NCBI GenBank assembly: GCA_023459335.1
Contig: JAEWUO010000013.1
Span: 47,048 to 111,047, forward strand
Origin: Bacillota bacterium
GTDB lineage: Bacteria > Bacillota > Clostridia > Christensenellales > CAG-138
Reading direction: 5' to 3'
DNA: 64,000 nt
Shown here: positions 1 through 64,000 of the stretch, one piece after another
Numbering within the stretch: position 1 is the first letter of the stretch
How the letters are laid out: each line of letters starts with the position of its first letter
The notes under the pieces: generated by a model
The model's input: only the letters and a program-made list of their open reading frames with translations
What the model was told of the DNA's origin: nothing
Databases searched by the model: none
Position numbers and translations under genes: made by a program

Positions 1-900
1 AAAGTGGGATACGATGCCCTTGCAGTGCTTGACGGCCTTCACGGCCTGAGAATAGCTTTCGCAGAGACGGTCCATCGATACGGTTGCGCCGATGCCGAGC
101 TTGCACTCCACACCGATTTTATCCTCCACGCGGTGCGCGAGCGCGCGGCCCTGCTCGATCAAGAGAAGCCGCTCGTAATATTCGTTCTCCGGTTCCGCAG
201 CGGGCCGTACGATGATGATGCGGTTCGCCATTGCCGGGCCGACTACGCTGACGAACGATTCCTTGACGAGTCCGCGGATCGAGGCGTACATTTCGCTCGC
301 CTTGATGTCCAGTTCGAGCATATCCCCGTCGATCTTGCGGGTCAGCTCCAGAACCATGACCGTCGCGTGTGTCGAATCGATGCCAAGCATGTCGAAGAGG
401 CGGGCATACGCCGCCGGATCGTCACTCTGCATGAGCAGCATGAACACGAAGCTGCTTTCGAGTACCGGCAGCATGTTTTCCATCCGCTCGCGCGTCTTCA
501 GCGCCACCGTTCGCGCTTTGTGTTCCGCGTCCACCTTGTTCATGGCGCGGCGCAGCACATCCGAAAACACCATGCGGTTGACGGGCTTGGTGAGAAACTC
601 AAACACCGAAAGCCGGATTGCCTCCTTGGCGTACTCAAATTTATCGTATGCGGTAAGCACGATAAACAGGATGCCGGGGGAGGTTGCCTGGATTGCCTGA
701 ATGGCTTCCATGCCGTTGATGCCAGGCATACGGATGTCCATCACCGCGATATCCGGACGGAACCGTTCGGACAGCTGCACCGCGTCGTAGCCGGTCTTCG
801 CCGTCTCGACGGAGCACTGCCCGGGAAAATTTTTTTCGAGGATGAACGTAAGCGCGTCGAGCTCGATGCCTTCGTCGTCCGCCAGAAGAATCTTATACAT
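1..900 (-). CDS. Response regulator (CheY-like receiver, YesN/AraC-type family); C-terminal part runs off the window
   Basis: Not in the ORF track because it has no stop inside the window. Reverse complement from the ATG at 900..898 reads MYKILLADDEGIELDALTFILEKNF...RPDIAVMDIRMPGINGMEAIQAIQ...IVLTAYDKFEYAKEAI, a receiver domain. It lies 41 nt downstream of the kinase gene on the same strand. Track ORF 4..1044(+) is its antisense shadow. Confidence 0.85.
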   Translation of the reverse strand, partial: MYKILLADDEGIELDALTFILEKNFPGQCSVETAKTGYDAVQLSERFRPDIAVMDIRMPGINGMEAIQAIQATSPGILFIVLTAYDKFEYAKEAIRLSVFEFLTKPVNRMVFSDVLRRAMNKVDAEHKARTVALKTRERMENMLPVLESSFVFMLLMQSDDPAAYARLFDMLGIDSTHATVMVLELTRKIDGDMLELDIKASEMYASIRGLVKESFVSVVGPAMANRIIIVRPAAEPENEYYERLLLIEQGRALAHRVEDKIGVECKLGIGATVSMDRLCESYSQAVKAVKHCKGIVSHF

Positions 901-941
901 AGTTCCTCGCTCTTGTTCGGTTTCTGTATGGGTCAAATCGG

Positions 942-2450
942 TTACAGTTCGTGTATCCCATGCTTTGGAATGATGATCGTCACGGCGGTGCCGCGGCCGG
1001 GGCCGCCGCTACGGATTTCAAACACGTCGTGGATGCCGAAATAGATGCGCAGGCGTTCGATGACGTTTTTCAGCCCCGTTCCGCGGTGCTGCTGCCCGTC
1101 CATTTGGATGGCGACCGGCTGGCCGACGAGGATGGCTTCAATTTCTTCCTGCGTCATGCCTTTGCCGTTGTCGGCAATGGTGACCAAAATGCGCTCGTCC
1201 TCTTCGCATGCGGTGAGTTCGATGCGCTTTTCCCATTTTACGTCCCGCAGGCCGTGATTGATCGCGTTTTCGACGATCGGCTGGAGGATGACGCCCGGCA
1301 GCGAGATATGGCTCACGAGTCCCTCGATGCGCTTGATATATCGGATTTCGTCGGAGAAACGCACGTTGATGATGTGCAGATAGGTTTCCACCTGGCTGAT
1401 CTCATCCGCAAGGCTGGAAGTCTGGCCTGTATGTTTGACGCTGTAACGGAAGAAATCCGCAAGGTTCTCGATGAAGAGCGTGGTTTTCTCCGCGCCTTCC
1501 ATCATGGCAAGCTGCGCGCCGGCGTTGAGCGTGTTGTAGAGAAAATGCGGGTTGATCTGGGACTGCAAAAAGATCAGCTGGCTTTCCTTCAGGCTGTTCT
1601 CCATGCGCAGCTGGGTTTCCTTGAGCCGGCTTTCCTCCGCCATTCTGGTCTTAATCTGATCCACGTGCTCCTGCAGGCTGTCCGTCATCTGGTTAAACGC
1701 GTCGGCGAGCACGCCGACTTCATCCCGCGTTTCCACCGCGATAAAATCGATATCGAAGTCGCCCATGCCGACCTGTTCCGCCTGGCGGGCCAGCTTGGTC
1801 AGCGGCTTGGTGATGGAACCCGTCAGCAGCAACAGCACGGCCATATTCCCCGTAATGGCGACGAACAGGATGACCGTGCTGAAGGTCTGCATGTATCCGA
1901 GCGACGTGCGGAGAGTATTGTAACTCTCAGCGTTCGTTTTAAACCGCGCGTTATTGAGCTCGTTGATGGAGGTTTCCAGATAACCGTAGAGCCTGCTGGC
2001 TTCTTCGTAGACGGAGCGGTACTGCTCCACGTCCCGCCCGCGCTTGGCGGCGACCGCCGAAGCGGCGAGCCTCAGATATTCTTCCGATATGCTGCGGATG
2101 TTTTTTTCGGTCAGCTTCAGCTCGTTGTCCGTCGGGCGGTCGTTCAGGTTTGCGATCTGAGCGGTGTACGACTGTTCGCTCAGATAATAATCGTTCAGCG
2201 CCGCCGTGCTTTTCGTATTGAGATAGCGGAACATATTCGTCTGTACGTCGCTCAGCGATTCCATGAGTTGATTCAGGCTGATGTTGCTCGCATATACCTT
2301 GTCGATGTTGCTCACGACGCCGTTGATGCTGATGTGCATGTAGATATTGACGAACGCGACCATAAACATGCTGAACGCGAACACGAGCACGAGCTTCGAG
2401 CGCAGAGGCATATTCATGAATTGTCGTTGTGCGCGCGTGAGCAGCTTCAT
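942..2450 (-). CDS. Sensor histidine kinase, YesM/LytS-type (TM-HAMP-His_kinase-HATPase)
   Basis: 502 aa. Two hydrophobic segments flank an extracytoplasmic region, followed by a HAMP-like linker. The H-box INPHFLYNTLN is typical of this kinase class. ATPase motifs DNGKGM and GTGLKNV are present. Its start overlaps the upstream gene's stop by 4 nt. Confidence 0.9.
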   Translation of the reverse strand: MKLLTRAQRQFMNMPLRSKLVLVFAFSMFMVAFVNIYMHISINGVVSNIDKVYASNISLNQLMESLSDVQTNMFRYLNTKSTAALNDYYLSEQSYTAQIANLNDRPTDNELKLTEKNIRSISEEYLRLAASAVAAKRGRDVEQYRSVYEEASRLYGYLETSINELNNARFKTNAESYNTLRTSLGYMQTFSTVILFVAITGNMAVLLLLTGSITKPLTKLARQAEQVGMGDFDIDFIAVETRDEVGVLADAFNQMTDSLQEHVDQIKTRMAEESRLKETQLRMENSLKESQLIFLQSQINPHFLYNTLNAGAQLAMMEGAEKTTLFIENLADFFRYSVKHTGQTSSLADEISQVETYLHIINVRFSDEIRYIKRIEGLVSHISLPGVILQPIVENAINHGLRDVKWEKRIELTACEEDERILVTIADNGKGMTQEEIEAILVGQPVAIQMDGQQHRGTGLKNVIERLRIYFGIHDVFEIRSGGPGRGTAVTIIIPKHGIHEL

Positions 2451-3526
2451 TTGCCCTCCTCCGATTCCGCGAGCAGCGTGCGATACGCCGAAACATTATC
2501 GGCGGTAACCAGCGTAAGCGTAACAGGCGTGAAGTCGCTCGTGCGGTTGACTTCCAGATATTCCATCAACGCGTCCACGCAGGACGCGCCGACGCGGTGC
2601 GCGTCCACGGCGACGGTCGCCTGAATGACGCGCTTTTCCACGGCGGTCAGAATTTCGTCCGAGTCGTAGTAACCGAGAATCTGAATCTGGCCGACTTTAT
2701 TATGGTCGACCACTGCCTGATAAGCGCAGATGGTGTTTGTCGCGTTCAGGCAGACCAGAACATTCGGGGCGTAGGTTTTACCCAGCTGAGGAGGCGTGTC
2801 CTTATCCGGCGACTGCGAAGGGATGGTGACGACGAGTTCACGGATGGCCTCTTCGGCGGAGAACACGTTGCTGTTTTCGATGGTGACCATGTCCAGCGTG
2901 GCGTTGGTATTTTCAAGGCTTTCCTTGATGCTGGAGTAAACGATATTCTGCGTGTTTTCCGACACATCGTTTCCGAAGAGCAGCACCGCGTGACAGGGAT
3001 TCGGCGATTGCTGCATGGCAGTACGCACCTGCTGTCCGTAAAGCTGGCCCAGGTCGTAGCTGTTGTAGCCGACGAAACCCTGCCGGCCGCTGCCGGCCGC
3101 GTCCGTCATGACGGTGATGACGGGGATGCCGCTGTCGATGGCGCGCGCGATCAGCGCGCTGACTTCGGCGGAACCGTCGGGCTGCACCAGGATGCCGTCC
3201 ACTTTGGCAGTAATCGCCATCTCTAAAAGAGTCGTGAGCGGAAACTGCTCCGTCAGCGAGCTTCCGACCCATTCCACATATACGTTGCGGTTTGCGCCTT
3301 CATCCTTTGCCGCGAGCCAGACGTTTTTCCAGAACGGGTCGTCGTTGGATTCCGTCACCATCGCGATATGATAGGTATAAAAGCGTGTGCCGCCCGTGTC
3401 CAGATTGAACGTGCGCGCAATCAGCGCGCGGTAAACATACATGCTCGCCAAAGTGACAATCGCCATGATGACGATGGCAAGGATCGACAGATTCGCTTTT
3501 TGATAAGAGGAATGTTTGTTTTGCAT
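2447..3526 (-). CDS. Membrane-anchored periplasmic sugar-binding-like protein (Peripla_BP/LacI-type fold), probable sensory partner of the kinase
   Basis: I start at MQNKHSSYQKANLSILAIVIMAIVTLA (ATG at 3526), which gives one N-terminal TM anchor. The remainder resembles ribose/galactose-binding-type domains (GIPVITV, GILVQP). It is translationally coupled to the kinase. The N-terminal 42 codons of track ORF 2447..3652 look like read-through. Confidence 0.7.
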   Translation of the reverse strand: MQNKHSSYQKANLSILAIVIMAIVTLASMYVYRALIARTFNLDTGGTRFYTYHIAMVTESNDDPFWKNVWLAAKDEGANRNVYVEWVGSSLTEQFPLTTLLEMAITAKVDGILVQPDGSAEVSALIARAIDSGIPVITVMTDAAGSGRQGFVGYNSYDLGQLYGQQVRTAMQQSPNPCHAVLLFGNDVSENTQNIVYSSIKESLENTNATLDMVTIENSNVFSAEEAIRELVVTIPSQSPDKDTPPQLGKTYAPNVLVCLNATNTICAYQAVVDHNKVGQIQILGYYDSDEILTAVEKRVIQATVAVDAHRVGASCVDALMEYLEVNRTSDFTPVTLTLVTADNVSAYRTLLAESEEGK

Positions 3527-3767
3527 GATTGCTCGTCCTGAAATCGGAATGTGGTTTGTCCGCCGAACGTCAGGGGTTTTCAGCAGACATGCCTGCGTAT
3601 TCGGATATGTGAAGTCAAAAAAATGATAGCACAATCGCGTCCGGATTTCCACCAGCCGCTTAGATTTCCGGATCGGGAGCGGAAAAACGGGAGAATTCCT
3701 TTTTTCTTTTTTGCCGGGCGGATTTATGGTATTCTTTTTCTAATCAGACGAAACGGCGGGGGAAGGC

Positions 3768-4247
3768 ATGAGAAAAGAAGAACGGGAAGTTAAAAGTACG
3801 GAGAAGCTTGCGGAGATTCTCTCCCGCTGCGACACGATCCGGATCGGCATCTGCGACGGCGGCACGCCGTACGTCGTGCCGGTGTCGTTTGGCTACGAGG
3901 TGTTGGACGGGAAAATCGCCGTCTACATCCACGGCGCGAAAGAAGGCAGACGGGCCGGCCTGCTTTCCGGACGTCCGCGCGTCTGTGTGGAAGCGGATCT
4001 CTGCCACGGATTTCCGCAAAACGAAAACGGCGGGGTTACCTGCGATTACGAGAGCGTAATCGGCTGGGGCACGGTGGAACTGCTCGACGGCGCGGACGCG
4101 GAGAAGGGCATCCGGCTCCTGATGGAGCACTGCGGCATCGCAGGGCAGGGCTGCCCGGAAAACGCGATGCCCGTTACGCGCGTCAACCGGATCGTGCTTG
4201 ACGAAGCGACCGGAAAGCATAGAAACCTTCAAAATTTAAACGCGTAA
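3768..4247 (+). CDS. Pyridoxamine 5'-phosphate oxidase-like FMN-binding protein (NimA-like family)
   Basis: 159 aa. The pattern CDTIRIGICDGGTPYVVPVSFGYEVLDGKIAVYIHGAKEGRR matches the split-barrel flavin-binding family. Confidence 0.65.
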   Translation: MRKEEREVKSTEKLAEILSRCDTIRIGICDGGTPYVVPVSFGYEVLDGKIAVYIHGAKEGRRAGLLSGRPRVCVEADLCHGFPQNENGGVTCDYESVIGWGTVELLDGADAEKGIRLLMEHCGIAGQGCPENAMPVTRVNRIVLDEATGKHRNLQNLNA

Positions 4248-4282
4248 AACAGGAAACAATCGGAAAGAAAGGCGGCTATTTT

Positions 4283-5002
4283 ATGTTGATGGCACTGCCG
4301 ACCATTGCGGTCGTCATCGTATACCTGCTTGCGGCGATTCTGCCCGCGCTGCTTTTAATGCGGTATATCTACCGAAAGGATACGATCGAGAAAGAACCGA
4401 AGGGAATGCTGGTCGGGCTCGTGTTCCTCGGCGTTGCGGCGGCTCTGGTCGCCGTCATACTGGAGACGATCGGCAAGGGCGTGCTTTCCGGCTTTCTGGA
4501 GGAAGGCGATCCCGCTTATACGATCATCATGGCGTTTCTCGTCGTCGCGGTGGTGGAGGAGGGGGCAAAATTCCTCTTTATGCGCTGGCGAACCTGGCGG
4601 GATCCGAATTTCAACTATCAGTTCGACGGCATCGTGTACGCGGTGTTCGTCTCGCTTGGGTTCGCGGCGTTTGAGAACATCAGCTACGTGGTGGGGTACG
4701 GGCTGACGACGGCGATCTTGCGCGCGCTGCTGGCTATCCCCGCGCACATGGGATTCGCGGTGTTCATGGGATACTTCTACGCGCGGGCAAAGCTTTGCGC
4801 GGATGAGGGGAACGGGGTAAGAAGACGATTAAATCTCTGGGCCGGATATTTGATCGCAGTGCTGCTGCACGGATTCTACGACGCCTGCGCGCTCATGGGC
4901 ACCGTGCTTTCCACGCTGCTGTTTGTCGCGTTTGTCATCGTGATGTATATCGTCGTGATCCGGTTTATTAAAAAGGAATCCCGAAACGACCGGCCGGTGT
5001 AA
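4283..5002 (+). CDS. prsW: PrsW-family intramembrane metalloprotease
   Basis: 239 aa polytopic membrane protein with the PrsW signature motifs VVEEGAKFL, FAAFENISY and HGFYD. Confidence 0.8.
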   Translation: MLMALPTIAVVIVYLLAAILPALLLMRYIYRKDTIEKEPKGMLVGLVFLGVAAALVAVILETIGKGVLSGFLEEGDPAYTIIMAFLVVAVVEEGAKFLFMRWRTWRDPNFNYQFDGIVYAVFVSLGFAAFENISYVVGYGLTTAILRALLAIPAHMGFAVFMGYFYARAKLCADEGNGVRRRLNLWAGYLIAVLLHGFYDACALMGTVLSTLLFVAFVIVMYIVVIRFIKKESRNDRPV

Positions 5003-5092
5003 AAACACGGTTTAAATTGCCGTCGCTTTCGCGGCGTTTTTTTTGTAGTTTGAGGAAAAAACCGAAGGCAATAAACATTGCACGCAACATAA

Positions 5093-5119
5093 TCAGCACT
5101 CTTGACAGATGAGTGCTAA
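5093..5119 (+). promoter_or_regulatory. CIRCE element (HrcA operator)
   Basis: TCAGCACTC-TTGACAGAT-GAGTGCTAA compares with the consensus TTAGCACTC-N9-GAGTGCTAA: a perfect 9-nt right arm, 8/9 left arm and exact 9-nt spacer. It lies about 160 nt upstream of the hsp20 start. Confidence 0.85.
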
Positions 5120-5280
5120 ATTTCACATTTCCATTACAACCTGTCTGTTTTTTTGTAAAAATTGTTTTGTATGATACAGATGTTCCGTAAGGAAAGGCTT
5201 TGTTCCAACCGAATTGGCAACCCCGGCGCCGGGAAAAGGCGCATACCAAATACTTAATTTTCCAAAGGAGGAGAATGGAT

Positions 5281-5715
5281 ATGTTCGAATTAGTACCTTA
5301 CAGCAGAAAGCGCAACCTGACGTTCTACAATCCTTTTGACGAACTCGAAGAGATGCAGCGCCGCTTCTTTGGAGAAGGCGCGGTTCGCGAGTTCAGGACC
5401 GACATTCGCGACAATGGCGAAAGCTACATGCTCGAAGCCGAACTGCCCGGATTTAAAAAGGAAGAGATCGCCGTCAACATCGAGGGCGACACGCTGTCCA
5501 TCCGCGCAGAGCGCAACGAGACCAGCGAAGAGAAGGACGGCAAAGGCAACTTTGTCAAACGCGAACGCTGCTACGGCAGTTTCTCCCGCAGCTTTGACCT
5601 GACGGGCATCCGCACCGAGGACGTCTCGGCCGCGTATGAGGACGGCATCCTCAAGCTGACCCTGCCCAAGAAGCAGGAAACGCTCCCCGCTTCGCGCAAG
5701 CTGGAGATCGCATAA
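5281..5715 (+). CDS. hsp20: Small heat-shock protein, Hsp20/alpha-crystallin family
   Basis: Alpha-crystallin domain (DIRDNGESYMLEAELPGFKKEEIAVNIEGDTLSIRAER...SFSRSFDL...AAYEDGILKLTLPK). RBS AAAGGAGGAG at 5264-5273. The start is ATG 5281 (MFELVPY) or ATG 5275. Track ORF 5200..5715 is over-extended. Confidence 0.9.
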   Translation: MFELVPYSRKRNLTFYNPFDELEEMQRRFFGEGAVREFRTDIRDNGESYMLEAELPGFKKEEIAVNIEGDTLSIRAERNETSEEKDGKGNFVKRERCYGSFSRSFDLTGIRTEDVSAAYEDGILKLTLPKKQETLPASRKLEIA

Positions 5716-5752
5716 AAACAAAAGAGGACGGAGGGAAACCTCCTGAAATCGG

Positions 5753-5792
5753 AGCGGGCTGCCGGAAACGGCGGCCCGCTTTCGGTTTGTTT
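5753..5792 (+). terminator. Rho-independent terminator after hsp20
   Basis: AGCGGGCTGCCG-GAAA-CGGCGGCCCGCT hairpin followed by TTCGGTTTGTTT. Confidence 0.7.
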
Positions 5793-5850
5793 ACAGCGCG
5801 GAGAAAACCGGATATACTTTTTATGATTTCCGGCTGAAGGAGCAAGTGAT

Positions 5851-7038
5851 ATGAAAATACTCGTCTGCAACGTCGGCAGCACGTCCCTGAAGTACCGTCT
5901 GTTCGATTTTGCAGGCGGCGAAGCGACGCTTGCCGAAGGCAGGATGGAGCGCGTCGGCACGCAGGAGGGCGCCTGGACACATAAAGAAGCTGGCGGCGGG
6001 ATGGGAAAGAGGACGCTGTCGATCCCGGATTACGCGACGGGGATCCGGCTCATGCAGGACGCGTTGCTGAACTGCGCGCTCGGTTCCATGGAGGAATTGG
6101 ACTGCGTGGCGTTCAAGGTGGTGCACGCAAAAGGCGTGACGGGCGTGCAGCTGCTGGACGAAAGCGTGCTCTCCGCCATGGCGGCGTTCAACACCGCCGC
6201 TCCAAGCCACAACCCGCCGTACATCGCCGCGATCCGCCAGTTCCGGCAGGCGCTGCCGAATACTCCGCTGGTGGGATCGTTTGAAACGGGCTTTCACGCC
6301 ACCATGCCGCCGGAAGCGTATCTTTACTCGATCCCGGTCGAGGTGTCGCGAAAATTCTCCATCCGCCGGTACGGGTTTCACGGCGCGTCGCACGAATACG
6401 TCTCAGCGCGCACGGCGGAACTCATGGGTCGGAGCGATTTTAAGCTCATCTCCTGCCATCTTGGCGGCAGCGGGTCGCTCTGCGCGGTGGTGAACGGCAA
6501 ATCGGCCGATACGAATCTCGGCTTCTCCCTGCAGTGCGGCATCATGCATAACAACCGCTGCGGAGACATCGATCCTTATATTCCGATCTATCTGATGAAG
6601 GACTGCGGCTATACGCTGGAGCAGATTGAAACCATGCTGAACAAACAGAGCGGCTTTCTCGGCATGAGCGGCGTCTCCAACGACATGCGGGATGTGGAAC
6701 TCGCGGCGGAGACCGGAAACGAAGACGCGAAAAACGCCGTCGGGAGCTTTTTCTATCAACTCAAAAAGCAGATCGGCGCGTACGCAGCGGCGATGGGCGG
6801 GGTGGACGCGATTTCGTTTGCTGGCGGCATCGGCGAAAACAGCCCGTTTACGCGCCGAAAAGCGCTCGAAAGACTGGAGTTCATGGGCGTTTCGCTCGAT
6901 ATCGAAAAAAACGAAACGGCGAAACCCGACTGCGAAATCACCGGAGCGGGCAGCTATACGCGGATCTTCGTCATCGCGACCAACGAAGAAATCGTCGTCG
7001 CGAGAAAAGCGAAAGCGTATCTGGAGAACAGGCAGTGA
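5851..7038 (+). CDS. Acetate/propionate kinase family protein (divergent AckA-like)
   Basis: 395 aa with MKILVCNVGSTSLKYRL, GFHGASHEYV, CHLGGSGS, RCGDIDP and ATNEE. By eye the usual GHRVVHGG block reads AFKVVHAKG, so this is a divergent subfamily. No pta gene is adjacent. Confidence 0.75.
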   Translation: MKILVCNVGSTSLKYRLFDFAGGEATLAEGRMERVGTQEGAWTHKEAGGGMGKRTLSIPDYATGIRLMQDALLNCALGSMEELDCVAFKVVHAKGVTGVQLLDESVLSAMAAFNTAAPSHNPPYIAAIRQFRQALPNTPLVGSFETGFHATMPPEAYLYSIPVEVSRKFSIRRYGFHGASHEYVSARTAELMGRSDFKLISCHLGGSGSLCAVVNGKSADTNLGFSLQCGIMHNNRCGDIDPYIPIYLMKDCGYTLEQIETMLNKQSGFLGMSGVSNDMRDVELAAETGNEDAKNAVGSFFYQLKKQIGAYAAAMGGVDAISFAGGIGENSPFTRRKALERLEFMGVSLDIEKNETAKPDCEITGAGSYTRIFVIATNEEIVVARKAKAYLENRQ

Positions 7039-7120
7039 CGCGCGCGGGATGAGAATCGCATGTAAAACATGCAAGAAATACAGTTTCACAAAATCTTCAC
7101 GATCATGCAGATACACCGGA

Positions 7121-7150
7121 AAAGCCGCATCTATGCGGTTTTTTTTGTTT
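7121..7150 (+). terminator. Rho-independent terminator after the kinase gene
   Basis: CCGCA-TCTA-TGCGG hairpin followed by a run of 8 T. Confidence 0.65.
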
Positions 7151-7233
7151 TATTTTTGTAAAAAGAAATGTATGCCGCTTAGAGATTATACAATCTAATT
7201 GCAAAGCGAACGCGTTTGGTTTATACTTCGCTT

Positions 7234-8064
7234 ATGAAACGCAGAAAGCGCAAATCCAATACAAAAGCCGAGATCATCACGGGCGTACTGTATGTGATCT
7301 TCGGATTGATTGTGCTTGCGGCGCTGTACGGCGTCGGCAGGCTTGCGTATCTTATGATGGGAACGACCATCGGGAATCATTATTACGCAGCGCTCGCGGA
7401 AAAAAGCACCAAGGATGGCGCGGTGGATTTCACTTCTCTTGCGGCGGAAAATCCGGAAGTCTGCGCGTGGGTGCGTTTGGACGACACCGTGATCGACTTT
7501 CCCGTCGTACATACGACGGATAACTCGTATTATCTGAACCATCTCTTCAGCGAAGCAAAAAACAAGCTGGGCACGCCGTTTGTCGACGCTGGAAATTCGG
7601 GCGATTTCTCCGACCGGCATACGGTGATCTACGGCCATGCGCTCAAGAGCGGAGCGATGTTCGGCTCCCTTTGGGAGTATGAAAATCCAAACTATTTCAT
7701 GCGCCACCCCAATATACAGCTTTTCCGTTCGGATGGGCAGCAGCTTACGCTCGCGGTGTTCGCCTGCTCCCGCGTGGAGGCGACGCGCGGCGCCGTGCCG
7801 ATTTCGTTTCCCACGGAGGCGTCGTTTTTATCGTTCGTCGACGATTTACAGCAGGCGTCCGCCTTTTCAAGCAGCGTAAAGATCACGTCGGGCGACAGGC
7901 TCGTCTCGTTCTGCGTCGCCCTGCCGGACGGCGGAGAGGGCCTTCTGCTCGTAACCTGCAAGATCGCGGAAGGCGGCGCGGCCGCAGCGGCGGACGGAAC
8001 GACGATCCAGCAGATTACAGAGGAGCCTTCGCCTTCGGAGCCTGCGGAAATGCCCGCGGGATAA
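7234..8064 (+). CDS. Sortase (class B-like) with N-terminal membrane anchor
   Basis: Motifs CAWVRLDDTVIDFPVVHTTDNSYYLNH, TVIYGH and the catalytic LLLVTC (TLxTC-type). I start at ATG 7234 (MKRRKRK). Track start 7216 is a TTG. Confidence 0.8.
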   Translation: MKRRKRKSNTKAEIITGVLYVIFGLIVLAALYGVGRLAYLMMGTTIGNHYYAALAEKSTKDGAVDFTSLAAENPEVCAWVRLDDTVIDFPVVHTTDNSYYLNHLFSEAKNKLGTPFVDAGNSGDFSDRHTVIYGHALKSGAMFGSLWEYENPNYFMRHPNIQLFRSDGQQLTLAVFACSRVEATRGAVPISFPTEASFLSFVDDLQQASAFSSSVKITSGDRLVSFCVALPDGGEGLLLVTCKIAEGGAAAAADGTTIQQITEEPSPSEPAEMPAG

Positions 8065-8077
8065 ATGCAACTATGAT

Positions 8078-8105
8078 AAAACGCCGCCATGATGGCGGCG
8101 TTTGG
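8078..8105 (+). terminator. Rho-independent terminator after the sortase gene
   Basis: AAACGCCGCC-ATGAT-GGCGGCGTTT hairpin immediately after the stop codon. Confidence 0.6.
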
Positions 8106-8367
8106 CTATCCGGCGAAACGCGGATAACCGTTTCCGCGCGCTGTTCATTTTTCTGAAAATGTGATATTCTATACGCGATCGCAGAGCGGCGGCAGGTGAG
8201 GATACTGCCTGCCGGCGCAGATAAATTCTTGTATGAATCCGGGGTATGCAACCATTCGCGGGCAAGCGCAGTGTTCTTAGTGAAAACACCATGTGTTTTC
8301 CGCAAGTGATCCACATTTGCGGCAGAGGAACAATTTGAACGGACGAAACATGGAGGAGGCAACCCTT

Positions 8368-9375
8368 ATGAAAATCAAACGGACCATGATAGCGTTCCTG
8401 CTTTGCGCGGTGATGTTGTGTACGATCGGCTGCGCGGCAAAGGCCGCCGTAAGCAGCAACGCCGTCTATCCCCAAATGGCGGGCAGCTCCTACGATACGG
8501 CGGCGGCCAAGGATTCGGCCGCTTATGAATCGGAGCAGGCGATCGCATACGCGCCGCAGGCTGACAACACGACGACGCAGCAGACAGGCGAACCAACGGG
8601 CGATTTCGATGTGCGGAAGATCGTCTATACGGCGGACATGATTGTGACGGCGGACGACCCCGCGGTTGTTCTGGAGACGCTCGTCGCCAAGGCGCAGTCG
8701 CTCGGCGGATATGTTTCGGGTTCCTACTCGACCACGGACGACGAGGGGACCACCTACGCGAACGCGACGATCAAGGTGCCCGCAGACCAGCTGGAAGAGC
8801 TGGTGAGCGCGGCGAAAGCGCTCGGCAAGGTCAACGACTACCGCCTGAGTTCGGACGATATCTCGCTTTCCTACTACGACATGCAGGCGCGGCTGGATAA
8901 CGCGAAGGCGGAGGAACAGCAGTTGCTGGAAATCCTCGCAAAATGTCAAACGGTCAAGGATATTCTCGCCGTACGCGAGAGCCTGACCAGCGTGCGCGCC
9001 GACATCGAAAGCTATACCGCGCAGATGAACCTCTGGGACAACCTCGTAGCGTATGCTACGCTGAACGTGACCATCAACCGCACGCCAAAGACGGCGGTGC
9101 AGGGCGAAAAGGATCTCGTTCAGCTCTGGAAGGCCTCGGACGTCTGGGACAAGATGTCCCGCGGGTTCCAGAACAGCGCGCGCTTTGTCGTCAACGCGCT
9201 GGGCGCCATCGGGATTTTCCTCGCCGTAGCGGCGATTCCGGCGGGAATTCTGTTCCTGGCCATCGGACTCCCGATCATCATTCATAAAAAGAACAAGCGT
9301 AAAAAAGCCGCCGCGCTCAGGGCAATGCAGGCGGCGCAGCCTGAACCGGACGGAACCGTGAAGAAAAACGAATAA
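8368..9375 (+). CDS. DUF4349-like lipoprotein with C-terminal membrane anchor
   Basis: RBS GGAGGAGG at 8352-8359. MKIKRTMIAFLLCAVMLCTIGC is a lipoprotein signal with a lipobox Cys. The body (DVRKIVYTADMIVTADD..., a coiled-coil segment, and a C-terminal TM helix) matches my recollection of DUF4349. Confidence 0.65.
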   Translation: MKIKRTMIAFLLCAVMLCTIGCAAKAAVSSNAVYPQMAGSSYDTAAAKDSAAYESEQAIAYAPQADNTTTQQTGEPTGDFDVRKIVYTADMIVTADDPAVVLETLVAKAQSLGGYVSGSYSTTDDEGTTYANATIKVPADQLEELVSAAKALGKVNDYRLSSDDISLSYYDMQARLDNAKAEEQQLLEILAKCQTVKDILAVRESLTSVRADIESYTAQMNLWDNLVAYATLNVTINRTPKTAVQGEKDLVQLWKASDVWDKMSRGFQNSARFVVNALGAIGIFLAVAAIPAGILFLAIGLPIIIHKKNKRKKAAALRAMQAAQPEPDGTVKKNE

Positions 9376-9395
9376 AACTATTCAGAATCAGGGGG

Positions 9396-10520
9396 ATGGA
9401 ATTGGTGGTAACGATCAAAGAAGCCGTGACCAAGAGAGACTTGGTCAAATTTATGGAATTCCCGCTCGAACTCTACAAAGGCAACCCTTATTACGTGCCG
9501 GATATTCTGGCAAGTCAGGTTGCCGACATGCAGAAGGATAAAAATCCGGCTTTCGAATTTTGCCAGTCCAAAGCGTTTCTGGCTTGCAGGGACGGGAAAA
9601 TCGTCGGCAGGATACAGGGGATTCTGAACGACCGTGCGAACGCGACGTTCGGTAAAAAGTATATGTGCTTCACGCAGGTCGATTTTATCGACGACGACGA
9701 AGTCGTGGACGCTCTCTTCGACACGGTGGAATCCTGGGCGCGTGAACTCGGCTGCGAAGCGATCCACGGCCCGCTCGGCTTCTCCGATATGGACCGCGAA
9801 GGCATGCTGATCGAAGGGTTCGATCGGAAAAGCCTGTTTCACACCTTCTACAACCATCCATACTACCCCGAGCATCTCGCGCGGCGCGGGTATAAGAAAG
9901 AGGTCGACTGGCTGGAGATGCGGCTTACACTGCCGACCGAGCCGATCGTGTCTCTCTGCCGCGTTTCGGAGTACGTGAAAAAACGTAAAAATCTGCATGT
10001 GGTAAATCTCGGCGACAAACCGCTCACGGAAATCATCCAGGATATGTTCGCGCTATACAACAAGGCGTACGTACTCTTCGGCATGATTCCGCTGACGCCG
10101 GCGCAGATCGAAAAATACGTCGGCGAATTCCGACCGATGGTGAGCCGGCGTACAACGTCGTTCGTCTATACGGAAGAAGGCGAGATGGTCGCGTTCGGCA
10201 TCTGCTGCCCGCTGCTGGACGACGCCATGCAGAAGATGAAAGGCAAGACGCTGCCGTTCGGCTGGATCCGCCTCCTCAAGGCGCTGAAGGGAAAAAACGA
10301 TACGGTTGACCTGCTGCTCATCGCCGTCCGGCCGGATCTGCAGGGGCAGGGCGTCAATGCGGTGGTGCTGGACGACATGCAGCACAAACTGATCAAGCAC
10401 GGCGTGCGGTACGCGGAGACGGGGCCGATGCTGGAGATCAACGATCATATCCTCGCGCAGTGGGAGCGTTTCAACGGCATACAGCACAAGCGCCGCCGCT
10501 GCTTTGTCAAGGAGATGTAA
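9396..10520 (+). CDS. Putative GNAT-fold N-acetyltransferase family protein
   Basis: 374 aa. Coding is clear and it starts 21 nt after the previous gene. The function call is from weak by-eye family resemblance only (GRIQGILNDRAN..., LLIAVRPDLQGQGVNAVVL, an acetyl-CoA-pocket-like Q/RxxGxG/A). Confidence 0.5.
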   Translation: MELVVTIKEAVTKRDLVKFMEFPLELYKGNPYYVPDILASQVADMQKDKNPAFEFCQSKAFLACRDGKIVGRIQGILNDRANATFGKKYMCFTQVDFIDDDEVVDALFDTVESWARELGCEAIHGPLGFSDMDREGMLIEGFDRKSLFHTFYNHPYYPEHLARRGYKKEVDWLEMRLTLPTEPIVSLCRVSEYVKKRKNLHVVNLGDKPLTEIIQDMFALYNKAYVLFGMIPLTPAQIEKYVGEFRPMVSRRTTSFVYTEEGEMVAFGICCPLLDDAMQKMKGKTLPFGWIRLLKALKGKNDTVDLLLIAVRPDLQGQGVNAVVLDDMQHKLIKHGVRYAETGPMLEINDHILAQWERFNGIQHKRRRCFVKEM

Positions 10521-10651
10521 AAACAGGAACGGCCGTCTGGAAAGCGGCCGTTTCGCTTGGCAGATTTCAGAAGATTGCTATGTGACAAACTCCCAGAAAA
10601 GATCGACAGGGTTTGTTATCATGTAAATACAAATACAAGGAGGGAAAAAAC

Positions 10652-10834
10652 ATGAAACTGAGCGCACCCAAATGGTTGGTATGGCTTCTTGCGCTGATCC
10701 TCGCCGCGCTGGCGATCGTGAGCAAGTATACCGCAATCCCCTACATCGGAAACTTTGTCAAGACGTATGACTTCTGGTTCATGACCGCAGCTTACGGCCT
10801 GCTCTTCCTTGGAACGCTGTTTAAAGGCCTGTAA
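10652..10834 (+). CDS. Small two-TM membrane protein, unknown function
   Basis: RBS AAGGAGGG at 10638-10645, then ATG 10652. The product is MKLSAPKWLVWLLALILAALAIVSKY...FWFMTAAYGLLFLGTLF. Confidence 0.55.
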   Translation: MKLSAPKWLVWLLALILAALAIVSKYTAIPYIGNFVKTYDFWFMTAAYGLLFLGTLFKGL

Positions 10835-10851
10835 GCCTAAGACCGACATCA

Positions 10852-10884
10852 ATATGCCCGCGCAGTGCGCGGGCATATTTTTAT
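10852..10884. terminator. Bidirectional terminator between convergent genes
   Basis: Perfect 12-bp stem ATATGCCCGCGC-AGT-GCGCGGGCATAT, with a T-run on the + side and an A-run on the other side. Confidence 0.75.
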
Positions 10885-10891
10885 CCGTATC

Positions 10892-12109
10892 TTATTTCAG
10901 GTCGGATACCCGTCGGACCAGATACTCTTTCAGCTGGCCCGCCGTTTCCGTTGCGCCGGAAACGGAAGGTGCGGTGCCCTGCGCGAGCGTGCCGCGGCCG
11001 CCGCCCTTGCCATTGGTCGCCGCGTTGACGGCGGAGGTGAATTCCGACACGTCCAGAGGGAAACCGGCGCCGGAGGAGAGCGTGTACAAAAGCCTGCCGC
11101 CAAAGTCGCTCAGGAGCAGAACGAGTGTTCTTTCCGCGGAAGCGGCCTGCGCGAGGTCTTTCAGCCGCGCGGCGTCCATGCCGGCGACCAGCCGGACGAC
11201 GACGCGGTATCGCCCCGCGGCCGCGGCTCCGGCGAGCAGCTCCGCGGCGATATATCCGTTCAGCGCGCGGGAAAGTTCGCGTTCGTTCTTTTTCAGCGCG
11301 CCGCAGTCGTCCGAAAGTTTTTGCACGACGGCCTGCACGCTGCTTCGCGAAGTGGAAAAGCGGCGCGCGATTTCCTCCAGCATGTCGTGCTGCGCGCGGT
11401 GCAGCGCCAGCGCGCGTTCGCCGCAGAAGAATGTGATGCGCGTGCCGCCCTTGTAGCTGATCGCGTCCGCAACGAAAACCGAGCCGATTTCACCCGTCAG
11501 AGCGCAATGCGGCGCGCAGCAGGTGCACATGTCCGCGCCTTCGATAGAGACGATGCGGATCGGCGGAGTCAGCCCTTCGGCGTGCTTGCGAAGCGGCAGG
11601 CGCTTTACGTCCGCCTCGTCGTCGTAAAACACTGCGGATACGGGAAGGTTTTTCCAGACGAAGCGGTTCGCGAGCAACTCCGCTTCGGCAACCTGCTCCC
11701 GGGTCAGGGGTTTGTCGAAGTCGATCGTGGCATAATCGAGCGCGAGATGGAACCCGATGTTGCTGGCGGCGAACAATTCGAAAAAAGAAAACGAAAGAAG
11801 GTGTTCTCCCGTATGCTGCTGCATGAAATCGAAACGCCGCGCCCAGTCGATCTGCCCGATCACACACGAACCGATTTCGAGCGGACGGTCGACGGTATGG
11901 AAGATTTCGCCGCCTTCTTCGCGCACATGGGAAACGGCCGCCTCGCCGAGCGTGCCGGTATCGGACGGCTGCCCGCCGCCCTCCGGGAAAAAGACGGTCT
12001 GATCGAGGACGACGTCGAACTGATCTCCGGCGGGAATGCAGGAGAGAACGGCGGATTCCGTCTTTAGAAGATGGCTGTCAAGGTCGAATAATCGTTTGGT
12101 CATGTTCAC
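10892..12109 (-). CDS. alaX: Alanyl-tRNA editing protein AlaX-L (AlaRS editing domain + DHHA1-like C-terminus)
   Basis: 405 aa. Carries the editing-domain zinc motifs HTGEHLL and CTCCAPHC, and a C-terminal GKGGGRGTLAQG typical of the AlaRS/AlaX C-terminal domain. Confidence 0.75.
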   Translation of the reverse strand: MNMTKRLFDLDSHLLKTESAVLSCIPAGDQFDVVLDQTVFFPEGGGQPSDTGTLGEAAVSHVREEGGEIFHTVDRPLEIGSCVIGQIDWARRFDFMQQHTGEHLLSFSFFELFAASNIGFHLALDYATIDFDKPLTREQVAEAELLANRFVWKNLPVSAVFYDDEADVKRLPLRKHAEGLTPPIRIVSIEGADMCTCCAPHCALTGEIGSVFVADAISYKGGTRITFFCGERALALHRAQHDMLEEIARRFSTSRSSVQAVVQKLSDDCGALKKNERELSRALNGYIAAELLAGAAAAGRYRVVVRLVAGMDAARLKDLAQAASAERTLVLLLSDFGGRLLYTLSSGAGFPLDVSEFTSAVNAATNGKGGGRGTLAQGTAPSVSGATETAGQLKEYLVRRVSDLK

Positions 12110-12128
12110 ACTCCCGCATAAAGAATCG

Positions 12129-13067
12129 TCAGATCAACCCGAACTGTTTCAGGCAAAAGATAAACAGGAACATGCTCACGATCGAAAGCACGCTCGTGAC
12201 CGCGACCAGCGTACCCGCGAGTTCGTAATCCGCCTGCATGCCGACGGACATGGTATAAGTGGACATCGCGACCGGCGCGCCGAAGATGATCAGCGCGACC
12301 ACGAGGAATTCCCCGCGGAAGCCGAGCAGCAGGAACACGCCGAGCGTCGCGATCGGCGCAATCAGCAGCCGGATCAGAGAAACAGCAACAGTAGCCGCTC
12401 GATTTCTGCGGAGCGCAGAAAACGAGATGGTGCCGCCGAGCAGCACGAACGCCAGCGGCGAGGTGATCGAAGCGAGACCGTCCACCGGCTTCTGGATCAA
12501 GTCCGGCAGCTGGATCTTCAGCAGGTTGACGATAAATCCCGCGATGCAGCCGAGAATGATCGGGTTTGTAACGACGCGCCACAGGACGCGCCAGAATCGC
12601 GTCTGCTCTCCGCGATAATGCTCCATGGCGATCACCGAAAACAGCCCGAAAAGCGGGACGCTGAACGAGATGGCGATGGTCATCAGCCCCAGATTGTTTT
12701 CCCCAAGCAGGGAGGCGGCCACGGCGAGGCCGAAAATCGCGTCGTTGGAACGAAACACGCCGAGGATCAGCACGCCGCGGCGGCTGTTTTCCTTGCTCAC
12801 GAGCGGGACGATCCATGCCGCGAGCGCGTACAGAGCAATGATGCCGGCGAAGATGTACAGCAGAAACGGCGTCTGAAACATGGTGGTAAGATCGCTTGCG
12901 GCGACCGCGCGGTAACACATCAACGGCAGCGTGACATAATAAACGATGTTGCTGGCGTTGCGCATCACGTTTTCGCTGACGGAGCCGCTGGCGCGAAGCA
13001 GGGCGCCAACCGCCATATACGCGATCAGCGGCGCGACAACGTTGAAAGAGAGGATCAGGTTTTGCAT
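12129..13067 (-). CDS. AEC (auxin efflux carrier) family permease
   Basis: About 10 TM segments. I start at MQNLILSFNVVAPLIAYMAVGALLR (ATG at 13067). The first 30 codons of track ORF 12129..13157 are not hydrophobic or protein-like. Confidence 0.75.
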   Translation of the reverse strand: MQNLILSFNVVAPLIAYMAVGALLRASGSVSENVMRNASNIVYYVTLPLMCYRAVAASDLTTMFQTPFLLYIFAGIIALYALAAWIVPLVSKENSRRGVLILGVFRSNDAIFGLAVAASLLGENNLGLMTIAISFSVPLFGLFSVIAMEHYRGEQTRFWRVLWRVVTNPIILGCIAGFIVNLLKIQLPDLIQKPVDGLASITSPLAFVLLGGTISFSALRRNRAATVAVSLIRLLIAPIATLGVFLLLGFRGEFLVVALIIFGAPVAMSTYTMSVGMQADYELAGTLVAVTSVLSIVSMFLFIFCLKQFGLI

Positions 13068-13388
13068 GCGGTATCCCCGAATCGTACGATTTGCGCCTTG
13101 CCAAAGAAAGCGCGATATTGGATGCATTATACCACAAACCGCGCGAAAGTCGCGCAAAAAAGGGGGCGTTTACCGGTGATTTTTCGGGATGAATCATGAA
13201 ATCGGAAGCGAAAGAAAACAAAACGAATCATGCTTTCGTTCCGGCTTTCGTTTCCGGAAACGAAAACGTCAAACGTTAACACTCCGTAAAATCGACGGCG
13301 CCGGCGGCAAATCGGGCAGATAGCTGTTCCTTTTACGGGCAAATGATGGTATGATGGCATTGTAGCGTAGTACCCGGGGGTTGCATGG

Positions 13389-15305
13389 ATGAGCAAATTT
13401 TCGGATGAAACAGCACTCTACTACTTTAACCGTGGCGTTTCTACGGCGGCGTATCTCGAACTCGGCTGCCATGAAGGGGTCGGGGAGTATGGAGAACGCA
13501 TCTATCGGTTTTCCGTCTGGGCGCCGAACGCCGAGTTTGTCAGCGTTGTCGGCACTTTTAATTTCTGGAACATCCAGGCCGACCGCATGGAGCGCGTCGG
13601 CACGACCGGCGTGTGGGAAATTTCCATCGGCGTCGCGCATCCGGGAGACCTGTATAAATACGCAATCGGGACTTACACCGGCGAGGTGATCATGAAGGCG
13701 GACCCGTTCGCCTTCCGCGCGGAGCCGCACGGCACCGCGTCCGTCGTCGGGGATATGCCGTATTACGACTGGACGGACGGGGATTACCTCGATTGCAGGG
13801 ATCACGCCGACCACGGCCACGGCCAGCCGATGAGCATTTACGAAGCGCACCTCGGAAGCTGGAAGAGCGGGCTCGGATACCGCGAACTGGCGGACGAGCT
13901 GATCGATTATGTCGTGGACATGGGTTACACGCATCTGGAACTCATGCCGCTGATGGAATATCCTTACGACCCGAGCTGGGGTTATCAGGTGACGGGATAT
14001 TACGCCGCGACGGCTCGCTACGGCGAACCGGAGGAGCTGATGTACCTGATCGACCGGGCGCACAGCGAAGGGATCGGCGTCATCATGGACTGGGTGCCCG
14101 CGCACTTCACACGGGACGCGCACGGGTTAAGGCTCTTCGACGGCACGCCTCTGTTTGAACATCCCGACCCGCGCCGCGGCGAGATGCCGCAGTGGGGGAC
14201 GCTGCTGTTTAATTTCGAACAATCACAGGTACAGTCGTTTTTGATCTCCAGCGCAATGTACTGGCTGCGGGAGTTCCATTTCGACGGTCTCCGCGTGGAC
14301 GCGGTGAGCGCCATGCTTTACCTCGACTTTGGCAAAAAACCCGGCGAATGGCTGCCAAACCGGTACGGCGGGCACGATAATCTCGACGCCATCGCGTTTT
14401 TCCGTAAGCTCAATTCGGCGATCGGAAAGCTCGAAGGCGGGAAGATGCTTTTTGCGGAGGAGAGTTCGGCATACCCCTATGTGACGCGCCCCGTGTCCGA
14501 AGACGGGCTGGGGTTTGCGTACAAGTGGAATATGGGCTGGATGAACGATATGCTCACATACATGGGCATGGACAGCATCTACCGTAAATATCATCACGAT
14601 AAACTTACCTTCTCGCTTTGCTACGCGTTTTCGGAGCATTATGTACTGCCGTTTTCGCACGACGAGGTCGTTCACGGAAAGAAGAGCATGCTCTCGAAGA
14701 TGCCGGGCGATTACTGGCAGCAGTTCGCACAGCTCAGGCTTCTTTACGCTTATCAATACGCGCATCCGGGCAAAAAACTCATGTTCATGGGTTGCGAGTT
14801 TGGCCAGTATATCGAGTGGAAGTTCGACGACTCGCTCGACTGGTTCCTGCTCGACTATCCCAAGCACGCCGAGATGCAGCTCTTCGTGCACGATCTGAAC
14901 CACTTTTACCTCGATAACCCGCCGATGTACGAAAACGACGACAGTTGGGAGGGTTTCCGCTGGTGCGGCGTGGACGACAACATCCATTCGATCCTCTCCT
15001 TCCTGCGGATCGACCGGGACGGCAACGCGCTCTTTTGGACGTTTAACTTTACGCCGATGCCGTGGCTGGATTATATGATCGGCGTGCCGCGGTACGGACT
15101 GTATACCGAGATGTTTTCCACGGACGCGCCGTATTTCGGCGGAACGGGCGATTATCCCAACGCACCGACGATGTCGGATTACGAACCATACGGCGAACAC
15201 CCCTGCCGTATCCGCCTGAGGATGCCGCCGTTCGGGGCGGTCTGTTACCGCATCACACCGAAACCCCTCCCGGAACAAGAGGCAAAACAGGAGGAAGACG
15301 CATGA
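13389..15305 (+). CDS. glgB: 1,4-alpha-glucan branching enzyme
   Basis: 638 aa with the GH13 branching-enzyme motifs [22 protein letters not shown] and [10 protein letters not shown]. Confidence 0.95.
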
Positions 15306-16531
15306 AAAAACGGATCGTTGCGATGCTGCTTGCCGGAGGCCAGGGCAGCCGACTCGGCGTATTGACGTCCAGCATGGCGAAACCTGCGGTGCCCTTCGGA
15401 GGGAAATATCGCATCATCGATTTTCCGCTCAGCAACTGCGTCAATTCGGACATCGACACCGTCGGCGTACTGACGCAGTACCGCCCGCTCGCGCTCAACA
15501 GCTACATCGGCACCGGTCAGCACTGGGACCTCGACCGCATGAACGGCGGAGTGTTCGTCCTGCCGCCCTATGTGACGGGCGTGGACGGCAGGTGGTATAC
15601 GGGCACGGCGAACGCCATATACCAGAACGCCGAGTTCGTCGACCAGTACGACCCCGACTATGTGCTCATCCTCTCCGGAGATCATATCTATAAAATGGAC
15701 TACGGCGCGATGCTGAACTTCCATATCGAAAAGGGCGCGGTGGCTACCATTGCAGTGCTGCCCGTGCCGATGGAGGAAGCGCACCGTTTCGGCATCATGA
15801 ATACCGATGAAAACGACCGCGTCACATCGTTTGAAGAAAAACCAAAGCAGCCGAAATCCAACAAAGCCTCGATGGGCATCTATATCTTCAACTGGCGCGA
15901 GCTGAAGGAATGCATGCGCGCGGACGACGAGAACCCGAATTCGGTCAACGACTTCGGCATCAACATCATCCCCGCGATGATCGGCGGCGGGCAGGCGGTG
16001 TTCGCTTACCCGTTCCGAGGATACTGGAAGGACGTCGGAACGATCCAGAGCCTCTGGGAGGCGAACATGGACCTTGTCTCCACGCCGCCCAAGCTTGTGC
16101 TCAACGACCCGCAGTGGAGGATCTACAGCCGCAACCCCATTATGCCGCCGCACTACGTCGGCGAACACGCCTCCGTTACGCAGAGCCTTGTGACGGAAGG
16201 CTGCCGCGTGGAGGGGAAGGTGCGGCACAGCGTGCTGTTCGCCAACGTCTTGGTCGAGGCGGATGCGGAGGTATACGATTCCGTTATCTTCCCCGGCGCG
16301 GTGATCCGCCGCGGCGCGAAGGTTTATCAGGCGATCGTCGGGGAAAACTCCGTCATCGGCGAGGATGCGGTTATCGGCGGCGAACTCCGGCTCGGCGATC
16401 AGGTGGACAATTCCCTCACAGGAACGATCACGCTCGTCGGCAACGACATCAGCATTCAGCCGGAGGTTTACCTGCCGCAGGGCACGGTCGCAACCGAGGA
16501 CGCGTGCGGAGGGAGAACCTATGACCAGTAA
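15302..16531 (+). CDS. glgC: Glucose-1-phosphate adenylyltransferase, catalytic subunit
   Basis: [22 protein letters not shown], followed by a left-handed beta-helix C-terminus. The ATG at 15302 overlaps the glgB stop (ATGA). Track ORF 15062..16531 is over-extended. Confidence 0.95.
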
Positions 16532-17645
16532 CGCCTTTGGACTGATTTATACCGGAGAAACGAACCCGCTTTTAAGAGACCTTGCGCTCTCCCGCTCGGT
16601 CGCGGCGGTCCCGTTCGGCGGGCGCTACCGCTGTATCGACTTTGTCTTGTCGGATCTGGTTAACTCCGGGGTAACGAGCGTCGGACTCATCACGCAGAAA
16701 AACTATCACTCCCTGATGGACCATCTCGGCGCGGGCAAGGAATGGGACCTGCACAGGAAGCGCGAAGGCCTCTTCATGCTGCCGCCGTTCATGACAAAGG
16801 AAAATACTGGGCTGTACCGCGGCAGCGTGGACGCCATCCGTTCCTGCCTCGGTTATGTGCGCCGCAACCCGCAGCAGTACGTAATCCTCACCGGCAGCCA
16901 TACGATATTCAACATGACGTTCAACGATATGATCGCAAAGCATGTCGAAACGCGTGCGAACATCACGATGCTCTATAACGAAGGGGAAGCCGTCGCGAGC
17001 GACGAGCAGAATCTGGATCTGCGTCTTTTAATGGACGCGGGCGGACGCGTCACCGAGATGGAACTGAACCCTTTCACGCCGCGCTCCACGCACCGGAGCT
17101 GCGACGTTATGATAATGGACAAACTCCTGCTGGAATACCTTGTCGAGGAGGCGTACTCCCACGGAGATTACGACCTCACGCGCGATATTTTGCTCAAGAA
17201 GTGTGCAACGCTCAAGATCATGGGATACCGCTACGACGGATACGTGGCGAGGCTGGACTCGGTGAACGACTACTTCCGCCATAACCTCGCGCTTTTGCAG
17301 CAGGAAGTCCGAAACGACCTCTTTAACCCCGCGCACCCGATCTATACGAAGGTGAAGGATGAAGTCAGCGCGAAATACGGCGAAAACGCAGTGGTGAAAA
17401 ACGCGATGGTCGCGGACGGCTGCATCATCGAAGGCGCCGTTGAAAACAGCATCGTTTTCCGCGGCGTGAGCATTAAAAAAGGCGCCGTGGTGAAAAACAG
17501 CATCCTTATGCAGGGGGTCAGCATCGGCGAAAACTGCGCGATGGATCACGTAATCCTCGATAAGGGCGTCATAATTCGCGACGGGCGCACGCTCACCGGA
17601 TACGATGGATTCCCGATCATTCTGAAAAAAGGCACGACGATTTAA
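16521..17645 (+). CDS. glgD: Glucose-1-phosphate adenylyltransferase regulatory subunit GlgD
   Basis: A GlgC paralogue lacking the GGxGxRL loop ([37 protein letters not shown]). It overlaps the glgC end by 11 nt. The position and sequence are typical of Firmicute glgD. Confidence 0.9.
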
Positions 17646-17771
17646 CCTGTTTTGCGCGCGGGCGAAACGCCTTGCGCAAGGATTTCGACGGGCGCCGGCT
17701 CGTCTTGTTTTCGATACGCCGCGCGGACGAAAGGCGGGCGGCGAATACGCGTTTACTGGAGGGATAGATCC

Positions 17772-19373
17772 ATGAAGGTGCTGTTCTGCGCGAGCGAATG
17801 CGTACCGTTCATCAAAACCGGCGGGCTCGCGGATGTTGCCGGCGCGCTGCCGGTTGCGCTGCGGGAGGAGGGAGTGGATATCCGCGTCATCCTGCCGAAA
17901 TATCGAACGATCGACGATTTTTGGAAAAGCCGCATGGAGCACGTGTGCGACTTCGAAGTGATGTTCGGCTGGGAAAAGCTGTTCTGCGGCGTCGAGCGCG
18001 TGGTGGATAACGGGGTGACCTATTACTTCGTCGATAACGAGTCTTTCTTTTACGTCAATGAAATCTACGGCGACGGGATTGCGGAAGGGCTGCGGTTCGC
18101 ATTTTTCAGCCGCGCGGTGCTGGAAGCGCTGCCAAAGATCGGCTTTCTTCCGGATGTGCTGCACCTCAACGACTGGCAGACGGGCCTGATCGCCGCGCTG
18201 CTCAAAACGCAGTACGCCGCAAACGCGGACTACGCGCGCATCCGCACCGTGTTCTCTATCCATAACCTGAAATATCAGGGCCTGTTTTCCTGGCGCGAAA
18301 TCGCGGGCAGGCTGGGGCTCGACGAACGGTACTTCACCTACGAATATCTCGAATTCTACGGCTGCATCAGCTGCATGAAGGGCGGGCTTGTGTTCGCTGA
18401 CCGGCTCTGCACCGTCAGCCCGACCTATGCGGAGGAGATCAAAACGCCGTTTTACGGGGAGAATCTGGACGGGCTCCTGCGTGCGCGCGAAAATACGCTC
18501 AGCGGAATTTTAAACGGCCTCGATTACGCGATCTTCAACCCGTCGGACGACCGCTTCCTCAAGCATCATTTCGATCTCGACAATCCGGGCGGAAAGCTCG
18601 CCTGCAAGCGCGATCTGCAGCGCGAATGCGCGCTGGAGGAACGGGACGTACCGCTCATCGGTATGATCGCGCGGCTTTCGCAGCAAAAGGGGCTGGACCT
18701 CGTGGAGCGCGTTCTCGGGGATATCCTGAAAAACGACGTGCAGATCGTGTTTCTCGGCAAGGGCGACCGGCGGTTTGTCGATCTGCTCAACTGGGCGAAC
18801 TGGCGTTATCCCAAGCGCGTCCATGCGCGGATCGAACTGGACGAGGGGCTCGCGCACCGCATCTACGCTGGTGCGGATCTGTTTTTGATGCCGTCGCAGT
18901 TTGAACCGTGCGGCCTAAGCCAGATGATCGCGCTGCGGTACGGCTGCGTGCCCATCGTACGCGAAACGGGCGGGCTGAAGGACACCATCGTTCCTTACAA
19001 CCTGTATACGGACGAGGGGAACGGATTTTCCTTCGCCAACTACAACGCGCACGAGATGCTTTTTACGATCGAGCGCGCCGTGAAATACTGGAGCGAGGAC
19101 AAGTCCATGTGGCGGCGCATGATGCTGCGCGGCATGTCGGACCGCTTCGACTGGGGAAAACCCGCGCGCGCGTATCTTTCCCTGTACGAACAGATTTTGC
19201 AGCAGCTGAAACCGGAACAGGCGACCGTCTCACCAGTGTCTGCCGTCCGGGAAAAAACGGAACCCATCCCGGCTGCCGACGCCGCGCCCATGCAAACGGC
19301 GGAGCCGCCAGAGCCGGAAGAAGCCGCGAACCCGTCCGCGGCGAATACGATGCCTGAAAAATCTAAAAAATAA
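17772..19373 (+). CDS. glgA: Glycogen synthase (ADP-glucose type) with low-complexity P/E/A-rich C-terminal tail
   Basis: MKVLFCASECVPFIKTGGLADV (KTGGL motif), plus the GT5 body. The last ~55 aa are low complexity. Track ORF 17652..19373 is over-extended. Confidence 0.95.
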   Translation: MKVLFCASECVPFIKTGGLADVAGALPVALREEGVDIRVILPKYRTIDDFWKSRMEHVCDFEVMFGWEKLFCGVERVVDNGVTYYFVDNESFFYVNEIYGDGIAEGLRFAFFSRAVLEALPKIGFLPDVLHLNDWQTGLIAALLKTQYAANADYARIRTVFSIHNLKYQGLFSWREIAGRLGLDERYFTYEYLEFYGCISCMKGGLVFADRLCTVSPTYAEEIKTPFYGENLDGLLRARENTLSGILNGLDYAIFNPSDDRFLKHHFDLDNPGGKLACKRDLQRECALEERDVPLIGMIARLSQQKGLDLVERVLGDILKNDVQIVFLGKGDRRFVDLLNWANWRYPKRVHARIELDEGLAHRIYAGADLFLMPSQFEPCGLSQMIALRYGCVPIVRETGGLKDTIVPYNLYTDEGNGFSFANYNAHEMLFTIERAVKYWSEDKSMWRRMMLRGMSDRFDWGKPARAYLSLYEQILQQLKPEQATVSPVSAVREKTEPIPAADAAPMQTAEPPEPEEAANPSAANTMPEKSKK

Positions 19374-19384
19374 CGAGTAAAAGC

Positions 19385-19416
19385 AAAAAAAAGAGGCGCG
19401 AGAGCGCCTCTTTTGC
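19385..19416. terminator. Bidirectional terminator between glgA and the convergent gene
   Basis: A-run, then AGAGGCGC-GAGA-GCGCCTCT, then a T-run. Confidence 0.75.
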
Positions 19417-19427
19417 AGTTACGTTCG

Positions 19428-20240
19428 TTAAATGAGTTCTTTTCCGTCGGGATCGCTGGCGGGCGCCTGCGGCGCGGGCGAACCCGGCGCGGCGGGAACA
19501 GCTGACTGCGGCAGCGGCGACCTGCCGGTCAGGTCGAGGTAAAAACCGGTCTCCGCGGCTTTCGTGTAAGGCGCGAGGAAGAAGAACCCAATGCCCCACG
19601 TCAGACAGGCGAGCAGGAACCAGCCGATGAAGCTCAACTGCAGGCAGAAAAGCCGGCCTTTATTGCCCGCCATCATCTGCTTGGAGCGCTCGATCGCCTC
19701 CGACGCGGTCAGCTCCGGATGCTCCGCGAGCAGATACGGCGCCATCGCATACCGATATGCGGCGACGATGCCAGGAACGATCAGCAGCAGCATCCAGAGG
19801 AAAATCTTCAGCGCCATGAGGAAACGAAGCAGCAGCGCGTTACCGAAGATGGAAAAGCGCGAAAACAGCGTGTCGATCTTCGGCGCGCCCTTGCTTTCAT
19901 AGAGCGAGATATTAAAGAGGTCGAACCCGAGTTCCACCGCGCTGCCGACGATTAACAGAGCCAGCGAGTAGATGAAGGCGAGACTGCCGAGCGCCGCCGC
20001 GATCCCCACGATCGGACGGGCCAGCGCGGAAAACAGCTGCGGATCGAACCGCCCGTCGAACGCCTGCCGCACGCCTTCCGAAACCTGTGAAAAATCGGAG
20101 CCGGAGAATCGGAAATTGATCGGACTTTGTCCGGAGAAACCGCCGAGGATGACGGCGATCAGCGCGGCGAGAACCGCCCACCAGTAGCGCCCGCGCAGGA
20201 TATTCCATGCGGCATCCCGAAAGTCTTTTGCTCTTTTCAC
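19428..20240 (-). CDS. DUF975-family integral membrane protein
   Basis: 270 aa. The N-terminus FRDAAWNILRGRYWWAVLAALI and the multi-TM body match my recollection of DUF975. It has a Pro/Ala-rich C-terminal tail. Confidence 0.65.
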   Translation of the reverse strand: MKRAKDFRDAAWNILRGRYWWAVLAALIAVILGGFSGQSPINFRFSGSDFSQVSEGVRQAFDGRFDPQLFSALARPIVGIAAALGSLAFIYSLALLIVGSAVELGFDLFNISLYESKGAPKIDTLFSRFSIFGNALLLRFLMALKIFLWMLLLIVPGIVAAYRYAMAPYLLAEHPELTASEAIERSKQMMAGNKGRLFCLQLSFIGWFLLACLTWGIGFFFLAPYTKAAETGFYLDLTGRSPLPQSAVPAAPGSPAPQAPASDPDGKELI

Positions 20241-20335
20241 GTTTGGTACCCCCCCGTTGGTTTATTACATCCGCCGGATGATCCGCGCGGCTGCTTTCTG
20301 AACGTGTTACGTTTGCCGCGTTGCGGCGGGCAGGT

Positions 20336-21229
20336 TTAGAATTCGACTGTGATCCAATACTTTTCAATCAGCCGGATCGGACGGTATTCCAATTTGGAGT
20401 AACGGAGCCGCTCCTCGCCGGAGTCGTCCTCGCGGTTGATGTAGAGCGTGTTTTTTTCTACCGCATATTTGGCGAACCACGATACGATTGCCTGATAGGA
20501 ACCCGCGTAATCCACGCGCGCTTTTTCCACGTGGCAGTACAGCGTATCGCCGACGACTTCTCCGATGGAGAGTGCGACGACGGTTCCCGCGACATCGATA
20601 TAGCCCGCTTTCTGCCCCAGCGCGAGGGAATCCGCGAGCAGTTCTTTTGCACGTTTCATCTCCTCCGCTTCGATGACCTTGTCGAGCGGCACGTGGTGCT
20701 CGTATTCGTCCAGAAACGCGACGGCGATGGGCAGCGTTTCCTCGGTGACGGGCACAAACTTCGCGCTCGGATTGTCCTTGCAGAAGCGGTTGAGGTGATT
20801 GCGCTGTGTGTGATATTTCTTTCCGGGGAAATTGACCAGGTCGCACGACTGGTAGAGATAATCCGCCCAGTCGCGTTCCGAGGAAACGGCGGCTTTCGCG
20901 CCGTAACGCGCCTCCAGCACGTCCTTTCCCTCCTCCGGTACGGCGCAGAATCGAAGCGGCATGCCGGTTTCTCTCGCATGCACTTCGATGGCGTCCAGCG
21001 CGGCGTTTAAATCGCCGCTGCCGATCGGATAGACGAAAAAAGTCCCGTCGCCCGGATAGGAGGCCAGCATGACCAGCATACCGGAAACGATTGTGTAAGT
21101 GGTGTGGAAATACGCGCGCCACTGGAACACGGCGCCGAGCGTATAGTCGCAGCTGCGAAACGGCTGAACGCTTAAATACGGGCGCAGCAGCGCGGCGTTT
21201 TCCAGCGTTATTTTAGAAAATTCCAACAT
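20336..21229 (-). CDS. DUF2156-domain protein (MprF C-terminal-like aminoacyl-phosphatidylglycerol synthase fold)
   Basis: 297 aa. The N-terminus ITLENAALLRPYLSVQPFRSCDYTLGAVFQWRAYF resembles stand-alone DUF2156 proteins. The assignment is from memory. Confidence 0.55.
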   Translation of the reverse strand: MLEFSKITLENAALLRPYLSVQPFRSCDYTLGAVFQWRAYFHTTYTIVSGMLVMLASYPGDGTFFVYPIGSGDLNAALDAIEVHARETGMPLRFCAVPEEGKDVLEARYGAKAAVSSERDWADYLYQSCDLVNFPGKKYHTQRNHLNRFCKDNPSAKFVPVTEETLPIAVAFLDEYEHHVPLDKVIEAEEMKRAKELLADSLALGQKAGYIDVAGTVVALSIGEVVGDTLYCHVEKARVDYAGSYQAIVSWFAKYAVEKNTLYINREDDSGEERLRYSKLEYRPIRLIEKYWITVEF

Positions 21230-21561
21230 ATATCCCCTGTATCTTTTTCACGTAAACCGGACGGTATCAGCCGCGCGCGGTTACGAGCCATTTAACTGTA
21301 TTATGATACCACGACTTGTTACCGCAGGCAATGTTCCGCGAATTCCGTATCCGTGACACAATTGCAACATTTTTGGGATTCCCTTCCAGCGGGTGAACTA
21401 AAAATCGGTCTGAAACACAAAAATACGACATAATACGATAAATAACCTAAAAACGTGATGGAAAATATGCTGGATCGTACAGAATACGACTCCACATTCA
21501 GAAGAAGTTGGCGTATAATATACGTACAAACGTTCGTATAATGCGAACAAAGGAGGGAATC

Positions 21562-21990
21562 ATGAAAGGCGATACGTTAACGTGCCTGCGCGCCGAGGCA
21601 AAGCGTCGGCTGCTCGGGTATCGGAGAAATCAGTCGCGCGCGTTCCGCGCGGCCGCGCTGCGCGAAGAAAGGGGTTCCATGCTCGGATGGCTGCGCGCAA
21701 TCAACGCGGCGCGGGCGTATTTCCGCGCGATCAACCCCGCAAAGGAACGGTTCATGTGCCGCCTGTTCGGGCTGGAAACGCCTTTGCCGCGCAGCCAGCC
21801 TGTCCGGGCGCGAATGATCCGGCTGAGTATGGAACTCAGCGTGTCGGAGTCCACGCTTTATAAATGGCGGGACGACATCCTAGAAATCGTTCTCTACGCG
21901 GCAATCGAATACGGCGTGGTCGCGCTGTTCGGGGCGGAGACGGAGACGGAGCGCGGCGGCAGGGTATGGCCGGAGACGGATCTCGATTGA
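21562..21990 (+). CDS. Small putative HTH regulator (sigma-70 region-4/ArpU-like)
   Basis: RBS AAAGGAGGG at 21550-21558, then ATG 21562. The C-terminal segment RMIRLSMELSVSESTLYKWRDDILEIV looks like a helix-turn-helix. The function is tentative. Confidence 0.45.
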   Translation: MKGDTLTCLRAEAKRRLLGYRRNQSRAFRAAALREERGSMLGWLRAINAARAYFRAINPAKERFMCRLFGLETPLPRSQPVRARMIRLSMELSVSESTLYKWRDDILEIVLYAAIEYGVVALFGAETETERGGRVWPETDLD

Positions 21991-22050
21991 CGCTGACGCT
22001 GCGCGGATGTTAGAATTCGAAAAGACCGCCGCTTACGATTCGGCGTGCGG

Positions 22051-22770
22051 ATGAATACAACAAAGATGCAGCGAGGATATGCCGTGGCAAACACCTTTCG
22101 CCTCCGGGCCGGCCGGTACGACGTGACCGTGACCAGAAAGCGCATGAAAAACCTCTACCTGCGCGTGCTGCCGCAAGGGGGCGGGCTGACGGTCAGCGCG
22201 CCGCTGCGCACGAGCGAGGCGGAGATTTCCCGATTCGTGCTCAGCCGCGAGGACTGGATCGAACGGCAGCTCGCGAAACAGTCGGCAGCGGGGCCGCGCC
22301 GTTATGAAGACGGGGAGGAAATTCCTTATTTCGGGAAACGGCTGACCCTTAGCGTCATCCCCGTCGCCGGAAGAAATGGCGCCATGTTAAGGGGCGACGC
22401 GCTGGAGCTTCGGATCAAGCAGGGCGCGGACGAAAAGGCGCGAAAAAAGCTGGTTGACGCCTGGTACCGCGCGGAGCTCTACGAAGCGGCGGGGACGATG
22501 CTGCCCGCCGTCGAGCGCACGGTCGGCAAGCGCGCGGGCGAACTGCGGGTGCGGGATATGAAAACCCGCTGGGGCACCTGCAACGTCAAGACGGCGAACG
22601 TGACGCTCAATCTCCGCCTTGCGGAGAAACCGGCGGAGTGCCTCAGGTATGTGCTGACCCACGAACTCTGCCACCTGCACGAGCCGGGGCACGGGGAACG
22701 GTTCTGGCGGCGGATGGATCTGTATTACCCGGACTGGAAACGCGTGCGAAAACTCCTGAAAACGAGATAG
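22051..22770 (+). CDS. YgjP-like (DUF45/M48-related) zinc metallopeptidase
   Basis: HELCHLHEPGHGERFW carries the HExxH motif in its characteristic C-terminal context. The start is ATG 22051 or GTG 22045. Confidence 0.75.
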   Translation: MNTTKMQRGYAVANTFRLRAGRYDVTVTRKRMKNLYLRVLPQGGGLTVSAPLRTSEAEISRFVLSREDWIERQLAKQSAAGPRRYEDGEEIPYFGKRLTLSVIPVAGRNGAMLRGDALELRIKQGADEKARKKLVDAWYRAELYEAAGTMLPAVERTVGKRAGELRVRDMKTRWGTCNVKTANVTLNLRLAEKPAECLRYVLTHELCHLHEPGHGERFWRRMDLYYPDWKRVRKLLKTR

Positions 22771-22773
22771 ACA

Positions 22774-22802
22774 CAAAGCCGGAGCTGTTCGCTCCGGCTT
22801 TG
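22774..22802. terminator. Bidirectional terminator between convergent genes
   Basis: CAAAGCCGGAGC-TGTTC-GCTCCGGCTTTG. Confidence 0.7.
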
Positions 22803-22818
22803 TTCACCGTCGTGGCAA

Positions 22819-23385
22819 TCAGGCCAGATTATTTTTCTGCAAAACCGGTATCATACGCCTCGCGATCAGCGCGGCGACGACGCTCTTTACAAGATCGCCC
22901 GGCACGAACACGAGGAAGCAGTACAGCACCGCCGTCCAGACGGAGACCCGGTTTCCGAGATAATAGTTGCTTAGAAAGTAGAAGTAAGTCGTACCCAGAA
23001 CGTAGACGGCGAGCAGGCCGGCGAGCGCCGCGCCCATCAGCCGCCAGAACGACGGCTGCGCCGCTTTGCGCGCGATCGCGCCCGTGACGAACGCTCCGGC
23101 GACGAAGCCGATCAGGTAGCCGAACGAGGGTTTGAGGACATAGCCGATGCCGCCCCCCTGCGTGAACACGGGGATGCCGACGAGCCCGACCGCGAGGTAA
23201 ACGAGCGCGCTCGCCGCGCCGAGCTTTCTGCCAAGCAGCATACCCGCGAGTACGATGAAAAACGTCTGCATCGTAAACGGCACGAGCGGCACGGGGATGC
23301 GGATAAACGCGCCGACCGCGATGAGCGCCGCGAACAGCGCGACGAGGATCATTTTATAGGTGCGGGATTTGGCGACGGGGTTCAT
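22819..23385 (-). CDS. bioY: Biotin transporter BioY (ECF S-component)
   Basis: 188 aa, 6 TM. Sequence FIRIPVPLVPFTMQTFFIVLAGMLLG...GIPVFTQGGGIGY. It lies downstream of birA on the same strand. Confidence 0.9.
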   Translation of the reverse strand: MNPVAKSRTYKMILVALFAALIAVGAFIRIPVPLVPFTMQTFFIVLAGMLLGRKLGAASALVYLAVGLVGIPVFTQGGGIGYVLKPSFGYLIGFVAGAFVTGAIARKAAQPSFWRLMGAALAGLLAVYVLGTTYFYFLSNYYLGNRVSVWTAVLYCFLVFVPGDLVKSVVAALIARRMIPVLQKNNLA

Positions 23386-23444
23386 CTGGGTTTTCTCCTT
23401 AAAATTGGAATCTAGTTTCGTTTATGCCTGCAGCGCAGCTGCAA

Positions 23445-24419
23445 CTAAAAAACCTTTACGCTGATTTCGCCGGAAGAGAGGGTTTCGCGCCTGCCATCGC
23501 CGTATTCCACGACAAGGCGGCACTTTTCGTCCACGTCCAGCGCGCGGGCGGGCGTTTCGCGCTCTCCGGCGAGCACGGTGACCATCTTCCCCAGCACGAA
23601 ACTTCGGCGGCGGTATTCCGCGTTGGTCTCCGCGCTGCCGAGGCTGCGGTAAAGCGGGAGAAAGCGGTTGAGGTACTCCGCGATCATGCGGTTTTTTCCG
23701 TCGGGGACGGAAGCGGGGAGCACGCTGCCCGCGACCGCGCGGATTTCCGCCGGAAAGCCGCCCGCGGGTTCGTATACGTTGATGCCGGAACCCAATATCG
23801 CGTAGTCGAACTGTCCGCTCTCCATGTCGAACGAACCTTCCGTCAGGATGCCGCAGATCTTTTTTCCGTCTAGGAACACGTCGTTGACCCACTTGATCGC
23901 GGCGGGTTTGCCGGAGAGGGCCTCCACCGCGCCGCAGACCGCGACCGCCGCGGTCGTGGTGATCAGCGTCGCGTCGTCCGGCGCGATTTTGGGTTTGAGC
24001 AGGAGGGAAACGTAGACGCCCGTGCCCTGCGGGGAATAGAAGCTCCGCCCCTTGCGCCCGCGCCCGCCGGTCTGTTGGGCGGCGATGACGACCGTCCCTT
24101 CCGGCGCGCCCTGATTCGCGAGCTCGCGCAAGACGAGGTTGGTGGAGTCCACGGAATCGTACACGCGGAGGTCGAGGGCTTGCGCTTCGCCGGTGAGGTA
24201 CTGGCGGATGCCGCTTGCGGAGAGCACGTCGCTTTCCGCCGCGAGGCAGTAACCGCGGTTGGGCACGGCCTGAATCGGGTAGCCGTCCGCTTGCAGGGCT
24301 TTGATCGCCTTCCAGACCGCATTTCGGCTCACGCCGAGGGCGCGGGCGATTTCCTCGCCGGAGAGGAAGGTGCTTTTGTTAGACTCCAGCAGTTGCTGGA
24401 GGTGGATTTGTACGGTCAT
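23445..24419 (-). CDS. birA: Bifunctional biotin-[acetyl-CoA-carboxylase] ligase / biotin operon repressor
   Basis: N-terminal wHTH (LSGEEIARALGVSRNAVWKAIKALQADGYPI), the ligase motif GGRGRKGRSF, and a C-terminal SH3-like domain. Confidence 0.95.
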   Translation of the reverse strand: MTVQIHLQQLLESNKSTFLSGEEIARALGVSRNAVWKAIKALQADGYPIQAVPNRGYCLAAESDVLSASGIRQYLTGEAQALDLRVYDSVDSTNLVLRELANQGAPEGTVVIAAQQTGGRGRKGRSFYSPQGTGVYVSLLLKPKIAPDDATLITTTAAVAVCGAVEALSGKPAAIKWVNDVFLDGKKICGILTEGSFDMESGQFDYAILGSGINVYEPAGGFPAEIRAVAGSVLPASVPDGKNRMIAEYLNRFLPLYRSLGSAETNAEYRRRSFVLGKMVTVLAGERETPARALDVDEKCRLVVEYGDGRRETLSSGEISVKVF

Positions 24420-24463
24420 GGGAGATTCTCCTTAGGGGGTAGTATAAGGGAGGGGAAAGGGAA

Positions 24464-24493
24464 TGTCAACCAATGTTACAATATTGGTTGACA
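24464..24493 (-). promoter_or_regulatory. BirA operator (bioO-type inverted repeat) upstream of birA-bioY
   Basis: TGTCAACC-N14-GGTTGACA is a perfect 8-bp inverted repeat, 45 nt upstream of the birA start. It matches the Firmicute BirA box TGTtAACC-N14-GGTTaACA as I recall it. Confidence 0.8.
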
Positions 24494-24513
24494 TATTTAC
24501 TTGGTTAAAATTG

Positions 24514-25584
24514 CTAATCATTTTCTATTTTTGACGCAGATTTAAGAGTGAAGTTTATCCAATTATGCTTATCTAGCTCATTCTCTATTATTGTATTTGC
24601 AACGAAGCTAGCTGCACCCACAGATTGTGCTATTATACCTACTGGAACATTACCTGTAAAATAGCCAATAAAGGATGCAGGAATCGACAATAGTGTAACA
24701 TATTTCGACCATCGTTTTATTTTCGGGAATCGCTGGTGCATTATCCTTGTTAAACGAGATTTCTGATTATCAAATTCAAACTTAATATCTTCAGGTGATA
24801 ATAAACCATCATTCTTGCTTTTTTTTATGATAATTCCTTCGACTTTTTCCTTAATTCTATGAACTTCGTCATAGTCTCGCCATTGTAAATACGTCTTGAT
24901 TTCATTCTCTGTGCTTGCCATGATTTCACCAAAGCACTTGTCTTTTAGTCGAGCACAAGTTTGACATTGTTCAGTTAAGAGTTTCACAGGAGACCAGAAG
25001 TCATCTGGTAAAATAGAGCTAAAAACATCAACCAATCCGTTGTATTTCATAGAAGTTTGTAATGAGGTGTTTAGTTTTGATATACCAAATTTCATATTAC
25101 ATAATTCGATGGAACTACTATCAAATAAACATTGGCAGTCAAGAGATTGAGATAAGAATAGGCTCGCATATACATATCTAATTCTTGGATAACAGAATTC
25201 ATTCTTACCAAATTTTAAGATCATGTGGTCTTTAGTGCTTGCACTTTGAGGATAGACCGTATGAAATAATCTAATGTCCTTATCAATTTCCGAATCGATC
25301 TTCTCCCATACGTCGTCAGTAAGAATTGTGAAAGAGTTGATTTTCTCTACTAAACCAGCGGAATCGAGCATTTCAACGATTAATTTTAAAACTTGTACAT
25401 TGTTTGAATCATATGTTCCTTTGGTATCATTGATTATCTTCCATATGTATTCAGGCAAAACGAGCTTATCAGCCCAAAGAAAGTAAGAGGGATGTAAGAA
25501 AAGATTCTCGTAATCAATATTGCATGGAGCGCAACTAGGATCAGGGTTACTTAAGGGTAGCCCTGTAATCAACATTTTGTTCAT
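24514..25584 (-). CDS. AT-rich orphan protein with C-terminal membrane hairpin, unknown function
   Basis: RBS GAGGTG sits 6 nt before ATG 25584 (MNKMLITGLPLSN). The protein is 356 aa with codon usage strikingly more AT-rich than its neighbours. It has a CQTCARLKDKC cysteine cluster and two C-terminal hydrophobic helices (VTLLSIPASFIGYF / VGIIAQSVGAASFVANTII). I recognise no family. Confidence 0.7.
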   Translation of the reverse strand: MNKMLITGLPLSNPDPSCAPCNIDYENLFLHPSYFLWADKLVLPEYIWKIINDTKGTYDSNNVQVLKLIVEMLDSAGLVEKINSFTILTDDVWEKIDSEIDKDIRLFHTVYPQSASTKDHMILKFGKNEFCYPRIRYVYASLFLSQSLDCQCLFDSSSIELCNMKFGISKLNTSLQTSMKYNGLVDVFSSILPDDFWSPVKLLTEQCQTCARLKDKCFGEIMASTENEIKTYLQWRDYDEVHRIKEKVEGIIIKKSKNDGLLSPEDIKFEFDNQKSRLTRIMHQRFPKIKRWSKYVTLLSIPASFIGYFTGNVPVGIIAQSVGAASFVANTIIENELDKHNWINFTLKSASKIEND

Positions 25585-25638
25585 ACAAGTCACCTCAAAA
25601 ACAGTATAAGACATTATACAATACTTTTTATGATAGTC

Positions 25639-25673
25639 AAAATATCACCCCCGCCGACAACCGCCAGCGGGGG
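25639..25673 (-). terminator. Terminator of the ABC operon (minus strand)
   Basis: On the minus strand, CCCCCGC-(12)-GCGGGGG is followed by TGATATTTT. It marks the GC-rich/AT-rich boundary. Confidence 0.55.
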
Positions 25674-25697
25674 CAACAAACATCCTTTTATGTAACC

Positions 25698-26552
25698 TTA
25701 TCTCTTTTTTCTGGAGAGATTCAGAATCGACAGCCCCAGGAACAGTATTCCCGATACGACCATAATTCCGATGCTCAAAATCGGCGTCACCTGCGTCTCC
25801 CCGATCTTGAACGACACCCCCATGAGCTCCTTGAAGTTCGTGACCACGCTTGCCGGCGCGCCCGCGAAGCTCGCCTTCAGCGCGTCCTCCATGATCACCT
25901 GCCGCAGCAATAATGCGCTGTGCGACGGCGGGAAGAGCTTGATGACCCACTGCACGCCGTTTGGCAGCTGCCCGATCGGGATATAGATGCCCGTCAGGAA
26001 GCCGATGACGGTGCCGATGATGGTGCTCGCGATGGAAAACGCGTTGTTGCTCTGGAAAAACGAAACGAAGAAGAGCACCAGCGCGGTGTTGGAAAACGTC
26101 GAGATCAGGATCAGCCCGAACACCTTTAACAACTGCATCCCGCCGAGCAGCGTTCCTCCGCCCGCGAGGATATACATTTCGCACAGTACGAGCGCAACAC
26201 AGCACATGATCACCCCGATGATGAACGCGCTGAGGATGTACCCGCCCGCGATGCTGACGCGCGCTAGCGGGGAGGAGCGGATGTCCTTGACGATCTTCTT
26301 GGATTTGTCCTCCACCATGGTGCCGAACGCGCCCATCGTGGTGGTCACCGAGGTGACCGCGATCAGCCCCGCGACGATCCAGCTGTCCATGATGAACCGC
26401 GCGCCGGAGATTCCCTCCATGCTGCTCGTCCAGACGTCGCCTAAAAACAGCGCGTACATGCCGATGATGATGAACACCGACAGCAGCGAGAAGAACACGG
26501 ACGCCTTATCTTTGAAGAAAACGAGGAGGTTGCGTTTCGTAAAATTAATCAT
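25698..26552 (-). CDS. ABC-2 type exporter permease
   Basis: 284 aa, 6 TM, with the ABC-2 family layout. It lies downstream of the ATPase gene. Confidence 0.85.
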   Translation of the reverse strand: MINFTKRNLLVFFKDKASVFFSLLSVFIIIGMYALFLGDVWTSSMEGISGARFIMDSWIVAGLIAVTSVTTTMGAFGTMVEDKSKKIVKDIRSSPLARVSIAGGYILSAFIIGVIMCCVALVLCEMYILAGGGTLLGGMQLLKVFGLILISTFSNTALVLFFVSFFQSNNAFSIASTIIGTVIGFLTGIYIPIGQLPNGVQWVIKLFPPSHSALLLRQVIMEDALKASFAGAPASVVTNFKELMGVSFKIGETQVTPILSIGIMVVSGILFLGLSILNLSRKKR

Positions 26553-26616
26553 ATGGAATCCTCCTCACAGGCGGCAGGATACAAACAAATCGGGAGACGG
26601 CGTGATTTTAAGCGGA

Positions 26617-27531
26617 TCATTCGCGAATCTCCTTTCCGGTGATGGCGATAAACGCGTCGTCCATCGTGCCCGTCGTGACCGTAAAGCCGGAGATCTCGTT
26701 CTTATGCTCCTCTAATATCGGCAGCGCGGCGAGCGTGTTGGCCACGGGAACCGTGACGCGGTTGGCGACGAGCGCGGGCGAGAACCCCTTTTCGGCGAGC
26801 TTCGCCGCGAGCGCATCCGGTTCTTTCGCCACCAGCGTGAGTTTGTCGCTCGTGTAGCGCTCCTTCAGGTCGGAGGGCGTGCCTTTTGCGACGATGCTTC
26901 CGTTGTCGATGACGATCACGAAATCCGCCTCCGCCGCTTCTTCCATGTAATGCGTTGTGAGGAAGATCGTCATGCCCGTGTCGCGCTGGAGTTTCGTGAT
27001 GGTTTCCCATACGCTCTTGCGCGTCTGCGGGTCGAGGCCGGTGGTCGGTTCGTCGAGAAACAGGATCTTCGGCGTGTTGACCAGCGCGCGGGCGATGTCG
27101 CAACGCCGCCGCTGACCGCCGGAGAGTTTCCCGTAGGGCCGCTTGAGAATTTCGACAATGCCGACGCGGGATGCGACGTCCCGGATCACGGTTTCGCGCG
27201 CTTTGCCGCTCAGGCCGTAAAATCCCGCGCGGATGCGGAGATTTTCCTGCACGGTGAGCAGCGGGTCGAGCAGGCCGTCCTGAAACACAGCGCCGATGCT
27301 CCGGCGGATGGCGTTGTCGTCTTTTCCGAGCGTATGCCCGTCCACGACGATCGTACCCGCGTCCGCCTGCAAAAAAGTGCAGATGATGTCGATGGTGGTG
27401 GATTTTCCCGCGCCGTTGGGGCCGAGGAACGCGAAGATTTTCCCGCTCTCCACGTAAAAATCGATCCCCTTGACCGCGTGTACCGCGCCGTACGATTTCT
27501 GCAGGCCGGCCACTTCGATGATGTGATCCAA
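26617..27531 (-). CDS. ABC transporter ATP-binding protein (DrrA/ABC-2 subfamily)
   Basis: Walker A GPNGAGKST, signature LSGGQRRR, Walker B ILFLDEPT. Confidence 0.95.
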   Translation of the reverse strand: MDHIIEVAGLQKSYGAVHAVKGIDFYVESGKIFAFLGPNGAGKSTTIDIICTFLQADAGTIVVDGHTLGKDDNAIRRSIGAVFQDGLLDPLLTVQENLRIRAGFYGLSGKARETVIRDVASRVGIVEILKRPYGKLSGGQRRRCDIARALVNTPKILFLDEPTTGLDPQTRKSVWETITKLQRDTGMTIFLTTHYMEEAAEADFVIVIDNGSIVAKGTPSDLKERYTSDKLTLVAKEPDALAAKLAEKGFSPALVANRVTVPVANTLAALPILEEHKNEISGFTVTTGTMDDAFIAITGKEIRE

Positions 27532-27643
27532 TTCGGATACCCCCTCTGTGAAAATTGCCTCACTGCAAGGTATGATACCATACCGGCGCGTGAAGGCAAT
27601 AGGGGTTGTGAAAATTCACTTGATTCGTCTTTTCAACTTGATT

Positions 27644-27673
27644 AAAAACCCCCGCCGTTCTGGACTGGCGGGG
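27644..27673 (-). terminator. Terminator after the PAS-GAF-GGDEF gene (minus strand)
   Basis: On the minus strand, CCCCGCC-(10)-GGCGGGGG is followed by TTTTT. Confidence 0.7.
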
Positions 27674-27695
27674 AAGAACACATTCTGTTTTTCGG

Positions 27696-29924
27696 TTATT
27701 CCGCGACGACCACCCGGTCGCGGCCTTCGTTCTTCGCGCGGTAGAGCGCGCTGTCGGCGGACTTGAGCAGCCGCTCGGCGGACGACTCATCCTCCGGATA
27801 GACGGCGACGCCGATGGAGATCGTACACTTTGCCAGCGGCTTGCCGAGGTGGTACACCAGCATCTCTTTCACGCCGCAGCGAATTTCCTCCGCGCGCTCG
27901 CGCGTGTTCTCCTTCGTCGCGCCCGGGAGGACGACGAGAAACTCCTCCCCGCCGTACCGGCATACGATATCCGACCCGCGGATGGATTGATTCAGGAATG
28001 CGCCGAGTTCCCTTAACAGCGCGTCCCCCGCGTCGTGGCCTTCCAGATCGTTGAACCGCTTGAAATGATCGATGTCGAACATCATCACCCCGACGGGTTT
28101 CTGCTCGCGCGCGGCGCGGCTGAGCTCGCGTTCCAGCGTCTCCTCCATATAACGGCGGTTATACAGCCCCGTCAGCGAGTCCCGAATCGACTGCTGGCGC
28201 AGGGTCTCCTTGAGCTTCAGATTGGAGAGAGCGAGCGCGATGTGCTCCGCGACCATCGTGATGATCTGCGCCTTATGCTCGGAATATTGCGGGCTGCCGG
28301 CGGGGTTTTCCGTATCGACGTGGTTCATGTGGAGGATGCCGATGGCTTCGCCGTTGACGAGAAGCGGGATGCACATGTAATCGCCCGTTTCTGGTCCTGT
28401 GATATGGCTGCACAGAAGGCCCGGGTGCTGCGCGTCCACGAGGTGGCTTCTTCCGCGCCGGATCGCCCAACAGCCCATCGGTTCAAAAACCGGTTCGGTG
28501 TACGTTTGTTCGCCCCACGTTCCCGCCGCTTCCGCGAGGTTTCGCGACTCCTTGATCAGATAGAGCGCGCCGCCGCTGAGCGGACAGATTTTCCTGATAT
28601 ATTGCGCGCTGATGGCGCAGGCCTCCGCAACATTCAGACAGCTTTGCAGCTGCTCGCCCATTTCGTTGACCAGATTCATCTCGCTGCTGCGTGTCTGCAG
28701 CTCTTTCACGCGTGCGGCAAGTTCGTCGTTCGCCAGCCGAAGCTGTTCCGACGCGCGGCGCTGCTGCGTGATGTCGATGCCTGTCGCGATGATATGGTCG
28801 AAATTGCCGTCCTTGTCCAGCGTGGAAGCGAACGTCCAGTAGACGAGATGCCGCTCGCCGTTTTTCGCGTGGATCTCGGTTTCAAACACGCCGAGTTTGT
28901 CGTTGCGAAAGAAAGTCTCGATCCGTTCCCTTGTGAATCGCGGTTCGAAAAAGCTGGACTCCCAGAGATGCTCGCCGCGCACTTCGCCAAACGTATAACC
29001 GGAGAGCTGCTCGCAGGAGCGGTTGAAGTGCGTAATCGCGCCGGTGTGATCCAGTACGACGATCAAAATCGCGGCGATATCGAGAATCGTGCTGGAAAAA
29101 TCCCGTTCTCTTTTGAGCGCGGTTTCGGCTTGCTTCAGGTATGAAATATCGCGGATAGACGTCAGCAGGATATCGTCCTGTCCGCAGAATCGGATCAGGT
29201 CGGTATTGAGCAGTACGACGATGGGCGTTCCGATCTTGTGTTTGAAGATCGTCTCAAAATCGCGGACCTTGCCGAGCTGATTGGTCAGATCGAGCAGTTT
29301 TTTTCTGTCCTCCGGTACGAGATAGAATTCCTTAATCGAAAGAGCCTCCAGCTCGTGTTCCGTATAGCCGGTCATTTCCCGAATCGCGTTATTTGCGAGG
29401 AGCAGCTTGCCGCTCTTGCTGGTTACGGTGATACCGATCGGCGCGTTGCTGAAAAGCGCGTGGTAGTTGATGTCATGGGGTTCCGCTTCACCCGGACTTT
29501 TTTTATAATTCGTGATGTCCTGCAGCGAGGTCAGAAGAACGGTTTCGCCGTTGTAGTCGATGCTGTCGATATTTGCCAGCACGGTGCGGACGGATCCGTC
29601 GTGGTGCCGGACGTCCACCTCAAAATTGCGTACGCAGTTTGACTTGGCTAGCTGCGCGAGCAGCCGCTGTCGCGCGTCGGCATCCACGTAGAGAGCGCCG
29701 ACGTTCGTGTTGACGTAATCCTCCAGCTTAACGTCGAGCATTTCCTGGATTGTCTGATTAAAACTGATGATGTTGCCGGAAGGACTGGTCACGATCAGCC
29801 CGACCGGAGCGGAATCGGAGAGCAATGCCAGAGCGGAATCGCTCGGGTTTGCCGCAGCGCTCTTCGGCGCGGCAGACGGTTCGCCTGCCGGCGATTTTGA
29901 AACTTGTTCCATCGAAACGGTCAC
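27696..29924 (-). CDS. Cytoplasmic multi-PAS / GAF / GGDEF diguanylate cyclase
   Basis: 742 aa with three PAS-like repeats and a GAF-like segment. The GGDEF domain has the active-site RYGGEEF, and an RxxD I-site (RGSD) sits 5 residues upstream. Confidence 0.9.
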   Translation of the reverse strand: MTVSMEQVSKSPAGEPSAAPKSAAANPSDSALALLSDSAPVGLIVTSPSGNIISFNQTIQEMLDVKLEDYVNTNVGALYVDADARQRLLAQLAKSNCVRNFEVDVRHHDGSVRTVLANIDSIDYNGETVLLTSLQDITNYKKSPGEAEPHDINYHALFSNAPIGITVTSKSGKLLLANNAIREMTGYTEHELEALSIKEFYLVPEDRKKLLDLTNQLGKVRDFETIFKHKIGTPIVVLLNTDLIRFCGQDDILLTSIRDISYLKQAETALKRERDFSSTILDIAAILIVVLDHTGAITHFNRSCEQLSGYTFGEVRGEHLWESSFFEPRFTRERIETFFRNDKLGVFETEIHAKNGERHLVYWTFASTLDKDGNFDHIIATGIDITQQRRASEQLRLANDELAARVKELQTRSSEMNLVNEMGEQLQSCLNVAEACAISAQYIRKICPLSGGALYLIKESRNLAEAAGTWGEQTYTEPVFEPMGCWAIRRGRSHLVDAQHPGLLCSHITGPETGDYMCIPLLVNGEAIGILHMNHVDTENPAGSPQYSEHKAQIITMVAEHIALALSNLKLKETLRQQSIRDSLTGLYNRRYMEETLERELSRAAREQKPVGVMMFDIDHFKRFNDLEGHDAGDALLRELGAFLNQSIRGSDIVCRYGGEEFLVVLPGATKENTRERAEEIRCGVKEMLVYHLGKPLAKCTISIGVAVYPEDESSAERLLKSADSALYRAKNEGRDRVVVAE

Positions 29925-30063
29925 ACTCCCTTTGGTTAAGATGGGTGGAAACCGAAATAATTTGCAACAACGAAATATCGGTTACAATTCGGTGAGATTC
30001 AACGCGATTATTTTATCACAAAGATGTTACAATGCAAAGGAATCTTCTCAGCGGTAAACCGTT

Positions 30064-30095
30064 ACAAAAAGTCCCGCCGCAGGGACGGGACTTTC
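30064..30095 (-). terminator. Terminator after the DUF2892 gene (minus strand)
   Basis: On the minus strand, AAAGTCCCG-(9)-CGGGACTTT is followed by TTGT. Confidence 0.65.
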
Positions 30096-30123
30096 CATTT
30101 TGCCTTTAAGCAGTACAAACCGG

Positions 30124-30318
30124 TTATTTTGCCTGATATGTGCTGCAATGAAACAGCGCGTACAGCGGGCAGTACCCGACGATCCCGGTCAGCAGGGGAA
30201 TCAGGCCGACCAAGCCGATCCAGCGGATTCCGCCGGAAAGGAAGACGAGAAGACTTAACAGCGCGACGCCCAATACGATGCGTATCCAACGATCCACCGT
30301 GCCAACATTCCGTTTCAT
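30124..30318 (-). CDS. DUF2892 (YgaP-like) small membrane protein
   Basis: MKRNVGTVDRWIRIVLGVALL...GYCPLYALF is the characteristic DUF2892 pattern. Confidence 0.75.
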   Translation of the reverse strand: MKRNVGTVDRWIRIVLGVALLSLLVFLSGGIRWIGLVGLIPLLTGIVGYCPLYALFHCSTYQAK

Positions 30319-30401
30319 AAATAATTCCTTCTTTCTGTTACAATCAATGATAAGTCCGAGTTTATTCCACTGCGGGAGAAGAGTAGCTGCGTCTGCTGCG
30401 T

Positions 30402-30740
30402 TCAGCCGAGGTCGGTGAGGATATCGGCTCCTACCACCTTGACCGGGTACGATTTCGCGTCGTTTACTTTGACGCTGAGGAATCCAAGTTTTGCGTTTCC
30501 TACCGATTTTCCGGTGCGAACGTCAAACTTTGCGCCATGCCGGGGACATGCGAGCGTTTCGCCGCTTAACTCGCCGTCTGAGAGAGAACCGCCCATATGC
30601 GGGCATCGATTATCGAGCGCGTAGTACGTTCCGTCCACATTCGCCAGCATCAGAACTTTGTCAGGAAGCGTCACCCGTTTCTTTTCACCGGGTTTCAATT
30701 CTCCAACCTCGGAGACCTTTACGTATGCCATGTAAAACAC
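30402..30740 (-). CDS. Rieske [2Fe-2S] domain protein
   Basis: CPHMGGSL...CPRHGAKF gives the CxH...CxxH Rieske ligands in a 112-aa protein. Confidence 0.9.
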   Translation of the reverse strand: MFYMAYVKVSEVGELKPGEKKRVTLPDKVLMLANVDGTYYALDNRCPHMGGSLSDGELSGETLACPRHGAKFDVRTGKSVGNAKLGFLSVKVNDAKSYPVKVVGADILTDLG

Positions 30741-30856
30741 CTTCCTTTTATGATCAGTATAGCATACGTTCCTGGACGTACCGTGCGTAAATCACAATTC
30801 GATTGCATACAAGATTCGTGACGAAAGCACAGAAATATGGCTGATAAACTGTTACT

Positions 30857-30871
30857 ATTTAATCATTAAAG
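30857..30871 (+). promoter_or_regulatory. Fur-family (Fur/PerR-type) 7-1-7 box candidate upstream of ferritin
   Basis: ATTTAAT-C-ATTAAAG contains the perfect 6-1-6 palindrome TTTAAT-c-ATTAAA. It lies 8 nt upstream of a perfect TATAAT (30879-30884). It resembles TTATAAT-n-ATTATAA (PerR) and TGATAAT-n-ATTATCA (Fur). Confidence 0.45.
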
Positions 30872-30913
30872 GGAATACTATAATAGGGAAAGATAGAATA
30901 GGAGATGGAAGTT

Positions 30914-31426
30914 ATGTTTACAGAAAAAGTAAAGAAGCTGCTGAACGAACAAATTACGAAGGAGTTTTTCTCAGCGTATCTCTATCTGCACTTTGCGAAT
31001 TATTATGAAGAACAGGCGCTGAAGGGATTTGCCAACTGGTTTACCGTTCAGGCGCAGGAGGAACGCGACCACGCGCTGCTGTTTATCAAGTACATGCAGA
31101 ACAACGACATCAAGGTTACCTTTGAAGCCATCGGCAAACCGGATACGCCGCTGAATGCGCATATGGACGCTCTGAAAGAATCGTTGACGCACGAACAATT
31201 TGTCACCGCGTCGATCCATACGATCTACGAAGCCGCTTACGAAGCGAAGGATTTCCGAACGATGCAGTTTCTGGATTGGTTCGTCAGGGAACAGGCGGAG
31301 GAAGAGATGAACTCCACCGATAACATCAAGAAGATGGAACTCTTCGGCGCCGACAGCAAAGGGCTTTATATGCTCGATCAGGAGCTGGGCGCGCGGATGT
31401 ACAACCCGCCGACGCTCGTGCTGTAA
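30914..31426 (+). CDS. ftnA: Non-haem ferritin
   Basis: Ferroxidase-centre pattern EFFSAYLYLHFANYY...QAQEERDHALLF...E...QxxE. RBS AGGAGA at 30900-30905, then ATG 30914. The alternative start is ATG 30905. Confidence 0.9.
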   Translation: MFTEKVKKLLNEQITKEFFSAYLYLHFANYYEEQALKGFANWFTVQAQEERDHALLFIKYMQNNDIKVTFEAIGKPDTPLNAHMDALKESLTHEQFVTASIHTIYEAAYEAKDFRTMQFLDWFVREQAEEEMNSTDNIKKMELFGADSKGLYMLDQELGARMYNPPTLVL

Positions 31427-31447
31427 TACTGACGCATTGAACATAGA

Positions 31448-31476
31448 AAGACCGCCGGTTATCGGCGGTCTTTTCT
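31448..31476. terminator. Terminator between ferritin and the convergent gene
   Basis: AAAGACCGCCG-GTTAT-CGGCGGTCTTT followed by TCTTG. Confidence 0.7.
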
Positions 31477-31540
31477 TGTCTGATTCCATCTAGCGATCAT
31501 ATGAACCAGGGATAGCACGCGAAAGCTCCGTTTTTCGCCA

Positions 31541-32929
31541 TCACGAGCCGATATACACCTTTTCGATCAGCTCGTCCCGCTGCGTTTTTTCATTGAACCG
31601 GTAGAGGAAGAGCCAGCCGCCGGCCGAATCGACCTTGTTGGCGCGCTCGACGATGTTATGCTTGACCTGGATCGTCCGCAGAAGCACGGCGGAATCCCCG
31701 CCGATGTCGTAAACGGAGATCGTTTTCCCGCCGCCTGTTACGGCGGTTTGGCGATCCGCATACAGGAAGGAGTGATTGCGAGGGAGAGTAAGCAGCAATG
31801 TTTTTTCGCCTGAATCGGGATTGACGCGGTAGAGGGATTCCGACAGAGCGCGGTTGAGTAAATATGTATTTGGCGCATAAATTCCATTCATATAACTATT
31901 CCTGAGATTTTCAGTAAAAACAAGGAAGAAATCTCCGAAATCGAGCTGGTTATATACGCTATCCGGCAAGGCGAAGGGTACAAAATCCATTATTGATTTT
32001 GTATCGAAATCATAAATCTCCAATCCTCTTACTGAACCAAATATGATCTTTTCCTGGTCTATCCTACAAAACCAACGCGAATGTTCTATATGAGAAGAAG
32101 CAGAAAAAGCGGAATACATCCGATCGACGGGAAAAGCAACTTTATTCTGGATTGAATCAAAAGCACTGATCGAACTTCGACCAGACAACCGTTCAGTTAA
32201 TTGAGGTTTATCATATACAGTGTTACCCAGATTAACAAATAAAGAATCAAATTGAGCAAAAGACAAAAAGGCGTGATTCGCACTTGTGTTATTCAGACTA
32301 GTATTATCTTCTAAAATCTGATATTCAGAGAGAGGAATAGCCTTTCCATTTTTGAAGCAAGCAATGGATAATCCAGAGCTGCCGTTATAACCCACAATAT
32401 TGATAAAACGTAAAACAAAGATATTGTTTTGTGAAATATAGAAATCCCAAACATTTTCATCCCGCAGTTTATCGGTATATACTGCTTCAGAGAGAAAATC
32501 AAGTGGGACATCTGAACCATTCTTACGGTAGAAAAGACGGAATTGCCGGAATGGCCCGCTATCGTTTTGCTTTACTCCCGCAAACCCGGAATAGTATATG
32601 CCATCTGCTTGTATGCTGATTGCACGGATATCTTCAACCGGAACTTCCAGTTTGACATCTTCACCTGAATCATTCATGCTGTAAATTCCCTGTGTGCCAA
32701 CTTCTGACGCAAGGTAGTAGATACGACCGCCATAATATGCGGTTTTTTTCCCATCGTTGGAAGTTGCATCCGATTTTAGATTCGCTGCAAAAGTGACGCT
32801 GTCGAATTTGTTGTTTTGAGGGCTTTCGTAAACACAGCCGAACTGTGATATTAGTAAACAAATGCTAAGACAAATCATGAGAAATATGAAACGGTGTTTA
32901 TCTATATAATTCTTTTGTTCGTTGAACAT
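31541..32929 (-). CDS. Membrane/lipid-anchored beta-propeller-like protein (DUF5050-like repeats), compositionally chimeric
   Basis: RBS CAGGAGGA, then ATG 32929 (MFNEQKNYIDKHRFIFLMICLSICLLISQFGC, a signal with a possible lipobox). It has repeated GxIYY / IYSMN-type strands (GRIYYLASEVGTQGIYSMNDSG, ADGIYYSG). The 5' three-quarters is AT-rich and the 3' ~300 nt is GC-rich like the backbone. Confidence 0.6.
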   Translation of the reverse strand: MFNEQKNYIDKHRFIFLMICLSICLLISQFGCVYESPQNNKFDSVTFAANLKSDATSNDGKKTAYYGGRIYYLASEVGTQGIYSMNDSGEDVKLEVPVEDIRAISIQADGIYYSGFAGVKQNDSGPFRQFRLFYRKNGSDVPLDFLSEAVYTDKLRDENVWDFYISQNNIFVLRFINIVGYNGSSGLSIACFKNGKAIPLSEYQILEDNTSLNNTSANHAFLSFAQFDSLFVNLGNTVYDKPQLTERLSGRSSISAFDSIQNKVAFPVDRMYSAFSASSHIEHSRWFCRIDQEKIIFGSVRGLEIYDFDTKSIMDFVPFALPDSVYNQLDFGDFFLVFTENLRNSYMNGIYAPNTYLLNRALSESLYRVNPDSGEKTLLLTLPRNHSFLYADRQTAVTGGGKTISVYDIGGDSAVLLRTIQVKHNIVERANKVDSAGGWLFLYRFNEKTQRDELIEKVYIGS

Positions 32930-33141
32930 ATGTCCTCCTGTTACCATCATTCAATTTCAGTATGAGATACGCCGGAATAATCAACTCGCATGCCATCTGG
33001 CGCATCGATGCCCCAGACGATCCGGTGATTGCCTGAGCTGAAATGCATAATATATCAGGTTAATTATATCGAACAATCGTTCTAATTGCACAGGGCAAAT
33101 TGTGAAAAATAAACGGAGCGGCGGAGCTCCGTTTGAATGAA

Positions 33142-33726
33142 TCAATTCGGCGAAATGGTATAGGCCATTGATACGACATTACCTTCATCGTTGTAATCCA
33201 ATAATATTCGCCACCAATCTTCCCCGTAAAATCCTTCATCAGCTTCCGGAAAATCATACGATGAATACTCGATTTCTTGTTTTGACATTTTCGGGTCGAG
33301 GAGAAACGCGAGTCGAATAATATTTCGTTGTGAACCGACACCGATTTTCAAGCCACCAATACGAATCGTCTCATCTTTGATCTTGATTTGCAGGAATCTT
33401 AAGGATTTCTCGCCATGGGAGGACGTATCTACCAAATATAGAATGTCAAATGACGGATATGTATGCAGCACGAGTTCGCGACCTGGATTTTCCGGGTCAA
33501 GCCATTGCTGAACTGCTATCGGTTCTCCGTAAACCTTGGTAAAACTTTCGACATCAAATCGATCAACACGCAAAGCGGCGGCATAACCGGCGGTAGACAG
33601 ATATTTTGAATTACGTCCAAGGGTATTACAGTAATTCGAGATATAATTATCAACGACAAGCACAATTGCTGATACAGACAGCAAGATGCATATCAGAATC
33701 AAAATCAACTTGTTTCTTGATTTCAT
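33142..33726 (-). CDS. Small N-terminally membrane-anchored protein, unknown function (candidate partner of the upstream gene)
   Basis: RBS GAGGAG, then ATG 33726 (MKSRNKLILILICILLSVSAIVLVV). The start is 11 nt after the stop of the upstream gene. The protein is AT-rich. Track ORF 33142..34020 is over-extended into the upstream gene. Confidence 0.65.
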   Translation of the reverse strand: MKSRNKLILILICILLSVSAIVLVVDNYISNYCNTLGRNSKYLSTAGYAAALRVDRFDVESFTKVYGEPIAVQQWLDPENPGRELVLHTYPSFDILYLVDTSSHGEKSLRFLQIKIKDETIRIGGLKIGVGSQRNIIRLAFLLDPKMSKQEIEYSSYDFPEADEGFYGEDWWRILLDYNDEGNVVSMAYTISPN

Positions 33727-33736
33727 GCACGACTCC

Positions 33737-35059
33737 TCAATCATCACTGTCATATTCAAGAAGACCAGAGGCTCCAGATTCACCATAACCATCAGGAATA
33801 CTAAACCAAGAAAAAACATCGTCGTAAGATTGTTCATGTGATAGTCGAGGTTCATACGTTGTTCTAAATAAAGCGGGTGGACCGAAACCAACCGAACCAT
33901 CGAACGCAAATACTGTATCGACATTTGAAAGATCACGAAATGCGTCTGCAACATTAGTACCTTCTGATGCCAAAAATTCTTCGTGCCCGGCATTACATGA
34001 ATAGATATATAGTTCTGCAATTTCAGGCCCCGTTAATTCACTTATAGATGGGATATTGACTCCTGAGCGATTTTTACCGGTAGCACTCATAGCATTCGTT
34101 GATGAATTATTCTCAAAAATGAGTGACATTCCGTTACAATGACTAATAACCACGGCTGTCGTTGTTTTTGGATCCATATCGTTCCATTCGTCCATGAAGA
34201 TGTCGACATCATCCGTTTGAACTAATTCAACATCATACCCTTGGCTTTCTAAAACTTTTTGTTGATATAAAGCCTGCTTTTTGAACCTGGCTCCCCAAGA
34301 GTTTGTGAAAAAAACATATGCTTTTTCTCCATTAGGCGGATAAGGAACTTCTTTGATAACGGGAACTGGTGCCTGAAACGGAAAGGGTTGAACCTGTTTA
34401 TTATCAACTTCCTTATCCCAATCATATAATGTCCCATCACCGCTACCATTTTCCTCGTATTCCGTCCCTTTCTTTGGCATTGCAAACGCCGCCTCTATTC
34501 TTTCACGCAGAAGTCCGTTTTGTAAAGAGGTCAAAATTGACGCATCTTTTCGGTATGGCCCGCTTTGTTCCGAGTTCAGGTTGGCGAGCGCCTTCAGCGG
34601 AGCGGAAGCATTGAGCAGCCGCCATTGCTCCTGATCGTTCAGACCGCTGAAGAGCATCGCCTTCCGCTGCGCCCCTGTGTTCAGCTTCTCCCAATTATCG
34701 ATGGGAAAATCGTCCGGCAGTCTTGCTGCCAGCGCGGCTTCTGCGCGCTGCATCTCATTGGTCGACAGCTGTCGGCCGACATCTGCTGACGCAACGGCGG
34801 AAACGCGGTTCGCTTCCGAGCTGGCCGCATCGATGGCGGCGTCAATGCGGTTGATGGCGGCGGGCGTTGGCGGCGCGGTCTTTGCGGAAGTCTTGGCTGC
34901 GGCAGCACTGGCCTCTGCTATGGCGGCGTCGAGGCGGTTGAGAGCGGCGATGGATGGTGGAGCCACGGCGCTTCCTACGTTTGCGCCTGCCTTTCCGGAG
35001 ACCGCCGCTTGAGTGCCTGAGTAACCCGCTGCTTGGTCCTCGCGCCACAGCCGAGACAA
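33737..35059 (-). CDS. Two-part protein: GC-rich Ala-rich repeat N-terminus + AT-rich C-terminal Cys/His hydrolase-like domain; start uncertain (possible frameshift)
   Basis: The 440-codon open frame begins only with a TTG at 35059. A strong RBS+ATG at 35100 is one nucleotide out of frame (see findings). The N-terminal part has duplicated AA(L/I)NR(L/I)DAAI(A/D)(E/A)AS units. The C-terminal ~230 aa contain AVVISHCNGMSLIF and ELYIYSCNAGH. I recognise no family. Confidence 0.55.
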   Translation of the reverse strand: MSRLWREDQAAGYSGTQAAVSGKAGANVGSAVAPPSIAALNRLDAAIAEASAAAAKTSAKTAPPTPAAINRIDAAIDAASSEANRVSAVASADVGRQLSTNEMQRAEAALAARLPDDFPIDNWEKLNTGAQRKAMLFSGLNDQEQWRLLNASAPLKALANLNSEQSGPYRKDASILTSLQNGLLRERIEAAFAMPKKGTEYEENGSGDGTLYDWDKEVDNKQVQPFPFQAPVPVIKEVPYPPNGEKAYVFFTNSWGARFKKQALYQQKVLESQGYDVELVQTDDVDIFMDEWNDMDPKTTTAVVISHCNGMSLIFENNSSTNAMSATGKNRSGVNIPSISELTGPEIAELYIYSCNAGHEEFLASEGTNVADAFRDLSNVDTVFAFDGSVGFGPPALFRTTYEPRLSHEQSYDDVFSWFSIPDGYGESGASGLLEYDSDD

Positions 35060-35301
35060 CGTTGATTGCTTTGGAGTCGGTTTCTAAAAATATTCGGCAT
35101 AGATACCCTCCCGGTATTTTATGCTCTGAATATATCAGGAGGGAAGAGGGAAAAATGATCGGAATTACGCGGTATAAAATTATAAGAATAAAAAAGCGAT
35201 TCCTGACTGCGAAACCATTCGAATACTCTTTCGAACTTAGTTCTGCCTGCATACAAAATAATAAGAAGAAACAGGAAAACGTTGCGTCGAAATCTATCTG
35301 T

Positions 35302-36234
35302 TTACTTTCTACCGTAAAACAACAGATAGGCGTCCACAAGATCGAGCCGCAGACTATGCCCGCCTTCGTGCGGGTGAAACTCCGCATTTATGCCGCGCGC
35401 GAGCAATGCGTCATATAACGAAGAGGCGCCTTCGGAGAACGGGTCGCTTGCGTCGCCGCAGTCTAGATAAACGCGGATTTGATCGTATCCGTGATCCGCG
35501 GCATAGCCGGAAAGCTCCTTTGCGTCGGCGGGATTTGTCGAAAGCCAGCGCTCGAACGCATCCCCCGAAAAATCATGACAGGTCAGCGCGGGGCTGCAGG
35601 CGCCGATCCTGCCGAACAGGTCGGGGCGGTGCAGGCCAATCTGCAGCGCGAAGAGCCCGCCCATCGAGAACCCGCCGATATATCGCCATTCCGGCGCGGC
35701 GAGCGTACTGTAATGCGCGTCGATAAAGGGAATCAGTTCTTCACAGAGGAAATGCTCCATTCGGCTCGGCCCGCGCACGCCGTCCGCCATATCCGCCTCG
35801 ATGGTCTTCGCGTCGTCGTATCGCGTATAGGGAAACACCATGATCATGGGGGCCAGCTCGCCGCTCATGATGAGTGCGTCCGCCCGGTCGCCCGCCCGCG
35901 CCTCTTCGACCCACATTTTTTCGCTTGAACTGTAGCCGTGCATCGCATACCAAATCGGATAACGCGCATCTGAGGAATACCCTTCCGGCAGATATACCAG
36001 AAAAGGTACGGCGGCGCCCATTTCGGCGCTGTTCATTTTTAAAGAAAAGAGCTGAGATTGCGGAATCGGCGCAGCGGACGGCGAAGGGGAAGGAGCCGGG
36101 GAAACGGAAACAGGCGCCGGCGCGTAAACAAAAACAAGCAGCGAGACGCATACGGCAAACAGGCAGATTTTTTCTGCGCGGTTACGCGTTGCGGATGATC
36201 TGCGTTTCGCTCTTGATTCTGCGTTTTTCCTCAT
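35302..36234 (-). CDS. Secreted putative esterase (esterase D / enterochelin-esterase-like alpha/beta hydrolase)
   Basis: Signal-anchor-like N-terminus, a Pro/Ser linker, a GGFSMGG nucleophile elbow and a C-terminal HPHEGGH. ATG 36234 overlaps the upstream gene's end by 53 nt, so the true start may be an internal non-ATG codon. Confidence 0.75.
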   Translation of the reverse strand: MRKNAESRAKRRSSATRNRAEKICLFAVCVSLLVFVYAPAPVSVSPAPSPSPSAAPIPQSQLFSLKMNSAEMGAAVPFLVYLPEGYSSDARYPIWYAMHGYSSSEKMWVEEARAGDRADALIMSGELAPMIMVFPYTRYDDAKTIEADMADGVRGPSRMEHFLCEELIPFIDAHYSTLAAPEWRYIGGFSMGGLFALQIGLHRPDLFGRIGACSPALTCHDFSGDAFERWLSTNPADAKELSGYAADHGYDQIRVYLDCGDASDPFSEGASSLYDALLARGINAEFHPHEGGHSLRLDLVDAYLLFYGRK

Positions 36235-37783
36235 ACATTTTTACATCCGCCTGGTTGAGCGCGTGGTCGAGCGACAGACGATCGGCACAGGTCAACGCCT
36301 GCACGCCGTGGCTGACGCTGACGCTATATTTCCGGCTTTCTTCCGTATTGATTTTTTCAAACTCCGCAACGATGCGCTTCCAGGCGAATTCGGCCTGCGA
36401 TTCGTCGATACCGGTATACACGATCAAAAATTCGTCGCCGCCGAGACGGACAAGAAAATCGTCGCTGCGAATCTTCGCGCGTATGGCGTTTGCGACCGTG
36501 ACGAGCAGTTCGTCGCCCGTCTCGTGGCCGAGCGTGTCGTTAACTTCCTTCAGCCCGTTGACGTCGATGAAGCAGATGCAGAGCTGACAGCTGATCTTGG
36601 ACAGGTTTTTATAAAGATTGGACAATTTTTCGATTCCGAAGCGGCGGTTTAAAGCGCCTGTCATTGTGTCAAACTGGGAGAAGAACTTAACCTCTTTGCT
36701 CTTCGACCGGCTGCTGGCGATATACGCGGCGAGCACCGCAGAGATTGCGATCGCGAGCAGATAGAACAGATAGTACTGCCGGATCGACTTTCCCGCAAGG
36801 TCAAGAAGGCTTCCGGAAGGATAAATATCGGCACCGGAAACGGCGGGGATCAAGGAAACGATGTACAGACTGCCGATATCGCTCGAAAGAATGTCGGAAG
36901 CTCCCTCTGACGCGAGTACTTGATTGACGGATATCGCGGCATAGCTGAAATAGCCGTTGCCGGTCGTCATTCTGCCGGTGCCGCCGGCAGAGATCATGCC
37001 CCATTCTTTCGGGTAGTAATTTGAGAATTTCACGGTCGAATCGGGATTATATGAAAACGCCCATTCGGTATAAGCGTCATGCGAATTATAGAGCCAGTAT
37101 CCTTCGCTGTTGAGAAGATATACGTTGCCAAAGCTGCTTGCCGCGACCGAAGCGATCTGCGAGAGGATATCCGATGCGGCATAGTTTAATATTACGATGC
37201 CTTTTTTTACGCCGTCGCTGCCGAAAAACGGCATGGCGAAACGGATCACCGGTTTGATCGGCAGTTCGATCGCGCCGTTTTCCACATTCAGGTCAAGCGG
37301 GGAGATATAGATCTGGTTTTCATTCATCGCGATGGCTTGCTGAAAATAGTAGCGGTCGCTTTTATTCTGCAAATCCTCCGGCGCGATGACGACGGGACCG
37401 CCCGGCTCAGAATCAATCCGTACGACTTCATTGCCGGACAGGTCGATGAAGCGGATTTGATCGTAAACGCCGCGATTTTCAGAATAGGAGAGCCATAACG
37501 CTGCGACTTTGCTGAAGTCGCCGTTTGCGGGATAGTTCAGCGAGAGGGAATCGCAGATAAACCGGAGATCGGAAATCAGGCGATTGAATTTGTAGGTGAT
37601 AAAATATTCTTCGGATGCGATCATGCTCCGCTCGGAGATATCGACTTCCGCTCGTTTGATTTTATTCTCATCGGATAGAATCAGCATGCTGATTGCAAGC
37701 AACACAAAAGATAGTGCGACAAATATCGATAAAAGAGAAAGAAAGAACGTTTTTTTACTCTTGAGTTTCCAGTTCTGAAACAT
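36182..37783 (-). CDS. Membrane-bound Cache-type sensor diguanylate cyclase (GGDEF)
   Basis: 533 aa. Two TM segments bracket a ~270-aa extracytoplasmic Cache-like domain. The C-terminal GGDEF domain has RLGGDEF and an RxxD I-site (RSDD). Confidence 0.9.
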   Translation of the reverse strand: MFQNWKLKSKKTFFLSLLSIFVALSFVLLAISMLILSDENKIKRAEVDISERSMIASEEYFITYKFNRLISDLRFICDSLSLNYPANGDFSKVAALWLSYSENRGVYDQIRFIDLSGNEVVRIDSEPGGPVVIAPEDLQNKSDRYYFQQAIAMNENQIYISPLDLNVENGAIELPIKPVIRFAMPFFGSDGVKKGIVILNYAASDILSQIASVAASSFGNVYLLNSEGYWLYNSHDAYTEWAFSYNPDSTVKFSNYYPKEWGMISAGGTGRMTTGNGYFSYAAISVNQVLASEGASDILSSDIGSLYIVSLIPAVSGADIYPSGSLLDLAGKSIRQYYLFYLLAIAISAVLAAYIASSRSKSKEVKFFSQFDTMTGALNRRFGIEKLSNLYKNLSKISCQLCICFIDVNGLKEVNDTLGHETGDELLVTVANAIRAKIRSDDFLVRLGGDEFLIVYTGIDESQAEFAWKRIVAEFEKINTEESRKYSVSVSHGVQALTCADRLSLDHALNQADVKMYEEKRRIKSETQIIRNA

Positions 37784-37940
37784 TGATTTCCTCCGTCGGA
37801 GTTTACAGTCGATGAAAGACCGTCATTCTATCTGGCGAAGATGCGCGCAAGGATCAGGACGAACAATACGATATCATCAGTCTAGTATCAGCCGCCGGTT
37901 CTGTCAAACGTGAGTTTTATAAACGGGAAAAAATCAAAGG

Positions 37941-38010
37941 TTTCAAATCCAGTTGCGTGCCATGCGGCAAATGATAAAGGCAGCCGATTGAGGCCGCCCT
38001 TTTGATGGTC
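37941..38010. repeat. Repeat copy C (right-hand ~70 nt of the tRNA-Pro-flank repeat family)
   Basis: TTTCAAATCCAGTTGCGTGCCATGCGGCAAATGATAAAGGCAGCCGATTGAGGCCGCCCTTTTGATGGTC aligns with the right ends of copies A and B. Confidence 0.7.
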
Positions 38011-38196
38011 AAAAACCGCCGTTGCGGATAGAACGAAACGGTTACCGGAGGGGAAGCTGGAATTTGAAATATCCCCATAAAATCAGATACAAGAACACTT
38101 GACAACACAATAATCGGGCGGGCGCAAGTACCTGGAACGGACAGGGGGAATCCATGATACGGCGATAGTTGCCTTTGCTATTGCTCAAATGCCCGT

Positions 38197-39720
38197 TTAG
38201 GATTGTTTCTGTAAATATTGATAAAAGTCCGAATCTTTGTAATTACTAGCAAGAAAATTCTGATTACCCTTAACCGGTTTATCAGACAGTGTTTTCATAT
38301 CATCCGCAACCAGGTTTAATTGATTGTGTACTAACACCGCGTTGACTGCACGGCAATACTCTACGATTGGCGTTGCGGTACCGATAATAAAAATGATTGC
38401 GATTGCAAGTCCAATCGCTCGAATACAAACGTAGCGCTTGCCCTCGAAAACCTTCAAACGGATGCTGCTGTTTAGCGTACGAATCGTCAGCATCATGAGT
38501 ACCAGAAGCGCCGGAATTGACGCGCGCATGGCAAAGTCGGTCGTCGAGCCTATGCTGAACGCGCCTAAGAAGCAAAGCGAAACGATTGAAATCCAATACA
38601 ATATGTTATTTCGATGTTCCTTATATAGAACAATACCTAGAATGCCGAATTCGATCATACAAAAGAGTACATATCTGAGAATGGCGATTCCCCAACCGAT
38701 GGAATCGGCATACAGATTAAATTGAAACGGATTGCCATCCACCGTCCGATTTGTTTTGTAGTACAGATAAAAAATTGGCAATAACACTACGGCGGCAACG
38801 ATATTTTGTACTGAGAATACTTCCTTCAGAAAACAGGAAACCTGTTTTGAGCGAATGAAGGGGATCAGTTTGTGCACTCCCATGCCGAAAAGAAGTAAAA
38901 GCAATCCTACTGCCGGGATAGACGAACTGATAAGAATAATCAGACACAGGAAAACATAATTCCGGACGCTTTTTTCGTTTACAAAAAGAGCTGTGGCGAG
39001 CCATACTGGCGTGGATTGATTGTACACCCAGAATAGTTGCGTAGTGTTTGAACTGTACTGATATGTCCCCGACCACCATTCCAGATGATTCGGTATTGCC
39101 TTAACGTCGAAACGAAGGGAACTAAGAACGCCTATGATGTCCATTCCGCTAAAGAATACGAGCAATATCATAGCCAGAACGATTTTTTTGAACGAATCCG
39201 CTTTTGTGTAGATAAATATCAACAGAGATACGAAAAAAAGGTAGAGAAATGACCAGAGAAACAAAGCGGCATTTGCGACAATCCATGCCGTCTCAAAGTT
39301 AAAAAACAGATTGGCCGCTTTCCCAATGGACGCGGGAATCAGCCAAAAACCTATGTAATAAACCAATGAACACCCGGTCTGTTCATATACGACCGGCCAA
39401 CGAAAAGCAACCAAATCCCTGAATATCGCATTACGGTATTGATGGTCGCTTGACTGATAAAAGAAGCCGCCTTGTCCCGCGAAGTAACACCATAGCAGAA
39501 GTATGACGGATATAAATATAATGGCGTTTATCTTGATCTCATAAACGGCAGATTGGGTTTTCCGCGCATTTAGGAGAATGAGTACCCATGAAGCCAGAAG
39601 TAACGCCGCCGCCGGAACGGCAATCAGCGGCCTTATCCAGCCGATGATAAAAAAGGATGTTGGAAGCAGCAGTAAGAAGTACGCTGCCGCTTGTATATGC
39701 CAGACTTTTATTTTCACCAT
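38197..39720 (-). CDS. AT-rich polytopic membrane protein (>=12 TM); possible GT-C-type glycosyltransferase or polysaccharide polymerase
   Basis: 507 aa, almost entirely hydrophobic helices with short loops (SDHQYRNAIFRDL, WWSGTYQYSSNTTQLFWVYNQSTPVW). The function call is a by-eye guess from architecture only. Confidence 0.6.
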   Translation of the reverse strand: MVKIKVWHIQAAAYFLLLLPTSFFIIGWIRPLIAVPAAALLLASWVLILLNARKTQSAVYEIKINAIIFISVILLLWCYFAGQGGFFYQSSDHQYRNAIFRDLVAFRWPVVYEQTGCSLVYYIGFWLIPASIGKAANLFFNFETAWIVANAALFLWSFLYLFFVSLLIFIYTKADSFKKIVLAMILLVFFSGMDIIGVLSSLRFDVKAIPNHLEWWSGTYQYSSNTTQLFWVYNQSTPVWLATALFVNEKSVRNYVFLCLIILISSSIPAVGLLLLLFGMGVHKLIPFIRSKQVSCFLKEVFSVQNIVAAVVLLPIFYLYYKTNRTVDGNPFQFNLYADSIGWGIAILRYVLFCMIEFGILGIVLYKEHRNNILYWISIVSLCFLGAFSIGSTTDFAMRASIPALLVLMMLTIRTLNSSIRLKVFEGKRYVCIRAIGLAIAIIFIIGTATPIVEYCRAVNAVLVHNQLNLVADDMKTLSDKPVKGNQNFLASNYKDSDFYQYLQKQS

Positions 39721-39914
39721 CTTTTATATATACCGTCTATGCTTCATTGAAAACTGATCCTTACATAATGATCTTCCAATATGGATTTTCCGGACCGGCA
39801 ACGTTCCTGTATTCTTTATCTCTTAAAATCGAGCCGCAGAATTGTATAAACTATCTGAAATTATATACACTCGTATCACTTCTAGTCAAGGGAGCGCATT
39901 ATAACAAAAGACGC

Positions 39915-40080
39915 TTTGGCTGCGGCCTGCTTGCGCTTCGCGCGGCGCAAGCCCCCGCTCCTGAAAGACTCGCACAGCAAGCCTTTTCCCGCCTGACGGC
40001 GGGCGGAGCTTCAAATCCAGTTATATGCCATGCAGCCAATCAAAAAAGGCAGCCGGTTATGGCTGCTTTCCTGATTGGTC
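39915..40080. repeat. Repeat copy A (166 nt) of the tRNA-Pro-flank repeat family
   Basis: Aligns end to end with 41661..41825, with roughly a dozen mismatches or indels by eye. It contains a GCTTGCGC-(8)-GCGCAAGC hairpin, TTCAAATCCAGT, and a GCAGCC-(6)-GGCTGC hairpin. Confidence 0.85.
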
Positions 40081-40425
40081 TAAAACCACAAAAGCAGATA
40101 CAATGAAACGATCGCGGGAGGGGGTTCAAGCTTGAATGCCTAGACTCATATCGACTGATGACCGCCAGTTTTTGAGCAGATCTTTAGGTTGCCTGAAATG
40201 CTAGTCTTATTCTCCCATTAGGAATAAATACAGATACGCGTGATGTATGCCGAATAACGATATCACTTGATATTAACGATTTACTGATTTGCTGCAAAAG
40301 AACCTACTGTACTTATATTAATTAAGGTAAGTGATTGAACACTTTATTCGGTACAATTGGTTACCATTTTGATTTCTTGTGCTTTTTCTGCCCCTTGATA
40401 TACTTCGGCCGCCGCTCGGACAATA

Positions 40426-41301
40426 TTATTGTGCATTCTTACAGATGCGCTCAATTGACACCTCAAAATTGTTACTGTAATCATTCGCCACAAATATCAA
40501 CTTTGCGCCATCAGGGGCAACACCTTCAAAACGTACGTTTTGTTCAACTGTGTTAAAATCATCCACACCTAAAAGCTGTTTTGCGTAATATACCGCAAGT
40601 TGATTTGCTTGCGCACCGCTTAAAGTCCAATCAAGTGAGATAAAAATCGAACCATCCTTGTTATAGTTGATAACATGCAAGGGATCCGGGATTCCAAATT
40701 CATCCAATGTGTCTTGCTTGAGCATAAACTCGTCATAGGATGAAAAGTATTCCATGTCAAGCTGGTATATTTTTGACGCAGTCTCAATATTGGAAAGCTC
40801 AAATCCAATATTAAGCGTGTCATCATCTTCCGCTTCTATGAAACTTAAATAATCACCATCGCCGGTGAATCCTTCGGACATTTTGGAAATCTGCGAACCG
40901 TAACCTTCTTGTAAAACGCGATTAATATTATCAATTACTTCATCTGTTAATGTGCAGTCGTATTGTAAAAAGATAAAATATTCTTCAGATGAAATACTGA
41001 TAGTACCATCCAAAAACCGATCATCCATGCCATCCATCACGTTCGCTTTACCCAACAAATCACGAACGGTTTCATAGGAAAGATCGCGCTTTGGTTCAGG
41101 CGAACATGTTGAAGCAGGCTCCGGCGTTTCAACCGCAGCTGGTGAAATCTCTGGGGAGACGTTCAGATTCTCGACGGTTTTGTTGAGCTGTGCAACTTGA
41201 CTTTCCAGCACGTCAAGACGCGCTAGTATTTCCTGATTACCGCACCCATTTAGTAACAGTACTATAAAGAAACAGAAACAAGGAAGCGCAATCCTTTTCA
41301 T
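40426..41301 (-). CDS. AT-rich lipoprotein, unknown function
   Basis: MKRIALPCFCFFIVLLLNGC has a lipobox (LLNGC). This is followed by a short coiled segment and a ~230-aa globular part. RBS GGAGGAAAAAA precedes the start. Confidence 0.7.
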   Translation of the reverse strand: MKRIALPCFCFFIVLLLNGCGNQEILARLDVLESQVAQLNKTVENLNVSPEISPAAVETPEPASTCSPEPKRDLSYETVRDLLGKANVMDGMDDRFLDGTISISSEEYFIFLQYDCTLTDEVIDNINRVLQEGYGSQISKMSEGFTGDGDYLSFIEAEDDDTLNIGFELSNIETASKIYQLDMEYFSSYDEFMLKQDTLDEFGIPDPLHVINYNKDGSIFISLDWTLSGAQANQLAVYYAKQLLGVDDFNTVEQNVRFEGVAPDGAKLIFVANDYSNNFEVSIERICKNAQ

Positions 41302-41568
41302 TTTTTTCCTCCGGTGGTTTTCTTCTCATAAAAGAGAGCGAAGCATAAGCAGATGCTAATTTCGATAGATTAACTATATTTTAGCCGAGCTCATATTTTT
41401 CGTCAACGCACTGAGCGCATAAACCGCTATCAAAAGACACAGGCATTCATTCGCGGCGGATCTGTTGTATATAAATGATCTGGTAATAAAAATTGTCGAT
41501 AATGGGAGTGTGTTAAAATTTCGGATAGCATGGTAAGAGAGTAAAATTGAGATCAGGAGGAAAGAACC

Positions 41569-41652
41569 ATGCTGAAACAACGAACGCAATACGATGACGA
41601 ATTCAGAAAAACAATGTATGGAGCACTTATAGCAATCATCCTTGCGGTATGA
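41569..41652 (+). pseudogene. Relic of an IS3-family transposase OrfA N-terminus (27 codons)
   Basis: RBS AGGAGG at 41555-41560, then ATG 41569. MLKQRTQYDDEFRKT resembles the conserved IS3/IS911 OrfA start (..KR..Y..EFK..). The frame then degenerates and stops 8 nt before repeat copy B. Confidence 0.4.
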
Positions 41653-41660
41653 TTTTCCGA

Positions 41661-41825
41661 TTTGGCTGCGGTCTGCTTGCGCTTCACGCGGCGCAAGCCC
41701 CCACTCCTGAAAGACTCGCACAGCGAGCTTTTTCCACCTGACGGCGGGCGGAGTTTCAAATCCAGTTATATGCCATGCGGCCAATCAAAAAAGGCAGCCG
41801 ATTATGGCTGCTTTCTTGATTGGTC
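41661..41825. repeat. Repeat copy B (165 nt), abutting the 3' end of tRNA-Pro
   Basis: See copy A. Its last 5 nt (TGGTC) are the complement of the tRNA-Pro 3' GACCA. Its hairpin GCAGCC-ATAATC-GGCTGC followed by CTTTTTTG on the minus strand serves as the tRNA operon terminator. Confidence 0.85.
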
Positions 41826-41897
41826 GGGGTGACTGGATTTGAACCAGCGACCTTTTGGTCCCGAACCAAACGCGCTACCAAACTGCGCTACACCCCG
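41821..41897 (-). tRNA. tRNA-Pro (anticodon CGG), CCA encoded
   Basis: Reverse complement folds as CGGGGTG-TA-GCGC-AGTTTGGTA-GCGC-G-TTTGG-TTCGGGA-CCAAA-AGGTC-GCTGG-TTCAAAT-CCAGT-CACCCCG-A-CCA. This is a full cloverleaf of 77 nt. Confidence 0.95.
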
Positions 41898-41904
41898 AAA
41901 AAAA

Positions 41905-41980
41905 TGGAGCCAATGTGGGGACTCGGACCCCAGACCTGCTGATTACGAATCAGCTGCTCTACCAACTGAGCTACATTGGC
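41905..41980 (-). tRNA. tRNA-Thr (anticodon CGT), CCA encoded; T-loop reads TCCGAGT
   Basis: Reverse complement folds as GCCAATG-TA-GCTC-AGTTGGTA-GAGC-A-GCTGA-TTCGTAA-TCAGC-AGGTC-TGGGG-TCCGAGT-CCCCA-CATTGGC-T-CCA. This is a good cloverleaf, but position 55 is C instead of the usual T. Confidence 0.85.
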
Positions 41981-41995
41981 AACTCGTGCTTTTCA

Positions 41996-42024
41996 ATTAT
42001 ATGCGTCGAGGCAGGGAGTGTCAA
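41996..42024 (-). promoter_or_regulatory. Consensus sigma-70/SigA promoter of the tRNA-Thr/Pro operon
   Basis: On the minus strand, TTGACA-(17 nt)-TATAAT. The -10 ends 15 nt upstream of the tRNA-Thr 5' end. Confidence 0.85.
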
Positions 42025-42185
42025 GCCATTTTGCCGCAAATCCGATCAGGATTTTACCGCTTTTCCGTACCCGAAAATCAACACCGCCTTACGGCGATAA
42101 AAAACCGGAACGACTGCCGTTCCGGTTATGAAAAAAGACGAAATGCGCACCGCCGCGCAGACACGGTCGATGCGATGAAGGCATT

Positions 42186-42671
42186 TCAATCCCATATCGC
42201 TAGATAATCTCTCCATTCAATGGCGCAGTGAAATGTGCCGATCACGCCGAACACGGCGGCGACGACGCTCAGGTATCCGATGAAAACGCCGCCTGTCAGA
42301 ACCATGAATGCAATATTGCCGCCGCAATACAAGAGAAAAATAATCGCCGCAGCACGGCTTTTTACAATATGGATGAACATGGTAAATATCAGACAAAAGA
42401 ACGCGTCGATCATCATGTAGTAACTGTATGGGAAAATCTTCAGGAACATGATGATCATCGTAGAAGCCGCGCTGAGATAACCAAACACGGCGGCTGTTCT
42501 GCACATGCGCATCCCTTTGGAGTAAAGGAGCAGAAAATTACGCTTGGTCAGCCCGTACGGCGCTTCGAAGGGCGATCTGTCGCCGAGCGCTCTTCTTCTT
42601 TGCCGACATTCGTGGCAGAGAACGGCGTTTGAATTCGGCATCCGCCTGCCGCAGTCGGAGCAGTAATTCAT
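42186..42671 (-). CDS. Zinc-ribbon + 4-TM membrane protein, unknown function
   Basis: MNYCSDCGRRMPNSNAVLCHECRQRR has a CxxC...CxxC ribbon, followed by hydrophobic helices. RBS GGAGGA lies 4 nt before ATG 42671. Track ORF start 42704 lacks an RBS. Confidence 0.6.
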   Translation of the reverse strand: MNYCSDCGRRMPNSNAVLCHECRQRRRALGDRSPFEAPYGLTKRNFLLLYSKGMRMCRTAAVFGYLSAASTMIIMFLKIFPYSYYMMIDAFFCLIFTMFIHIVKSRAAAIIFLLYCGGNIAFMVLTGGVFIGYLSVVAAVFGVIGTFHCAIEWRDYLAIWD

Positions 42672-42819
42672 GGGATCCTCCATAACAGGCTTTTTCTTAA
42701 TCATACACGTCCGATTGTATCAATACAAGCGGGAATGATTTAAACCGAAACAAGGCTCTTACCGAAATCCGAGAAAAAGAGCCCGGCACGTATGCGCCGG
42801 ACTCTTTGTACGGACTCGC

Positions 42820-44529
42820 TTAGATCGCCTGTTTTTCCAGTTCCTCTTTTTCTAGAACGGTGTACGCCACCTTGCCGACGAGCGTCTTTGGCAGTTCGCT
42901 GCGGAACTCGATCTCGTACGGCACGGCATATTTCGCGACTGTCCTGCGGCAGTGATCCAGGATATCCTCCTTGAGCGCCGGCGTCGGCAGCACGTTCGGC
43001 CTGAGCACGACAAACGCCTTGATTTTTTGCATGCGGTAGGAGTCCGGGACGCCGATGACGCAGCTCATGAGCACCTTGTCGTGCGCGTCGATTGCGTTCT
43101 CCACCTGCGAAGGGTATACGTTATACCCGCTCGTGATGATGAGCCTCTTGATGCGCTGGCGGAAGAAGATAAACCCGTCCGCGTCCATATAACCAAGGTC
43201 GCCCGTGTGCAGCCAGACGTGCCCGTCCGCGTGCTTTTTCAGCACGTTTGCGGTCTCCTCGGGCTGGTTGACATATTCCAGCATGACGGAAGGCCCGCAG
43301 AGGCAGATCTCGCCGTCTTCTTCATAAGGCGCTTCCTCCGTTGTGCCCGTTCTGACGATCTTATAGTAGGTATCGGGAAACGGCAGTCCGATGCTGCCTT
43401 CGCGGTACATATGATACGGAGTCAAGCAGCTCGCCGTGACGCATTCGGTGGTGCCGTAACCTTCGCGCACCTGCACGGTTGCCCCGTGTTCGGCGAGGAA
43501 CGTGTCGAACTTCTTTTTCAGTTCGATGGAGAGCGTGTCTCCGCCGGAGAAAACGCCCATCAGCTGGCTCATGTCCACGCCGTCCATATAAGGGTTGCGC
43601 GTGATGCCTTCGTAGAGCGTCGGAACGCCCGCGATATAGTTCGGTTTCTCCTTCTTTAGGAGTTTTGCGTAGCTCTCGACAGATACGCGCGGAACGAGGA
43701 TCGCGGTCACGCCGGCGACGAGCATCGTATGGATGCATACGCCGAGGCCGAATCCGTGGAACATCGGCATGGCGGCAAGCATGCGCGCGCCGGGCACGAC
43801 GCAGTGTCCCATGGCGCAGGTTTGCAGCGCGAGCGCGTTGAAGTTAAGGTTGCTTAACAGGATGCCTTTCGTGGTTCCCGTCGTACCGCCGGAGAATAAG
43901 ATGACGGCGGGGTCCGCGCCTTTGCGCGCGACAAAGCACGAATCGTCCCGCCGTTTCGCGCCTTTGAGAAACGCGTCCCAGTAGAGCACGTCCGCCTCTT
44001 TCGGAATCTTCGGCACCTTTCGCCCTTCGGTCAGCGCGAAGCCTGCCTTCATGACGGGGGAGAGCGCGTCCTTCACGCTCGTGAGCACCAGCGTTTCAAA
44101 GTCGACCTGCCTGCGCACTTCCTCGAACTTTCCGTAAAACGCGTCGAGTGAAACGACCGCTTTCGAGCCGGAGTCCTTGATGTAAAAGGCGATTTCACCG
44201 ACGCTCGAGAGCGGGTGGATCAGGGACGCGATCGCGCCGATGCGGTTGAGCGCGTAGAAGCAGAGCACGATCTGCGGGCAATTCGGCATGCAGAGGGTCA
44301 CTTTATCGCCCGCCCGGATTCCGATTGCGGCAAACGCGCGCGCGGTCTGTGCAATCTGCTGGACGAGATCGCGGTATTTTGTGCCCTTACCCATAAAGGT
44401 GACGGCTTTGAACGAGGGGTAGAGGTTCGCCGCGCGCTCCACCATATCGTACATGGAGACGTCGGGGTAGGAGAGGCGGGCGTCCACCTCTCCATAAAAC
44501 GAAAGCCACGGGGCGTTTACGTTTGACAT
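42820..44529 (-). CDS. AMP-dependent synthetase/ligase (long-chain acyl-CoA synthetase-like)
   Basis: I start at MSNVNAPWLSFYGEV (ATG 44529). AMP-binding motif FSGGTTGTTKG, plus GYGTTE and a C-terminal K in PKTLVGK. The upstream 89 codons of track ORF 42820..44796 overlap the preceding gene and look non-coding. Confidence 0.9.
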   Translation of the reverse strand: MSNVNAPWLSFYGEVDARLSYPDVSMYDMVERAANLYPSFKAVTFMGKGTKYRDLVQQIAQTARAFAAIGIRAGDKVTLCMPNCPQIVLCFYALNRIGAIASLIHPLSSVGEIAFYIKDSGSKAVVSLDAFYGKFEEVRRQVDFETLVLTSVKDALSPVMKAGFALTEGRKVPKIPKEADVLYWDAFLKGAKRRDDSCFVARKGADPAVILFSGGTTGTTKGILLSNLNFNALALQTCAMGHCVVPGARMLAAMPMFHGFGLGVCIHTMLVAGVTAILVPRVSVESYAKLLKKEKPNYIAGVPTLYEGITRNPYMDGVDMSQLMGVFSGGDTLSIELKKKFDTFLAEHGATVQVREGYGTTECVTASCLTPYHMYREGSIGLPFPDTYYKIVRTGTTEEAPYEEDGEICLCGPSVMLEYVNQPEETANVLKKHADGHVWLHTGDLGYMDADGFIFFRQRIKRLIITSGYNVYPSQVENAIDAHDKVLMSCVIGVPDSYRMQKIKAFVVLRPNVLPTPALKEDILDHCRRTVAKYAVPYEIEFRSELPKTLVGKVAYTVLEKEELEKQAI

Positions 44530-44557
44530 ATCCTCGCAATAAGGGGAACGGTGTTCT

Positions 44558-45448
44558 TCAGTATGCAATATCGAGCGCCTCCTTTGCCGGAATATCGAGC
44601 CATTCGGGTTCGGCCAGAATTTTCTTAAACAGGCGGATCGTCTTGGAGAAATAATACCCGTCCGCGATGCGCTCGTCGAGCGTGAACCCGAGGCCAAGCG
44701 CGGGCCTGACGGAAACGCTGCCGTCCGCGCCGTAAAACGGCTGCATGTGTTTTTCGCCGACGATGACGAATACGGAATTCGTGCTCCAGTTGGCAAGATG
44801 GTGATAGCCCGCGTTGAGTTGGATGGAGCCGAGGTTGGAAATGAATACCGTGCTGTTATAAGGATCTTCGTTTGCGAGGTCCTTCGGCATATGCCCGTGC
44901 GCGTCGAGCGTACGAAGGAGAGATACGATCAGCTTTCGCATCCACATCGGGGTTTTGGCGAGCGTATCGAGGATATCCGTCGTGCCGTCCTTCCTGTCGC
45001 TTTTACGGACCGAATACACAAAATCGCGGATCTTGTCGTGGATCATGTCGACCGATGATTTTTCGCTCGCCGGATCATATTTCAATATCATGATCGATTC
45101 GTCCGCGTTGTCCGCAAACGCTTTTTTTACTATAAAGGAAAATGAGATGTGATCGCGGTCGAAATAACGGTTGCCGATGATGAAGCGATTCATGCGCGGG
45201 CGCATTTCGATGGTGCGCGACAGCGCGGCGAGAATGACGTGGAAAAAGGTGTATTTGTATTCCGGGTTCTGCGCGTTCTTCTTTGCCAGATACGTCTCCA
45301 CGGCGCTCAGGTCGACGAGCTCCTGAATGAACGCTTCGTTGTCCGCGCGGTTTGGCAGCATCAGCGGCATGAATACGTGCATCGAGTCGAGATCGCGTAC
45401 AAGCGTCGCGTCGCGGCGGTCGCCGCGGCGTTTCTTATGCAGTTCCAT
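44558..45448 (-). CDS. Stand-alone 2-oxoacid-dehydrogenase E2 / CAT-like acyltransferase catalytic-domain protein (His motif reads DER)
   Basis: 296 aa. Shows family-like blocks (TFFHVILAALSRTIEMRPRMN, FISNLGS). The C-terminal motif LDERIADGYY occupies the place of DHRxxDG. Confidence 0.65.
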   Translation of the reverse strand: MELHKKRRGDRRDATLVRDLDSMHVFMPLMLPNRADNEAFIQELVDLSAVETYLAKKNAQNPEYKYTFFHVILAALSRTIEMRPRMNRFIIGNRYFDRDHISFSFIVKKAFADNADESIMILKYDPASEKSSVDMIHDKIRDFVYSVRKSDRKDGTTDILDTLAKTPMWMRKLIVSLLRTLDAHGHMPKDLANEDPYNSTVFISNLGSIQLNAGYHHLANWSTNSVFVIVGEKHMQPFYGADGSVSVRPALGLGFTLDERIADGYYFSKTIRLFKKILAEPEWLDIPAKEALDIAY

Positions 45449-45724
45449 GTGTATTCCATCCCAATCTTGAAGTATGAGTGCAAATAATGGTTTGAATATA
45501 TCCTTTTCTCAACAAATTGTCAACGCGCTGTTTATTCATTAAATAAATCTAAAAAAATCGAAAATAAATGAATGATGTTTAGCATATTTTTCTTGCGACA
45601 TAAGCTAATAACAAATACAATGAAGATAATAGTATTAAACAATTTTAAGTATTTTTACTCCAAATTCTGTTTGCTTATTAAGTGGTATGCAGACTACCGT
45701 TTCAAGGAATATTTCGGGAGTTGT

Positions 45725-46660
45725 ATGGAAATTTTCACGACAGCTATGTTTAAAAAAATCATGAGTTCTACTCTTGCGATATTCGGAGGACTTGCGATTC
45801 TCCTAGCCAGTAAACCGAAACAGTTACTAATATATATACTTATTATAATTGCCAGTATTGCATTCGTTGTTTTTATTTTTCTAATACCAAATGGAGAATT
45901 ACAACAATCGCTTCGAACAAGAAAGTATTTTTTATTGCGTGTTTCATGTATAGCTGTGGGAATCATAACAAGTGTTCTCGCTTATATTCTCTATCAAGGT
46001 TATTTAGGAATAGGAAATGGAAGAATTGAGAAAGAGAACGAAGTTATAATCAGTGCAACAACTTCGACTCCAACACAAATAACAATAGAGCCAAATTCTC
46101 CTGAGCCCATCACGTTTACACCAACCAACACGGAAGCCCCTACAACTCCAACAAGCTATGCCATGTTTCCTCCGCCTATAATGGAAGCATATCAAGTCGG
46201 GCGTGATTATTTTGATAATGGTAAATTCAATGACGCATATCAATTTTTATTAAAAGCTGCTTTAGCCGGGCATTCAAATGCGCAATTATACACCGGGCGA
46301 TGTCTAAAAGAGGGCGTTAGAGTTGATGAGAATGCTACCTCGGCTGCTGAGTGGTTTACTTTAGCTGCAAATCAAGGAAATGAAGAGGCGCAATATGAAC
46401 TCGGAAGGTGCTATTATGGCGGCAGCGGCGGTGTAGATAAAAATGACCAAGTAGCTTTCTACTGGTTTTCAGCAGCTGCAAGCCGAGGTAGTGGAAATGG
46501 GTTATTATGGACTGGTTATTGTTATCACCATGGATATGGAGTCGAACAGAATTACGATTTAGCAAAAGAGAACTATATTGCAGCAGGTGAAAAGGGACAA
46601 GCATATGCTCAAAAACGCCTCGAAGAATTACAGAACGACATACAAAACGAAGACAAATGA
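45725..46660 (+). CDS. AT-rich membrane-anchored Sel1/TPR-like repeat protein
   Basis: RBS GGGAG, then ATG 45725. Three N-terminal TM helices and a Thr/Pro linker. At least three Sel1-type repeats follow (GHSNAQLYTGRCLKEGVRVDENATSAAEWF; GNEEAQYELGRCYYGG; GNGLLWTGYCYHHGYGVEQNYDLAKENY). Confidence 0.75.
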   Translation: MEIFTTAMFKKIMSSTLAIFGGLAILLASKPKQLLIYILIIIASIAFVVFIFLIPNGELQQSLRTRKYFLLRVSCIAVGIITSVLAYILYQGYLGIGNGRIEKENEVIISATTSTPTQITIEPNSPEPITFTPTNTEAPTTPTSYAMFPPPIMEAYQVGRDYFDNGKFNDAYQFLLKAALAGHSNAQLYTGRCLKEGVRVDENATSAAEWFTLAANQGNEEAQYELGRCYYGGSGGVDKNDQVAFYWFSAAASRGSGNGLLWTGYCYHHGYGVEQNYDLAKENYIAAGEKGQAYAQKRLEELQNDIQNEDK

Positions 46661-46792
46661 CTGATTGATTAACATATGAATTATTTAACAACAAAATTTC
46701 ATAAAATTAAATAAAGAAAGCTCAAAAAGCATCAGATTACACAACCTAATTCGGCAGATATAAACGATTGTTCTGTTGATCCGCCCGTATCA

Positions 46793-46821
46793 TTGACAAT
46801 TCCGGCGTATGCCGATATACT
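46793..46821 (+). promoter_or_regulatory. Near-consensus sigma-70 promoter at the right edge of the AT-rich insert
   Basis: TTGACA (46793-46798), 17-nt spacer, TATACT (46816-46821). Confidence 0.6.
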
Positions 46822-46851
46822 TTTTTTATATATGACCGTGAGAGGACTAAA

Positions 46852-46941
46852 ATGAACGACGAAGAGAGCGACAGTACCGGCGACCACGAACACAATCGCA
46901 TGAGAGAATGTTTTTTAAAGCACATAATCTGTCTCTGCTGA
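46852..46941 (+). CDS. Candidate 29-codon micro-ORF (MNDEESDSTGDHEHNRMRECFLKHIICLC)
   Basis: RBS GAGAGGA lies 6-7 nt upstream of ATG 46852, about 25 nt downstream of the predicted TSS. It is too short for composition statistics, so coding status is unproven. Confidence 0.25.
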   Translation: MNDEESDSTGDHEHNRMRECFLKHIICLC

Positions 46942-47077
46942 ATTGCGGACACAGGTTATGCTTTTTCTATTTCAGGGAGGCATTTTTGGAATAGTACGGG
47001 CGTAATCGCCCGGCGGACTACAGACTGAACAAAGACGCGGCCGAAAAAACACGCGGCCGAATTAACGGAGAAATGGA

Positions 47078-48412
47078 ATGGGAAGCGACCCTTTATTCTG
47101 GGAATTGATCCTGCAGGCGGTGCTGATCGCGTTAAACGCGGTGTTCGCCTGCGCGGAGATAGCAATCATCACAATGAACGACGCGAAGCTGGCCAAGCTT
47201 GCCTCGGAAGGAGACAAGAAGGCGATCAAGCTTGCGCGGCTCACGAGCCAGCCGGCACGTTTTTTAGCGACAATACAGGTCGCCATCACGCTGTCGGGGT
47301 TCTTGGGCAGCGCGTTTGCGGCGAATAACTTCGCCAAGCGCATTACCGAAGCTTTCGTGCAGAGCGGTTCAACGATTCCCGCGGCCACGGTCAACACGGT
47401 TTCGGTTTTGCTGATCACGCTGATTCTGACGTTCTTTACGCTGGTATTCGGCGAACTCGTCCCGAAGCGCGTCGCGATGAAAAACGCGGAAAAGCTCGCG
47501 CTGAATATGGCTGGCATGATCAATGGCGTGTCGATCGTATTCGCGCCGCTCGTCTGGCTGCTCACGGTTTCGACCAACGGCATCCTTCGCCTCCTCGGGA
47601 TCGATCCCAACGCGGAGGACGAGGAAGTCACAGAGGAAGAGATCCGCATGATGGTGGATGTCGGCAGCGAAAAGGGAACGATCGAAGCCACCGAAAAGGA
47701 AATGATTCACAATGTCTTCGAGTTTGACAACGTCTCCGCGGAGGACATCCTGACCCACCGTACGCAGGTGGACATCCTATGGCTGGACGAGAGCGATGAA
47801 GACTGGGCGGAGGTCATCCACAACTCGCGGCATTCGTATTACCCCATCTGCCGGGACAGCTCTGACGACGTGGTCGGCATTCTCGATGCGAAGACGTATT
47901 TTCGCCTCAGCGACCGCACGCGCCAAAATGTAATGGCGCAGGCGGTGCAGCCAGCGCGTTTTGTGCCCGAGACGATCAAGGCGGACGACCTGTTCCTCGA
48001 CATGAAGCGCAGCCGCAATCATTTCGCCGTTGTCATGGACGAATACGGCGGCATGTGCGGCATCGTGACGATGAACGACCTCATCGAAGTGATCGTCGGC
48101 GATATCGACGAAACGGAAGACGACGGCGAACCCGTCATCACGCTCGTTTCGGACGGTGTGTGGCGCACGCAGGGGTCCGTACCCCTCGAAGACATCTCCG
48201 AGGCGATCGGCTGCCCGCTGCCGAGCGATGAATTCGACACGCTCAACGGTCTCGTTTTCAGCGTACTCAATGAAATTCCGGAGGACGGAACGGTGTTTTC
48301 CGTGGACGCGGGCTGCCTGCACGTAGACGTGCGGGAGATGAAAAACCACGGCATCGAGCGCGCGGAAATTTCGCTTCTGCCGCCGCAGCTGCTGGAAGAA
48401 CAGCCGAAATAG
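47078..48412 (+). CDS. HlyC/CorC (CNNM) family transporter: DUF21 membrane domain + CBS pair + CorC_HlyC
   Basis: 444 aa with the N-terminal 4-TM DUF21 (LNAVFACAEIAIITMND). Also VSAEDILTHRTQV and CBS repeats, and a C-terminal transporter-associated domain. Confidence 0.9.
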   Translation: MGSDPLFWELILQAVLIALNAVFACAEIAIITMNDAKLAKLASEGDKKAIKLARLTSQPARFLATIQVAITLSGFLGSAFAANNFAKRITEAFVQSGSTIPAATVNTVSVLLITLILTFFTLVFGELVPKRVAMKNAEKLALNMAGMINGVSIVFAPLVWLLTVSTNGILRLLGIDPNAEDEEVTEEEIRMMVDVGSEKGTIEATEKEMIHNVFEFDNVSAEDILTHRTQVDILWLDESDEDWAEVIHNSRHSYYPICRDSSDDVVGILDAKTYFRLSDRTRQNVMAQAVQPARFVPETIKADDLFLDMKRSRNHFAVVMDEYGGMCGIVTMNDLIEVIVGDIDETEDDGEPVITLVSDGVWRTQGSVPLEDISEAIGCPLPSDEFDTLNGLVFSVLNEIPEDGTVFSVDAGCLHVDVREMKNHGIERAEISLLPPQLLEEQPK

Positions 48413-48437
48413 CGGACACAACCGCAAGCATCAAACA

Positions 48438-48463
48438 AAGCGCCGGTTTCCCGGCGCTTTTTA
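48438..48463. terminator. Bidirectional terminator between convergent genes
   Basis: AAAGCGCCGG-TTTC-CCGGCGCTTT followed by TTAT. Confidence 0.7.
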
Positions 48464-48478
48464 TGTTGCATCGTTCGA

Positions 48479-50875
48479 TTATTCGATCCCGACCACGTCG
48501 TCGTCCAGCACGACCGCGACGAGCATGTTGCCCTTGCCCGCGCGCGGTTCGATGCGCACTTCCGCGGTGTTGATCAGCGTTTTTCCGCCGTGCCGCTGGA
48601 GAAGCGTGATCGTCCTCGGTTCGGTGAGAACAGCGACGGCCGCGATGCAGGTGCCGTTCGCGCCGTTCTTCTTGAGATCGAAGGTTTTAAGGCCCTTGCC
48701 GTTTCGGCCCTGCAGGTCGTAGTCGAACATCGGGGAGCGCTTGCCGAACCCCTTGTCCGTAATGGTCAGCACCTCGGCTTCCTCCGGCACGAGAGCGGCG
48801 TAGAGCACCTCGTCGCCCTTCTCCAGTTTGACGCACTTGACGCCGCCGGAAACGCGGCCCATCGCGGGCACCGTATCCGCCGCGAAGCGGATGCTCATGC
48901 CCTGCTTCGTGACCAGCAGAATCGGCTTCGGCTCATATTTTTCGATTGCGAGCACGCGGTCCTTGTCCCGCAGGGAGGCGGCGGCGGTGCGCTTGACGCG
49001 AAGGCGGTATTCGGCGGCCGGCGTGCGCTTCACGTTCCCGTCCCGCAGGTAGAAGAGGTAATCTCCCTCTTCTTCGTCCGGGAAAAGCGCAATGATCTTT
49101 TCGTTCTTCTCAAACGGCAGCAGGGAGGCGAGGTTCGCCGCTCGAACCGTCGCGCGCGTCTCCGGAATCTCATCCGCACCGATGGAGAGCAACGCGCCCT
49201 GGTCGGTAAAGAGGCGGACGCGCTGGTTGGAGCGCGTATCGAGCGTGAAGAGCGGCTTGTCCTCCGAGATGGCGGCGAGCGAAAACGCCTTCGTCGGCAT
49301 CCGGCGGATTTTAAGCCCTTCGCAGACGCAGACCGTCACGTCCTCGACGAACGCGAGGTCCTCCGCTTCATCGACGGCCACTTCGTCCGAAGCGACGAAC
49401 GTCGTCCGGCGGGAGATTGCGATCTGTTCCCGGATTTCAGTGAGTTCCTTTTTAATCAGCGTGATCAGTTTTTTTTCACTCGCGAGGATGCTCCGCAGCT
49501 CTTCGATGAGCTTGACTACTTCCGCGTATTCTTTGCGGATCGTGACGAGCTCCATATTGGTCAGCCGCTGGAGCCGCAAATCGAGGATGGCCTGCGCCTG
49601 AATCTCGCTGAGCGAGAAGGTCTTCATTAACCCTTCGCGCGCTTCTTTCGGAGACTTGCTGGCGCGTATGAGCGCGATGACCGCGTCGAGGTTGTCGACG
49701 GCGATCATGAGCCCCGCTAAAATATGCTCCCTGCGCAGCGCCGCGTCGAGCTCGAACTGCGTGCGGCGGGTCACCACGTCCCGTTGGTGGCGGATGTAAT
49801 GCGCGATGATCTGCTTGAGGTTCATCTGCTGCGGCTTGCCGCCCGCGATGGCGACCATGTTGACGCCGAACGTCATCTGCATGTCGGAATACTTGAACAG
49901 GTATTGGAGGATGCGCTCCGGGTCGCCGTCTTTCTTGACCTCGATGACCGCGCGCATGCCGGTGCGGTCGCTTTCGTCGCGAATGTCCGCGATGCCGGAG
50001 AACAGCGCCTTTTTCTCCTGACTGACCGCGAGGATTTTCTCCAGCATGTTCGCCTTGTTCACCTGATAGGGCAGCTCGGTGACGACGATGAGCGTCTTGC
50101 CGTTTTTCTGCTCCTCGAAGTGCGTCTTGGCGCGCATGTAGATCTTGCCGCGGCCGGTGCGGTAGGCAAGCTCCACTTCCGAGGATTCGAGGATGAATCC
50201 GCCCGTGGGGAAGTCCGGCGCGGGGATGATTTTCATGAGCTCTTCGAGCGGGATCCGCGGGTTTTCCATGACAGCGATGACCGCGTTGATCGCCTCGACG
50301 GGGTTGTGCGGAGGGATATTGGTGGCGAGGCCCACAGCGATGCCGGAGGCTCCGTTGACAAGCAGGTTCGGGAAACGCCCCGGCAGAAGATCCGGCTCCT
50401 TTAACGTATCGTCAAAGTTAAACGAAAACCCGACGGTGTCTTTTTCGATATCGCGCAGCAGCTGCATGGCGGCGTCCGTCATGCGCGCCTCGGTGTATCG
50501 CATCGCCGCCGCGCTGTCCCCGTCCACGCTGCCGAAGTTGCCGTGCCCGTCCACGAGCGGCACGCACATGTTGTACGGCTGTGCCATGCGCACCATCGCG
50601 TCATAGACGGAGCTGTCCCCGTGCGGATGGTATTTGCCGAGACAGTCGCCGACGATGCGCGCGCTCTTCCGGTGCGGTTTGTCCGGCGAAAGCCCCAGTT
50701 CAAGCATGGTATAGAGAATGCGCCGCTGCACCGGTTTTAAGCCGTCCTCCACGCGCGGCAGGGCGCGCTCGAGGATGACGTGCTCGGCGTAAGGCATCAT
50801 GGACTGGTGCATGACCTCGTCCATGTTGCGCTGAATGATCTTTTCGAGTTTGAGCTGTTCGGGCGTTTTAACCAT
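48479..50875 (-). CDS. parC: Type IIA topoisomerase subunit A (ParC/GrlA-like; possibly a second GyrA)
   Basis: 798 aa. Contains [19 protein letters not shown], the active-site AAMRYTE and a beta-pinwheel CTD. I saw no GyrA-box at the start of the CTD, and the gene order is B-A away from any dnaA/recF context, so topo IV is favoured. Confidence 0.8.
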
Positions 50876-50916
50876 ATGTACGTTCCTTATATCTCAGTCA
50901 ATTCTTGATCGTTTCG

Positions 50917-52872
<1,956 letters not shown>

Positions 52873-53150
52873 AACGACTCCCATATAAAATATGATTCAT
52901 TGGCGGATGCGCGGGCGGTGAAAACCGCCTGCAAGCGCAAATATCTTGATGGAACAATATTTCGCCGTGCTTTGCGGCGCTGACGGTGATTTCGAAAGAA
53001 AAGCACCATATCTGGCGCGTCAACTTATATAGTATACCATACTTTGTGGCGGGCAGGAACCCATGCGGGCGCCGGTTTCTGCGGAGAAACATGCAAACAA
53101 ACGTTTATTTTCAAAAAATTCAAAAAAAACAGGTAAAAAAGTCATGAAAG

Positions 53151-53181
53151 TGGTGACAAATGGGGAATTGTGGTGTATACT
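53151..53181 (+). promoter_or_regulatory. dcw promoter with three MraZ-box-like direct repeats
   Basis: TGGTG (53151), TGGGG (53161) and TGGTG (53171) lie at exact 10-nt spacing. They overlap a -35-like GTGACA (53153-53158) and a -10 TATACT (53176-53181) with a 17-nt spacer. The site is about 70 nt upstream of mraZ. Confidence 0.6.
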
Positions 53182-53247
53182 CTACGTAAATCTGGAGGAA
53201 GATAGCTTGTCGTATGACTGCCGAGATTTACCGAAGGAGGGAAGAAC

Positions 53248-53694
53248 ATGCTGATCGGTTCATTTGAACATATGCTGGATGCAAAAGGCCGCGTGTTCAT
53301 TCCCGCCAAATGGAGAGAAACGCTCGGCGACACGCTCGTGATCACACTGGGCCTTCTGGAGACGCAGACGGCGAAGTGCCTCTCCGGCATGTCCGTCGAA
53401 GAGTGGGAACGCTTTTCCCATAAGCTCTCCGCGCTGCCGGTGACCGATACGAGCGGACAGGCGATCAGAAGGAAGCTTTACTCCATGGCCGCCGCCTGCG
53501 AGATCGACAAGCAGGGGCGCATCCTGATCCCCGCGCAGCTCAGGGACATGACGGGGCTCGTCAAGGATGCGACGCTGATCGGCGTAGGCGACCGCGTGGA
53601 GATCTGGAATCCGGAGACGCTCGCGGGGTACAACGCCCTTTGCGAGGAAAACTATGGCGACGCGCTCGCGCATCTCGCGGCGCTCGGCATATGA
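53248..53694 (+). CDS. mraZ: Transcriptional regulator MraZ
   Basis: MLIGSFEHMLDAKGRVFIPAKWR and a second KQGRILIPAQLR half give the duplicated SpoVT/AbrB-like fold. Confidence 0.95.
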   Translation: MLIGSFEHMLDAKGRVFIPAKWRETLGDTLVITLGLLETQTAKCLSGMSVEEWERFSHKLSALPVTDTSGQAIRRKLYSMAAACEIDKQGRILIPAQLRDMTGLVKDATLIGVGDRVEIWNPETLAGYNALCEENYGDALAHLAALGI

Positions 53695-54632
53695 GCGGAC
53701 AGTATTCGCACATTCCGGTGCTGCTGCGCGAGACGCTGGAGCTTCTCTCGCCCGAGCGCGGCGGCATCTTCGTAGACGGAACGCTCGGCGGCGGAGGCCA
53801 TGCCGAAGCGGTTCTGACCCGCTTGCCGGAAAGCGGCAGGCTCATTGGCATCGACAGGGACTGGGAAGCCGTGCACGCGGCGGGGGACCGGCTGAAAACA
53901 TATGGCAGCCGTTTTACCGCGTTGCACGGCAACTTTTTTGATATGAGCGCGCTTCTTCTGGAAATCGGCGTGACCGAGGTGAACGGAATCCTGCTCGACC
54001 TGGGCGTTTCCAGCTATCAGCTGGATGCGCAGGCGAGGGGGTTTTCGTATAAGGCCGATTCTCCGCTGGACATGCGCATGGATCAGACCGCAGCGCTCTC
54101 CGCGCGGGAAGTGGTAAACAATTATTCCGAAGAGGAGCTCGCCCGCGTGATCTGGACGTACGGGGAGGAGCGGTTCAGCCGGAGGATTGCGGAGCGAATT
54201 TGTCGGGCGCGTGAACAATATCCCATCGAAACGACGCTTCAGCTGGCGCAGATCGTTCGGGACGCGATCCCGGCCAAGTACAGAAACGAGCCGCAGCATC
54301 CCGCGCGGCGGACTTTCCAGGCGCTGCGCATCGAAGTAAACGGCGAATTGAAAGGTCTCGATCAGGCGGTGGAGGATGCCTGCGATCTGTTGCAAAAAGG
54401 CGGAAGACTGTGTATAATTACATTTCATTCACTGGAGGATCGCATCGTCAAACAGGCATTTCGCAGGTTTGAACATCCCTGCACCTGCCCGCCGTCCGCA
54501 CCGGTCTGCGTCTGCGGAAAGGAGCCGAAAGCGAAGATCCTCACAAAGAAACCGCTGACTGCCTCCCCCGAGGAGGAAGCGCGCAACTCCCGTTCGACCA
54601 GCGCAAAGCTCCGCTGCATGGAAAAGATCTAG
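53691..54632 (+). CDS. rsmH: 16S rRNA (cytosine1402-N4)-methyltransferase
   Basis: HIPVLLRETLELL, DGTLGGGGHA, DLGVSSYQLD and FHSLEDRIVK. The ATG at 53691 overlaps the mraZ stop. Confidence 0.95.
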   Translation: MSGQYSHIPVLLRETLELLSPERGGIFVDGTLGGGGHAEAVLTRLPESGRLIGIDRDWEAVHAAGDRLKTYGSRFTALHGNFFDMSALLLEIGVTEVNGILLDLGVSSYQLDAQARGFSYKADSPLDMRMDQTAALSAREVVNNYSEEELARVIWTYGEERFSRRIAERICRAREQYPIETTLQLAQIVRDAIPAKYRNEPQHPARRTFQALRIEVNGELKGLDQAVEDACDLLQKGGRLCIITFHSLEDRIVKQAFRRFEHPCTCPPSAPVCVCGKEPKAKILTKKPLTASPEEEARNSRSTSAKLRCMEKI

Positions 54633-54701
54633 CGGACCTTCGGCGATCGGGCGGCGGTGCGCAGGTGAGCGGGATTTTCGCTTGATTGGAAGGAATTTGC
54701 A

Positions 54702-55283
54702 TTGGATATTCGTTTTGAGGACGATCGCAAAAAGGGCAGGGCTCCGACGACGCGGCTGAATCTGCCGAATCAGCAGGAGGAGGAAGAGCAGGCGGGACGC
54801 GACGGCCGCCCGCATTCGGGACGGCGTTCCGTGCGTGAGCCGGGCGTGCGTGTGGAGAAGCCGGAGATGACGTCCATGGGGCGCATAGGCCTGATCATCA
54901 GCGGGTTTCTATTCGCCGGCATGGTGCTCTTTACGCTGTCGGGATATGAGCGCATTTCGCGCGCGTATGCGGACATCAACGCGCTCAATGACGAGATCGA
55001 ATCCACAGATCTGCGGATCAACGAACTGGACGTGCAGATCGAGTGCGCGGTGACCATTCAGGAAGCGCAGAAAGTGGCGGAAGCGTACGGCATGCGCTAT
55101 CCCGAGAAAAGCCAGTATGTAAGAATCGGCGATCCGCTGCCGTTTAGCAACGAGGAACCATCCGCAACGGACAGCGGAAACACGACCACAGAAACGCCGG
55201 CGGCGCCGGAAACGACACCGGAAACGTCGCCGGGACCAGCGGATACAACAGGCGGGGGGGAACAACCGTCTGCGGGCGGTTGA
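54702..55283 (+). CDS. ftsL: FtsL-like cell-division protein (single TM + coiled coil) with charged N-terminal and P/T-rich C-terminal extensions
   Basis: Position after rsmH. TM segment IGLIISGFLFAGMVLFTL, then a coiled coil INALNDEIESTDLRINELDVQIE. The track start is TTG 54702. Internal ATGs (MTSMGRIG) are alternative starts. Confidence 0.7.
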   Translation: MDIRFEDDRKKGRAPTTRLNLPNQQEEEEQAGRDGRPHSGRRSVREPGVRVEKPEMTSMGRIGLIISGFLFAGMVLFTLSGYERISRAYADINALNDEIESTDLRINELDVQIECAVTIQEAQKVAEAYGMRYPEKSQYVRIGDPLPFSNEEPSATDSGNTTTETPAAPETTPETSPGPADTTGGGEQPSAGG

Positions 55284-55307
55284 TCTGAGCGAAAGGACGA
55301 CTGACCA

Positions 55308-57509
55308 ATGGCAAAGACGACGACTCCCGCGCCGAAGATCAAACGCAAACTCGTTCTCCTCATGGTGTTTTCCGGCCTCCTGCTTCTGCTTCTGGCACTG
55401 CGCCTCTCGCAGGTGATGATCGTGCAGGGGCCCGAACTGAAAACCAAGGCGGAAACGCAATGGACTCGGCGGCAGAATCTCGCCGCGCAGCGCGGCAAGA
55501 TCACCGACCGAAACGGACTCGTGCTTGCGCAGAGCGGAACGGCTTATCGCGTGCTCGCGAACCCGCCCTCCATCGCGGCGGACGACCGCGTGCGCATCGC
55601 GACCGAGGTTTCCGATATTCTCGGACTCAACTACGATTATGTGCTCGAGCGCATCTCCGATCCGGACCGTCTGCAGGTGCAGCTCAAACGGCAGGTGGAG
55701 AGCTCGGTCATCGACCAGCTTGAAGCGCTGCAGCTGGGCAACGGAATCACCTACACCACCGACATGAAGCGCTACTACCCCTTCGGCCAGCTCTTCACGC
55801 AGCTGATCGGCTTTACCGGAATCGAGACGGAGGGGCAGACAGGGCTTGAGGCGGAGTACAACTCCTACCTCGCGGGCGTCGCCGGACGGCTCGTCATCGA
55901 AGTGGACCGAAAGAACAACCCGCTTTCCTACGGCGAAGAATACTATGTCGCGCCGACGGAAGGTTACAATATGGGAATCACGGCGGATTCCGTGGCCCAG
56001 AATTACCTGGAGAAGTACGTCCAGCAATGCTACGAGATTAACCGCGCAAGCACCGTTTCCGGTCTCATCATGGACCCGAACACGGGCGAAATCCTCGCCA
56101 TCAGCACGTATCCTTCCTTTGATCTGAACAATCCACCGCGCGACATGGTCACCGAACTCATGTCGATGTCCCGCGCGCGAATCGTGACGGACACATACGA
56201 AGCGGGCTCGATGTTCGACATGGTTACGGCCGCAGCGGCGATCGATTCCGGCGCCGCCGAGCAGGGCAGCACCTATCGCTGCTCGACCAACGGCGCTTAT
56301 AAAATCTTCCGACTGGAGAAGGTCCGCTGCTGGTATACGGCGGGGCACGGCAGCGAGACGCTGTCCGAAGCGCTCGGCAACTCCTGCAACGTCGCCATGA
56401 TGGATATGGCGCTCGCGACCGGCGTGGATAAATTTTACGACTATATTTACGCGTTTGGCTTTAACGAAAAGACGGACTGCGGAATCCCAAGCGAGGACAC
56501 GGGCGAGGTCATCCACAGAAAATACATCCGCGACAGCGACCTCGCGCGCATTTCGTTCGGCGAGAACATCACCACCACCGCGATCCAGATGGCGAACGCC
56601 TTCTGCGCGATCATCAACGGCGGAACGCTCATGCAGCCCTATGTCGTGGACAATATCACGGCGCCGGACGGCACGGTGATCCTGAAAAACGAGCCGACGA
56701 TCCTCCGGCGCGTCATCAGCTCCAACACATCCGCAACGATGCGCACCCTGCTGCAGTATGTCGCGGAAAAAGGCAACGGCAGCAACGCGCAGGTGCCGAA
56801 TTACACCGTCGGCGGCATTACGGGGGTATCCAGAAAATTTGAGGAAGACGGCGTAACCCCGTCCCGCACGCGTGTGGTTGCGTCGTACATCGGTTTCCTG
56901 CCGGTCAACGATCCGCAGCTCGTGTGCATGATCATGATCGACGAACCGCAGGTACCCTATATGGAAGCCAGCAGTTCCGCTGGATACTGGGTATCCAGGA
57001 TATTTTCGGACCTTGTGCAGTATTACGGCATTCTGCCGGATACCACAACAAGCTTGACTTCGGTTCCGAACGTAGTCGGCCTGACCGCGAAAGAAGCGGC
57101 TTACGAGCTCGCAAAAGCAGGGTTTACGACGTATACGGTCCCGACCGAGGATACCGCGATGGTCGTTACGCAGTATCCCGCGGCGGAAGAAGAGGTTGCT
57201 TCCGGGTCGGTCGTCATCCTCTATACGACGATGACCACGTTTAACGACGATGGGTTATACAAGGAGCAGGTCTCCGTTCCGAACGTCGTCGGCCGCCGAA
57301 GACAGGATGCATTTGACAAACTCACGGAACTTGGGCTTTTCCTGAGCTTCGACAAGACGCAGTGCACGGGGCAGATCGATACGCAGTCCATCGAAGAGGG
57401 TACTATGGTCGATCCCGGGACGACGATTTACGTCACGTTCCCTTCGCCGACGCCGACGGAGGAACCCACGCCAACACCGGTACCCGGAGCTCCGACGCCG
57501 GCGCCGTAA
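55308..57509 (+). CDS. Class B penicillin-binding protein (SpoVD/FtsI position) with two PASTA repeats; catalytic motifs degenerate
   Basis: 733 aa with a TM anchor, dimerisation domain, transpeptidase fold and two PASTA repeats (SVPNVVG...). Box 1 reads SMFD (not SxxK), box 2 reads SCN, and box 3 reads ITG (not KTG). See findings. Confidence 0.9.
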   Translation: MAKTTTPAPKIKRKLVLLMVFSGLLLLLLALRLSQVMIVQGPELKTKAETQWTRRQNLAAQRGKITDRNGLVLAQSGTAYRVLANPPSIAADDRVRIATEVSDILGLNYDYVLERISDPDRLQVQLKRQVESSVIDQLEALQLGNGITYTTDMKRYYPFGQLFTQLIGFTGIETEGQTGLEAEYNSYLAGVAGRLVIEVDRKNNPLSYGEEYYVAPTEGYNMGITADSVAQNYLEKYVQQCYEINRASTVSGLIMDPNTGEILAISTYPSFDLNNPPRDMVTELMSMSRARIVTDTYEAGSMFDMVTAAAAIDSGAAEQGSTYRCSTNGAYKIFRLEKVRCWYTAGHGSETLSEALGNSCNVAMMDMALATGVDKFYDYIYAFGFNEKTDCGIPSEDTGEVIHRKYIRDSDLARISFGENITTTAIQMANAFCAIINGGTLMQPYVVDNITAPDGTVILKNEPTILRRVISSNTSATMRTLLQYVAEKGNGSNAQVPNYTVGGITGVSRKFEEDGVTPSRTRVVASYIGFLPVNDPQLVCMIMIDEPQVPYMEASSSAGYWVSRIFSDLVQYYGILPDTTTSLTSVPNVVGLTAKEAAYELAKAGFTTYTVPTEDTAMVVTQYPAAEEEVASGSVVILYTTMTTFNDDGLYKEQVSVPNVVGRRRQDAFDKLTELGLFLSFDKTQCTGQIDTQSIEEGTMVDPGTTIYVTFPSPTPTEEPTPTPVPGAPTPAP

Positions 57510-57614
57510 GACAGGCGGACGTTACGGACGACCGGACGGAAAACACGCGAAACATACAAGGACAAGGATTCTATTTTCTGCGCGGAGAACACGCGCGACG
57601 GGAGGTAATCAGGG

Positions 57615-59048
57615 ATGCTGCTTTCGGAACTGGCAATGGCGTCCGGCCTGCGCTATGAAGGCGAAGACACGGATATCGTCTCCATCGAATACGATTCGCG
57701 CAAGGTCAAAAAAGGCAGTATGTTCTGCTGTATTATCGGTTCGCTTCTGGACGGGCATTCGTTTGCGGAGGCGGCCGTGCAGAGCGGCGCCATCGCGCTT
57801 CTCGTCGAGCGGGAACTGCCGATTGCCGTTCCGCAGCTCGTTGTGAAAAACGCGAGGAAAGCGATGGCGGAGATGGCCGCCGCATTCTACGGATACCCGC
57901 AGCGGGAGATGATGATGCTGGGCGTCACCGGAACGAACGGAAAGACCACCACGACCTACATGGTCAAGGCGATCGCCGAACAGGCCGGCAAAAAAGTCGG
58001 CGTGATCGGCACCATCCGGAACCTCATCGGCAACGAGAGCATCCACACCGACCGCACGACGCCGGAATCCGTCGATCTCTTCCGAATCCTCCGGATGATG
58101 GCGGACGCGCATGTGGACCTTGTGGTCATGGAGACGAGCTCCCACGCGCTGGAGCAGTTCCGCGTGCACGGTATCAAGTTTGACGTAGGCCTCTTCACAA
58201 ACCTCACGCAGGATCACCTCGATTACCACAAGTCGTTCGATAATTACCTTGCGGCGAAAAAGATCCTATTCCTCAACAGCAGGAAGGCGGTCGTCAACGT
58301 GGACGATCCGTATTCCGCGCGCATCATGGAAGGGCTGAACATTCCCATCCTGACCTTCGGCGTGCGCGACCGCGCGGATATTTCCGCGACGGATATCGAC
58401 ATTACGACCGACGGCGTGAGATTCGACCTGCACACGCCCGAGGGCGAGGTGCTCATGAACCTCGCGATTCCCGGGCTGTTTTCGGTGTTTAACGCGATGG
58501 GCGCGGCCGGTATGGCGCTGGCGGTCGGCATCAAGCTCAGCGCGGTCAAGGCGGGGCTGGAATCGCTCACAAGCGTTTCCGGCAGGCTTGAGCCGGTGAA
58601 AACGAACAGGGGCTTCTCCGTATTCGTCGATTACGCGCATACGCCCGACGCGCTGGAAAACGTGCTGAAAACCGTGCAGCAGTTCGCCAAGGGACGCGTG
58701 ATCTGCGTCTTTGGATGCGGCGGAGACCGCGACCGCGCGAAAAGGCCGATTATGGGCGAGATCGCCGGGCGGTTTTCCGAGCTTGCGGTCATCACGAGCG
58801 ACAACCCGCGTACAGAGGATCCGATGGCCATTATCGAATCCATCGAAGACGGGATGAAGCGCAGCGGCACGAGGTATACGGTCATCGAAAACCGCAAGGA
58901 AGCCATACGCTACGCGCTGCTGGCCGCGCAGGGCGACGACGTGATCATGATTGCCGGAAAAGGCCACGAGAATTATCAGGAGATCAACGGAACGAAATAT
59001 CATTTCGACGATAAAGAGATTGTGGAAGAGCTCCTTGATGAGCTGTAA
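57615..59048 (+). CDS. murE: UDP-N-acetylmuramoyl-L-alanyl-D-glutamate--2,6-diaminopimelate ligase
   Basis: GVTGTNGKTTT, TSSHALE, DHLDYH and AAKKILF. The DNPR motif (SDNPRTEDP) indicates meso-DAP specificity. AGKGHE is also present. Confidence 0.95.
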   Translation: MLLSELAMASGLRYEGEDTDIVSIEYDSRKVKKGSMFCCIIGSLLDGHSFAEAAVQSGAIALLVERELPIAVPQLVVKNARKAMAEMAAAFYGYPQREMMMLGVTGTNGKTTTTYMVKAIAEQAGKKVGVIGTIRNLIGNESIHTDRTTPESVDLFRILRMMADAHVDLVVMETSSHALEQFRVHGIKFDVGLFTNLTQDHLDYHKSFDNYLAAKKILFLNSRKAVVNVDDPYSARIMEGLNIPILTFGVRDRADISATDIDITTDGVRFDLHTPEGEVLMNLAIPGLFSVFNAMGAAGMALAVGIKLSAVKAGLESLTSVSGRLEPVKTNRGFSVFVDYAHTPDALENVLKTVQQFAKGRVICVFGCGGDRDRAKRPIMGEIAGRFSELAVITSDNPRTEDPMAIIESIEDGMKRSGTRYTVIENRKEAIRYALLAAQGDDVIMIAGKGHENYQEINGTKYHFDDKEIVEELLDEL

Positions 59049-59180
59049 GATTTCGAACATGGATTTATCCGCATCCGCCGCTATACCGACCGGTATTAAG
59101 GCGGGTGCGTTTTATATGTATGCGAAAAGAAGAGGAAATTGGGATTGTCCGCCGCGGGTTTTCGGGGGTATAATACCGGT

Positions 59181-60218
59181 ATGTTTACAATCGTACTGAC
59201 CGCGCTGACGGCGTTTTGCATCGTCTGGCTTCTTGGCCCGCTGCTGATTCCGATGCTGCAGCGGCTGACATCCGAGAATAAGCCTCACGAGACCGAGCCG
59301 GAACCGCAGCCGCAGCCGCAGAAGAAGAAACAGCAGCAGGCGACGAAAAGACCGCCCGCACCGACGATGGGCGGCATAATGATCCTACTTGCGGTCGCAG
59401 TGGCTACGCTTGTTTTCGGGCTGGATGGAATGGAGTTTGCGCTGCCCGCGCTGGTCGCGATGCTCGCTCTGGGCGTGCTGGGGTTTATAGACGATTTTAC
59501 CAAGACGCGCGGCGCCGAAGGGGAGGGTCTGAAACGCTATCAGAAACTTCTCGTCGAACTGATCGTAGCGGGGATCGTAGCCGTCTGGGCGTATCGCTCG
59601 CCTTTGATCGGTTCCTCGCTTTATCTGCCCGTCTCCGGCTCAGATTGGGATATCGGCGTGTGGTACATCCCGCTGTCGGCGCTCGTCGTGCTCGGCATGA
59701 CGAACGCGGCGCAGATGACCGACGGCATGGATGGTCTTGTGACCGGCGTGAGCATGGTATACTCGCTGTTTATGATCGCCATACTTGCTGCGATGGCGCT
59801 GACGGCCAATCAGGCGGGCGAACTGCTGCTGGGGGGTAATCTCACCGGAACGGCGGTGTTCTCCGCGGCCGTCGCGGGCGCCTGCGTCGGGTTTTTACGT
59901 TATAACACTTATCCCGCGCGCGTGCAGCCCGGCTCCACCGGCGCGCTTGCGCTGGGTGGCGCGGTGGCGATGCTTGCGCTTCTCAGCCGCTCGATCCTGC
60001 TGCTGCCGCTGACGGGGTTCTGCTTCCTTGCGAGCATGGGTTCGGTGGTCCTGCAGGCGTTCAGCCGCAGGCGGGAGGATGGAAAGCGGCTTTTTCGCGC
60101 CGTGCCGATCCACCGGCACTTCGAACAGGCGGGGCACCCCGCGCCGCAGATCGCTTCAATGTACGCCATTGTCACGGCGGTGCTCTGCGCGATCTGCCTG
60201 CTGCCGTATCTCAAATAA
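59181..60218 (+). CDS. mraY: MraY-family phospho-MurNAc-pentapeptide translocase homologue, atypical at invariant positions
   Basis: 10-TM PNPT fold in the canonical murE-mraY-murD position, with PTMGG, GFIDDF and MTDGMDGL present. VQPGSTGA replaces VFMGD(T/V)GS, HRH replaces HHH, and a low-complexity PQ/K-rich loop replaces the GQxIRxxGPxxHxxK loop. I start at ATG 59181. Confidence 0.85.
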   Translation: MFTIVLTALTAFCIVWLLGPLLIPMLQRLTSENKPHETEPEPQPQPQKKKQQQATKRPPAPTMGGIMILLAVAVATLVFGLDGMEFALPALVAMLALGVLGFIDDFTKTRGAEGEGLKRYQKLLVELIVAGIVAVWAYRSPLIGSSLYLPVSGSDWDIGVWYIPLSALVVLGMTNAAQMTDGMDGLVTGVSMVYSLFMIAILAAMALTANQAGELLLGGNLTGTAVFSAAVAGACVGFLRYNTYPARVQPGSTGALALGGAVAMLALLSRSILLLPLTGFCFLASMGSVVLQAFSRRREDGKRLFRAVPIHRHFEQAGHPAPQIASMYAIVTAVLCAICLLPYLK

Positions 60219-60265
60219 ACTTACGCTCGAATCGGATTCGGCGTTTCTTCGGAGGCTACCAAAAA

Positions 60266-61618
60266 ATGGAACAACGTAAAAAAGCGCTGATCGTCGGCAT
60301 GGCGAAGAGCGGAGTCGGCGCGGCCAAACTGCTTGCGCGCGGCGGATGGGACGTGATCGTCAACGACAAAAAGGCAGAAATCGCCGGACTGAGCGAGCAG
60401 CTTGCCGGCGTGTCCGTCGAGTGGCATTTGGGCGAAGAGCCGCAGAGCCTGCTAAACGGCGTATCGCTGGTCGTGATCAGCCCCATCATCCCGATGACGG
60501 CGCAGTTCGTAAAGGACGCGCAGGCGCGCGGCATCGAGGTCATCGGCGAGATCGAGCTAGGGTACCGTTACAGCTACGGAGAATTCGTCTGTATCACCGG
60601 AACGAACGGCAAGACGACCTGCACCGCGCTGACCGGCGAAATGTTCAAAAACGGCGGACGGCATACGTTCGTGCTTGGCAACATCGGAGTGGCGATCTCC
60701 GAGCATGCGCTGGACACGCGCGCTGGCGACGTGGTCGTCGCCGAAACCGCAGCGCTGCAGCTGGAAGGAAACGTACGCTTTCATGCGCGCGCGGCGGGGG
60801 TTTGCAATATTACGGAAGACCATCTCGACCACTTCGGAACGATGGAAAACTACATTGCCGCGAAGTGCAAGATTTTCGATCACCAGACGTCGGAGGATAT
60901 CGCGGTGCTGAACTACGACGACGCGGTGGTGCGCGGCATGGCGCGGCTGACTCCCGCGCGCGTCTATTATTTTTCTCGGAAAAGCGAGGTTCCGCGAGGG
61001 CTGTTTCTGCGCGGGGATGAGGTGATTTACCGAGACGAAGAGGGAGAGTACGCGCTCATCCGCGCGGAGGAGATCAAAATCCCCGGCGGGCACAACCTCG
61101 AAAACGCGATGCTCAGTTCTCTGCTCGCGCTTGGTATGGGCATTTCTCCCGATGCGGTGCGCGAAACGCTGAAGACATTTCCCGGCGTGGAACACCGGAT
61201 CGAATTCGTGCGGGAGTTTGGCGGCGTCCGCTATATCAACGACTCCAAGGGCACCAACCCCGACTCGACGATCAAGGCGATTCAGGCGATGACGCGCCCG
61301 ACCGTGCTCATCCTCGGCGGCTACGACAAGCACAGCGACTTCCACGAGCTTTTCGAGCATTTTCACGGCAGCAGGCTCAAGGCCATCGTCGTGCTCGGAG
61401 AAACAAAACAGAAAATTCTCGATACCGCGCGGGACACGGGGTATCTGGGATATTGCCACGCGACGGGTACGTTTGAGGACGCGGTTTCCTGCGCTCGCAT
61501 GATGGCGGCTCCCGGCGATGCGGTGCTCCTTTCGCCCGCCTGCGCAAGCTGGGATATGTTCGATAACTTTGAACAGCGTGGCAGGGTATTTAAGCAGATC
61601 GTGAATCAATTCCGATAA
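60266..61618 (+). CDS. murD: UDP-N-acetylmuramoylalanine--D-glutamate ligase
   Basis: ITGTNGKTT, NITEDHLDHF, AAKCKIF, EHRIEFV, NDSKGTN and SPACASWDMF..FEQRG. Confidence 0.95.
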   Translation: MEQRKKALIVGMAKSGVGAAKLLARGGWDVIVNDKKAEIAGLSEQLAGVSVEWHLGEEPQSLLNGVSLVVISPIIPMTAQFVKDAQARGIEVIGEIELGYRYSYGEFVCITGTNGKTTCTALTGEMFKNGGRHTFVLGNIGVAISEHALDTRAGDVVVAETAALQLEGNVRFHARAAGVCNITEDHLDHFGTMENYIAAKCKIFDHQTSEDIAVLNYDDAVVRGMARLTPARVYYFSRKSEVPRGLFLRGDEVIYRDEEGEYALIRAEEIKIPGGHNLENAMLSSLLALGMGISPDAVRETLKTFPGVEHRIEFVREFGGVRYINDSKGTNPDSTIKAIQAMTRPTVLILGGYDKHSDFHELFEHFHGSRLKAIVVLGETKQKILDTARDTGYLGYCHATGTFEDAVSCARMMAAPGDAVLLSPACASWDMFDNFEQRGRVFKQIVNQFR

Positions 61619-61622
61619 GTAT

Positions 61623-61656
61623 AACAACAACGCCCGCAAGGGCGTTGTTGTTTTAT
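61623..61656. terminator. Bidirectional terminator ending the dcw segment
   Basis: Perfect 13-bp stem AACAACAACGCCC-GCAA-GGGCGTTGTTGTT followed by TTAT. Confidence 0.8.
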
Positions 61657-61663
61657 CGCGCGT

Positions 61664-62224
61664 TTATTCGTTGATAATGTCGATCTGGCAGGGTTTCATG
61701 GCGTTCAGCGCGTTGATGTGCCCCTCCGGCGTCGCGCCCGCGCAGGCCGCCGCATCCACGACGATCTTCGCCTCGGGGTAAAACGCCTTGACGAGCAGCG
61801 CGTTGCTGATGACGCAGATGTCGGTGCAGAGGCCGACGAGCGTGACTTCCTCCGGTTCTTCGCCGCCGAGCATCTCGTGGATGCGCATCGGAAGGCTCAC
61901 GCCGCCGAAGGTGTCCTTCGCGATCATGTGCTGTTCGTCCGCGGCGTTTTTGTGCATGAGCGCCATCCAGACGGAAGCGTTCGGCGCCCAGCCGTCGGTT
62001 CCCGCGATGCAGTGCTTGACGGGGAGTTTCTTTCCTTCCTGCGTTTCGAGGTATTTCTCGGTATGCGTGTCCAGCGTGTACAGGATCAGCCCGTCGAAGC
62101 CGAGGATGCGCTGTACGACCGCTTCGACGATCGCCTGCGCTTCCTTAGTACCGAGCGAACCTGTGATGAAGTCGTTCTGCATGTCCACGACGACGAGGAC
62201 TTTTTTGTTCAGCGGCTGTTCCAT
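61664..62224 (-). CDS. Isochorismatase-family cysteine hydrolase (nicotinamidase PncA-like)
   Basis: VVVDMQNDF, and GLCTDICV containing the catalytic Cys. 186 aa. Confidence 0.85.
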   Translation of the reverse strand: MEQPLNKKVLVVVDMQNDFITGSLGTKEAQAIVEAVVQRILGFDGLILYTLDTHTEKYLETQEGKKLPVKHCIAGTDGWAPNASVWMALMHKNAADEQHMIAKDTFGGVSLPMRIHEMLGGEEPEEVTLVGLCTDICVISNALLVKAFYPEAKIVVDAAACAGATPEGHINALNAMKPCQIDIINE

Positions 62225-62260
62225 GTGGCAAGACTCCTTTACAGCGGTTTGATGATATTT

Positions 62261-63010
62261 TCAGCGGGGCATAGCCCCGGATACGACGTACAACAGCACG
62301 CCCGCCGCGACGGAAGCGTTGAGCGACTCGGCCCGGCCGCGCATGGTCAGGCGGAAACTTTCGCAGAGCGCGCCGACTTCCGCACTCACGCCGCTGCCTT
62401 CGCTGCCGATCACGAGCGCGACGCCGGGGCTCAGGACTGGCAGCGTTTCTTTGCCGCGCAGGTCCCCGCAGAGGCAGGTGAATCCCTGGTGCTTCATCTT
62501 GTCCAGCTCGGTCGTCAGTTCGCCCTGCCAGACGGACAGATGATAGTTGGAGCCCATCGCGGCGCGCAGCGTTTTGGGTGCGTATGCGTCCGCACAGGCG
62601 GGGGAAAGCAGCACGCCCGCGGCGCCGAACGCGTCCGCCGAGCGCAGGATCGCGCCGACGTTGCCGGGGTCCTGCACGCCGTCTAGCACGACGGTCAACC
62701 CGACGGGGTACGTTTCCGGCGGGTTCAGGGACGGCGTCCCCACCACGGCGACCACGCCCTGCGGCGTCTGGCTCTCGCAAAGGGACTCGAGGACGCTTCT
62801 TGTTACGGTATAGACCGCTTCGATTTCCGGCGCGGAGAATGGGAACCCGTCCTCCACAAAGAGCGCGCCGACGCGCGCGCCGGAGGCGATCGCTTCGCGC
62901 ACGAGCTTGCCGCCCTCGATCAGGTGCAGGCCGCTTGCCTTGCGTTCCTTTCTCAGCAGGAGCTTGCGCGCTTCCTTCACTCGCTCATTCGAGCGGCTCT
63001 CGATGATCAT
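62261..63010 (-). CDS. TrmH/SpoU-family RNA 2'-O-methyltransferase
   Basis: 249 aa with an N-terminal substrate-binding subdomain. SpoU motifs are VLDGVQDPGNVGAILRSA, LVIGSEGSGVS and SLNASVAAGVLLY. Confidence 0.85.
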   Translation of the reverse strand: MIIESRSNERVKEARKLLLRKERKASGLHLIEGGKLVREAIASGARVGALFVEDGFPFSAPEIEAVYTVTRSVLESLCESQTPQGVVAVVGTPSLNPPETYPVGLTVVLDGVQDPGNVGAILRSADAFGAAGVLLSPACADAYAPKTLRAAMGSNYHLSVWQGELTTELDKMKHQGFTCLCGDLRGKETLPVLSPGVALVIGSEGSGVSAEVGALCESFRLTMRGRAESLNASVAAGVLLYVVSGAMPR

Positions 63011-63130
63011 GCGCGCCTCCTGTTCCAGAAAAAATCGTGTTTATTCAGCCGGTTTTCGATTTTTAACAGTATATCATATTTTAGCCGGAAGCATCGAGAG
63101 AAACGGAAAGGAAATTGCATTCTCAAAAGT

Positions 63131-64000
63131 TCAGGAATCTTCCGAAGATTCTGCCGAACGCGTCTCGTCCGGAATAGCATCGGGACTCCGCCGGCGCAGC
63201 GCCGCAAACACCGCTGCGCACAGGATCAGGACCGTGCCCGCGAGCGGCCACATATTCTGATACCGGCTGTATGTGCTCATGAAATATCCGCATAAAGCAG
63301 CGACCAGTCCGCCGATTTGCAGGATCAACGAGGCGAGTGAAAGGATGCCCGCGCGGTGGCTGTCCGGTGTGAGACGGTTGAGCAGCGTGTTTTCCGTGAC
63401 GCTGCCGCCGCCGACCATGAGATAAGCGGCCAGATAGACCGCGATGAACGCGATTTTTCCGCCCTGAAAGAACAGCAGGACGAGACTTCCGCCGATCAGC
63501 GCTTTAAAAAGCAGAAGCAGTGCAACGCCGGATTGCTCAAACCGTGAAATCAGGCGTTCCGCTGCCCAGCTGCCGAGGATGACGAAGACAAACCCCGAAA
63601 AACTCACGGCTCCGAACAGCCAGGCGGGCGAACGCATGGCGGAAAGAGCGGGCTGCCAGTAGGTTTCCACGGAGCTGAATGCAAAGCCGGTCGCGAGCGT
63701 AAGCACAAACAGCGTGCGGAAGGTTCCTTTCCGTTTCAGAAACAGAATGCTTCCTTTGGTCTGCGCGGCAAACTGGCGCAGGTCCGCACAAAATTTGCCT
63801 TTTGGCTTGCTGCGGGGCGGTTCCTGCACAAAAAACAATGTCAGGAAAAACAGGCATGCGTAAATACAGGCGTTTGCGCCCAGATTGCCTAAATAACGCG
63901 TTCCGAGCTCCGCGAGCAGGCCGCCCAGAAGCGCGCCTGCCGCGAGTCCCGCGCTTTCGATGATTGAAAGACGCGACGTGATCCGCTGCACGGATGTTCC
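63131..64000 (-). CDS. MFS transporter, N-terminal part beyond the window edge
   Basis: Continuous hydrophobic helices, about 8 TM in the 286 aa visible. The frame stays open to the window end, and an MFS of ~400 aa is expected. Confidence 0.7.
   Translation of the reverse strand, partial: GTSVQRITSRLSIIESAGLAAGALLGGLLAELGTRYLGNLGANACIYACLFFLTLFFVQEPPRSKPKGKFCADLRQFAAQTKGSILFLKRKGTFRTLFVLTLATGFAFSSVETYWQPALSAMRSPAWLFGAVSFSGFVFVILGSWAAERLISRFEQSGVALLLLFKALIGGSLVLLFFQGGKIAFIAVYLAAYLMVGGGSVTENTLLNRLTPDSHRAGILSLASLILQIGGLVAALCGYFMSTYSRYQNMWPLAGTVLILCAAVFAALRRRSPDAIPDETRSAESSEDS

Follow-up and report, generated by a model that had tools for sequence, protein, structure and literature searches.

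A class B penicillin-binding protein without its two catalytic lysines in the dcw cluster of a clade of uncultured Clostridia

The 64-kb stretch of DNA analysed here (the window) carries a truncated dcw cluster, and within it a gene for a penicillin-binding protein of class B (bPBP) whose transpeptidase motifs are degenerate. The genes of the cluster are as follows.

53248-53694, forward strand: mraZ, an ORF at a conserved position in related loci; the equivalent in one of these (L087) matches Pfam MraZ
53640-54632, forward strand: rsmH (mraW), from a synteny family present in 68 loci; the L087 equivalent matches Methyltransf_5
54702-55283, forward strand: small membrane protein resembling FtsL, an assignment from position and architecture only; a conserved family fills this place in 63 loci
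55308-57509, forward strand: class B PBP gene with degenerate transpeptidase motifs, an ORF of 733 aa
57615-59048, forward strand: murE-type Mur ligase; the identical neighbour in locus L082 matches Pfam Mur_ligase, Mur_ligase_M and Mur_ligase_C
59139-60218, forward strand: mraY; the L082 neighbour matches Glycos_transf_4
60266-61618, forward strand: murD, with which the truncated cluster ends, assigned from the ORF and synteny comparison

Translation of rsmH probably starts downstream of the TTG given for the ORF. The translated FtsL-like ORF has a transmembrane segment, a stretch that resembles a coiled coil and a tail rich in Pro and Thr, and the protein has no Pfam match. The order mraZ, rsmH, FtsL-like ORF, PBP, murE, mraY and murD is that of a dcw-encoded divisome bPBP, in agreement with a preliminary description of this DNA that placed the PBP in the FtsI/SpoVD slot between ftsL and murE. 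No ftsW, murG, ftsQ, ftsA or ftsZ follows murD in the cluster, and the genes beyond it, for an isochorismatase and a SpoU methylase, lie on the opposite strand. In phmmer searches with PBP and FtsW queries against every ORF in the window and in 83 loci, each locus had one PBP and none had a second, and SEDS genes were found neither in the window nor in the dcw loci of the clade that shares the degenerate PBP. Redundancy through another bPBP or a SEDS gene close by was ruled out by these results.

The PBP gene encodes the following domains.

55338-55424, forward strand: N-terminal transmembrane anchor (approximately aa 11-39), the hydrophobic stretch KLVLLMVFSGLLLLLLALRL, a single long helix in the AF2 model
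55482-55925, forward strand: pedestal, or PBP dimerisation domain, aa 59-206 (Pfam PF03717 PBP_dimer, E 3e-21)
56064-56987, forward strand: transpeptidase (TP)-fold domain, aa 253-560, predicted to be catalytically dead (Pfam PF00905, E 1.3e-56)
57060-57443, forward strand: two PASTA repeats, approximately aa 585-640 and 654-712 (Pfam PF03793, two stretches, E 1.9e-19)

Anchor, PF03717 pedestal and PF00905 fold place the protein among the class B PBPs, and the two C-terminal repeats place it with the PASTA-domain bPBPs of the PBP2x/PBP2b/SpoVD type. The AF2 model has a mean pLDDT of 85.2, with most of the TP core above 90, and its predicted fold superposes on Clostridioides difficile SpoVD (7rcz) with a TM-score of 0.89 and on Pseudomonas aeruginosa PBP3 with TM-scores of 0.85-0.88 (Foldseek). 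The complete bPBP architecture claimed in the preliminary description is borne out by the Pfam domains, the modelled helix at 11-39 and the Foldseek matches. It is through the pedestal that characterised bPBPs contact and activate SEDS proteins. Proteins of this kind are today named automatically as SpoVD, transpeptidase or 'PASTA domain-containing protein'.

The catalytic motifs, and a possible metal site beside them, were located as follows.

56208-56219, forward strand: box 1, S301-M-F-D304 in place of SxxK, read from the DNA and aligned to S-T-F-K of 7rcz
56382-56390, forward strand: box 2, S359-C360-N361 (SxN), kept; the DNA is tcc tgc aac
56817-56825, forward strand: box 3, I504-T-G in place of KTG, read from the DNA and aligned to K-T-G of 7rcz
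56280-56387, forward strand: putative Zn2+-binding tetrad C325, C341, H347 and C360, of the kind described for C. difficile SpoVD (PMC9334274)

The DNA at 56199-56219 reads gaa gcg ggc tcg atg ttc gac (E-A-G-S301-M-F-D304) and that at 56811-56828 reads ggc ggc att acg ggg gta (G-G-I504-T-G-V). The best PDB match of the protein is SpoVD 7rcz (phmmer, E 7.6e-94), and in this alignment 'tyeaGSMFDmvtaaaa' stands opposite 'tyepGSTFKlitsssa' and 'vGGITGvsrk' opposite 'lGGKTGtaqk'; Burkholderia and Neisseria PBPs gave the same motif alignment. D304 and I504 therefore occupy exactly the positions of the two catalytic lysines. A regex scan of the whole protein found no other SxxK in the TP domain, the sole match being SFDK at 680 in the second PASTA repeat, and no K[TS]G anywhere. 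The PBP thus has box 2 of a DD-transpeptidase and lacks boxes 1 and 3. The preliminary description had read all three motifs in this way, had placed the replaced residues at the lysine positions and had found no alternative SxxK, and each of these points held. Because both active-site lysines are gone, acyl-enzyme formation is predicted to be no longer possible and the transpeptidase activity of the PBP to be lost; an S/T-x-x-D site could conceivably retain some activity or have an altered one. The four residues of the tetrad (codons 56280-56282, 56328-56330, 56346-56348 and 56385-56387) match by sequence the motif of the Zn2+-binding serine PBPs, which consists of two Cys/Asp, a His and a Cys at the X of SxN (Sacco et al. 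2022, PMC9334274).

A sequencing or assembly error, or decay in a single strain, could also produce such motifs, but nothing speaks for it beyond a general expectation that lysines needed for catalysis are never lost. The ORF is intact, and the codons GAC (304) and ATT (504) are each two base changes away from AAA/AAG. Two other assemblies carry the identical protein, and 31 species-level genomes of uncultured Christensenellales-like Clostridia lack both lysines, several of them closed long-read chromosomes (e.g. OY776633.1, OW818651.1 and OY762278.1); the same losses are found in approximately 85 protein clusters. Assembly error and private mutation were ruled out by the identical proteins and the 31-genome distribution, and decay of a pseudogene by dN/dS values far below 1 (given below), leaving an artefact with next to no probability; the earlier view that a single-base miscall could not account for the motifs gains from the same evidence. 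In the comparison with orthologues suggested in the preliminary description, K304 and K504 were found in 47/47 intact relatives and in 0/31 members of the degenerate clade.

The genomes with the degenerate PBP were monophyletic in an independent tree of MurE, MraY and MurD (support 100/100), with the intact-motif locus L025 as sister to the clade and L027 next. A tree of the PBP outside its TP domain left the clade unresolved (38/100), and it is the neighbouring genes and the TP domain that show the clade to be monophyletic. The motifs were lost once, anciently, in the common ancestor of approximately 31 species. Across these species position 304 is Asp in 27, Ser in 2, Glu in 1 and Asn in 1; position 504 is Ile in 22, Val in 5 and Phe in 4; and position 505 is Thr, Ser or Gly. 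The nucleophile position 301 is Ser in 20, Thr in 8 and Asp in 3, so that the preliminary statement that the nucleophile was kept stands for the window protein (S301) but not for the clade. In two members (L022 and L029) Ser and Asp appear to have been swapped to give D-M-F-S, with the pair kept. SxN is kept in 24-26 of the 31 and lost in 5-7, with SSS or SNS in the basal subclade and SSS, SNS, ACN, GCN, SCG and SCY as the variants across the clade; the Zn tetrad is complete in 26/31 and was likewise lost in the basal subclade. Such drift of the nucleophile and of SxN is the expected signature once selection for catalysis ends.

Loss of the motifs is not confined to this clade. Among 150 representatives of the same protein family, nine others are dead by the same reading, at no fewer than six separate places in the tree, and their residues at the motif positions include G, E, N, S and H. 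Three of them have enough sequence context to place the PBP in the same dcw slot (ftsL-like ORF, PBP, murE, mraY), and on the two longest of these contigs the cluster runs on through murD to ftsW. The preliminary description had called an inactive divisome PBP an unusual natural state; the degenerate motifs are real, but the state is less singular than that, being ancient, clade-wide and recurrent in related lineages.

To whichever function the protein is put, it remains constrained. In close pairs with unsaturated dS, dN/dS was 0.03-0.1 in every domain of the PBP, and 0.03-0.09 in the TP domain alone. Median pN for pedestal, TP domain and PASTA repeats was 0.10, 0.15 and 0.21 in the clade versus 0.23, 0.20 and 0.34 in the intact sister grade; the pedestal has the lowest pN of the clade's domains, and constraint has shifted to it from the TP domain. 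We also followed 191 positions that are at least 95% conserved in the 47 intact relatives. The clade has kept 53 of 55 in the pedestal region (aa 1-240), 21 of 22 in the PASTA repeats and 66 of 111 in the TP domain, where the losses cluster at boxes 1, 2 and 3 and the elements adjacent to them. The whole PBP is under strong purifying selection, and decay is confined to the active-site region. Within that region new residues have been fixed, F364M, T507V, A508S, Q509R, Y511F and G554A in 31/31 and K304D in 27/31.

We propose that the PBP is a pseudoenzyme, retained because of a non-catalytic job in the division machinery, where it would activate or scaffold FtsW while another enzyme forms the cross-links, and we give this reading a probability of about 0.6. 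The transmembrane helix and pedestal would bind the SEDS glycan polymerase FtsW and switch it on allosterically, and the PBP may also connect FtsW to FtsL/FtsQ-type regulators. The PASTA repeats, together with the shell of the transpeptidase domain, which is still folded, could serve in localisation, as a docking surface, or both. Septal peptidoglycan cross-links would come from a different enzyme, possibly a further bPBP, a PBP of class A or an L,D-transpeptidase, and we infer that such a compensating enzyme exists. Purifying selection, conservation of the pedestal and PASTA repeats and the retention of an intact FtsW in clade genomes all favour a scaffolding or SEDS-activating role. There is experimental precedent, since TP-dead PBP2b of Bacillus subtilis, PbpB of Enterococcus faecalis and SpoVD S311A of C. 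difficile stay functional, and under the favoured model the bPBP activates its SEDS partner by structural means and other enzymes cross-link (PMC12713402, PMC12516126). The tolerance of TP-dead PBP2B in B. subtilis, mentioned in the preliminary description, is thus documented.

In this clade ftsW has been relocated out of the dcw cluster. We found ftsW-ftsQ at a conserved relocated locus in four related clade genomes (L029, L023, L015 and L002), one of which (L002) belongs to the SMFD/ITG subclade of the window protein itself; the window's own genome is represented here by 64 kb only. The search went through cluster representatives, with L015 and L002 added from cluster membership and contig look-ups, and the lack of other closed chromosomes in the representative-only lists is not evidence of loss. 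The clade FtsW scores 376.8 against the NCBIfam FtsW equivalog cutoff of 337.5, retains the GAKRW, QPSE, ESDFIF and PTTGQALPFISAGGSS motifs and keeps 113 of 118 invariant columns, and judged from these features it looks catalytically intact in the four genomes. Since ftsW does not adjoin the PBP gene in the clade, genomic linkage gives their pairing no support here; that the degenerate PBP physically pairs with FtsW is what we infer.

The assignment of the PBP as a sporulation protein has to be weighed at this point. If it were a SpoVD orthologue and not the divisome PBP of vegetative cells, catalysis could have become dispensable after cortex synthesis was lost or changed, leaving a residual role in, for example, asymmetric septation. 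The top NCBIfam model is the SpoVD equivalog TIGR02214 (spoVD_pbp, E 1.3e-145), the top PDB match is C. difficile SpoVD and the SpoVD-type Cys/Cys/His/Cys tetrad is present; the dcw cluster of C. difficile encodes the pair SpoVD/SpoVE, and there asymmetric division can do without SpoVD catalysis but cortex synthesis cannot (PMC12713402). However, the score of 486.3 bits is well under the curated TIGR02214 cutoff of 688, and the clade SEDS protein, which passes as FtsW and is paired with ftsQ, falls short of the SpoVE cutoff (363 versus 448.8). Related dcw clusters extend into ftsQ, ftsA and ftsZ, no sporulation gene was seen in the 64-kb window, and strong purifying selection over 31 species suggests a core function. 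We consider this sporulation-type reading very improbable.

The dN/dS of the TP domain and its refixed residues are left unexplained by a passive scaffold, and they hint that the former active site has taken on a new function. Under a second alternative the TP domain has been neofunctionalised and itself carries the selected function, as a non-covalent ligand-binding or regulatory pocket or as a new Ser/Thr-Asp catalytic centre; the pocket might sense stem peptide, lipid II or, through the putative Zn site, redox state. Besides the constraint and the six substitutions common to all 31 species, the replacement of Lys304 by Asp in most of them rather than by free variation, the retention of the Zn tetrad beside the pocket in 26/31 and the D-M-F-S swap that preserves the Ser/Asp pair are all in line with it. 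Yet the residues that would be key to such a function vary (S/T/D at 301, D/E/S/N at 304, I/V/F at 504 and T/S/G at 505), box 2 and the Zn site were lost in the basal subclade, and no database match suggests a ligand or an activity. The independent dead lineages also differ widely at the motif positions, which argues against convergence on a new chemistry. We regard neofunctionalisation as unlikely, though not so unlikely as to be set aside. A specific form of it, in which the dead TP domain was rebuilt as a receptor that binds stem peptide or lipid II non-covalently and/or senses redox state through the Zn site, and that gates the polymerase activity of FtsW, is distinctly unlikely; if true, substrate sensing through the former active site would control septal wall synthesis in the clade, and all cross-linking would be left to other enzymes, perhaps L,D-transpeptidases insensitive to beta-lactams.

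Beta-lactams have their classic targets in the class B PBPs. It is actively debated whether what these proteins essentially contribute to division is cross-linking or structural activation of the SEDS polymerase, and to date the question has been approached only through engineered catalytic mutants of three Firmicutes. If the PBP is the pseudoenzyme that we propose, a clade of approximately 31 species and at least six further lineages constitute a natural experiment indicating that the non-catalytic role alone suffices to maintain the protein, most likely the natural version of a state so far made only in laboratory mutants. The pattern of conservation would then serve as a map, with the residues kept mattering for the non-catalytic role and those released mattering only for catalysis. 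Septal cross-linking in the clade is predicted to be performed by another enzyme class, and the clade PBP would be undetectable by beta-lactam-based probes and of no use as a drug target. The case also calls for caution in the automatic annotation of such PBPs.

Our searches of the literature for a naturally dead bPBP yielded only engineered mutants, ftsI pseudogenes with frameshifts and unrelated pseudoenzymes of the PBP fold, MipB among them. The best match by sequence and structure is C. difficile SpoVD, which has the same order of anchor, pedestal, TP domain and PASTA repeats as the window PBP and shares with it the dcw position beside murE and the Cys/Cys/His/Cys tetrad. In contrast to the window PBP, which is without both lysines, SpoVD has S-T-F-K, SxN and K-T-G intact, is acylated by ampicillin and needs its catalysis for cortex synthesis; the SEDS partner in the window clade is classed as FtsW, not SpoVE. 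FtsI/PBP3 of the FtsWIQBL core divisome (P. aeruginosa, 8bh1) has what the model suggests is the same fold (TM-score 0.81-0.88), and an FtsL-like protein, FtsW and FtsQ are all encoded in the window clade. FtsI/PBP3 is, however, an active DD-transpeptidase and beta-lactam target without the PASTA repeats found here; the window PBP scores 168.3 bits against the FtsI subfamily model NF011685, below the curated cutoff of 737, and its gene does not adjoin ftsW.

Catalytically dead cell-wall folds kept as activators of a partner are known in division. The LytM factors EnvC and NlpD are degenerate homologues of cell-wall enzymes that activate amidases; the concept is the same, whereas fold and partner differ from those of the window PBP. 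MipB of P. aeruginosa has a beta-lactamase/PBP (penicilloyl-serine-transferase) fold that has no SXXK, is degenerate in motifs 2 and 3 as well, and is reused as a non-catalytic sensor, but it is a class C beta-lactamase-like outer-membrane lipoprotein and not a class B PBP (PMC10936184). It has neither pedestal nor PASTA repeats and is unrelated to SEDS proteins or division. The closest functional analogues are the engineered dead bPBPs (PBP2b S to A, PbpB and SpoVD S311A), in which septation goes on with an inactive bPBP, the protein and hence its structural, SEDS-activating role are needed, and another enzyme supplies the cross-links (PMC12713402, PMC12516126). Those are point mutants of the nucleophile, with an active site that is otherwise wild-type, and they require a known back-up PBP. 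In the window clade, in contrast, inactivation is natural, ancient and fixed, and it struck the two lysines first, after which approximately 45 formerly invariant positions of the TP domain were remodelled.

The DNA reading in the preliminary description, according to which this class B PBP (bPBP) lacks both catalytic lysines, was borne out: the SxxK, SxN and KTG boxes read E-A-G-S-M-F-D (56199-56219), S-C-N (56382-56390) and G-G-I-T-G-V (56811-56828). Pfam assigned PBP_dimer (residues 59-206), Transpeptidase (253-560) and two PASTA repeats. A phmmer alignment with C. difficile SpoVD, whose structure is solved (7rcz; E 7.6e-94), placed S-M-F-D opposite S-T-F-K and G-I-T-G opposite G-K-T-G, and two further solved PBPs gave the identical motif pairing. 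The claim that no alternative motif exists also held, with no second SxxK in the transpeptidase (TP) domain and no K[T/S]G in the whole protein. Two of the three motifs that define an active DD-transpeptidase are lacking. An AlphaFold2 model from 47 homologues was confident (pLDDT 85.2, pTM 0.76) and superposed on SpoVD with a TM of 0.89 and on P. aeruginosa PBP3 with a TM of 0.85-0.88. Based on the motif alignments and these superpositions, the protein is predicted to have a complete bPBP fold in which change is limited to catalytic residues. It is a class B PBP family member by architecture and fold, and the dcw bPBP by position.

Features of the PBP gene (window positions)
55308-57509, plus strand: class B PBP gene, an ORF of 733 aa
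56280-56387: putative Zn2+-binding tetrad C325, C341, H347, C360, adjoining the dead active site
56397-56399, 56826-56840 and 56967-56969: re-fixed residues 364, 507-511 and 554

Orthologues indicated that the lysine loss is neither an error nor private to one genome. The identical 733-aa protein is found in two more independent metagenome assemblies. In a search space of 5.8 billion proteins, both lysines were missing in ~85 of the best 120 clusters, at identities from 100% down to ~70%, and intact relatives among these 120 (E-P-G-S-I-F-K / N-S-C-N-C / G-G-K-T-G-T-A) begin at ~71% identity. A scan of species-representative genomes yielded 80 loci, every one from uncultured MAGs (several closed chromosomes among them, those of the dead form including OY776633.1, OW818651.1, OY762290.1, OY762962.1, OY771363.1, OY764017.1 and OY762278.1), with genome titles of Christensenellaceae, Christensenella sp., 'uncultured Oscillospiraceae' or Clostridia. 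The dead form was present in 31 species-level genomes, the window counted, and in a tree of the neighbouring MurE+MraY+MurD (1,232 columns, 62 taxa) these genomes were monophyletic in 100/100 bootstraps, with intact-motif L025 (CAZIQO01) as sister of this dead clade, followed by L027. We argue monophyly from these markers because the PBP tree from the non-TP domains was too weakly resolved, recovering the dead clade in 38/100 only. The loss of both lysines was a single event, in the dead clade's common ancestor.

Within the 31 genomes the former catalytic positions vary. At the nucleophile position, 20 genomes have S, 8 have T and 3 have D; residue 304 is mostly D (27 genomes), with S in two, E in one and N in one; at 504, I predominates (22), ahead of V (5) and F (4). 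SxN is altered to SSS, SNS, ACN, GCN, SCG or SCY in some genomes. At L022, L029 and L023, the S-M-F-D of box 1 is replaced by D-M-F-S or D-M-F-N, an apparent Ser/Asp swap between helix positions i and i+3. The gene as a whole is under strong constraint, and dN/dS is 0.03-0.1 in every domain for close pairs with unsaturated dS. That the gene is an artefact or a decaying pseudogene is refuted by the identical protein in other assemblies, the 31 dead genomes, the low dN/dS and the MurE+MraY+MurD monophyly, and we give it practically no weight.

Median pN for pedestal, TP and PASTA is 0.23/0.20/0.34 in the intact sister grade, where TP is the most conserved, and 0.10/0.15/0.21 in the dead clade, where the pedestal is. 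The contrast is sharpest in a site-wise test, which was based on 191 positions at least 95% conserved over 47 intact relatives. The dead clade retains 53/55 of such positions in the TM anchor and pedestal and 21/22 in PASTA, with 66/111 kept in TP; the 45 TP losses group at box 1 (299-314), box 2 (358-365), 413-427, 485-491, box 3 (504-511) and 523-562. Six residues invariant in the 47 intact relatives have been re-fixed to a new residue in 31/31 dead-clade genomes (F364M, T507V, A508S, Q509R, Y511F and G554A), pointing to newly arisen constraints at or close to the former active site. The SpoVD-type Zn tetrad consists of Cys/Cys/His plus the Cys of SxN (PMC9334274, Sacco et al. 2022). The window protein and 26/31 dead-clade genomes carry its residues, which were lost only in one basal subclade (L022, L023, L024, L029 and L038), together with SxN and the nucleophile.

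Loss of catalysis has also recurred outside the dead clade. A search with the window protein covered 1.84 billion representatives at 50% identity, and the best 150 were scored for motifs; 132 had all three, and nine others beyond the window's own cluster lacked the box-1 lysine, boxes 2 and 3 being gone too in most of them.

The nine dead representatives (loci include L084, L085 and L087)
P0241
P0242
P0255
P0258
P0283
P0295
P0330
P0344
P0347

Replacement residues are different in each of the nine, which fall at six or more separate places in the tree, with intact proteins between them. They are confined to the region of the family nearest the window protein, with none among the ~110 more distant representatives. 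Four were looked up, and the three with enough context all sit at the equivalent dcw position: downstream of P0242 come murE, mraY, murD, ftsW, ftsQ and ftsA, P0255 is followed by murE and mraY, and the P0344 locus runs mraZ, rsmH, an unannotated ORF, PBP, murE, mraY, murD, ftsW, an unannotated ORF, ftsA and ftsZ. A further PBP, at L049 (10004-12271), shows partial, independent decay (S-A-F-K / D-C-D / K-P-G). With at least six separate dead lineages, catalysis loss is a repeated evolutionary outcome for the dcw bPBP in this Clostridia group. The continuing constraint and the re-fixed residues could mean that the former active site gained a new binding or catalytic function, but the key positions vary both within the dead clade and among the independent dead lineages, and we regard this as unlikely.

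In the window, the order is gyrA/gyrB (minus strand), mraZ, rsmH, an FtsL-like ORF, PBP, murE, mraY, murD and then unrelated minus-strand genes.

Upstream flank of the dcw cluster (window positions)
48479-52884, minus strand: gyrA and gyrB, directly upstream of mraZ and divergent from it

The gyrA/gyrB arrangement is conserved throughout the dead clade, as well as in many intact relatives, and murF is missing between murE and mraY in the window. In distant intact-motif relatives the cluster runs murD, ftsW, murA, ftsQ, ftsA; for the dead clade, as for L025, L027 and L031, which are its nearest intact sisters, it ends at murD (window 60266-61700). Because these sisters also end at murD, the break-up of the cluster predates the loss of catalysis. 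Neither the window nor the sequence flanking any dead-clade dcw locus yielded a second PBP or a SEDS gene, and the Pfam survey of the window gave no further wall synthase. The dead-clade ftsW-ftsQ pair lies at a relocated, conserved locus (periplasmic-binding-protein gene, alpha/beta-hydrolase, ftsW, ftsQ), found in the genomes of L029, L023, L015 (assembly JAYFNY01) and L002 (assembly JAAYUE01), the last with a PBP (S-M-F-D / S-C-N / I-T-G) of the same subclade as the window protein. The relocation observation covers L081, L088, L094, L095 and L096, with an ISL3 transposase after the pair in L081. Dead-clade FtsW passed the NCBIfam FtsW equivalog cutoff (376.8 vs 337.5) and failed that of SpoVE. 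It retains the SEDS signatures GAKRW, QPSE, ESDFIF and PTTGQALPFISAGGSS, as well as 113/118 columns invariant in FtsW of intact-PBP genomes. Judged from sequence, the FtsW polymerase appears to be preserved in four dead-clade genomes while the transpeptidase site of its presumed cognate bPBP has been dismantled. The FtsW assignment also bears on a reading of the protein as a sporulation-type SpoVD for which catalysis is no longer needed. SpoVD is indeed its best model and best PDB match, but it scores 486 against the SpoVD NCBIfam cutoff of 688 (and is also under the FtsI subfamily cutoff), and the presumed SEDS partner is classed as FtsW and sits beside ftsQ, leaving this explanation improbable.

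The window carries further features away from the dcw cluster.

Other features (window positions)
13389-19373: glycogen metabolism genes (Pfam survey)
27696-29924 and 36182-37783, minus strand: two GGDEF diguanylate cyclases with large sensor regions
45572-46660: Sel1-repeat protein, in a low-GC stretch

The glycogen genes comprise a branching-enzyme-like gene (CBM48 + alpha-amylase), a nucleotidyl-transferase with hexapeptide domain (GlgC/D-like) and a starch/glycogen synthase. One cyclase sensor has three PAS domains and GAF, the other a Cache/HK-sensor-like domain. GC is 39-47% at ~30000-42000 and 45000-47000, compared with 55-60% elsewhere, and the low-GC stretches, which hold large ORFs of 469, 440, 507 and 291 aa without Pfam match, may have been horizontally acquired.

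In penicilloyl-serine transferases the serine owes its activation to the SxxK lysine, and the substrate carboxylate is bound by the lysine of KTG. As both lysines were lost, and then the serine itself in some members, DD-transpeptidation by the dead-clade PBP would be implausible. The preliminary description had noted that TP-dead B. subtilis PBP2B is tolerated, and the literature agrees: TP-dead forms of B. subtilis PBP2b and E. faecalis PbpB, and the S311A variant of C. difficile SpoVD, remain able to support septation (PMC12713402, PMC12516126). In the model favoured for such mutants, the bPBP switches on its SEDS glycosyltransferase by a structural, allosteric effect, and cross-links come from another bPBP, a class A PBP or L,D-transpeptidases (PMC12713402, PMC12516126). 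The polymerase activity of FtsW requires its cognate bPBP (bioRxiv 10.1101/358663). Without catalysis, the window protein could serve as FtsW activator or divisome scaffold. Because pedestal and PASTA are preserved, the active site has been released and FtsW is preserved, we consider a non-catalytic, FtsW-activating or divisome-scaffolding bPBP the probable reading (roughly 60%).

The literature searched contained no account of a natural missense-dead dcw bPBP; a survey of morphogenetic synthases from 2025 covers ftsI pseudogenes created by frameshift as well as non-canonical architectures, and no such protein. A dead dcw bPBP would surprise specialists, and the dead clade together with the independent losses offers the SEDS-bPBP field a separation-of-function system that is natural and replicated. 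The finding builds on an existing concept and founds no new one, its functional side being inferential. On the favoured reading, the window protein would work like the engineered TP-dead divisome bPBPs, and it is conceptually similar to MipB, a PBP-fold pseudoenzyme, and to the degenerate LytM activators.

Follow-up and report, generated by a model that had tools for sequence, protein, structure and literature searches.

A repeatedly evolved MraY variant lacking canonical Mg2+ ligands and the central histidine of the HHH motif at the dcw locus of uncultured Clostridia

Results

The mraY gene of the window

The window – a 64-kb stretch of DNA from a member of the Bacillota (Clostridia; Christensenellales; CAG-138) – contains a dcw cluster in which an mraY gene occupies the expected position between murE and murD (Table 1), and no rRNA gene was found within these 64 kb. 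The same order, gyrA-gyrB and then mraZ-rsmH-ftsL-PBP-murE-mraY-murD, is shared by genomes with the variant mraY described here (the window, L001, L089 and L090) and by sisters with a canonical one (L005 and L091), and the variant genes are thus orthologous to the dcw mraY of the canonical sisters. A connection between the ending of the cluster after murD and either SEDS gene loss or sporulation was considered and rejected, because the canonical sister L005 ends likewise; two loci with more degenerate homologues (L095 and L092; see below) keep murD-ftsW-murA-ftsQ.

In the raw sequence, GAGG at 59132-59135 lies 9 nt 5′ of the alternative TTG start. The product matches PF00953 (E = 6.6e-28) and scores 204.5 bits on TIGR00445, above the curated cutoff of 192.05 by a small margin, and its AlphaFold2 model (pTM 0.85) has the ten-helix PNPT fold and matches MraY structures in Foldseek with E about 1e-18 and TM about 0.8. 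The window protein is therefore a member of the MraY family by PF00953, TIGR00445 and fold, with 29-32% identity to the solved MraY structures and 57-61% to the canonical sister proteins of L005 and L091.

Table 1. Features of the dcw cluster and of its mraY gene, in window coordinates
Feature	Position	Strand	Remarks
mraZ	53248-53694	+	
rsmH	53688-54632	+	
ftsL-like	54702-55283	+	
PASTA-containing class B PBP	55308-57509	+	
murE	57615-59048	+	
Alternative mraY start, TTG	59145	+	Used by gene callers; 357-aa product P0001
mraY variant CDS	59181-60218	+	345 aa from ATG 59181
Cytoplasmic loop A, residues 30-60	59268-59360	+	Now a Pro/Gln/Lys-rich low-complexity linker
PTMGG motif, residues 61-65	59361-59375	+	Retained; P61, G64 and G65 invariant in alignment of variant and canonical proteins
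DD pair, D104 and D105	59490-59495	+	Retained; E. coli D115 and D116
Q178	59712-59714	+	Replaces second Mg2+ ligand; E. coli N192, A. aeolicus N190, B. subtilis N171, DPAGT1 N185
MTDGMDGL (loop C), with D184	59715-59738	+	Retained; D184 is E. coli D198, A. aeolicus D196 (uracil-pocket Asp)
Q249-P250-G251-S252	59925-59936	+	E. coli F264-M265-G266-D267; Ser codon TCC, 59934-59936
A307	60099-60101	+	E. coli M321; Ala in 75/76 clade members
H311-R312-H313	60111-60119	+	In place of HHH; R312 (CGG, 60114-60116) is E. coli H326, A. aeolicus H325, B. subtilis H290
murD	60266-61618	+	Final gene of the cluster in the window genome

Active-site residues

MraY belongs to the polyprenyl-phosphate N-acetylhexosamine-1-phosphate transferase (PNPT) superfamily, in which N192 and D267 (E. 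coli numbering, as for the other homologous positions below unless stated) hold the catalytic Mg2+; its DDD and HHH motifs underlie the model of catalysis and define where five classes of nucleoside antibiotics bind. To our knowledge, MraY is treated as a universal, single-copy and essential enzyme, and several of the residues lost from the variant do not vary, and have proved essential by experiment, in every studied MraY that we are aware of.

An earlier note on this DNA, aligned by eye, described a Ser at the D267 equivalent and HRH in place of HHH, together with retained PTMGG, GFIDDF and MTDGMDGL motifs, and each of these readings holds. The raw sequence has the TCC codon, CAC CGG CAC for HRH and all three retained motifs, and the alignments place Ser, not Asp, at position 267 of the window protein. 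The register agrees with alignments to the PF00953 HMM and to the C. bolteae 5JNQ, A. aeolicus 4J72 and E. coli 8G01 structures, on which phmmer aligns ARVQPGSTGALALGG with AKVFMGDTGSLALGG and PIHRHFE with PIHHHFE. Beyond those changes, the window protein also carries N192Q, F264Q, M265P, M321A and E335A. It lacks both the Phe that stacks on uracil (F264) and the third Asp of the DDD motif, which binds Mg2+. The control set consists of 80 MraYs from diverse bacterial phyla, recovered by a profile search of genome contigs with a mixed variant/canonical alignment, and no listed match belongs to the variant clade; among the matches listed, D267, H326, N192, M265, M321, E335, H65 and K68 are each kept in 80/80, and F264 and E300 each in 78/80. 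The Glu missing from the VVETLSV block, which had been counted with the other losses, is indeed absent (E300S), but the canonical sisters P0081, P0090 and P0071 also have Ser here, and by this alignment E300S is a lineage trait outside the variant signature.

In the window protein, NxxNxTDGxDGL reads N-A-A-Q-M-T-D-G-M-D-G-L, keeping N189, D195 and D198 but not N192, which in canonical MraY binds Mg2+ and guides the nucleophile, and PxHHHxExxG (loop E) reads P-I-H-R-H-F-E-Q-A-G. Of the uridine pocket defined in A. aeolicus by K70, G194, L195, D196, N255 and F262 (PMC6606608), the residues matching D196, G194 and N255 are unchanged, L195 is replaced by Met and F262 by Gln, and the K70 equivalent is Lys or Arg in most members of the variant clade. 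Loop A had been described as replaced by a low-complexity stretch, and it is a disordered run of Pro, Gln and Lys with pLDDT below 50 across residues 30-60, encoded in part by short repeats at 59304-59339 (CCGCAG three times, AAG three times, read as AAGAAGAAA, and CAG three times). Only PTMGG and a Lys-rich patch remain of it: the window protein has no PF10555 match and lacks the MraY-specific signature KFGQxxRxxGPxxHxxKxGTPTMGG. Clade members share the conserved loop pattern '..EPPPQPxKKKQxPPPKPPxPTMGG', which is longer by about 9 residues and contains about 11 Pro. Judged by its residues, the window MraY lies outside the canonical Mg2+-dependent PNPT configuration, having lost N192, D267, F264, the central His and the loop A signature and having R326 and A321 fixed in their place.

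A clade with fixed and drifting positions

The gene might have been taken for a peculiarity of one genome; instead, the variant is the fixed state of a large clade of 76 protein clusters, always in the orthologous dcw locus, and has recurred in parallel elsewhere. By the test set out in the earlier note, its commonness in the clade refutes the idea of an isolated oddity. Nothing except the unusual residues speaks for faulty sequencing or assembly or for a pseudogene in decay, and an artefact of this kind, to which we give practically no weight, is refuted by the identical window protein in independent ENA, NCBI and Logan assemblies, by intact ORFs in all 76 clusters, circular or near-complete genomes included, and by purifying dN/dS values (0.1-0.25).

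The earlier note had singled out S252 and R312 for comparison with relatives. Position 267 is Ser in 65 of the 76 clusters (Ala in 7, Asn in 2, and Tyr and Gly in 1 each) and position 326 is Arg in 76/76. D198 and H327 are likewise found in 76/76, D115 and D116 in every cluster without a gap there (75 of the 76), Q307 and E329 in 75/76, and H325 and N257 in 74/76, and no block of the variant protein varies less than loop E. By this pattern, the remaining active-site residues (DD pair, D198, N257, Q307, H325, H327, E329 and R326) are under selection. Other positions drift: replacement residues vary across the clade at 267, 192, 133 and 195, with His (38), Arg (17), Gln (11), Lys (2) and Tyr (2) at position 192, Asp (38) or Glu (37) at 195, and Met at the B. 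subtilis K116 equivalent in 46/76. Because the replacements of D267 and N192 are variable, they are probably not themselves a new catalytic device. Canonical proteins have one basic residue among positions 192, 264, 267 and 326 (44/44) and 57 of 76 variants have two; D267 is replaced by Arg or Lys in other lineages. The net charge of loop B has gone from +3.7 to -0.8. A Glu gained at position 137 (Q to E, 74/76) was considered as a relocated metal ligand and rejected, since 13/80 canonical controls among the matches listed also have it.

These substitutions could be read as a changed reaction, in which an active PNPT uses another donor, acceptor or metal – for example, a His-bound transition metal – and its product is not lipid I. 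The 38 of 76 clusters with N192H would fit, as would the remodelling of loops A and E, which are held to set MraY substrate specificity (PMC5039524), and the resemblance of H-R-H to the R-H-R sugar/diphosphate wall of DPAGT1 (PMC6218659; PMC9494639). We find this very improbable, because position 192 is not fixed and is Gln in the window protein, the gene is still flanked by, and probably co-expressed with, murE and murD, which encode highly conserved proteins (MurE 93-95% identical), and lipid I synthesis would still be unaccounted for.

Inverted constraint in the active-site loops

MraY/MurD divergence inside the clade is 1.9-2.5, above both the median (0.76) and the maximum (1.15) of 119 control pairs, an elevation that looks like relaxation. 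In a canonical pair the active-site loops are 87% identical and the remainder of the protein 68%; in variant pairs the corresponding values are 58-77% and 70-83%, so that the loops, in canonical MraY the slowest-evolving segments, are now the fastest. The dN/dS of variants is about 0.1-0.3, compared with 0.04 for MurE, and the loops of the canonical sisters, at 0.04, are under very strong constraint. These comparisons support a release of selection on the Mg2+/nucleotide half of the active site.

Such a release would be expected if the dcw MraY were a pseudoenzyme or repurposed scaffold with a decaying half-site, making lipid I at no useful rate and being retained for some non-catalytic purpose, such as binding undecaprenyl phosphate or a lipid-linked precursor or organising the MurE/MurD/PBP machinery, while an unseen second enzyme – for example a horizontally acquired mraY or other PNPT, possibly on a mobile element – does the synthesis. 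We consider this, the chief rival of the reading that we prefer, unlikely, if by no means far-fetched. The inverted loops, the excess over MurD and the variable replacements at 267, 192, 133 and 195 all favour it, as does the loss of three of the eight catalytically important residues of B. subtilis MraY (N171, D231 and H290; PMC5039524), and there is precedent in the re-specialised dcw SEDS/bPBP genes of sporulating Firmicutes (PMC10693644). Relaxation is confined to the former active site and the fold is kept, yet some active-site residues and the new Arg are invariant. Random decay leaves unexplained the recurrent replacement of H326 by Arg and of M321 by Ala followed by their invariance, and the fixed D198, N257, H325 and H327 amid drifting neighbours. 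Moreover, since the loops of canonical sisters are strongly constrained, a redundant second enzyme common to the whole group is unlikely, and the independent origins, at least three to five in number, would each call for a separate substitute.

No such enzyme was seen. No second PNPT ORF is present in the 64-kb window or in the 63 kb of flanking DNA taken from three more variant genomes, some 127 kb over four genomes in all, and the megabase contigs of 2,853,364, 3,395,507 and 3,673,039 bp carry no further match with an identity of 48% or more. MraY-family genes adjoin murE and/or murD/ftsW in the dcw cluster in 11 gene contexts, none with a second such gene, and in 79/80 GTDB loci among the matches listed, the exception being L076, which has no dcw neighbour on its full-length 12,981-bp locus. 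P0361, from a canonical group near the second degenerate lineage, was considered as a second copy and rejected, being the dcw orthologue of another lineage. Literature searches for degenerate, paralogous or pseudo-enzyme bacterial MraY found nothing relevant.

Parallel origins and degenerate homologues

A neighbour-joining tree of non-loop columns gives at least three origins of the trio of D267 loss, H326R and M321A among close relatives. The youngest is represented by P0074, which is 90% identical to the canonical P0080 (their MurE C-termini are 99% identical) and has D267G, H326R, M321A and loop A changes; its overall dN/dS of 0.10 indicates strong purifying selection, a further point against the pseudoenzyme reading. 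H326R and M321A are also found together in P0195 and P0231, and P0146, P0212 and P0382 are natural MraYs with D267N only.

TIGR00445 scores form a graded series: 306-318 for canonical sisters, then 284, 221, about 200 for the window clade, 185, 170, 145 and 133. One clade member, P0040, falls below the cutoff at 185. At the end of the series are proteins without an HHH motif and some without an intact DD pair, all still between murE and murD; P0262 and P0336 have D115E and no HHH motif, P0329 has RKR where HHH stands in canonical MraY, and P0165- and P0231-like proteins are annotated 'hypothetical' by NCBI. This series and these annotations again favour a pseudoenzyme, and because such dcw-slot homologues could hardly be active, a substitute route to lipid I somewhere in the group is implied.

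Recurrence may also have a driver. An active enzyme could have been remodelled by an arms race in gut and digester communities, shedding the contact points of a natural MraY inhibitor such as a nucleoside antibiotic, a bacteriocin or a phage lysis protein. The altered positions coincide with inhibitor hot spots of A. aeolicus MraY – F262 and K70 (uridine pocket), N190 (HS1), H325 (HS2) and D265 (Mg2+ site, HS5) (PMC6606608) – the same substitutions arose in parallel in related organisms from similar habitats, and the evolutionary rate is persistently high. Nevertheless, neither such an inhibitor nor its producer is known from these habitats, dN/dS is well below 1 wherever measured, the natural substrate uses the same residues and the cost would be high, and the strongly degenerate lineages are unlike fine-tuned resistance alleles. 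We regard resistance as an improbable driver; as it concerns only what drove the change, it is compatible with the interpretation that we prefer.

Discussion

We favour, at roughly even confidence, the explanation that the dcw-encoded MraY continues to synthesise lipid I, using a diphosphate site built on Arg. The variant protein would remain the cell's phospho-MurNAc-pentapeptide translocase, with the guanidinium of R312 on the loop E helix predicted, from published geometry, to point at the metal site. There it may replace the protein-bound Mg2+ in neutralising and orienting the UDP diphosphate, by analogy with Arg301, one half of the Arg-Mg2+ 'pyrophosphate pincer' of DPAGT1. The old metal ligands and part of the nucleotide-binding loops would then become dispensable, which is our proposed explanation for their drift. 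Such an enzyme should depend less, or not at all, on protein-bound Mg2+, and nucleoside inhibitors that contact D265, N190, F262 and H325 would be expected to recognise it poorly.

In support of an active enzyme we count the orthology of the locus, the failure to find a paralogue, selection on the remaining active-site residues, parallel evolution, the constraint on canonical sisters, the gain of basic residues and the precedent for a PNPT without the Mg-binding Asp. In DPAGT1, D252A keeps 7% activity, D252N is five-fold more active, and an Arg shares in diphosphate binding (PMC6218659); with the natural D267N MraYs, this indicates that the Mg-binding Asp is not absolutely required in a PNPT enzyme. 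Against it stand the lost essential residues, the inverted loop constraint, the MraY/MurD excess, the variable positions 267 and 192, the loop B charge and the degenerate homologues. The earlier suggestion, an MraY impaired in catalysis or a PNPT whose metal or substrate chemistry has changed, thus keeps both of its options, as released selection on the Mg2+/nucleotide half-site fits either. More broadly, and rather tentatively, we suggest that several lineages of uncultured Clostridia from gut, rumen and digesters make their lipid I without a canonical Mg2+-dependent MraY. Either the PNPT fold would support an Arg-assisted phosphotransfer free of metal ligands, arrived at repeatedly by D267 loss with H326R and M321A, or an unrecognised enzyme would have assumed the first membrane step of peptidoglycan synthesis, with the dcw MraY left to decay or to acquire another role.

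Either the clade makes lipid I with a differently built active site or it does so by a new route, and if the variant is a pseudoenzyme, an alternative route awaits discovery. A natural, widespread and repeatedly evolved MraY without Mg2+ ligands, the central His or the uracil-stacking Phe offers an experimental handle on the roles of those residues, and intrinsic insensitivity to inhibitors aimed at MraY is predicted from its sequence. Because members of these clades lie near or below the TIGR00445 cutoff, they can be annotated 'hypothetical' and counted as a missing marker in genome-quality and phylogenomic pipelines that use this model.

Relation to known systems

The window protein shares with canonical MraY (A. 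aeolicus 4J72, C. bolteae 5JNQ and E. coli 8G01) the ten-helix PNPT fold and the murE/murD slot, as well as PTMGG, the DD pair, the D198 and N257 uracil-pocket residues, Q307, H325, H327 and E329. It differs in having Ser for the third Asp, Gln for N192 and F264, HRH, Ala for M321 and E335, and a Pro-rich loop A, in the faster evolution of its active-site loops than of the membrane core, and in a TIGR00445 score about 100 bits below that of its sisters.

The degenerate homologues of other uncultured Clostridia (P0165, P0195, P0231, P0262 and P0323-P0339) also lie between murE and murD and have also lost D267, N192, F264, H326 and loop A; many of them have H-R-H and M321A, and basic residues appear at the former metal site. 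They are much further diverged (31-38% identical to the window clade, with MurD at 64-67%), and in several of them, unlike in the window clade, D198, N257, all of HHH or one member of the DD pair is missing. Their TIGR00445 scores fall short of the cutoff, which the window protein exceeds, and their annotation is 'hypothetical'.

SpoVD and SpoVE of Firmicutes are a conceptual precedent for a dcw gene that changes role in place (PMC10693644), but they keep their catalytic residues and have a known second paralogue, and nothing in the gene loci links the variant MraY to sporulation. DPAGT1, the eukaryotic UDP-GlcNAc:dolichyl-phosphate GlcNAc-1-P transferase (GPT), has the same superfamily and fold with only marginal sequence similarity to the window protein (E about 1e-4). 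Unlike the window protein it keeps N185, the equivalent of the second Mg2+ ligand (PMC6218659), and D252. DPAGT1 still uses Mg2+, has a 52-residue CL9 domain and acts on UDP-GlcNAc and dolichyl phosphate; its Arg301, from the loop after TM9, binds the UDP diphosphate, the part that we propose for R312 in the variant MraY.

Sequence and predicted structure of the window MraY

The mraY gene lies in a dcw (cell-wall) gene cluster with the order mraZ-rsmH-ftsL-PBP-murE-mraY-murD, divergent from gyrB/gyrA (see table). Its product is a member of the MraY family: it matches PF00953 and, narrowly, the MraY equivalog model TIGR00445 (204.5 bits; cutoff 192.05), and an AlphaFold2 model built from 97 homologues is confident overall (pLDDT 83.5, pTM 0.85; residues 34-53 below 50, residues 271-310 about 60) and superposes on all solved MraY structures with TM ~0.8. 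There are two candidate starts, a TTG at 59145, 9 nt past GAGG (59132-59135) and used in database gene calls (357 aa), and an ATG at 59181, where most homologues also begin (344-345 aa). The hexamer TATAAT occurs at 59169-59174.

Selected features of the window
Feature	Coordinates	Strand	Remarks
Low third-position GC genes	24514-25614, 31541-35059, 38197-41301, 45572-46660		Mostly without Pfam match
Esterase-family gene	35302-36234		Next after GGDEF sensor gene
Membrane sensor	36182-37783	-	Cache-like and GGDEF diguanylate cyclase domains
tRNA-Pro(cgg)	41821-41897	-	Among low-GC3 genes
tRNA-Thr(cgt)	41905-41980	-	Among low-GC3 genes
Sel1-repeat protein	45572-46660		One of the low-GC3 genes
CNNM/CorC-family gene	47078-48412	+	CNNM, CBS, CorC_HlyC; putative Mg2+/Co2+ efflux; adjoins gyrA
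murE	57615-59048	+	5' of mraY
mraY	59181-60218	+	Between murE and murD
murD	60266-61618	+	3' of mraY
Isochorismatase-family gene	61664-62224	-	Convergent, next after murD
SpoU-type methylase	62261-63010	-	Convergent, after isochorismatase gene

The earlier note had proposed, by eye, that this protein lacks the third invariant Asp, reads H-R-H for the HHH motif, and carries a low-complexity stretch in place of loop A, and all three proposals hold. Alignment by phmmer with the C. bolteae, A. aeolicus and E. coli structures gives an unambiguous register, in which 'ARVQPGSTGALALGG' lies opposite 'A(K/Q)VFMGD(T/V)GSLALGG', with Ser (TCC, 59934-59936) and no Asp at the position equivalent to D267 (E. 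coli numbering unless stated), and 'VPIHRHFE' lies opposite 'APIHHHFE' (CAC-CGG-CAC, 60111-60119). Loop A ahead of PTMGG is TSENKPHETEPEPQPQPQKKKQQQATKRPPA, encoded by repeat-built DNA (three copies each of CCGCAG, AAG and CAG). The short tandem repeats at 59304-59339 read CCGCAG x3, AAGAAGAAA and CAG x3; clade members differ in length (334 to 344-345 aa), and repeat slippage could account for loop length variation.

In a control set of 80 MraY loci from many phyla, taken from among the matches listed in a genome-collection scan, D267, H326, N192, M265, M321, E335, H65 and K68 are present in 80/80, and F264 and E300 in 78; dcw neighbours are found at 79, the exception being L076. Because the window protein deviates at all ten positions, the original observation is not only confirmed but was understated, the additional changes being N192Q, F264Q, M265P, M321A and E335A. 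The Glu of the VVETLSV block is indeed absent (E300S), but it is dropped from the signature of the variant because canonical sister proteins also have Ser.

Distribution and genomic context

Among the 120 best database hits, 76 protein clusters (58-100% identity to the query) have the variant state and the remaining 44 (48-63%) are fully canonical. Both S252 and R312 of the window protein are features of its relatives: position 326 is Arg in all 76 variant clusters, and position 267 is Ser in 65, Ala in seven, Asn in two, and Tyr and Gly in one each. Position 321 is Ala in 75/76, and positions 192 (H38/R17/Q11/K2/Y2) and 133 (M46/K23/L6/V1) vary; in loop A the clade conserves a Pro-rich linker.

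Variants – including those on a circular 2.85-Mb contig, a 3.40-Mb chromosome (OW818651.1) and a 3.67-Mb contig – and the canonical sisters (loci L005 and L091) share one locus, in which isochorismatase, SpoU methylase and rplT genes come after gyrA-gyrB and the mraZ-murD series, and the variant is therefore an orthologous replacement of canonical MraY rather than a paralogue. The dcw cluster of the window ends with murD (60266-63010), with no ftsW, murG, murA or ftsQ beyond; that of L005 likewise stops at murD, and loci L091, L095, L092 and L099 retain murD-ftsW-murA-ftsQ. The circular relative has an HEPN_AbiU2 gene (abortive-infection type; L001, 12487-13257) between murD and the isochorismatase gene that is missing from the window and other relatives. 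Elsewhere in the window, several genes with third-position GC of 0.30-0.48, compared with ~0.75 for the rest, were probably horizontally acquired.

A second mraY or other PNPT gene, which the earlier note had suggested seeking genome-wide, is absent from the 64-kb window and from 63 kb of flanks in three other variant genomes, and none of the canonical sequences among the 120 best hits, down to 48% identity, is assigned to the three megabase contigs. A recent duplication within the genome is thus ruled out; the genome may still carry a remote mraY gained by horizontal transfer, or a substitute that is not an MraY. Every MraY-family gene seen in context, canonical or not, occupies the dcw slot beside murE and/or murD/ftsW, except control L076.

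Evolutionary constraint

From one variant genome to another, identity is 93-95% for MurE, 85-92% for MurD, 80-88% for the PBP and only 66-81% for MraY, with dN of 0.13-0.27 for mraY, 0.04 for murE and 0.05-0.09 for murD. The dN/dS of mraY is 0.11-0.25 (vs 0.04); this and the occurrence of the identical protein on independent assemblies exclude an artefact. Two canonical genomes have MraYs sharing 74% identity, conserved like MurE (79%) and MurD (72%). Variant pairs give a (1-idMraY)/(1-idMurD) ratio of 1.9-2.5, against a median of 0.76 and a maximum of 1.15 among 119 control pairs drawn from diverse bacteria.

The excess divergence centres on the active-site cytoplasmic loops, which are 87% identical in the canonical pair (dN 0.10, dN/dS 0.04) vs 68% elsewhere in the protein, and 58-77% identical in variant pairs (dN 0.16-0.38) vs 70-83% elsewhere. 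Much of the catalytic face, though not all, has been freed from selection. D115 and D116 are Asp in 75/75 clusters covering the column, D198, H327 and R326 are invariant in 76/76, Q307 and E329 are found in 75 and H325 and N257 in 74, and no stretch of the variant protein varies less than the loop E block. The inverted loop constraint, the variable replacements at 267, 192 and 133 and the loss of positive charge from loop B all favor a catalytically crippled protein retained for another role, which we think possible but not probable.

Parallel origins and more eroded relatives

Cluster P0074 shares 90% identity with canonical P0080 (mraY dS 0.49, overall dN/dS 0.10; MurE C-termini 99% identical), and their 33 differences include D267G, H326R, M321A, F53S, S64P, G70S and L193Q, all at positions invariant in controls. 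A neighbour-joining tree of non-loop columns places P0074 within a canonical group; P0085/P0088 fall outside the main variant clade, which has 72 clusters and contains the window. Loci L007/L008 (P0074) and L098 (P0080) form a species-level pair, one MraY canonical and the other recently changed, and P0074/P0080 offers a natural 'before/after' pair for experiments. Random decay does not predict that H326R and M321A should arise repeatedly with D267 loss and then be frozen.

A profile run against 1.84 billion representative proteins and a further search recovered other degenerate lineages: P0165 (N192H, F264R, D267R, H326M), P0195 (D267K, H-R-H), P0231 (D267E, H-R-Q), and the far more eroded P0262, P0329, P0336 and P0339. 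Every one whose locus was checked occupies the murE-murD slot, some are annotated as hypothetical by NCBI, and TIGR00445 scores step down through 306-318, 284, 221, about 200, 185, 170, 145 and 133. Between L095 and L092 MurD is 74% identical and the MraY homologues only ~35%. Loci L092, L094 and L095-L097, from other uncultured Clostridia, have much more degenerate MraYs in this slot (P0165, P0195, P0262; also P0323-P0339), some of which lack HHH or have a single Asp left of the DD pair, and with well-conserved adjacent MurD and FtsW. The most eroded forms can hardly be enzymes, and some substitute would therefore exist in the group, in keeping with a crippled MraY.

Comparison with characterized enzymes

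In A. aeolicus numbering, D265 is the Mg2+ ligand of MraY, the uracil pocket is made up of F262, K70, G194, L195 and D196, and the adjoining pocket of T75, N190, D193 and G264 (PMC6606608). Residues D98, D99, K116, N171, D174, D231, H289 and H290 are catalytically important in B. subtilis (PMC5039524); N171, D231 and H290 are altered in the window protein, and K116 also in most clade members. We found no paper on bacterial MraY orthologues without the third Asp or central His, or on recurrent evolution of such forms.

We consider it an even proposition that the variant still makes lipid I, through a rebuilt diphosphate/metal site of which Arg at 326, fixed alongside D267 loss, would be part. 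The chief support is the recurrence and freezing of H326R and M321A; the orthologous position with no visible substitute, the strong constraint on canonical sisters (hard to square with a shared redundancy), the invariance or near-invariance of the DD pair, uracil-pocket D198 and N257, H325 and H327, and the build-up of basic residues round the former metal site point the same way. In A. aeolicus MraY the equivalent of H326 (H325 in its own numbering) lies on the loop E helix and touches four of the five inhibitor classes (PMC6606608). An arms race with an inhibitor or phage is a doubtful driver of such rebuilding, and a changed reaction seems more improbable still. Demonstration of metal-ligand-free catalysis or of an alternative lipid I route would be a substantial advance.

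Analogy with human DPAGT1, which superposes on the window model with TM ~0.68, also favors a rebuilt site. DPAGT1 binds Mg2+ via N185 and D252, the equivalents of MraY N192 and D267, and Mg2+ and Arg301 form a 'pyrophosphate pincer'; D252A retains 7% activity and N185A 1.2%, and D252N is five-fold more active (PMC6218659), such that a PNPT tolerates neutralization of the Mg-binding Asp and already employs an Arg at the diphosphate. In other lineages, P0146, P0212 and P0382 have D267N as the sole change at the key positions checked and are otherwise canonical, and P0344 and P0400 combine it with two or three more; because of these, the third Asp is not strictly universal in nature. These D267N MraYs echo the hyperactive D252N mutant of DPAGT1.
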